Shown one piece after another: positions 1 through 26,132 of a stretch of 26,132 nucleotides of DNA. The DNA comes from an uncultured bacterium. Lineage in GTDB: Bacteria; CSSED10-310; CAZUFC01. Position 1 is the first letter of the stretch. Every line of letters begins with the position of its first letter. The notes under the pieces are model-generated. The model ran no database searches, was not told where the DNA came from, and saw only the letters and a list, made by a program, of their open reading frames with translations. Location: the NCBI GenBank assembly GCA_964619725.1, contig CAZUFC010000109.1, forward strand, positions 1-26,132, in the 5' to 3' direction. The translations under genes were made by a program, and so were the position numbers.

Positions 1-54
1 ATCCGCAGTCTGACGCAGCATTGGGGGAAATTCGCCGTTTATGGACAAAAACTA
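1..54 (-). mobile_element. Partial copy (one end, cut by the window edge) of a MITE-like repeat
   Basis: Reverse complement of 1..54 matches 7385..7438 at 49/54 positions by manual alignment (TAGTTTTTGTCCATAAACGGCGAATTT...CTGCGTCAG). Confidence 0.75.
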
Positions 55-386
55 TCTATTTTATCCTCGGTCCTCTGTGCGCTGTACACGGCATTTTGAG
101 CGCCAGGAAAAAATAGGGATGGGCGGGCATTGGCAAAAAAAGCAATGGATACTCAGGGCGACAAAAAATTAACCGCGAAGCTTTACTTGTTAATTTTTGT
201 TATAAATTAATAATTGCAGATAAGCAAAGATAAGGCAGCTTATGAACGGTGGTTGACTCGGCCGGGGCTAACAAAACGGGTCGCAAAAGGAAGCTGGAGG
301 AGGATATCGGTCATGTAATCGACTTTTGAGGAGGAGGAAGTATCGGGTCAGCCGGGAATAAGAACCATCATGAAAGCGGTTGAGCA

Positions 387-731
387 ATGGCGGAAAATAT
401 TTCATATCGACCTTCGCGAACCTTGATGAAATTTCGTTTACTTCCTCGATTGAGGAGGGAGGAGGCTGTAACTGAAATTTGTCTAACCAAACTGGATGTG
501 TTAAACGTTTTTGATGATATAACCGTCACAACCGGCTGTGACGTACGGGAGAATACCATATTCAAACGAATGCCGGGATGGCGCAGCAACATCTTCTTCA
601 TTGAGAATTATGTAAAGCTATTCGTTGAATGCCGGGATTATATCGAATATATCGAAACGGAGTTGAAAGCGCCGGCTAAATATATTTCGGTCGGTCCCGG
701 ACGCCGAGAAATAATTGGGAGGGAAACTTAA
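387..731 (+). pseudogene. purA: C-terminal fragment of adenylosuccinate synthetase
   Basis: LTKLDVL, MPGW, YIEYIETEL and ISVGPGR are the PurA C-terminal GTP-binding motifs. Only about 85 homologous residues are present and no N-terminal GDEGKG region lies upstream. The stop overlaps the purM start (TAATG). Confidence 0.8.
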
Positions 732-1816
732 TGACCGGCAAAGAGGAAAGCGGATTAGACTTGAACATTCAGGACCTGTGTTCCAAAATCGCTGTCGGAC
801 ATGCATCCAGGAGTTTCAACAATCGAAGAGGAAAGATCGGAGCGCCGCTGCTGGAAAAAGGCGAGCATTTTGCGAGCATTCTTGATTTCGGCAGTCATTA
901 TCTTGTCGTATCATCCGACGGTATCGGCACGAAGATTGAAATAGCGGAAAGAACGGGCAAATACGATTCGCTGGGATTCGATCTGACGGCTATGGCGGTC
1001 GACGATCTTGCAGCGGTGGCGGCTGAGCCTGTTGGAATTTCCAATATTATCGACGTGGATTTTCTGGATCGGAGGATCATTGATCAGCTCATGGCGGGAC
1101 TTGAGCGGGCCGCTGAAGCGGCGAAGATCGTAATCGCCGGCGGTGAAATAGCGGAGGTCGGAGATCGGATCGGCGGCTACGGAACCGGCATGCATTTCAA
1201 CTGGTGCGCCACCGCTTTCGGAGTAATGACTAAGCCTGCGAATCCGGTCACTGGCGATGGAATAACCGTCGGAGATACTGTTATCAGCATGCGAAGCAAA
1301 GGTTTCAGAAGCAACGGGTTTTCCCTGATACGGAAAATCATGAAAAATCGTTTCGGCCAAGAATGGCATCAGGCACCCTGGAAAAATGATAAAACGTTTG
1401 GAGAAGTCCTCCTGGAGCCTTCGCTCATATATTCTCCCGCCGTGGTTCATGCGATAGCGAACGACATACGATTCAAGGGTATAGCGCACGTAACCGGCGG
1501 CGGAATCATCGGCAATCTGAAACGATTACTGCAAATTAACGGTCTGGGAGCAGACCTGTTCGATCTGTTCGAACCGCATGACTTCGTGCGCGACGTTCAG
1601 AGATTAGGTGAAATCGATGAAGCGCGCGCCTATGAATACTGGAACATGGGTAACGGGATGCTGTTGATCGTTGATGAGGATGACTCGGGCCGCCTATTAT
1701 CGTCGGCATCGGAATTGGGTTATGAGGCAAAGACTGCCGGTCGAATCATATCGGAATCCCGGGTAACTCTGAACAGCAAGGGGGCCGAACCTCAACATTT
1801 GATCTTTAATATATGA
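731..1816 (+). CDS. purM: Phosphoribosylformylglycinamidine cyclo-ligase (AIR synthetase)
   Basis: SSDGIGTK, AMAVDD, GGEIAE, GFRSNGFSL, AHVTGGG and WNMGNG motifs; 361 aa; adjacent to the purA remnant. Confidence 0.92.
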   Translation: MTGKEESGLDLNIQDLCSKIAVGHASRSFNNRRGKIGAPLLEKGEHFASILDFGSHYLVVSSDGIGTKIEIAERTGKYDSLGFDLTAMAVDDLAAVAAEPVGISNIIDVDFLDRRIIDQLMAGLERAAEAAKIVIAGGEIAEVGDRIGGYGTGMHFNWCATAFGVMTKPANPVTGDGITVGDTVISMRSKGFRSNGFSLIRKIMKNRFGQEWHQAPWKNDKTFGEVLLEPSLIYSPAVVHAIANDIRFKGIAHVTGGGIIGNLKRLLQINGLGADLFDLFEPHDFVRDVQRLGEIDEARAYEYWNMGNGMLLIVDEDDSGRLLSSASELGYEAKTAGRIISESRVTLNSKGAEPQHLIFNI

Positions 1817-2065
1817 ATGCTGCCTTTGCCTGTATCCGCTACCGGATTCGATATCATAACAGGCACAAAAATATTCTGACCGTCGCAACCCGCAATGAAA
1901 AATTTTTCGTCTGAACGATGATTTACTCAAAAAAATCAACGACGTGAAAAAACAAAAGGCTGAATTGCCCGGAATGATTCCTTTGTCCGCTTTAAAAGAC
2001 AAGGAGTTACCTAAAATCGAATAAGAATCCAAGAAGCTGTTTGTTTTCGCTCACGCAGCCGCATT

Positions 2066-3406
2066 CTAATCCTTTGAACATTCAACATTTATCCTGATTA
2101 ACCGGCCGCTTTCGGCATCAAGATACCAGCCGGCGTTCGGATATTTTCCGATCAGGAGATTCCTCCGTTTATCCTCCAGCGGAAAACGGGGGAAATGGAC
2201 CTTTAAAGGTCCGTCATCATGTTTCTCCGCAAGCTGATAAATATTCTGGTATACTTTCTGGTATTTGCCGTATCCGGAGTATGTTTCGTAAGCGCCCCAA
2301 AGTATGGGAATCATCAGAATAAGCATGAGGTATCGCTTTCCCCGGAGAGCAAGCAACACTATAAAAAAAGTAACAGGTATAAGATAAAGGCGTCCGGCGA
2401 AAGCTGCAGCATGAATCACCGACTCACCCCGGTATTCCAGCATACCCCAATAAAGGATTACGCAGAGGAACATCATGATCGTAACGCCGACGATATTGCC
2501 TGTTTTTTTCAGACAAAAGAGGGAAAACAGAGTAAAAAAGAAGCCGGTTATTTCCGCCCCCTTACGGGACAGGTTTTGAAACCAGAAACTTTCGAACCAG
2601 GCAGCAGCGGTCGGTATGAATGAGCCTGCAGAAAAACCGTGAAGGTCCTGCTGCGATCCCAAAGGTATACTCGCTTGCCTGGCGGTGAAATAGGCCAGGC
2701 CGAAACAGGCGGTAACGGCGACGGAAATGACGAATTCCCGGCGTTCGACGAAACCATTGACTTTCCAGATTATCAGGAGCGGAACGGCCAGAAGCGCTGT
2801 CTCCTTGCAGAAAAAGCCCATCCCCATGAGCGCACCTGCAATAATATAATTTTTCTTTTCAAGCATAAAAAATCCCGCACCGATCAAAAATAAGACCGCA
2901 GCATCAAACATACAGGCTCCCCAACCCGCCGTAATGAAGGCAGCGCCGGAAAACAGAAAAAGCGCGACGAACATCAGCATTATTAATTTGTCATCGCTGC
3001 GTCTGCGAATAATCGAACAGAAAAAAGCGAGACTTCCCAGAAGCAAACTGATATTGACCCAGCGCAGGAGATGCCAGGCCCAATCATAGGAAGGCGACCA
3101 GCGGGCGATAAAAACGGCGACGGTAATGACCAGGGGCCGGTAAACGCCGTAAACCGGGTTAAACCAGTAATGAAAAACTGATTGCAAAAATGGTTCACTC
3201 GAATAACGAAACAGCAGCAACCCGTTCGTTTCATCCAGTACATCAGCGATCATGAGCCGCCGGCAGAGATAAAGCCAGACAGTTATAAGCAGAAATATAA
3301 CAACCGAAGTCCGACTGAATTTTGACTCTATTCTTTTAATCAATTTAAATTCAATGATTCCCGGAGAAGTATCCGGCAGGCTGCAGGAAATCGATGCCCA
3401 AGTCAA
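2066..3406 (-). CDS. Polytopic membrane protein, GT-C fold glycosyltransferase-like (PMT/ArnT-like); start uncertain
   Basis: About 10 hydrophobic segments, an early loop with YRPL, a KETALL motif after a TM helix, and a short soluble C-terminal domain. Confidence 0.6.
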   Translation of the reverse strand: MTWASISCSLPDTSPGIIEFKLIKRIESKFSRTSVVIFLLITVWLYLCRRLMIADVLDETNGLLLFRYSSEPFLQSVFHYWFNPVYGVYRPLVITVAVFIARWSPSYDWAWHLLRWVNISLLLGSLAFFCSIIRRRSDDKLIMLMFVALFLFSGAAFITAGWGACMFDAAVLFLIGAGFFMLEKKNYIIAGALMGMGFFCKETALLAVPLLIIWKVNGFVERREFVISVAVTACFGLAYFTARQASIPLGSQQDLHGFSAGSFIPTAAAWFESFWFQNLSRKGAEITGFFFTLFSLFCLKKTGNIVGVTIMMFLCVILYWGMLEYRGESVIHAAAFAGRLYLIPVTFFIVLLALRGKRYLMLILMIPILWGAYETYSGYGKYQKVYQNIYQLAEKHDDGPLKVHFPRFPLEDKRRNLLIGKYPNAGWYLDAESGRLIRINVECSKD

Positions 3407-3514
3407 TTATGAACAGAGAAAAACAGAAGCAACTGAGGTTAGAGCTTCTGTAATGTGAAACGCCATATTGCATGAATCTTTTAATTACAATAAAGATCAG
3501 CGGTGCCGGTCCGA

Positions 3515-3880
3515 TCAGAAAAGATATCGCCAGGGGATAAGAAAGGGCCATAGCGCCACGATGCCGATAAATATAACGGTCATTTTACGCGGTATTGAAT
3601 CGAATTCTCCTTTTGCTATGCCGGGAAATGCATAAACGATCAGCCAAATCATCTTGTAAATCATCTGGTGCAGCAGAACGGGGCTGTAACGAAGGGGATG
3701 AAACAGACCTAACACGGACAGCACGGCAATGCCGCACCACAAAGACCCAGCCATTATGCGCCAGCCGGGACTCTCCGGGAATCGTCCTTCGTCGGTCGGG
3801 AAGAATCGGAATACAGTCGAAAGTCCGATTGGTACAAGGATAACAATGTTTATGATGTAAGCAATATGCACCGGCTCCAT
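3515..3880 (-). CDS. Small integral membrane protein (121 aa, about 4 TM), function unknown
   Basis: Strong RBS AAGGAGG just upstream of the ATG at 3880 (MEPVHIAY...), so the start is reassigned from 3994; hydrophobic helices throughout. Confidence 0.8.
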   Translation of the reverse strand: MEPVHIAYIINIVILVPIGLSTVFRFFPTDEGRFPESPGWRIMAGSLWCGIAVLSVLGLFHPLRYSPVLLHQMIYKMIWLIVYAFPGIAKGEFDSIPRKMTVIFIGIVALWPFLIPWRYLF

Positions 3881-4196
3881 TTTTATTCCTCCTTTTGAAT
3901 AAGACTGAAAGTCATTGAATTTTTTACGCCGGGTCAACCGGAAATGATGACCTGATTTCCTCCGCCCGGCGATTAAGTCTGTAAATACAACCAAGATCGG
4001 TCTTTAGGGCAATGTTCCTATCTCGGTTCCTGAATCCCTCTTGAAAGAATTCCGCTTCGACCGTTGAAGCGAGGTTGCCGTTGATCCTGACTGCTCTCTC
4101 CTGCATTACCCTTTCTATCCAGAAAATATCAGGCTTGCCGGACTATTGCAACCGAAACAAAAGCCTTTCCTGCAATGACGGATGGCGAAGACAAAC

Positions 4197-4225
4197 TACT
4201 TTTTGTCCATGAACGGCGAATTTCC
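4197..4225 (+). repeat. Isolated terminal inverted repeat of the MITE-like element
   Basis: TACTTTTTGTCCATGAACGGCGAATTTCC is 27/29 identical to the end of the copy at 1..54; no partner end is visible downstream. Confidence 0.7.
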
Positions 4226-4422
4226 TACCGATGGGGAGACTGATACGCTTGTGCCGAGACGAGAGGCGCTTGAAGTCTCAGCATTAGTTCGGAGTTTTCA
4301 TATAAAACCTGTTACGAATTCATATCCCCGGAGTTTAAGCATGCTTTAAACAGCCGAATATGCAGTAATTGTAACCTCAAGATTCTCTTCTTCGACCAAT
4401 ACCGACAATCCCTCGTTCAATT

Positions 4423-4449
4423 TTGACTTCGAACCTCTGATGCCATAAT
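4423..4449 (+). promoter_or_regulatory. Candidate sigma70 promoter with extended -10
   Basis: TTGACT (4423-4428), 15-bp spacer, TGc-CATAAT (4441-4449), upstream of RBS AAGGAG and ATG 4493. The spacer is short. Confidence 0.35.
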
Positions 4450-4492
4450 AACAAGAAGGGGCGAAGTCGTTCGCGAAAGGAGCCTGTTCAGC

Positions 4493-4959
4493 ATGAAAAA
4501 AACCGCTTTTTATTTTCACATAATTTTACTGGCGTTAACGGTAATGATATTTTCCATTTTTTCCTCACTATGTTCCAGGTCATTTGCGACCGGGAACATG
4601 TAGTGATTAACGCCGCTCACTGGCTGGCCGGACTGGGACAGGAAGCCCCGACGCCGACTGCCGCCGCAACGCCTACCAATACGCCCACCAATGTCCCCTC
4701 TTCAACCCCGACTGACACGCCTTCTAAAACACCAACCGAACAACCTACATCCACACTAACGCCGACAAACGTTCCCACTGATACACCGACAGCTCAACCG
4801 ACTGATACGACCACTTTTACGCCGACTCTACCCTCTACTCCCTCGCCTACGCCTACGTCATCTCTACCCCCGATACCCGCTCTTCATGCTTACGGCATAA
4901 CTCTATTGATTGCTTTATTCGGCTTCGCCTTGTCTGGCGCATTAAAACGTAAAAAATAG
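4493..4959 (+). pseudogene. Remnant of a surface protein: signal peptide, frame change, Pro/Thr linker, IPTL-CTERM-like anchor; passenger domain missing
   Basis: RBS + ATG 4493 reads MKKTAFYFHIILLALTVMIFSIFSSLCSRSFATGNM then TAG (4601-4603). A different frame (4570..4959) gives VINAAHWLAG, a PT linker and IPALHAYG-TM-KRKK. Confidence 0.7.
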
Positions 4960-5094
4960 CGCATCCAGAACCGCCCGACGAAAATCATCATCCGAATTAT
5001 ATGACATTCCGGATTTTTGATGGTAATAAAACAAGCGGCCGAATGATTTTCCTCGCTGAGGCATCAGGCAAAACATCTTCAAAAGGGGTTGGCT

Positions 5095-7239
5095 ATGCAA
5101 CGATTTCATTTGTGGCTCTTGCCGGCGATATTTTTTATTTTTCAGATGTATTTAATAACGACGCATGCCGAATATATTTCTTTCAACGACGGTACTTCAG
5201 AAAGCCTCACCTGGGATATTGATCATATCGACCGGGGAATGCGGATTACAGTTAATTTTCCGGGAGTTGAAATTCGCTCGATATCTCGTGATGGACATGA
5301 ATTCGAACAATTGGAAATAATGGGTTGCGGATTAAAGGGCAAAACCGGCGCTCCCTATTTGCCTTTCAGGGGGTTGTTTGTCGAAGTTCCCGGGGGAGTT
5401 GATGTACGGGTTGAAGCTCATGAAAAGGATTCTTCGGTAAGGCTTCCGGGATACCGTAAAATTTACCCGGCGCAGCCGCCCCAGCCTGATTGCGGAACGA
5501 AAGACTCGCCTCCCGAATTTTATTTTTCCGAAACATTATACAACTCGGATATAAAACTCCCTGAATCACTGGTGCAAATAACGGGGGACGGTTATATCCG
5601 GGGCCGCAGGGTCCTTTTTTTGGAAATAACGCCTGTACAATATAATCCGGCGAAGGGTATCGTAGAGGGCTTTCCGGGACTGGAATTCGAGCTTATTTAT
5701 TCCGGCGAGGCCGATCCTGTGTATGAAGAGAAGAAACGAAGGCTGGCTGCCGGGCCTTTTGAACGGCTTGCCGGTTCGGTAATCGCCAATTATGAACCTG
5801 TCGAACCGACCCGGATCAAGGGAGATCGTGACGGAGCGGAATACCTGATCATCACCCATGATGCTTTTGCGGATGAACTGCAACCGTTGGCGGAATGGAA
5901 AACATTAAAAGGGTGGGAGGCGACGGTGACGACTTTGACGGAGATAGGAGGTTCCACGCCGGCTGACATACAGAATTATTTACAGAATGCCTATGATACC
6001 TGGACACCGGCGCCGGTATTCGTCCTTTTAGTCGGCGATGTGGAACAGATGCCGTCTAATTTCGATTCGTATGATCTGACCGACCTGCCTTATTCCTGCC
6101 TGGACGGCGGGGATGATTTTGCAGACGTTTTTCTGGGTCGTTTAAGCATCCAGACTGAAAACAAATGCACAACCGTCGTGGACAAGATACTCCAATTCGA
6201 TCGGACGCCGGAAATAGCAGACTGGTATAACAGCGCATTATGCGCGGCTTATCTTCAGGATACTTATTCACCCTATTGCGAGGCCGACCGGTGGTTTTTC
6301 GAGACTGCAACCCATGTCATGGAATACCTGGAGAACGTTCAGGGGATGAACATGTACACATCGTACTGCACAAACGCAAGCGGCTGCGACACTTATCATT
6401 TCCGTTCCGACAGCTTTCCCCACCGTTTTAACTGGCCCGATCCCATTCCTCAGAACCTGGTCGACCTGATCACGCCGGCATCCCAGGCGACCAGCGACAT
6501 ATCCTGGCAAACGGATGAACCCGCCGACACCGTTCTGACCTGGGGCGAGGCTTCTCCTCCCGTAAATACGGAAACAGAAGATGAACTGACGACTGAACAC
6601 AGCATAACGCTCAGCGGACTCAATGACTGCACGAAATATTATTTCAAAGTCTCCTCGACCGATGCTTACGATAATGAAGCTGCGGACGATCAGGGCGGTT
6701 CCTTTTATTTCTTCAAGACGTATGAGGTTATGACGCTGTTCGAGGAAAACATGGACTCGGACCCGGAGTGGTCGCTTTCCTGCGGTTTGTGGTGGTTTGG
6801 CCGGCCCGCAGGTCTGGGCGGCTACTACGGCGGACCCGACCCGGACGACGGCGATATGACCGGCACGGCTGCTGCCGGAGATAAATACGCTGTAAACAGT
6901 TTAAATCTGATTATTACGGCTGATGCGACAGGAATGTCTGCCGGAGAATACCACGAAGCCATAATAAAGGTTACGGAAAACAACAGCGATTTCAACATAC
7001 CCGTCTCCATATCAGTAACCGATCAACCTACGCCGACGTCCGAACCGACGGTTACGCCGAGTCAAACGCCGACGGTTACGCCGAACGTGACGCCCACAGA
7101 TATCTCAACATATACGCCGACCAATACGCCCACCCACGCGCCGATACCCGCCAATGGTACAGTGGGAGCCGGAATATTGCTGATTTTGTCTACAGCCGTT
7201 TTGATCCTTTTTAGAAATGCTGATGCGCCGGCGCAATAA
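5095..7239 (+). CDS. Gingipain-like peptidase C25 protein (propeptide + N-terminal part of the catalytic domain + FN3-like + Ig-like + PT linker + IPTL-CTERM-like anchor), apparently internally deleted and inactive
   Basis: Propeptide motifs (GAPYLP, PAQPP, PVQYNP) and C25 motifs (YLIIT, LAEWK..KG, FVLLVGD, DLPY, DVFLGRLS); FN3-like WQTDEPAD...HSITLSGL...YYFKVSS. No His-Gly anywhere in the ORF. ATG 5095 follows AAGGGG. Confidence 0.8.
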   Translation: MQRFHLWLLPAIFFIFQMYLITTHAEYISFNDGTSESLTWDIDHIDRGMRITVNFPGVEIRSISRDGHEFEQLEIMGCGLKGKTGAPYLPFRGLFVEVPGGVDVRVEAHEKDSSVRLPGYRKIYPAQPPQPDCGTKDSPPEFYFSETLYNSDIKLPESLVQITGDGYIRGRRVLFLEITPVQYNPAKGIVEGFPGLEFELIYSGEADPVYEEKKRRLAAGPFERLAGSVIANYEPVEPTRIKGDRDGAEYLIITHDAFADELQPLAEWKTLKGWEATVTTLTEIGGSTPADIQNYLQNAYDTWTPAPVFVLLVGDVEQMPSNFDSYDLTDLPYSCLDGGDDFADVFLGRLSIQTENKCTTVVDKILQFDRTPEIADWYNSALCAAYLQDTYSPYCEADRWFFETATHVMEYLENVQGMNMYTSYCTNASGCDTYHFRSDSFPHRFNWPDPIPQNLVDLITPASQATSDISWQTDEPADTVLTWGEASPPVNTETEDELTTEHSITLSGLNDCTKYYFKVSSTDAYDNEAADDQGGSFYFFKTYEVMTLFEENMDSDPEWSLSCGLWWFGRPAGLGGYYGGPDPDDGDMTGTAAAGDKYAVNSLNLIITADATGMSAGEYHEAIIKVTENNSDFNIPVSISVTDQPTPTSEPTVTPSQTPTVTPNVTPTDISTYTPTNTPTHAPIPANGTVGAGILLILSTAVLILFRNADAPAQ

Positions 7240-7384
7240 AACTTTTCTGGGACTGATCAAATGAGGGTTACATGTTGATCCTGCAAAAAATCGGCGTAAC
7301 AACTCCCCCTTAGCAAAGAGCGTTGATTTAATCGAAATTCGATGCGAATCATGGGGATAAGAAAAGATTATGAGAGATGATACC

Positions 7385-7531
7385 TAGTTTTTGTCCATAA
7401 ACGGCGAATTTTTCCCAATACTGCGTCAGTCTTCGGATTTGCTCAGTCAAAGTATAAGCGCCGCCCCTGCCTCGCAAATCCTTACCATCCTTGTCTTAAG
7501 AAAAATTCGCTCGTTTATGGATCAAAAACCG
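7385..7531 (+). mobile_element. MITE-like non-autonomous element, about 147 bp
   Basis: Left TIR TAGTTTTTGTCCATAAACGGCGAATTTTT; right TIR AAAAATTCGCtCGTTTATGGAtCAAAAAC (7501-7529, two 1-nt insertions); internal 8-bp inverted repeat GGATTTGC/GCAAATCC (7435-7442/7474-7481); no coding capacity; further copies at 1..54 and 4197..4225. Confidence 0.75.
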
Positions 7532-7532
7532 C

Positions 7533-7588
7533 AGTGACTGTCCAGCATTAAATTTTGAATCGAGATTCGAGTTTATGGACAGGCACTA
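7533..7588. repeat. Short palindromic element related to the MITE ends
   Basis: AGTGACTGTCCA (7533-7544) pairs with TGGACAGGCACT (7576-7587). Its right end GTTTATGGACAGGCACTA resembles the MITE TIR GTTTATGGACAAAAACTA. Confidence 0.6.
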
Positions 7589-7791
7589 CCTAATGATTTT
7601 GAAGCGCTTCAATTTTCTATTAAATCAACGGACCCTCTAGCGGCACATGTATTAGGACAAGCTGCTTTTTCATTTTTTTCAATATGTTGTCTTCTGCATC
7701 GTTGTCGGCCAAGCTGTCGTCGTTAGCGGGATATCTCGTGAAATCACCATCATTTACACTTCACCTGAATTTTTAACATCATCTTTAAATT

Positions 7792-7819
7792 CGACAACGA
7801 CAACGATCACGACAACGAC
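7792..7819 (+). repeat. Hexamer tandem repeat (CGACAA)n
   Basis: CGACAA CGACAA CGATCA CGACAA CGAC, with degenerate complementary words (TCGTTGTCG, TGTCGTCGTT) at about 7699-7724. Confidence 0.65.
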
Positions 7820-7953
7820 TCGGCGGATACTTATGCTGCATCACTGGATGTTTCAAGACTCTCCGGTTTAAAGTGTTCGCTCTTTCCTAACACTTGACAT
7901 GGAGATGAATATGGGCAACTCTATTCCTGTGTCGTGATTTCAGAGGAGGAGAC

Positions 7954-9231
7954 ATGTTCAGGTTTCCGTTGGAACATTGGGGATTCAAGGCATTAAACGG
8001 ACGACTTCATTTGGGCAGATACGATTTGACGGCATTGGCGGACCGTGAGGGGACTCCTTTTTATCTGTTTGACGAACAGCGGTTGAAGACTAACATACAT
8101 AAGGCTCATGATGCCTTGCGCGACTATGGTGTAAAAAGCCGGATGTATTATTCGATGAAGACCAACAGTCATTCGGGAGTTTTGCGGATCGTCAGGGATG
8201 AGGGATTGAGCGTTGAGGTCATATCATCGGTGGAGATGGAGCGAGGAATTCAGGCGGGATTCTCTTTGCAGGATATGATCCTTAACGGTCCTGGGAAGAC
8301 GGATTCAGAACTTGAAACAGCAGCTTCGGCAGGGGCTTTGATCCATGTGGAATCCCTGAGTGAGGCTGAATCGCTGGTGCACATAGCGGATGATATAAAA
8401 AAGGCGGTTTTTGCCGGCGTGCGAATCAATCCGGATATATATGAAGAAAGGGCTTTGAAGACGTTGAGGATGGGTGCCGGGATATTCGGCATGGCCCCTG
8501 AGAGCGAGGAATTCAAAACCGTCGTTCAACTTTTCAAAAAAAATAAATACGTTCGTTTTAAATCTCTTTCGGCTCATATCGGCACAGGAATAATCAGCGT
8601 GGAGCCTTATCAAAGGCTTATTTCTAAACTTTTAAAAATACGAAATAAACTTCAAAAACAAAACGTCGATATTTCACTGATAGACATCGGCGGAGGATTC
8701 TCCGTGGCGTCTGAAGTGAGATATTCGCAGAGCCGGTTTGATGAGTTGGTCAGCGAAGCCGGCGATGTTCCGTCACCGGATGAAATAGAGACATTCGACG
8801 ACATCTGTAAGGCTATAGCTGAGGTACTGCCGCAGGAACAGCCGCCTATAATCGTAATGGAGCCGGGCCGGTCGCTGGTTTCCGATTCTTTTCATCTGCT
8901 GACCCGCGTGGTCAGAATAAAAGAACACAAAGGCGAAAAGATCGCCGTGGTCGATGCAGGACGGGTTCAGAACGCGCTGTTCGTCGGCCGGGGTTATCAT
9001 GAGTTCATTCATGCCGGCGATCCCCTGGGGGCTAAAAAAGAAAATTATACCATTGCGGGACCTTTGTGCGCTGAATTGGATATATATGCAAGGTCCAAAA
9101 ATATGCCTGAGTTGAAGGAAGGCGATGTTATTCTGATAGCCGACGTCGGGGCTTATAACCTGTCCGCTCAGTCACAGTGGTCGCATAAACCGGCTCAGGT
9201 AAAGCCGATATCCGATTATTCCGAACCTTAA
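7954..9231 (+). CDS. PLP-dependent fold-type III decarboxylase (diaminopimelate decarboxylase/LysA-like, atypical substrate motifs)
   Basis: YSMKTN (PLP lysine), NGPGK, VRINP, HIGTG, DIGGG, EPGRSLV, GPLCAELD and GAY motifs; RBS GAGGAG. Confidence 0.88.
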   Translation: MFRFPLEHWGFKALNGRLHLGRYDLTALADREGTPFYLFDEQRLKTNIHKAHDALRDYGVKSRMYYSMKTNSHSGVLRIVRDEGLSVEVISSVEMERGIQAGFSLQDMILNGPGKTDSELETAASAGALIHVESLSEAESLVHIADDIKKAVFAGVRINPDIYEERALKTLRMGAGIFGMAPESEEFKTVVQLFKKNKYVRFKSLSAHIGTGIISVEPYQRLISKLLKIRNKLQKQNVDISLIDIGGGFSVASEVRYSQSRFDELVSEAGDVPSPDEIETFDDICKAIAEVLPQEQPPIIVMEPGRSLVSDSFHLLTRVVRIKEHKGEKIAVVDAGRVQNALFVGRGYHEFIHAGDPLGAKKENYTIAGPLCAELDIYARSKNMPELKEGDVILIADVGAYNLSAQSQWSHKPAQVKPISDYSEP

Positions 9232-9245
9232 ATATCCTTTTTGAA

Positions 9246-10502
9246 ATGAAGAACATTTCCTCGCTGTTGCGCTCCATTCCCTGTTACCTTAAGCTTCGTC
9301 GCACCCAGTACCGGCACCCTGAAGCAATCGAACGATTAAGACAAAAAAAAATCGAACGGACCTTAACGGCAGGGCTGCGGATACCTTTTTACAGAAAGCG
9401 GTGGAAGGAAGGGGTTCAACCCGCGGATATACCTGACCTTCCCATAACGAAAAGAGAAGACATCAGTGAATTGAACGAATCAGTCCGGTCGCTTTATCCT
9501 GAAGGAACCGGTTTTCTTGTCGACCGTTCTTCCGGTTCGACGGGGATGCCGGTTGAGTTTATATTCGACGTTTCTCATCAGGCAGAGCGATTCGCCTGCA
9601 GAATCCGGTATTTGAGAGAAAACGGATGGAGTCCGTTCAAGCGCTGCGCCTGGATTATCCCCATACCGAAAAATACGCCCGACGGCAAATTGATACGACT
9701 CAACAAGTTCTGGGGAATGAAATTCCTGTCTCTTTTCAATGATTTCGAATACCAGTTGAACTGGTTGAAACAGATTAATCCCTATACGCTTTACACTCTG
9801 CCTTCCAACCTGGAAGGACTCCTTAACCTCATTGAAAAAACAGGAATAAAATTCCCGCGCCTTCACACTATCTTCACAGGAGGAGAAGTTCTCGAAAAAA
9901 CAGTCAGCGAACGGGCAAGCAAAATGTTGAACGTGCGTATTTCGGATAATTACGGTTCCACGGAAGCTTTCCCCGCCTGGCAATGTCCTGCCGGAAACTA
10001 CCATATAAATTCTGAACACGTCCTTCTGGAAATAGTTGACGAAAACGGAAATAAAGTTAATGCCGGCGAATCCGGAAGAATAATCCTGACGACCCTAGAT
10101 AATTACATCATGCCTCTCATACGTTACCAAATAGGCGATTACGGCATTGCTTCCGATACGGTCTGCTCTTGCGGACGCACTCTTCCGTGTCTGCAAAGCA
10201 TACTGGGCCGTTCCATCGATCTGTTTCGTCTCAAAAACGGTAAAATATTATCACCCTGGGAGATCGTCGTCAGGATAAAGTACAACTCGGCTATAAAGCA
10301 ATTCCAGATCATACAGAATGCTTATGATCGATTCGTTTTCCGGTATAAACCGCAAGATGGAGCCGATTCGTTCGATAAAAATGTGATCAGACGCTGCTTC
10401 ACCGATGTCATTCGATACCCCGTAGACGTTGAATTTCAAAAAGCGGAAAAAATAGACCGTTTGCCGTCAGGAAAATTCAGAACAGCCATATCGAATATCT
10501 GA
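9246..10502 (+). CDS. Phenylacetate-CoA ligase/CapK-family adenylate-forming enzyme
   Basis: LPITKRED, SSGSTGMP P-loop, GGE, DNYGSTE, MPLIRYQIGD, CSCGR, LGRS and SGKFR motifs; starts 14 bp after the decarboxylase. Confidence 0.88.
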   Translation: MKNISSLLRSIPCYLKLRRTQYRHPEAIERLRQKKIERTLTAGLRIPFYRKRWKEGVQPADIPDLPITKREDISELNESVRSLYPEGTGFLVDRSSGSTGMPVEFIFDVSHQAERFACRIRYLRENGWSPFKRCAWIIPIPKNTPDGKLIRLNKFWGMKFLSLFNDFEYQLNWLKQINPYTLYTLPSNLEGLLNLIEKTGIKFPRLHTIFTGGEVLEKTVSERASKMLNVRISDNYGSTEAFPAWQCPAGNYHINSEHVLLEIVDENGNKVNAGESGRIILTTLDNYIMPLIRYQIGDYGIASDTVCSCGRTLPCLQSILGRSIDLFRLKNGKILSPWEIVVRIKYNSAIKQFQIIQNAYDRFVFRYKPQDGADSFDKNVIRRCFTDVIRYPVDVEFQKAEKIDRLPSGKFRTAISNI

Positions 10503-10508
10503 ACGGAT

Positions 10509-13500
10509 TCACAGATGTCCGGCATTGAATCGCCTCCTAAGGATCAAGCTCATCACCATGCCCAGCAAGGAGACGAGGACGACGATACCGCCTGCGCCCA
10601 AAGCCGGTATATAGGCCGGCGTGGATACGGCTGTGGGTGTAGGCGAGTTCGCGGGCGTCGGCGTCATACTCGGCTGGTATGCCGTGTCCACACTCAACCA
10701 GGCCGCATCCAGGAGGGCGCCGTGATGATCAGACCAGGACTCGACGCCTCTGCCTCCGTCCTCCCAATAGATATATCGCAGACCGGGGCCGTAATCGGTG
10801 AAAACGTGCGACAACCGTTTCCAGAAGTTGTACGCAAGCAATTCGTCCGAGTAGTATGAAGCGATGACCTGTCTGCCGGCGTCGCGTAGTTCAACCAGGA
10901 GGTAGTATCGATCATTACATAACGGATTGGCGCCGCGGAACCATTCGTGTGCATGCACGGCGGGCGCTGCGTCCAGTTGGGACGGACTGAAGCCGAGAGC
11001 CGCCAGGTCCACTTCCTGGCTCCTGGTATTCCAGACCTCCGATGTAGCGAAAGCGTGACCGCCCTCGTATATTTCGTCGGTCCGCACGGCCCATCCGGCG
11101 CCTCCGCCTTGCAAGACTGTCCATCCGGTCAGGTCGCCTGTTTCTGCGCCGGGGTTCTCCAGCAAGTTGGCTGTCAACGGAGTCGGCGTACCGGTGGGGG
11201 TCATCGTCGCGGTTATGGTAGGCGTATTCGTCACAGTAGGCGTGTCGGTCGGTTCCGGCGTCATAGTGATTGTCGGCGTCGCTGTCGGCGGCGGTTGCGT
11301 CACGCCCAGCACTCCTACAAAAGCGTGATCGAGTATTGTGCCGATGAAGGCAGCGTATTCGTGTTGTCCATCCATGCCTCCGTCCTCGAAATAAATATAT
11401 CGTAATCCCGGACCATACCCGGAAAGATTGCACGTGTGTACCTCCCACTGGTCATAGACACCCAAAACACCGCTGTCATAAGCGGCGATTGTTGCATGGG
11501 AAGCGTCGCGCAACTCCACCTTCATGTAAAACGTATCCGCTATGTAATCAATCCCGGAGTTTCGAAACCATTCGAATACCGCCACATCCGGCGCGCTGTC
11601 CAACTCTGCAGGGAGGAATCCCATAGCGATCAGGTCGATTTCCTGGCAGCGTCTCAGCCGGTTTGCGGTCGTCTGCACGGCCCACTGACCGTGGTAAGTT
11701 TCAGCATCGTTCATGACGTGCCCCGGACCGCCGCAAGCGTGCAGGATCGTCCATCCCTCGCAATCGCCAGTCTCCATGCTGGGGTTGACCAACAGATTAC
11801 AGGCGTTCGGCGTAGGAGTTAGCGTAGGAGTCGGGCTATTCGGGTCGGGGGATGGGGTGAAGGAGGGTGAGGGCGTCCATACCGGTTGGATATCGGTGCA
11901 GATCCTCAGGGAAGCATCATCAATGAAAGGCGCCGGATAGTAATCGAAAAGGCCGTAATACGCCTCTTCTTCCCAACGGATAAACCTCAAATCGCTCCCA
12001 TAATCAGCGAAAGTATGGCCTACATATTGCCATCCAAGGTACGAAGGCGTGATCTGTCCCGAGTCATAGGAGGTTATGACTTCATTAAACATATCGAGAA
12101 GCTCCACTTTCAGACGAAACCATGCTGTTCTCGGATAATTATTTTTGATCCATTCAGAAACAAGTATATCCGGCGATGCATCCAATTCGGCTGCGTCGTA
12201 ACCGCAAAACAAAAGATTAATGTCTTGGCTGCGCGTGCTTGTTTGGCCCTTCTCATCAAGGTAAAAGCTGTACTGCCCGCTTCGTGCGTTGGAGCTGACG
12301 GCCCACGGTCCCGATTCGATCGTCCAACCGTCTAAATTGCCTTGTTCCGCTCCGGGATTAGTCAGAATATTGATCAGTTGCGGCGTCGCGGAAGGGCTGG
12401 GGGTAGCCGTCGGCTGCGGCGTCGACGTCGGCGCCGGAGTGTCGGTCACGGTAACGGTCGGCGCCGGCGTCGGCGCAACTATATAGAGCCAGGCGTCGTC
12501 GATCTTCACTCCGGCGTAACCCGAATAGTATTCAACATCTCGCCCGGCATCCTCCCAGTAAAGATATCTGAGTCCCTGACCATAATCGGAGAATGAGGCT
12601 GACGTATGCCTCCATTTATTATCGGCGACAAGTTCACCGGTATCATGGGAGGCGATGGCTTCATGAGCCTCGTTCCGAAGCTCGATCCGGAATTTGAAAA
12701 TATCATTGTAGTTCGGGTCGTGACCTCGGTACCATTCCGAGGCTTGTACGATCGGGGCGGAGTCCAGCAAGTCCGGACTATAGCCCATCGCAACCAGGTC
12801 GATCTCCTGGCTGCGCACGCACCAGTCCCACGATGTGATGAACGATCGCCAATCGTGATGAAAGTCTTCACTCGTCGTGGACCATCCGTCTCCGCCCTCC
12901 GCCAAAATATTCCACCCCTCCAGGTTTTGGGTCTCGGCGCTGGGGTTGGTCAATAAATTCTTGAAACTCCAGCGTGAAATAAGCGTGGGCGTCGGGGATG
13001 GTGTTCCGGAGGGCGCTGCCGTCAACGTGGGCGTGGCTGTCGGCGTGACGCTCACATTAATAACCACGTACGCTTCATCAATGATCTCGCCATCCTGACC
13101 GAAAAGCCCTTCCGCAGACTCGCCGCCGTCCTCGAAGTAAATATAGCGGACGCCCGGTCCATAGTCAGTGAAATTATGGGACGTCTGAAGCCATTCTTCG
13201 CTCGCCGTAAGATACCCAGTGCTGAATTCAGCTATCGGCTCGCGATCAGAATCTCGCAGTTGAACGGTCATAAAGAAATTGTCCGCGTAATCAGGCGGAC
13301 GGCCGCGGTACCATTCCGAGACAGATATCACCGGTTCTGCATCGAGTTGTTCGGAGGTAAATCCGAGCGCCGCCAGGTTTATCTCCTGCTTTCGTGCACC
13401 GAAAGTTGTGTGAACAGCAGCGTAAGCGCCCTCATGAGCCGCTTCGTCCGTTATTCCCCAGCGTCCGATGCCGTCGAGGATGTGCCAACCTTCCATGTTG

Positions 13501-15029
13501 CCCCACTCCATACTCGGATTAACAAGTAAGTTAAAATAATCCGGTCCGGTGAGCGGCGTCGGCGTAAACGTATGGGTGGGGGGTAATGTGGGTGAAGGGG
13601 TCGGCGTTGTCCCGACCGGTTCGGCGTCAACAGCCAACCAGGCATCATCCGACTTCGCTCCGTAATAGGAGAATGAACTCTCCTGTCCCTCGCCGCCGTC
13701 CTGGAAGTGAACATACCGCACTCCCGGTCCGTAATCGCTGAAGGTATGCTCCAGTCGAACCCAGGATTCCGTCCCGGTCTGCCAACCGGAATCGTAGACA
13801 TCTATCAGATTGAGGTTGCTGTCGAATAATTCAACCTTTAAAAAGTAACCGTCGTTGTACTCCGGGGCGCTGCCCTTGAACATTTCCGACACATAAATAT
13901 CTGGCGCTGCATCCAGGTCTTCAGGAAGAAAGCCGTAATCGACGAGATCGACAGCTTGAACCCGCCGACAAAACGGGCATGACATGATGAAAGAGTATAT
14001 CCCGGTGTAGGACTCGTCGGTCGTGACGCCCCATCCATCCGGGCCGGCCTCCAGTATCGTCCAGCCTGAAAGATCGCCGAACTCAGCGCCGGGATTCTCA
14101 AGGAGATTGAAGTCGCTCGGTCCCGGGGAAGGCGTATTCGTGACAGTGGGCGTGTTCGTCAGTGAAGGCGTCGGCGTAAGCGTAGGGCTTTGCATAGGCG
14201 TCGGCGTCCGATATGGGTCCAGGATCACGGAACCGTCGTCGATCGCAGCGCCGTGACTGCCGCTGAAGCTTTCAGCAGCCTGTCCGAAATCTTCGAAATA
14301 GATATAACGCAACCCCGGTCCGTATCCGCTGAATTCATGATACGCCTGCGACCAGTTCGCTCCGGTCGTAATAACGCCCGTCGTAAAATCCGCTATGACC
14401 TCGCTCGACGCATCCCGCAACTCAACGCTCAATCGATAAGTGTCGCCTGTGTCGGCGCTCGTCCCTTTATACCACTCCGACACCTCCACGACAGGTTCGG
14501 AATCGAGATACTCTTCGCTGTACCCGGCCGCAAGCAGATCGATTACCTGATGACGGTCACAGGGATTGTATGAGGTCAGAAATGAATATAACCCGCTATG
14601 ATATTCCGAGCCCGTCACGACCCAACCATGACTGGGCGGCCAGGTCGTCCAGCCATCTAGGTTCATCTCCTCCGCGCCGGGGTTAATCAGCAAATTGACG
14701 TTGTGCGGCGTCGGAGTAATGGTCGGCGTCGGTAAAGGCGTCGGCGGCAGTTCGGAACTGAAAGCCAACAAACAGTCGTCGACGCGAACCCCCTTGAGTC
14801 CCTGGCCATACTCGGAATCTGAACTGCTTTCCTCCCAACGGATATACCGCAACCCGCTTCCATAATAGTTAATAACCGTCGCCTCCTGATGCCATTCACC
14901 ACAGGTCAATTGTTCACCGGGATCGAAGACGGCAAGCGACCGGCGTTCGGCATCCAGCAACAAAACCTTCAAGTGATAGTGGTCCCAGACGTTCGACCCC
15001 GTTCCGCAATACCAGGAAGAAATAGCCAC
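10509..15029 (-). CDS. Large surface-anchored protein of tandem FBA-like (F-box-associated sugar-binding) domains with Pro/Thr linkers and IPTL-CTERM-like anchor (main open part; the frame stays open to 15143)
   Basis: Repeating unit NLLxNPxAExGxLxGW...F.TS..C.RxQxIDLxxxGYxxxxLDxxPxIxVSEWY...W....H.F.DYGPGxRYIxFEDGG...G..xDDA matches the recalled FBXO2/FBXO6 pattern (NLLRNPC..E...GW, QVIDL..EGY...LLD, HTF.DYGPGVRF..F.HGG). C-terminus IPALGAGG-TM-RRR. Confidence 0.85.
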   Translation of the reverse strand: MAISSWYCGTGSNVWDHYHLKVLLLDAERRSLAVFDPGEQLTCGEWHQEATVINYYGSGLRYIRWEESSSDSEYGQGLKGVRVDDCLLAFSSELPPTPLPTPTITPTPHNVNLLINPGAEEMNLDGWTTWPPSHGWVVTGSEYHSGLYSFLTSYNPCDRHQVIDLLAAGYSEEYLDSEPVVEVSEWYKGTSADTGDTYRLSVELRDASSEVIADFTTGVITTGANWSQAYHEFSGYGPGLRYIYFEDFGQAAESFSGSHGAAIDDGSVILDPYRTPTPMQSPTLTPTPSLTNTPTVTNTPSPGPSDFNLLENPGAEFGDLSGWTILEAGPDGWGVTTDESYTGIYSFIMSCPFCRRVQAVDLVDYGFLPEDLDAAPDIYVSEMFKGSAPEYNDGYFLKVELFDSNLNLIDVYDSGWQTGTESWVRLEHTFSDYGPGVRYVHFQDGGEGQESSFSYYGAKSDDAWLAVDAEPVGTTPTPSPTLPPTHTFTPTPLTGPDYFNLLVNPSMEWGNMEGWHILDGIGRWGITDEAAHEGAYAAVHTTFGARKQEINLAALGFTSEQLDAEPVISVSEWYRGRPPDYADNFFMTVQLRDSDREPIAEFSTGYLTASEEWLQTSHNFTDYGPGVRYIYFEDGGESAEGLFGQDGEIIDEAYVVINVSVTPTATPTLTAAPSGTPSPTPTLISRWSFKNLLTNPSAETQNLEGWNILAEGGDGWSTTSEDFHHDWRSFITSWDWCVRSQEIDLVAMGYSPDLLDSAPIVQASEWYRGHDPNYNDIFKFRIELRNEAHEAIASHDTGELVADNKWRHTSASFSDYGQGLRYLYWEDAGRDVEYYSGYAGVKIDDAWLYIVAPTPAPTVTVTDTPAPTSTPQPTATPSPSATPQLINILTNPGAEQGNLDGWTIESGPWAVSSNARSGQYSFYLDEKGQTSTRSQDINLLFCGYDAAELDASPDILVSEWIKNNYPRTAWFRLKVELLDMFNEVITSYDSGQITPSYLGWQYVGHTFADYGSDLRFIRWEEEAYYGLFDYYPAPFIDDASLRICTDIQPVWTPSPSFTPSPDPNSPTPTLTPTPNACNLLVNPSMETGDCEGWTILHACGGPGHVMNDAETYHGQWAVQTTANRLRRCQEIDLIAMGFLPAELDSAPDVAVFEWFRNSGIDYIADTFYMKVELRDASHATIAAYDSGVLGVYDQWEVHTCNLSGYGPGLRYIYFEDGGMDGQHEYAAFIGTILDHAFVGVLGVTQPPPTATPTITMTPEPTDTPTVTNTPTITATMTPTGTPTPLTANLLENPGAETGDLTGWTVLQGGGAGWAVRTDEIYEGGHAFATSEVWNTRSQEVDLAALGFSPSQLDAAPAVHAHEWFRGANPLCNDRYYLLVELRDAGRQVIASYYSDELLAYNFWKRLSHVFTDYGPGLRYIYWEDGGRGVESWSDHHGALLDAAWLSVDTAYQPSMTPTPANSPTPTAVSTPAYIPALGAGGIVVLVSLLGMVMSLILRRRFNAGHL

Positions 15030-15143
15030 GGGCGGTGAGGAATCCAGATAAGCGGGATCGTAACCGAGAGCGATCAGGTCGATCTCCTGGGCTCGTTCGC
15101 AATAGATTGAATCGATGAAAGACCATTGACCGGACCGAGGTTC

Positions 15144-15338
15144 CTAGTCCGTTACCCAGCAACCCTCACTTTTACACCAGATAAGGTCCCAGCCGTCGAC
15201 ATTCCCTGTCTCCGCATCCGGGTTGACCAGTAAATTGGTCAAGGGCGTCGGAGTGGCCAGGCATTGGGTCTCAGCTTGAACGCAAACGTCGGCAGTCGTC
15301 GCCGATGCTGCGAAAAACAGAGCGAAAATAAAAAACAT
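15144..15338 (-). CDS. N-terminal segment (signal peptide + start of FBA repeat 1) of the same gene, separated only by an in-frame TAG
   Basis: MFFIFALFFAASATTA signal-like sequence, then NLLVNPDAETGNVDGW...CWVTD-TAG-EPRSGQWSFIDSIYCERAQEIDLIALGYDPAYLDSSPP, continuing in frame into 15029. Confidence 0.8.
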   Translation of the reverse strand: MFFIFALFFAASATTADVCVQAETQCLATPTPLTNLLVNPDAETGNVDGWDLIWCKSEGCWVTD

Positions 15339-16006
15339 CTTAAAATGAATTCAACATCTTCATCGCTAAACCGATAAAACATTGAGCTTCGTGTATCGCT
15401 CATACCGTCACCTCTTATACTAATGATTCAAACCATGCTCCCGCTCTTTGGGCGTAGTGCGTTTTCGACCCAGAGTCAAAAGCAATTATGTTATGTAAAA
15501 AGACGATTTTTTATTTTCATAACGCCGTGATGTCGTCAACCCACGCGTAGATGATGTAATACGACACACCCTGGCCGGCTTTATTTTTGCCGATTTACGG
15601 AGAGAGTAATCCTGATGAAATACAAAATTATCAAGCCGGCAGTATGGGGTCGCGATAAGGGTCCTGTCGCCGCAAAAACATGCGCAAGCCATTCTTACCC
15701 GCCACCGGAGAACCGACCATAACGGCAGCAGCCGTTGACCGGTTGACAGGAATACCAATTTCATGCTGTTTCTCCTCATTCCTTGAAAAGGCGTGCATCA
15801 AACACCCATTTGAGTCTTTTTTACATAAAATATACGTTTTGTCAAATTTGTGACCAATCATTGTGTTTTATCTGATGATTTTAATTCAGATGTATCGTTT
15901 GCCCGCGGCGGCCGAATTTCGAGCCGTTCAAGAATGCGTTGTATGTCTTCCTTTTGATTGCGAAGGACGCTGACGTCCTCATTCCAGCGTCATCCACTGA
16001 TTTTTA

Positions 16007-18847
16007 CTATTCAAACCACAGTCGTCTTAATCTGGCGCCGAGCGTTCGGTCATCCGGACTTATGCCTGTTTCTCGGGGAATGAAGGTTTTATCGGTTTGA
16101 AAAGCAACGATAAAGCGTTCATTGAATCCCATCAATCTTTCGGGGATTCTCAGATGAGCGGCACGGGTTCGACCCGGTTTGAGGGGCATGGAATAAGTCG
16201 AGTTGCCTGTGCTGATGGCCAGAGTCGTCGGCGGGGCTCCGTATGGAAGGTCGAATTCCACGTATAATCTTGCATCGCGGAAGGGATTCAGGAAAGAAAC
16301 TTCAGCTTCCCCCTTCATCCAGCGCCAGAATTCGCCGTCACCTGTTTTTTCCAGGGCGTACCAACCTTCCAGCGGTTTTATTTTTCTTTTTTCGGGCAGT
16401 TTCGGGACTTCCTCGTACGCTTTAACGATAATTTCCTTCGTGATCGGCGTTTCCATTTTAAATTCTGATTCATCCTCATTGAGATTCAGTATAATGAGAT
16501 TCATTTTTCGGGTTTCTGCCGCTTTTGGAATCCACAAATCCAGCCTGACGAATTTTTTTAAATTTTCCCGCGTTATCCGATCAGCGTAAAAAGAGCGAAG
16601 CGATAAAGTATCTTTGTCGTCATCAGTCAGAATGACTTCAAATTTTTCATTTTTTTCCAGCATTTTTTCATTCACATAAAGGAGCAGAGACAGGGGGCGC
16701 CCTGAAGGAATTTTCCGTGGTTTTGAGTAAGTTTCATCAATCAGGATCGTTTCATCGACTTCACTGATTATCATGTCATGCGGTTCGGGCTGAAAGGGCT
16801 TCTCCGCCAAAACAGGAAGATACAATCTGACGGCATCCTGATCGTATATCCTTTGAAGCCGGTCAAATTTTTCGACGCCATCGGGAAAGAGGGCTCTGGC
16901 TGCAGGTTCGGAAAAAATCAAACTGATTCTCAGTTCCTGGGCCTTTGCAACGGCTGTTCGAGGATCGGGGGTTTGAAATATGGTTTCCACTTGAGCAAGC
17001 CGGGCATAGTAATCCTGGTCAGGTATCATAAAGATGCGAGCGTGCATGTAATCGGCGACGGCAGTAGGTCGTTCGGCCATGGTGGGCAGAAACGAATACG
17101 TTCTGATGGTCGGTTCCGATTGCACGACGACATCCCTGGGGGTATGCTTTTTCAACCATTCGCAGGCGTTCAGTTCAGGGTCGGTAAAGGTCGTCGTAAA
17201 GGCGGGATTCGTTATATCCTGGGCATTCCATACGTCCATCAGCGGGGTCGGCAGAGCGGGCAGCGCCAGAACAAGGAACAGGATTAAAGCCGCTATTTTT
17301 TTCCGAAAGGCGATAAATTCAAGGCCGCGGCAGGCCAGGTATATCAAGCCCACATTGGCTATCAGCCCTACTTTTAGAGCCACGTCGGATTCGAAAGAAC
17401 GGATTCGGGTAAACAGCATCATACCCAGGGCCAGGGCAGTGAGTATTTCGACGGGTAAATCGATGGGCTTATGACTTTTTACTGAGCGAGCGATGCCGAT
17501 AACGGCCAAAGGAAGTATAGGCCCGAAATTCAAGAACAATATGGCGATGATGTTGACTATATCGGTTTGAATGGGACCGATAATCACGAAACCGCCGCCG
17601 GTGTTGATCATCTGCAGGGCGTAGTAAATCAATCCTGCGATGCCGATAACGGCCAGTGCGCCGATGCCCCTGGAAAAAAGCGCTTTTCGCCGTCCTGCGT
17701 CCATGATGAGACGAACCGCCCACAACAGACCCAGCCATGCGATGGCGGTAATTCCCAGAAACGAATTGAATCCGAAAAGCACAACCAGGATGATCGATGC
17801 CGTCAAAGCGACGGGCCAGTCCTTCAATTTTCGTCCCGAACCGAGCACAAGCAGGCAAAGGAGTATGAGCGACAGCCCGAAAAGGTGTTGCGGGGTGTAC
17901 ATCATTCCGCGAAAGAGTCCGTCGATTTGAGGGTGTCCGAAATACCAGCGGGTGACGGCATCGACGTTATGTTCTGCGGTGACGCGACGCAAGGTCTGAC
18001 CGAGCCGTACCGCGCGAATCAACAGATAGGAGCCTTCGTAGCTGTAAAAGAGGGTCGCCATGGACAACCCGGCGCCCATGATGAACGATGATTTGACCGA
18101 ACGCCTGAGAAATACAGCAAACAGTCCTATAAAGGCGAAATTAACTATCATGGACATGAATATCATCTGGGACAACAGAGGAGCTGCAGCTCCCGCCGTA
18201 CGATGAAGCAGGGCCGGAAACACGTAGAAAAACCAGTAATAATGCAATGTGGTTCCCAGGTAATAGTGATTAGGGGGAGGCAATTTCCCCCGGCTCAAAA
18301 TAGCCGCCACTCCGACATGTTTCAGATAATCGCCCGAAAAATAAGCCCGGAAAGCTTTCGTACCCGCTATTGAAGCGCCTATATTGCGCCAGGGCATGTA
18401 AAGCATGGCGGTCGTTATCAAACAGAACAGCAGAATAACGGCGGCATCACGGCGGGTTAAATCCGGCATCTCAATCAGAGGCTTGCGTTTCCGTCGACGA
18501 CTGGAAATGACTAAACCCGCTGCAGAGGCAGCGATAATTATGGGATAGGCGCATTTGACATCCAGCTTGAATGCAGCCCAACCGGCGACTGTTAATAACA
18601 CTGCGGCGCTGTATCCCATCAGAAACAGAACAGGCATATTGCCGGGTTTGATCTGAAGCCCTGCAAAACGCATTATGGGTATTCCCGGAACGATGAATAC
18701 CAGCAGGAGCGACAAATAAAACAGCGCGCTGGTTATTCCTAATTTATCGAAAAAGAAGAGAACGCTTATCGTAACCGTTGCCGCCGGAATCATGTAGAAC
18801 GATAACGCCTGGAGTCTGTTTTTGTTTTTCTTTTCTTTTTCGTTCAT
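16007..18847 (-). CDS. Large polytopic membrane protein, GT-C-like (DUF2298/YYY-type or STT3-like architecture) with extracytoplasmic C-terminal domains
   Basis: About 13-15 TM segments; loop motif DYLKH...LPPPNHYYLGTTLHYYWFFY; ACEWLKKHTP.D.VV immediately after the TM block; terminal beta domain GWY..E......WRW. Confidence 0.65.
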   Translation of the reverse strand: MNEKEKKNKNRLQALSFYMIPAATVTISVLFFFDKLGITSALFYLSLLLVFIVPGIPIMRFAGLQIKPGNMPVLFLMGYSAAVLLTVAGWAAFKLDVKCAYPIIIAASAAGLVISSRRRKRKPLIEMPDLTRRDAAVILLFCLITTAMLYMPWRNIGASIAGTKAFRAYFSGDYLKHVGVAAILSRGKLPPPNHYYLGTTLHYYWFFYVFPALLHRTAGAAAPLLSQMIFMSMIVNFAFIGLFAVFLRRSVKSSFIMGAGLSMATLFYSYEGSYLLIRAVRLGQTLRRVTAEHNVDAVTRWYFGHPQIDGLFRGMMYTPQHLFGLSLILLCLLVLGSGRKLKDWPVALTASIILVVLFGFNSFLGITAIAWLGLLWAVRLIMDAGRRKALFSRGIGALAVIGIAGLIYYALQMINTGGGFVIIGPIQTDIVNIIAILFLNFGPILPLAVIGIARSVKSHKPIDLPVEILTALALGMMLFTRIRSFESDVALKVGLIANVGLIYLACRGLEFIAFRKKIAALILFLVLALPALPTPLMDVWNAQDITNPAFTTTFTDPELNACEWLKKHTPRDVVVQSEPTIRTYSFLPTMAERPTAVADYMHARIFMIPDQDYYARLAQVETIFQTPDPRTAVAKAQELRISLIFSEPAARALFPDGVEKFDRLQRIYDQDAVRLYLPVLAEKPFQPEPHDMIISEVDETILIDETYSKPRKIPSGRPLSLLLYVNEKMLEKNEKFEVILTDDDKDTLSLRSFYADRITRENLKKFVRLDLWIPKAAETRKMNLIILNLNEDESEFKMETPITKEIIVKAYEEVPKLPEKRKIKPLEGWYALEKTGDGEFWRWMKGEAEVSFLNPFRDARLYVEFDLPYGAPPTTLAISTGNSTYSMPLKPGRTRAAHLRIPERLMGFNERFIVAFQTDKTFIPRETGISPDDRTLGARLRRLWFE

Positions 18848-19126
18848 TTTTTCAGAAATTCACTGCTTCTGCAACAATTTGACGGTCTTTATTAACTGCC
18901 TCAGGCAGCAAGCGCTGATCATTCAGTCCGAAAGGCTTGTTTCGATTGAAGCTTATTCCGCCCTGTCGCTGCGGCGTCCATCAGAAAACGCTGCCGGACA
19001 ATCGTTTTCGCAGTACGTCCTGAAGCCAGAGGATACTATAGCGGGGTTAAACTTTAGCATTAATGCGGTCACTAAACAATGAGTTTATGAAACCCCTATC
19101 ACGAATCTCTCATTCAGTTTACAGAA

Positions 19127-20323
19127 TTACAATTCCCCGGCTTTCTTTTGTTTGTTAAGGATGGGAATAACTGATGCAGCGACCTTTTCAGCGATCAGAG
19201 CGCATCCGGCTGCGTTGGGATGGACGATATCGAAGAAGTATTCTGCGTTATTTGCTGCGTTTTTTTCCGTCAGCAGGGGGATGGCTATGCAGGGTGTTCC
19301 GGTCTGGGCCGATAATTTCCTTAGTTGCTCTCTGTATATTTCTATAGGAAATTCCATTTTGAACGAGAGGAAGTATGGAACCAGGGTATCTTTTTCAAAA
19401 GGACTTTCGAGGAGGAGCAGGTCGAATCCGCGTCTTTCGCCCAGTTCAATCATTTGTTCGACGTTGGCGCTGTATTCTTCTGGTCTGACCCTGGCCCTGC
19501 AGTATTGGTGGAAGTTCAGCATGGCGTTTTTATATTCGGGGTACCGTGGATGTTTCGTATGGTCCTGCATGCGCCAGAAATCAGCTTCGAGGGCCGTCCA
19601 TTCGATGAAGCGTTTCAATTTTTCGCTGCGCATGTCTTTGTCTTCGGGGAACAGACGTTTTGTTTTCAGGAGCAAATAGCGGAGGAATTCGTAGAAATAG
19701 CTGGAGCGCAGTATGGAGCGCCAACCGGTCATAGTTTTGCCGTAATTAATCAGTTCATTGTCGGAATAGAAAAACATACGGGCATCATTAAAGCCGGAGC
19801 AGAAGACGACGACATCAGGTTTAAGAGAAACGCCGACTGAGGAGAGCCATTCCAGGCATTGCCGGCTAGCATATCCGGGGACTCCTGCGTTGATGACTCT
19901 GACCGGAATATTGGGAAATGCTGTCTGCACAATATTTTCCAGCCTGAAAGGCCAGGTTGCGGATTCAGGAACAGCGTAACCGTAAGTAACTGAGTCGCCG
20001 ATACAGAGTATTCTGATTTCATCGGCATCGTTTTTTTCCGGGATTTCCGCTGAGCGGATTCCGAGGCTGTTGATGTATGCATGGGCCTTTTCCAGGTACA
20101 TTTCATCGCTGATGGGATCAATCCGCCACAGAAGGACGGGGTCGAACAGATAGCAATCTGCATCAGAGTCGACAGACCTGACGAGTCGACGAAATTCCTC
20201 GTCCTCCTGCGGCGGAGTCCATAGGAGCCTTAAAGCGCCCTCGGCAATTCCCAGGAATATAATAACGGAAAGCACTGAAACGGCGAATTTAGCAGCATAT
20301 CTGCCGCCGTAGCGATTTGACAT
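19127..20323 (-). CDS. Membrane-anchored SGNH/GDSL hydrolase (esterase or acyltransferase of surface glycans)
   Basis: N-terminal TM (AEGALRL), block I GDSVTYG, block II NAGVPGY, block III GFND, block V DIVHPN. Confidence 0.88.
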   Translation of the reverse strand: MSNRYGGRYAAKFAVSVLSVIIFLGIAEGALRLLWTPPQEDEEFRRLVRSVDSDADCYLFDPVLLWRIDPISDEMYLEKAHAYINSLGIRSAEIPEKNDADEIRILCIGDSVTYGYAVPESATWPFRLENIVQTAFPNIPVRVINAGVPGYASRQCLEWLSSVGVSLKPDVVVFCSGFNDARMFFYSDNELINYGKTMTGWRSILRSSYFYEFLRYLLLKTKRLFPEDKDMRSEKLKRFIEWTALEADFWRMQDHTKHPRYPEYKNAMLNFHQYCRARVRPEEYSANVEQMIELGERRGFDLLLLESPFEKDTLVPYFLSFKMEFPIEIYREQLRKLSAQTGTPCIAIPLLTEKNAANNAEYFFDIVHPNAAGCALIAEKVAASVIPILNKQKKAGEL

Positions 20324-20377
20324 CAACTCTATATTTCGTTTCTTGGTTGTTGCTGTGTTTGTCCAGTCAGGGTTTAT

Positions 20378-22372
20378 TTATTTTGAATTCGGCGTCGGCG
20401 TATTCGTCGGGAACGGATAAGGCGTATTCGGCGTAAAAGTCGGAGTTGGGGTCGGCGTGTCCGTCGGTTCATGAGTCGGTGTCGGCGTCGGCGTCAACGG
20501 TTTCATGGAAGGCACGCTGTAATAAGGCCATATCTGACTGTATCTGTTCTGCATATCCTTGACTCTGAGCTCCATAATCATGTCGTGGGTCAAGGAGCTG
20601 AGTTCATTCGGTCCAAAATGGTATTCCATCATGTAAAAATTCGGATCGATCTCGTTTTGGGGAGCCAGAATCATTTGAGGTTCTCCGTTGAACAACAGCT
20701 CGAAATTTTTCACTCCTATGCCGTAAGGATCGACAACATAAGCGGCCATGCAGAAGTAACCGCCGACAGTACGGCTCAGTTCCGTATCCATATAACCGGC
20801 GAACGGAATGCTAATGGAGCTGTGGTCATCGTTCGGGTCCTCTATAGGGTCAAATTCGGGGAATATGGAATTTTCGATAATGTGCAGAGACGGCCACACG
20901 CCCATATTGAGTTCGTCGTCCGTCGCTATAATCATGTAATGATTCGTCATGCCGGGTCTGAGATTTATTTCTGCGGCGTAGAATCCATCATTGGCGAGCA
21001 TATCGTCGTGCAGACCGTCGTCGTACATCCTGATGCCGTTCTGAAAATTCAAGTCATCCATGTCATATGCGTAAACGTTGCTCACATTATGAAGCCCGTT
21101 GGGATCGCTGACGTACCCCGTCAGGATGCCCGAGCCTCCCAGACCGGGTATCAAATCTTCTTCGACCCAGCCGCCGAACATAACTTTGGGCGCCATGGGC
21201 GGTTCTTCAAATTCTATTTTTATCAGGCTCAAACCGCCGGCGATGTCCGACCAGACGAAATAAATGTCTTTGCCGTCCGTTACGGCATTCGGAATATCTT
21301 CGCCGCAGCACCAGGTAGGCGGAGGCAGCCATTCGACGATCCACTCATCGCTGTCCCGTTCTTTAATGGCGTAATGAATGGGATCGTTGTCGCGCCATAT
21401 CGCGGCCATATCGCCGTAATCGTTGACGGCTATGGTGACGGACGAACTGTGAGGACCCACGTCGAAAGTCAGAGGTTCGCAAGCCAGGGTATCTTCTTCG
21501 TCGGCCATGGCATACCAGACCGAGTCTTTTTCCCAGTTATCGCCCATTCGCTGATAGGCGACGTGGACGTTTCCGTCCGCATCTACGGACATTCCCGGAA
21601 AGACCCCGTAAATGCCTTCGTCACACATGTTATCGGTGATCCATTCCCAGTCTCTTCCCGTTAAAATGGAATATCCTATTCCGCCGTAAACTTCCCATAT
21701 AACATGAATTCGTCCGTCATGCCCGCATTCGATATCGGGAGAATAAGCCTGACCCTCTCCGCTGACCCAGTAGTCTCTTTGCCAGATACCGGCCTGGTCT
21801 TTCCACAGAACGTCTATCCAGTTGCCTTCCGAACCCGGCGAATATTCCTTCACATGCCGTATGGCGATATAAGGCGTATTATTGTGGGAAACCGTTATGT
21901 TGGGTTCGATGATCGGTTCGTGGCCTGAATGGGTTATCCTGTAGGTGGTTTCAGTAGGACCCCATTCGCCGTTATAGGTTCTTTTATAATAGTTTTCCTT
22001 GCCTGAGAATCCCCAGGTTATATGAGCATCCCCGTTTGAGTCTCCCGCCACGCGCGCCGGGCTCCATTTCCAGGCTGCAGCCGCTTCAGGCACGTAATAA
22101 GGCATTTCAACCTTCGGGATGGGTCCCTGGCCTGACCATTGACTGAGAAGGGCTTTCACATAGCGAATGCTGCTGCCCTGTATGGCTACGATATGAAGAT
22201 CGCCGTTCGGGTCAATATCGGCATCCATGCGAGCTCCTCCCTCTTCATTCAAGCGAATCACTTCGCTCATTTCAAAATCTGCTGATGCCGGATATTGCGG
22301 GGCAATCAGTAGGACAACCGCCGCAAGGGGTAAAATTAACCTAGACAAATTTACTTTCCACCTGCTCTCCAT
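20378..22372 (-). CDS. Secreted protein: beta-propeller-like N-terminal domain, two related Ig-like domains (the first with a choice-of-anchor X-like motif), Pro/Thr tail
   Basis: Signal peptide ending ASA; repeated D..G..H(I/V).W blades; MYDDGLHDDMLANDGFY; RBS AAGGGAG. Confidence 0.75.
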   Translation of the reverse strand: MESRWKVNLSRLILPLAAVVLLIAPQYPASADFEMSEVIRLNEEGGARMDADIDPNGDLHIVAIQGSSIRYVKALLSQWSGQGPIPKVEMPYYVPEAAAAWKWSPARVAGDSNGDAHITWGFSGKENYYKRTYNGEWGPTETTYRITHSGHEPIIEPNITVSHNNTPYIAIRHVKEYSPGSEGNWIDVLWKDQAGIWQRDYWVSGEGQAYSPDIECGHDGRIHVIWEVYGGIGYSILTGRDWEWITDNMCDEGIYGVFPGMSVDADGNVHVAYQRMGDNWEKDSVWYAMADEEDTLACEPLTFDVGPHSSSVTIAVNDYGDMAAIWRDNDPIHYAIKERDSDEWIVEWLPPPTWCCGEDIPNAVTDGKDIYFVWSDIAGGLSLIKIEFEEPPMAPKVMFGGWVEEDLIPGLGGSGILTGYVSDPNGLHNVSNVYAYDMDDLNFQNGIRMYDDGLHDDMLANDGFYAAEINLRPGMTNHYMIIATDDELNMGVWPSLHIIENSIFPEFDPIEDPNDDHSSISIPFAGYMDTELSRTVGGYFCMAAYVVDPYGIGVKNFELLFNGEPQMILAPQNEIDPNFYMMEYHFGPNELSSLTHDMIMELRVKDMQNRYSQIWPYYSVPSMKPLTPTPTPTHEPTDTPTPTPTFTPNTPYPFPTNTPTPNSK

Positions 22373-22463
22373 TTTGTTTCTCCCTTTCTTTTCGTTGGCA
22401 TAAATGATGTTAATTATTGCCGGATAAGCGTCCGAACAAACGGTTTACAAAAAACCAACGCGC

Positions 22464-22492
22464 ATTTTACATTCTTGAAAAGAAGAGGTCAA
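22464..22492 (-). promoter_or_regulatory. Sigma70-type promoter for the 22372 gene and probably its downstream neighbours
   Basis: Minus strand TTGACC, 17-bp spacer, TAAAAT; about 90 bp upstream of the ATG. Confidence 0.6.
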
Positions 22493-22576
22493 TAATTCAG
22501 ATTCATTTTTATAGTCGAAAAATGCAATTCCGGCGAAAAAGGCGTGAAAATTCAATTTATACAACTGGTTATGAAC

Positions 22577-22606
22577 AAAAAAATCCCCCAGAAATTCCGG
22601 GGGATT
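22577..22606 (-). terminator. Rho-independent terminator of the 22632..25736 gene
   Basis: 8-bp stem AATCCCCC/GGGGGATT (22582-22589/22599-22606) followed on the minus strand by a T run; 25 bp past the stop codon. Confidence 0.75.
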
Positions 22607-22631
22607 CCGATCAAATAATCTTTCTAACTCG

Positions 22632-25600
22632 TCAAATAAAAGCGAACGAGGCAGAATCGATGTTTGTAGCCAGGGTCAAATCCGCGCGGTAGAGTCCGCC
22701 GGCCCAGAATGTAAAGGGACCTCCGGCTGCCAGCGGATCGGGCAGCGTCAAGTTCAGAATGTCGTCTTCGTATAACTGATTGCCCCAGAGAGTAATGTCG
22801 AAGCCTTCTTCCTGAGTAGTCCAGTCGGGGTAGTAATAGTAGACGCCGTAGACGTCCAGGATGATGTAGAGTCTTAAGGGGAAAACGAAATCCTTGTTGT
22901 TTGCGAGGTTTAACGTCACTGTCATGAGGTCGTTGGCCTGGTACAGGGCTTTATTGGTTTCTATTTCGACAGTTACTTTAGGATTCTGCGTGGGTTCGGG
23001 CGTTGTCGAGGGACCGGGAGTAGCGGTAATGTCGGGCGTCGGCGTGCCGTCGGTGAATTTATAATATATCCAGAGTCTGGGACGGGTGGACTCTCCGAAG
23101 GCTTCCCGGCTTCTGAATTCTGTCGTTCCCATTACCGAGTCTGTTTGTTTAATACAGATGCCGTAGTTGGGTTCGCCGTCATTCACCCAGGCTTCAACGG
23201 CATCAACGACGTCCAGGTGTATCCAGGAGCCTGCGGAACCCGCTTCGACCGAAGGAGAGTCTATAGCGGTTATTGAGGGTTTGACGTTCCAGTTAATCGA
23301 TAATTCATTCCAGTCTTCCTGAACGAGGAAGGGTCTGACGCTGCAGCCGTAGGACCGCTGCAGATACAAACCCACTTTAGCATCGACTATTTCAATATTG
23401 GCGCCTGAAAGCGAGACGGGGAACCGGACAAAGCTTTCCTTGTATCTGGCGTAGCGGTTGTAGACGCTCATATAAGTTTCCTCACCGTAGTTGATGTTAT
23501 CATACAGACTGTCGACATAAGCATCACCGACGGATATGACCTGGACTGCCGTCCCTTCCGGAGTGACGGTGGGAGTGGGACTGGGTGTGTGAGTGGGCGT
23601 CCTGGTCGGCGTATTGGTCGGTTCCGTCGGGGCTATGGCAGACGGTACCGCTTTCGGGATAGTTATCATATCGGGTATGCCGTCGCGCTTATCCGGCTCG
23701 AATATGATCAGGTCGTCTTCAAACCAGGAATATTCATAACCCGCTGCAGTGGAAGCGTAGATGCCTCCGCTGGAGAGGCAATTCTCACGCATGCTTTTCC
23801 AGTCGGCCAGATATTCGCCCATGGGAATTTCTGAGGAACCTCTTCTCAGATCATTGCCTTGTTTGTCCAAAACGGAAAAAAAGACGCCATGGTAAACATT
23901 GTAAAGATCGAAGTTTTCATCCATATCCGCTCCCAGTATTGAGCGCCAGTCGTAATGACCAGATTCCGTCCAGACCATATCAATACGCTCTTCAAAATGA
24001 GGAGTCAGAAACGGGGCGACTGTTCCGCTTTCAGGGCGCCCGCCGATTTCAAACGTTTCTCCCCAGCCTTCGGACGGATCGTATATACGGCCTGCAGAGC
24101 GTATGCATTTCCCGGTCGACTTGACTTTCATTTCCTGCCATACGACCGCTATTTCGCCTGAAGCGGACGTCGAAACGGAAGGGAACAGCATGAAGTGAAC
24201 TCCGACGTGATTCTTTTTCGATTCCTCCAGCGTCACGATCCGGGCATCATTAATGCTGTAAACGAGCCGTCTGGCCTGCGGAACGCCGTCAACGACATCT
24301 CTCATCCATAGGGAATGAACGTTCAGATTGCTTGCCCATTCCGGTTCGTTCTTCTCATTTCTGATGATGTCTTCGGCCGCTGTCATGGCTATGATCCTGT
24401 CGGAACCCGGGAAGGATGCCATAGCGCAGAATCTCGGACGAAGATTCTCCGTTTCCAGGTCTGCGAACATCTGAAGCGGCGCGTCATTTAAAGACGGTTT
24501 CCAGGAACCTCCTCCGTCTTCGCTCCATCGATATTGACCGCCTTCCCACATGACATGGATTCTGTCGGAAGCATCGATGCAAAGATTCGGGCCCACGCCG
24601 TTGCCGTGTACAGAATGAAGAATGGACGCTTCTCCCCAGCCGTTGCGGTTGTTGGCGTATGCAATCTCACAAGTGCATGGATTCCGGCCGATCTGCCAGA
24701 CGGCATGAACGGTTCCCTCCGAATCAATCGCCATCGTCGACATGGTGCATAAACAGTATTTAGTCTCCTCCGTGCTGACGATCTCCGCCTGCCTCTTCAC
24801 GTAAGGCTCCCCGCTTATATCTACAATACTATGAACAAGATTCCCGGGAAATCGCCGGTATTCTCCCCAGGCTATATGCAACAGTCCCCGTTTTTCATCC
24901 AGCGCCAGCGACGGATTTATCACTTTCAAAGATTTATTCAACCTCGGCAATCTTTTCATAGTCCAGCTTTCACCGTCATCATCGGAAAACGCGTAAACGA
25001 TTTCCCTGCGGTCCCGGATCAACGCGCCGAATACCAGATGCAAACGATTCGAAACCTCCCTGACAAGATTATGGTTCGCTATTTTCCCAAAAGGAAAATG
25101 GTGCGCTGAAACCGCATCCATCCCCAGATATCGTTCGTCGACTACAAACCAGTCAGGTTCGGTCCACTCCGACCATTCACCCTTTTCACTCACCGTGGAT
25201 AACCGCATGAAATACCGCCTCCCTGAAGCCATTACGCCCGCAGGAATTTCCACGCTCGTACCGGTTCCTATCGCCCTGAAAAACAGCGTATCCATATTCT
25301 CATCAGTCGCCAACTCCAGGCGAAAAGGCATTTCCTCCACCGCCCCCCAGGCTATCGTCGGCATTAAATCATTCGTAAACGGCCCCTGACTCCCTTCATC
25401 CCTGTCCTTGTAAAGACGGGGAACATAAACTTCACTCTCCCTGTTTTCATCTATTCTCTTCTGAGCAGCAGCAAACAGGGCTTCTTCGTCAGAATCTGAA
25501 TCGATTGCCTCAAAACCTATTCTGCAGACTGCTTCCCCTTCGGCTGATCCGGATCGCCCAACTTCATTCTGAATGCCGCCTCCTGATGAACTCATCCCGG

Positions 25601-25736
25601 ATTCCGATACGTTCGAGTCTCCTGTCTTACTATTGCTGTAAAAAGCATATCCTACGGAAAAAAGAATGGTCAGAACAAACGCAATCATAATGACTGCAAT
25701 GCCTCCTGTCGACCGCCTGTTGAAACCCTTCTTCAT
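22632..25736 (-). CDS. Secreted or membrane-tethered multidomain protein: FN3-like, Asp-box (BNR/sialidase-like) propeller, PT linker, DNRLRE-like domain, PT linker, C-terminal beta domain
   Basis: N-terminal TM/signal; WSEWTEP FN3-type end; Asp boxes SDDDGESW and SEDGGGSW; DAYV.....NYG...W.E...NW...P...NYG...F.SRE...RPRL.I.Y typical of DNRLRE domains; RBS AAGGAGG. Confidence 0.8.
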   Translation of the reverse strand: MKKGFNRRSTGGIAVIMIAFVLTILFSVGYAFYSNSKTGDSNVSESGMSSSGGGIQNEVGRSGSAEGEAVCRIGFEAIDSDSDEEALFAAAQKRIDENRESEVYVPRLYKDRDEGSQGPFTNDLMPTIAWGAVEEMPFRLELATDENMDTLFFRAIGTGTSVEIPAGVMASGRRYFMRLSTVSEKGEWSEWTEPDWFVVDERYLGMDAVSAHHFPFGKIANHNLVREVSNRLHLVFGALIRDRREIVYAFSDDDGESWTMKRLPRLNKSLKVINPSLALDEKRGLLHIAWGEYRRFPGNLVHSIVDISGEPYVKRQAEIVSTEETKYCLCTMSTMAIDSEGTVHAVWQIGRNPCTCEIAYANNRNGWGEASILHSVHGNGVGPNLCIDASDRIHVMWEGGQYRWSEDGGGSWKPSLNDAPLQMFADLETENLRPRFCAMASFPGSDRIIAMTAAEDIIRNEKNEPEWASNLNVHSLWMRDVVDGVPQARRLVYSINDARIVTLEESKKNHVGVHFMLFPSVSTSASGEIAVVWQEMKVKSTGKCIRSAGRIYDPSEGWGETFEIGGRPESGTVAPFLTPHFEERIDMVWTESGHYDWRSILGADMDENFDLYNVYHGVFFSVLDKQGNDLRRGSSEIPMGEYLADWKSMRENCLSSGGIYASTAAGYEYSWFEDDLIIFEPDKRDGIPDMITIPKAVPSAIAPTEPTNTPTRTPTHTPSPTPTVTPEGTAVQVISVGDAYVDSLYDNINYGEETYMSVYNRYARYKESFVRFPVSLSGANIEIVDAKVGLYLQRSYGCSVRPFLVQEDWNELSINWNVKPSITAIDSPSVEAGSAGSWIHLDVVDAVEAWVNDGEPNYGICIKQTDSVMGTTEFRSREAFGESTRPRLWIYYKFTDGTPTPDITATPGPSTTPEPTQNPKVTVEIETNKALYQANDLMTVTLNLANNKDFVFPLRLYIILDVYGVYYYYPDWTTQEEGFDITLWGNQLYEDDILNLTLPDPLAAGGPFTFWAGGLYRADLTLATNIDSASFAFI

Positions 25737-26132
25737 TTTTTTACCTCCTTGCTGTTGAATTATTTATAAAATTTGTCCTTAGCAATCAGTCAACTGAACC
25801 CTTTTCGTCAAGCCTTGAAAAAAAAATTTTTGAGCCTGACGAACTAAAGAAGATCAATTTTCGTGCCAAGATGTTCGACTCATATGCCCGAAAGACAAAA
25901 AAGGATTAATATTCAAAGTCTTATACTCCGGTCAAGCAATAACTTCACGTTGATAAACCGTTTGGGCAAGCCTGTGCAGAAGCGGCAGGAAAGAATACAG
26001 TACTCCTGAAAAGCGGTACGGATGCACGCCTGAAAGGGTACGGGTTTGGCGGCGGGACAGAAATTGAGTAAGGCTGTTTCGAGCTTTTTCCGCTGTGTGT
26101 GGATCCAAGTAAAACCAATTAAAAATGAAGGT

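Follow-up and report, generated by a model that had tools for sequence, protein, structure and literature searches.

Organization of the locus

The window, i.e., the whole 26,132-nucleotide stretch of DNA that was analysed, comes from an uncultured bacterium of a mat and contains on its minus strand a long reading frame made up of eight FBA repeats, Pro/Thr-rich linkers and a sorting-type C-terminal tail. Its features are as follows.

10509-15338, minus strand: eight-FBA gene, from the ATG at 15338 to the stop at 10509-10511, 1609 codons
15270-15338, minus strand: start ATG and signal-like N-terminus, residues 1-23, translation MFFIFALFFAASATTADVCVQAE
14754-15236, minus strand: FBA repeat 1, residues 35-195, PF04300 53.1 bits, holds the TAG
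15144-15146, minus strand: in-frame TAG, codon 65, inside repeat 1
14217-14696, minus strand: FBA repeat 2, residues 215-374, PF04300 98.6 bits, pocket Y/S/F
13626-14108, minus strand: FBA repeat 3, residues 411-571, PF04300 79.4 bits, pocket C/S/S
13053-13532, minus strand: FBA repeat 4, residues 603-762, PF04300 68.6 bits, pocket T/G/L
12477-12959, minus strand: FBA repeat 5, residues 794-954, PF04300 99.2 bits, pocket W/Y/Y
11898-12371, minus strand: FBA repeat 6, residues 990-1147, PF04300 46.7 bits, indel in the beta9-beta10 loop
11301-11798, minus strand: FBA repeat 7, residues 1181-1346, PF04300 39.1 bits, pocket A/H/Y
10686-11168, minus strand: FBA repeat 8, residues 1391-1551, PF04300 87.3 bits, pocket E/S/W
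10611-14753, minus strand: eight Pro/Thr-rich linkers, between and after the domains, 19-44 aa each
14697-14753, 14109-14216, 13533-13625 and 12960-13052, minus strand: linkers 1-4
12372-12476, 11799-11897, 11169-11300 and 10611-10685, minus strand: linkers 5-8
10512-10610, minus strand: sorting-type tail, IPAL, a 20-residue hydrophobic helix, RRR and 6 residues
10509-10511, minus strand: stop codon, 6 bases from a convergent AMP-ligase gene ending at 10502

An earlier note on this DNA, made from the sequence alone, had described eight tandem repeats separated by Pro/Thr linkers, with a signal-like N-terminus and a C-terminal IPAL-TM-RRR anchor. All eight repeats were present in the minus-strand frame, and their start peptides were found exactly as listed there. 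The domain cores are 158-166 aa long and share a pairwise identity of 32-50% (mean 40%). The linkers were confirmed as well, the last of which (25 aa) directly precedes the tail, and the tail reads IPAL-GAGGIVVLVSLLGMVMSLIL-RRR. However, the frame is not unbroken from 10509 to 15338 as that note described it, since the reading frame from the ATG at 15338 is interrupted once, by the TAG at codon 65, which was not mentioned there. The uninterrupted part of the frame is 10509-15143 (1544 codons), and in public records the gene is called as a 1506-aa piece with a GTG start (10509-15029).

The N-terminus (MFFIFALFFAASATTA...) runs from a hydrophobic stretch into small residues; it appears signal-like, as had been noted, though its n-region has neither Lys nor Arg. 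No Shine-Dalgarno motif was found upstream of the ATG at 15338, and an ATG at 15403 has a strong one but opens another frame. Since the n-region is not basic, the ATG at 15338 has no Shine-Dalgarno motif and a rival ATG is at hand, the true start is uncertain.

The GC content of the flanking genes (46-51%) is genome-like. That of the domain-coding DNA is 53.9%, which places it in the top 2.6% among 2576 long frames, and that of the linker DNA is 65.2%. A second tail-bearing open frame lies on the same contig at 4441-4959. With this frame on the contig and the genome-like GC of the flanks, a contaminant contig is unlikely. Misassembled or collapsed repeats were also rejected as unlikely, because the DNA of the copies is at best 60-80% alike even in its best-conserved 60 nt.

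Family identity and fold of the repeats

Each repeat is a genuine FBA (PF04300) domain, as had been proposed from the motif order. The PF04300 model matched the whole protein in 8 stretches with an E-value of 1.3e-162 and 536.7 bits, far beyond chance, and each of the eight repeats searched singly scored above the curated Pfam cut-off of 32.4 bits (39.1-99.2 bits). A profile built on the repeats matched FBXO2, FBXO44 and FBXO6 chains over the full domain length (E-values of 1.4e-32 to 2.4e-26). Repeat 5, the one repeat of the eight that was modelled, gave an AlphaFold2 model with a pLDDT of 97.8. The best Foldseek match of this model was 1umi_A, the sugar-binding domain of Fbs1 (TM 0.94, rmsd 1.4 A, E-value 1e-17, 31% identity), and its ten best matches were all Fbs1, Fbs2 or FBG3 (TM 0.86-0.94). 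Neither piece of the protein gave an F-box or F-box-like hit at an E-value of 1 or less, in agreement with the F-box-less architecture first described, and repeat 1 is preceded by 34 residues only. A match to positions 1-56 of the FBA profile is also present in P0176, a protein with six CBM_4_9 repeats.

The repeats might instead be ordinary polysaccharide-binding modules of the CBM4/9/16/22 type that merely resemble FBA. This view can draw on a weak CBM_4_9 (PF02018) match of 19.4 bits, on the partial profile match to P0176, and on the structures of CBM22, CBM61, CBM16 and CBM4, which are the next fold neighbours of repeat 5. However, the CBM_4_9 score falls under its cut-off of 25.9 bits and stands against 536.7 bits for FBA, and the CBM structures reach a TM of at most 0.70 at 7-17% identity against 0.94 at 31% for Fbs1. 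The Pfam scores, the repeat-profile matches and the Foldseek results thus rule out assignment to a CBM4/9/16 family, and we consider a CBM nature of the repeats very improbable. An S-layer protein was rejected as well: residues 889-961, in the PT-linker/repeat 5-6 region, matched an anammox S-layer model with 20.5 bits against a cut-off of 1400.

Interruption of the reading frame by TAG

The amber stop parts the signal peptide from the remainder of the protein. TAG closes 365 of the 2599 long open frames of the genome and is therefore an ordinary stop there. PylS was not found in the genome (best match 28.9 bits against a cut-off of 178), nor was a CUA-anticodon tRNA present among the 45 tRNAs found in it; as the genome is approximately 91% complete, these absences are not proof. 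Since TAG acts as a stop in this genome and neither PylS nor a CUA tRNA was found, the gene is split as assembled.

The letters of the TAG codon are identical, with no differences listed, in a contig of run X1, possibly the source sample itself. They are also identical in a contig of run X3, which ends 18 bases past the codon and gives weak second-sample support. The codon lies outside the coverage of runs X2 and X4. The allele has most likely been inactivated, and recently so, given that the 1544 codons beyond the TAG have stayed open.

Alternatively, the TAG could stem from an error in the consensus or belong to a minority allele; most cells would then carry an intact gene for a working eight-domain surface lectin. 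The open downstream codons and the scores of all eight domains above the Pfam cut-off agree with this explanation. In addition, the depth is low (approximately 8.9 in X1 and 2.9 in X3), only one possibly independent contig reaches the codon, near the contig end, and rare variants drop out of assembled contigs. Nevertheless, X1 and X3 agree on the letters, and single-base consensus errors are uncommon at about 9-fold depth. We regard an intact gene in most cells as somewhat unlikely. Recoding was ruled out on the PylS, tRNA and stop-usage results given above, and read-through of the TAG in normal expression, by pyrrolysine or an amber suppressor, which has the long open frame after the stop in its favour and nothing else, is left with hardly any chance.

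C-terminal tail and exosortase

The C-terminal tail scored 12 bits (hmmscan) and 18 bits (six-frame search) against the IPTL-CTERM model TIGR04174, whose cut-off of 20.5 bits was passed by two of the nine genome matches listed. Among the 194 open frames of the genome with a C-terminal helix and a basic cluster, 143 have [IV]P just before the helix, compared with 11 of the same 194 frames in a control window, and IPAL is the commonest form of the tail in the genome. A single exosortase-family gene was found in the genome (TIGR04178, 67.9 bits). It is nearest to archaeosortase B (ArtB) and XrtH but falls below every subtype cut-off, and the JGI names of its homologues include some 'archaeosortase B (VPXXXP-CTERM-specific)' and one 'exosortase H (IPTLxxWG-CTERM-specific)'.

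The genome thus holds what characterizes exosortase/archaeosortase substrates, namely a terminal motif-helix-basic cluster arrangement and many proteins with the same tail beside the enzyme. Since the tail is below the IPTL-CTERM cut-off and the exosortase below the subtype cut-offs, we only infer that this enzyme and this tail are paired. The two may represent a subtype without an existing model.

Sugar-pocket residues

The FBA domain of Fbs1 recognises the N-glycan core and has been used to capture N-glycopeptides (PMC5457524). According to PMC4603797, the residues of Fbs1 that stack on GlcNAc2 are F177, Y279 and W280, and FBG3/FBXO44 keeps this triad, yet does not bind sugar. As aligned, the triad is fully aromatic in one of the eight repeats (repeat 5, W/Y/Y), as against 135 of 262 other aligned FBA domains, and the W280 position is Trp in one of the eight repeats as against 215 of the 262. 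Besides repeat 5, the W280 position is aromatic in repeats 2, 7 and 8. Two triad positions are aromatic in repeat 2, one each in repeats 1, 7 and 8, and none in repeats 3, 4 and 6, in an alignment of the loops that is uncertain, particularly for the pocket of repeat 6, owing to the indel in its beta9-beta10 loop.

Because the full triad is found in only one of the eight repeats, binding of the chitobiose core should not be assumed for the array, and the possible binding of N-glycosylated surfaces put forward in the earlier note was overstated. Conversely, the pocket residues alone do not decide binding either way, because FBG3/FBXO44 retains the triad without binding sugar.

The modules may even be past lectin function, serving as protein-binding or purely structural units in a fibril or spacer layer on the surface. 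The seven repeats without a full triad, three of which have no aromatic residue at any triad position, would suit such a role, and FBXO44 offers a precedent for the same fold without sugar binding (PMC4603797). However, FBA domains elsewhere in prokaryotes travel with glycosidases and with lyase-like and lectin-like modules, repeat 5 keeps W/Y/Y, the W280 position is aromatic in three further repeats, and the loop alignments are uncertain. A non-lectin role is considered unlikely, and glycan binding is retained as the preferred function of the modules.

FBA domains in other prokaryotes and origin of the repeats

A contig scan with four of the repeats yielded 29 strong prokaryotic FBA loci in 12 named phyla, two archaeal. 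A profile search gave 1259 hits. Of 174 proteins retrieved, 122 carry a single FBA copy and 38 carry two; three copies occur in 8 of them, four in 2 and five in 1, and 3 proteins have none. The eight copies of the window protein are the maximum seen, and the other arrays have two to five. The domain is fused with NAGPA glycosidase, PLD, pectate-lyase-type beta-helix with dockerin, PKD and cadherin-like domains, and furthermore with RTX, PA14, ricin, SLH and T9SS tail domains, company that speaks for its extracellular use in prokaryotes. FBA was found in none of 60 other related genomes, including all 13 of the same, small phylum, and in none of 14 control genomes. No close orthologue was found: the 90% cluster of the protein has one member, and the 103 pattern matches of a metagenome contig scan with repeats 1-2 included no relative.

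Databases already list F-box-less FBA domains from both bacteria and archaea, some of them in tandem arrays of 2-5 copies. The earlier note had considered that tandem-FBA surface proteins might turn out to be a common, already described bacterial family. This was not borne out, as the domain proved to be rare and literature searches found no paper on prokaryotic FBA proteins. What is new here is how many copies there are and how they are anchored; FBA as such is not new to bacteria. A recent horizontal acquisition may be considered in view of the high GC content of the domain-coding DNA and the absence of FBA from the 13 genomes of the same phylum, but no donor-like close relative was found.

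The free trees scatter the eight repeats, with 5 changes in FastTree (270 rows) and 4 in the quick tree (101 rows). Holding the eight repeats together as one clade improved the tree by 64 log-likelihood units over the free quick search (p-AU 0.94). Since the AU test favours the one-clade tree, the free quick search was suboptimal. Most likely, the eight copies arose by long-ago internal duplication of one ancestral domain, a view supported by the one-clade tree and by the low likeness (60-80%) of the copies at the DNA level.

The sampled eukaryotic FBA domains formed one well-supported group among diverse prokaryotic ones in an unrooted tree, from which no donor or direction of transfer was drawn. 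Because these domains group together, the origin of the ERAD lectins becomes testable with a rooted tree. A far-reaching proposal, which we hold to be quite doubtful, is that FBA is an old prokaryotic family of extracellular lectins or CBMs from which the eukaryotic cytosolic quality-control lectins of the Fbs1 type derive by a single transfer. The window protein would then be a working panel of eight ancient, diverged modules with rebuilt binding loops, each tuned to a different surface glycan of neighbouring organisms in the mat, be it an N-glycan of archaea or eukaryotes or an exopolysaccharide. It would be displayed via an unmodelled exosortase subtype, with the TAG as a mere strain variant.

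Proposed function and significance

We think it reasonably probable that the product of the gene is, or until very recently was, an exported surface protein with eight FBA modules and a sorted tail that acts as a multivalent glycan binder, the allele in this assembly being most likely freshly inactivated. In the proposed sequence of events, Sec export would come first. The tail would then be recognised by the genome's single ArtB/XrtH-like exosortase, leading to anchoring at the surface, where the eight modules may act together as a multivalent glycan binder in the manner of carbohydrate-binding modules. Repeat 5 would contribute its aromatic triad, the counterpart of the residues with which Fbs1 stacks on GlcNAc-GlcNAc, and the rebuilt binding loops of the other repeats probably mean a different ligand or a pocket no longer used. 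The extracellular, multivalent use first suggested for the array is consistent with the predicted export signal and sorting tail. Overall, the protein is an architectural variant of a catalogued, unstudied lectin-like family, and its allele is probably a freshly inactivated one.

Judged from sequence, the Fbs1 fold, at approximately 30% identity, appears to serve extracellularly in bacteria and archaea that belong to at least 12 phyla. The prokaryotic FBA proteins form a pool of possible new glycan binders, of which the window protein is an extreme case with eight natural loop variants on one scaffold. This value is tempered by the early stop and by the fact that FBA in bacteria is already in databases.

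Comparison with known systems

Fbs1/FBXO2, Fbs2/FBXO6 and FBG3/FBXO44 belong to the same Pfam family as the window repeats and have the same ten-stranded beta-sandwich. As aligned, Fbs1 and repeat 5 both have aromatic residues at all three GlcNAc2-stacking positions, whereas the triad is incomplete in the remaining seven copies. The lectin-type F-box proteins have an F-box/Skp1-binding part and one FBA copy, whereas the window protein has no such part and eight copies. Moreover, the Fbs1-type lectins are cytosolic, whereas export and anchoring are predicted for the window protein.

CBM4/9, CBM16, CBM22 and CBM61 modules share the general fold class of the FBA repeats. They also have the N-terminal NLLxNP..E..GW strand motif in common with the repeats, and a role as an appended glycan binder is likewise likely. 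However, their structural likeness to the repeats is far weaker (TM of 0.70 or less), and the sequence match is below the family threshold.

The substrates of the exosortase/archaeosortase systems (PEP-CTERM, IPTL-CTERM, IPTLxxWG-CTERM/XrtH and VPXXXP-CTERM/ArtB) carry the same three-part tail of motif, membrane helix and basic cluster, and in these systems, too, many paralogous tail carriers and an exosortase-family enzyme occur in one genome. They differ in that the tail here has the motif [IV]P[AS]x and scores under the IPTL-CTERM cut-off, and that the enzyme is under every subtype cut-off.

The closest likeness in architecture is to the uncharacterised prokaryotic FBA proteins, which are also F-box-less, of secreted or surface type and in some cases tandem, and whose domains share approximately 40-54% identity with the window repeats. 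Examples are the 5xFBA and 4xFBA DUF4347 giant proteins of a Methylococcaceae MAG (P0037, P0038), the 3xFBA protein of Pyxidicoccus sp. (P0039), the 3xFBA-NAGPA protein of Archangium primigenium (P0002) and 2xFBA proteins with a T9SS tail (P0047, P0050, P0052, P0054). These proteins have one to five copies, usually beside enzyme or adhesin modules, whereas the window protein has eight copies and nothing else, set on PT stalks and ending in an [IV]PAx tail.

Repeat structure and family assignment

Translation of the minus-strand FBA gene yielded 1609 codons from the ATG at 15338 to the stop at 10509-10511, and all eight repeat-start peptides listed in the earlier note were matched exactly. The N-terminus of the protein is MFFIFALFFAASATTADVCVQAE, and the C-terminus consists of IPAL, 20 hydrophobic residues, RRR, and six further residues. 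The eight repeat cores are 158-166 residues each and are separated by Pro/Thr-rich linkers.

Repeats of the FBA protein (minus strand): first residue; residues at the positions of mouse Fbs1 F177/Y279/W280; length of the Pro/Thr-rich linker that follows
Repeat 1: 35; I/Y/G; 19
Repeat 2: 215; Y/S/F; 36
Repeat 3: 411; C/S/S; 31
Repeat 4: 603; T/G/L; 31
Repeat 5: 794; W/Y/Y; 35
Repeat 6: 990; E/G/L (indel in this region); 33
Repeat 7: 1181; A/H/Y; 44
Repeat 8: 1391; E/S/W; 25 (last linker, before the C-terminal tail)

The pairwise identity among the cores was 32-50% (mean 40%), and at the DNA level the best-conserved 60 bases were just 60-80% alike. Tandem Repeats Finder reported a single short 18-base array and nothing else. 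Since the DNA likeness is low and only this one array was found, the copies must be old, and the repeats are unlikely to stem from a collapse or chimera in the assembly.

The assignment to the FBA family (PF04300) made in the earlier note was correct. PF04300 matched the protein in eight stretches (E 1.3e-162, 536.7 bits). In a six-frame search of G000, the genome holding the window, every repeat individually exceeded the cut-off of 32.4 bits (53.1, 98.6, 79.4, 68.6, 99.2, 46.7, 39.1, and 87.3 bits for repeats 1 to 8), and PF04300 had no match elsewhere in the genome. As the note had stated, no F-box is present: none of the F-box families matched the protein at E up to 1 in the Pfam search. 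Against PDB sequences, a profile of the eight repeats retrieved solely FBXO2, FBXO44, and FBXO6 chains, aligned across the whole domain (8 distinct sequences, E 1.4e-32 to 2.4e-26). An AlphaFold2 model was made for one repeat, repeat 5, from a 31-row alignment (mean pLDDT 97.8), and its top ten Foldseek matches in the PDB were all Fbs1, Fbs2, or FBG3 (TM 0.86-0.94), the best being 1umi_A (rmsd 1.4 A, 31% identity). The next group comprised a phage tailspike domain, followed by CBM22, CBM61, CBM16, and CBM4, at TM up to 0.70. A CBM4/9/16-type identity was rejected, because these CBM structures did not exceed TM 0.70 and CBM_4_9 matched the protein at 19.4 bits, under its cut-off of 25.9.

One retrieved protein, P0176 (1536 aa, six CBM_4_9 repeats), gave ten matches to positions 2-56 of the FBA profile (E 3.1e-36). 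The N-terminal strand motif NLLxNP..E..GW is therefore common to FBA and CBM4/9, which hints at a common ancestry of the two.

An in-frame amber codon in repeat 1

The earlier note was right on the repeats but overlooked an in-frame TAG at codon 65, within repeat 1 (15144-15146, minus strand). The stretch open without interruption is 10509-15143, 1544 codons. The public protein collection holds just a 1506-residue piece with a GTG start, a one-member cluster on one contig. The G000 assembly (9.17 Mb) consists of 344 contigs, with a completeness of 90.9% and a contamination of 6.5%; one of these contigs, C109, makes up the entire window. Of the 2599 open frames in G000 with 400 codons or more, 365 end in TAG, the best match to PylS scored 28.9 bits against a cut-off of 178, and a CUA anticodon was found in none of the 45 tRNAs detected. 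These three results indicate that TAG is read as a stop in G000. The genome also encodes a tRNA-Sec (anticodon UCA, 60634-60730 of one contig), and therefore probably uses selenocysteine.

The TAG letters were unchanged in public contigs of two metagenome runs: X1, which may be the source sample, and X3, another sample of the same study, whose contig stops 18 bases past the codon. The matching contigs of runs X2 and X4 fall outside the TAG site. It is therefore probable that this population does carry the stop, though independent support is thin. Since the amber stop cuts the signal peptide off the rest of the protein, the assembled allele is most likely non-functional. The 1544 downstream codons are still open, and every one of the eight domains is still recognised as FBA; the lesion must therefore be recent or not fixed.

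The X4 contig (151 bases), which comes from another study's sediment metagenome, is about 98% like 14824-14974 and differs within repeat 1 by one non-synonymous (H150R) and two synonymous changes, suggesting a related strain elsewhere. A further frame overlaps the start of the FBA gene in a different reading frame:
15239-15403, minus strand: 54 codons from ATG 15403, with a strong Shine-Dalgarno-like AAGAGGTGA ahead; no match in the Pfam search
The FBA ATG at 15338 lies within a T6 run, with no Shine-Dalgarno-like motif. The 54-codon frame could be a leader ORF, or the sign of a second, frameshift lesion.

The sugar-binding pocket

According to passages of PMC4603797, N-glycan binding by mouse Fbs1 requires the hydrophobic contacts that Phe177, Tyr279, and Trp280 make with GlcNAc-GlcNAc, and FBG3 keeps the equivalent pocket residues, yet does not bind sugar. 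The three positions were mapped via the profile alignment to profile states 44, 144, and 145, and were read in 270 aligned FBA domains. Among the 262 non-window domains, Y, F, or W occupied the F177 position in 202 and the Y279 position in 149, Trp occupied the W280 position in 215, and all three positions were aromatic in 135. Among the eight window repeats, repeat 5 alone has the full aromatic triad. Even allowing that these are loop positions, that repeat 6 has an indel, and that the rows are not independent, the window array is unusually diverged at the site defining Fbs1 specificity.

The strongest candidate for Fbs1-like recognition of GlcNAc2 is repeat 5, and the other seven repeats probably have a different ligand or are inactive. 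Judged from these residues, it would be unsafe to take chitobiose-core binding as a property of the entire protein. The multivalent lectin or adhesin proposed in the earlier note is still plausible, but the case is weaker than was stated.

FBA domains outside eukaryotes

A seven-repeat profile was searched against 1.84 billion cluster representatives and retrieved 1259 proteins at E up to 0.001; at the stricter limits of 1e-10 and 1e-30, 737 and 241 remained, respectively. The window's protein scored highest (8 stretches), followed by P0037 (5) and P0038 (4). Of the 174 other retrieved proteins, 122 have a single near-complete domain, 38 have two, 8 have three, 2 have four, 1 has five, and 3 have none. 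Because the scores of all domains add up in the full-sequence score, any representative carrying more than five good copies would have come out at the top, and none did. The eight copies in the window are the largest tandem FBA array found.

Pfam architecture scans of 44 of the retrieved proteins revealed prokaryote-type partners: DUF4347 with PPC, cadherin-like, FG-GAP, or RTX; NAGPA phosphodiester glycosidase; PLD; beta-helix with PKD and dockerin; SLH; a T9SS sorting tail; PG-binding; ricin; and PA14. The eukaryote-type architecture was an F-box with 3-4 FBA copies. Carriers with a named source included a Methylococcaceae MAG (5 and 4 copies), Pyxidicoccus sp. and Myxococcus sp. (3 and 2 copies), Archangium primigenium (3 copies with NAGPA), and Hydrogenedentes and Chloroflexota MAGs.

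A one-genome-per-species scan, restricted to two peptide patterns, gave 39 loci, 29 of which reached at least 60 bits with the window-repeat profile. The strong loci span 12 named phyla, with one further locus in an unclassified bacterium.

Phyla with strong FBA loci
Bacterial (ten): Cyanobacteriota, Hydrogenedentota, Acidobacteriota, Nitrospirota, Bacteroidota, Planctomycetota, Myxococcota, Verrucomicrobiota, Peregrinibacteriota, Chloroflexota
Archaeal (two): Thermoplasmatota; Methanobacteriota (Methanophagales and related lineages)

Within the fetched stretches, each open frame held a single FBA domain. Two loci on one Thermoplasmata MAG chromosome (L013 and L038) have giant frames of more than 3300 aa each within the fetched stretch, with one FBA domain apiece, and an unclassified bacterium (L015) has two adjacent genes with one domain per gene.

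FBA was found in none of 60 other genomes, 13 of them of the same phylum, and in none of 14 controls; the domain is rare outside eukaryotes. The possibility raised in the earlier note, that tandem-FBA proteins are a common and already described bacterial family, was thus not borne out. Among the titles and abstract openings listed by searches of literature outside subscription journals, none concerned a prokaryotic FBA protein. The prokaryotic family is already catalogued in databases and unstudied in the literature, so the novelty is narrower than had been claimed: the copy number and the anchor are new, but prokaryotic FBA is not.

History of the array

In free searches, the eight repeats were scattered with weak support, among other prokaryotic domains in FastTree (270 rows, 5 changes) and likewise in a quick IQ-TREE search (101 rows, 4 changes). 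The best tree in which they were kept together was 64 log-likelihood units above the free IQ-TREE search (p-AU 0.94). Because the constrained tree is better, the simplest reading is that one ancestral domain was duplicated in place. In the unrooted 101-row tree, 14 rows counted as eukaryotic (F-box proteins, named animal proteins, and P0044, which has no detected F-box and is counted by its very high Pfam FBA score alone) formed one group (SH-aLRT 97%) among diverse prokaryotic groups. With an unrooted tree and many unlabelled rows, no direction of transfer is claimed.

The domain-coding DNA has 53.9% GC and 61.0% GC3, compared to 48.0 +/- 3.4% and 52.1 +/- 4.9% for 2576 long frames of G000, which ranks the gene within the highest 2.6% and 1.7%, respectively. 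Either a foreign origin or an amino-acid bias would fit these values. The JGI metagenome contigs yielded no close relative.

Neighbouring genes

The genes around the FBA gene are as follows.
7954-10502, plus strand: PLP-dependent decarboxylase beside an AMP-dependent ligase, convergent with the FBA gene
16007-18847, minus strand: 946-aa polytopic membrane protein, directly upstream
5089-7239, plus strand, and 19127-20326, 20378-22372, and 22632-25736, minus strand: other secreted-type genes
The second-best NCBIfam match of the decarboxylase was an 'exosortase A system-associated' decarboxylase (159 bits, cut-off 478), and the ligase resembles DVU_1553 and F390-synthetase-like families (112 bits, cut-off 300). 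The sole match of the membrane protein was weak (chlor_Arch_YYY domain, 37 bits vs 300), and it may be a large glycosyltransferase-like protein. The secreted-type products are a C25 (gingipain-family) peptidase with propeptide, a GDSL esterase, a choice-of-anchor-X protein, and a 1034-aa CBM96/DNRLRE-domain protein.

C-terminal tail and a candidate sorting enzyme

The tail of the FBA protein scored 12 and 18 bits with the IPTL-CTERM model, under the cut-off of 20.5. Of the 8109 stop-to-stop frames in G000 with 150 codons or more, all of which were scanned, 194 ended in a hydrophobic helix with a basic cluster. In 143 of the 194, [IV]P occurred within eight residues before the helix, compared to 11 of the 194 when a control window was taken from these proteins. 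Among the 143 frames, 65 were at least 1000 residues long and 79 had a Pro/Thr-rich stretch directly upstream. The pattern across them is [IV]P[AS]x, helix, and basic cluster, with IPAL (13 cases) as the commonest four-letter form. In the window, a 129-aa product from an ATG in 4441-4959 (plus strand) has the same tail type (PPIPALH, helix, KRKK) and no match in Pfam and NCBIfam searches.

G000 has a single exosortase/archaeosortase-family gene (TIGR04178, 67.9 bits).
1456-2025 of locus L010 (contig C134), minus strand: exosortase-family enzyme, 190 aa
Given the tail type and this gene, the FBA protein is one of the many proteins of this organism that are predicted to be sorted to the surface, and we infer that the C134 enzyme acts on these tails. 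The protein would be exported via the Sec pathway, then processed and anchored by the exosortase-type enzyme, and the PT stalks would hold eight beta-sandwich modules away from the cell, where they may act as a multivalent glycan binder, much as carbohydrate-binding modules do. The glycan-binding role is suggested by the domains that accompany FBA in other prokaryotic proteins.

The C134 enzyme was under every NCBIfam subtype cut-off, the nearest models being archaeosortase B (78.2 bits, cut-off 150) and exosortase H (76.6 bits, cut-off 86). Its homologues come from MAGs, some named by JGI 'archaeosortase B (VPXXXP-CTERM-specific)' and one 'exosortase H (IPTLxxWG-CTERM-specific)'. What is new is the largest tandem FBA array found, carrying a tail type with no existing model; the [IV]P[AS]x tails and the C134 enzyme may constitute a sorting system yet to be modelled, in a small candidate phylum.
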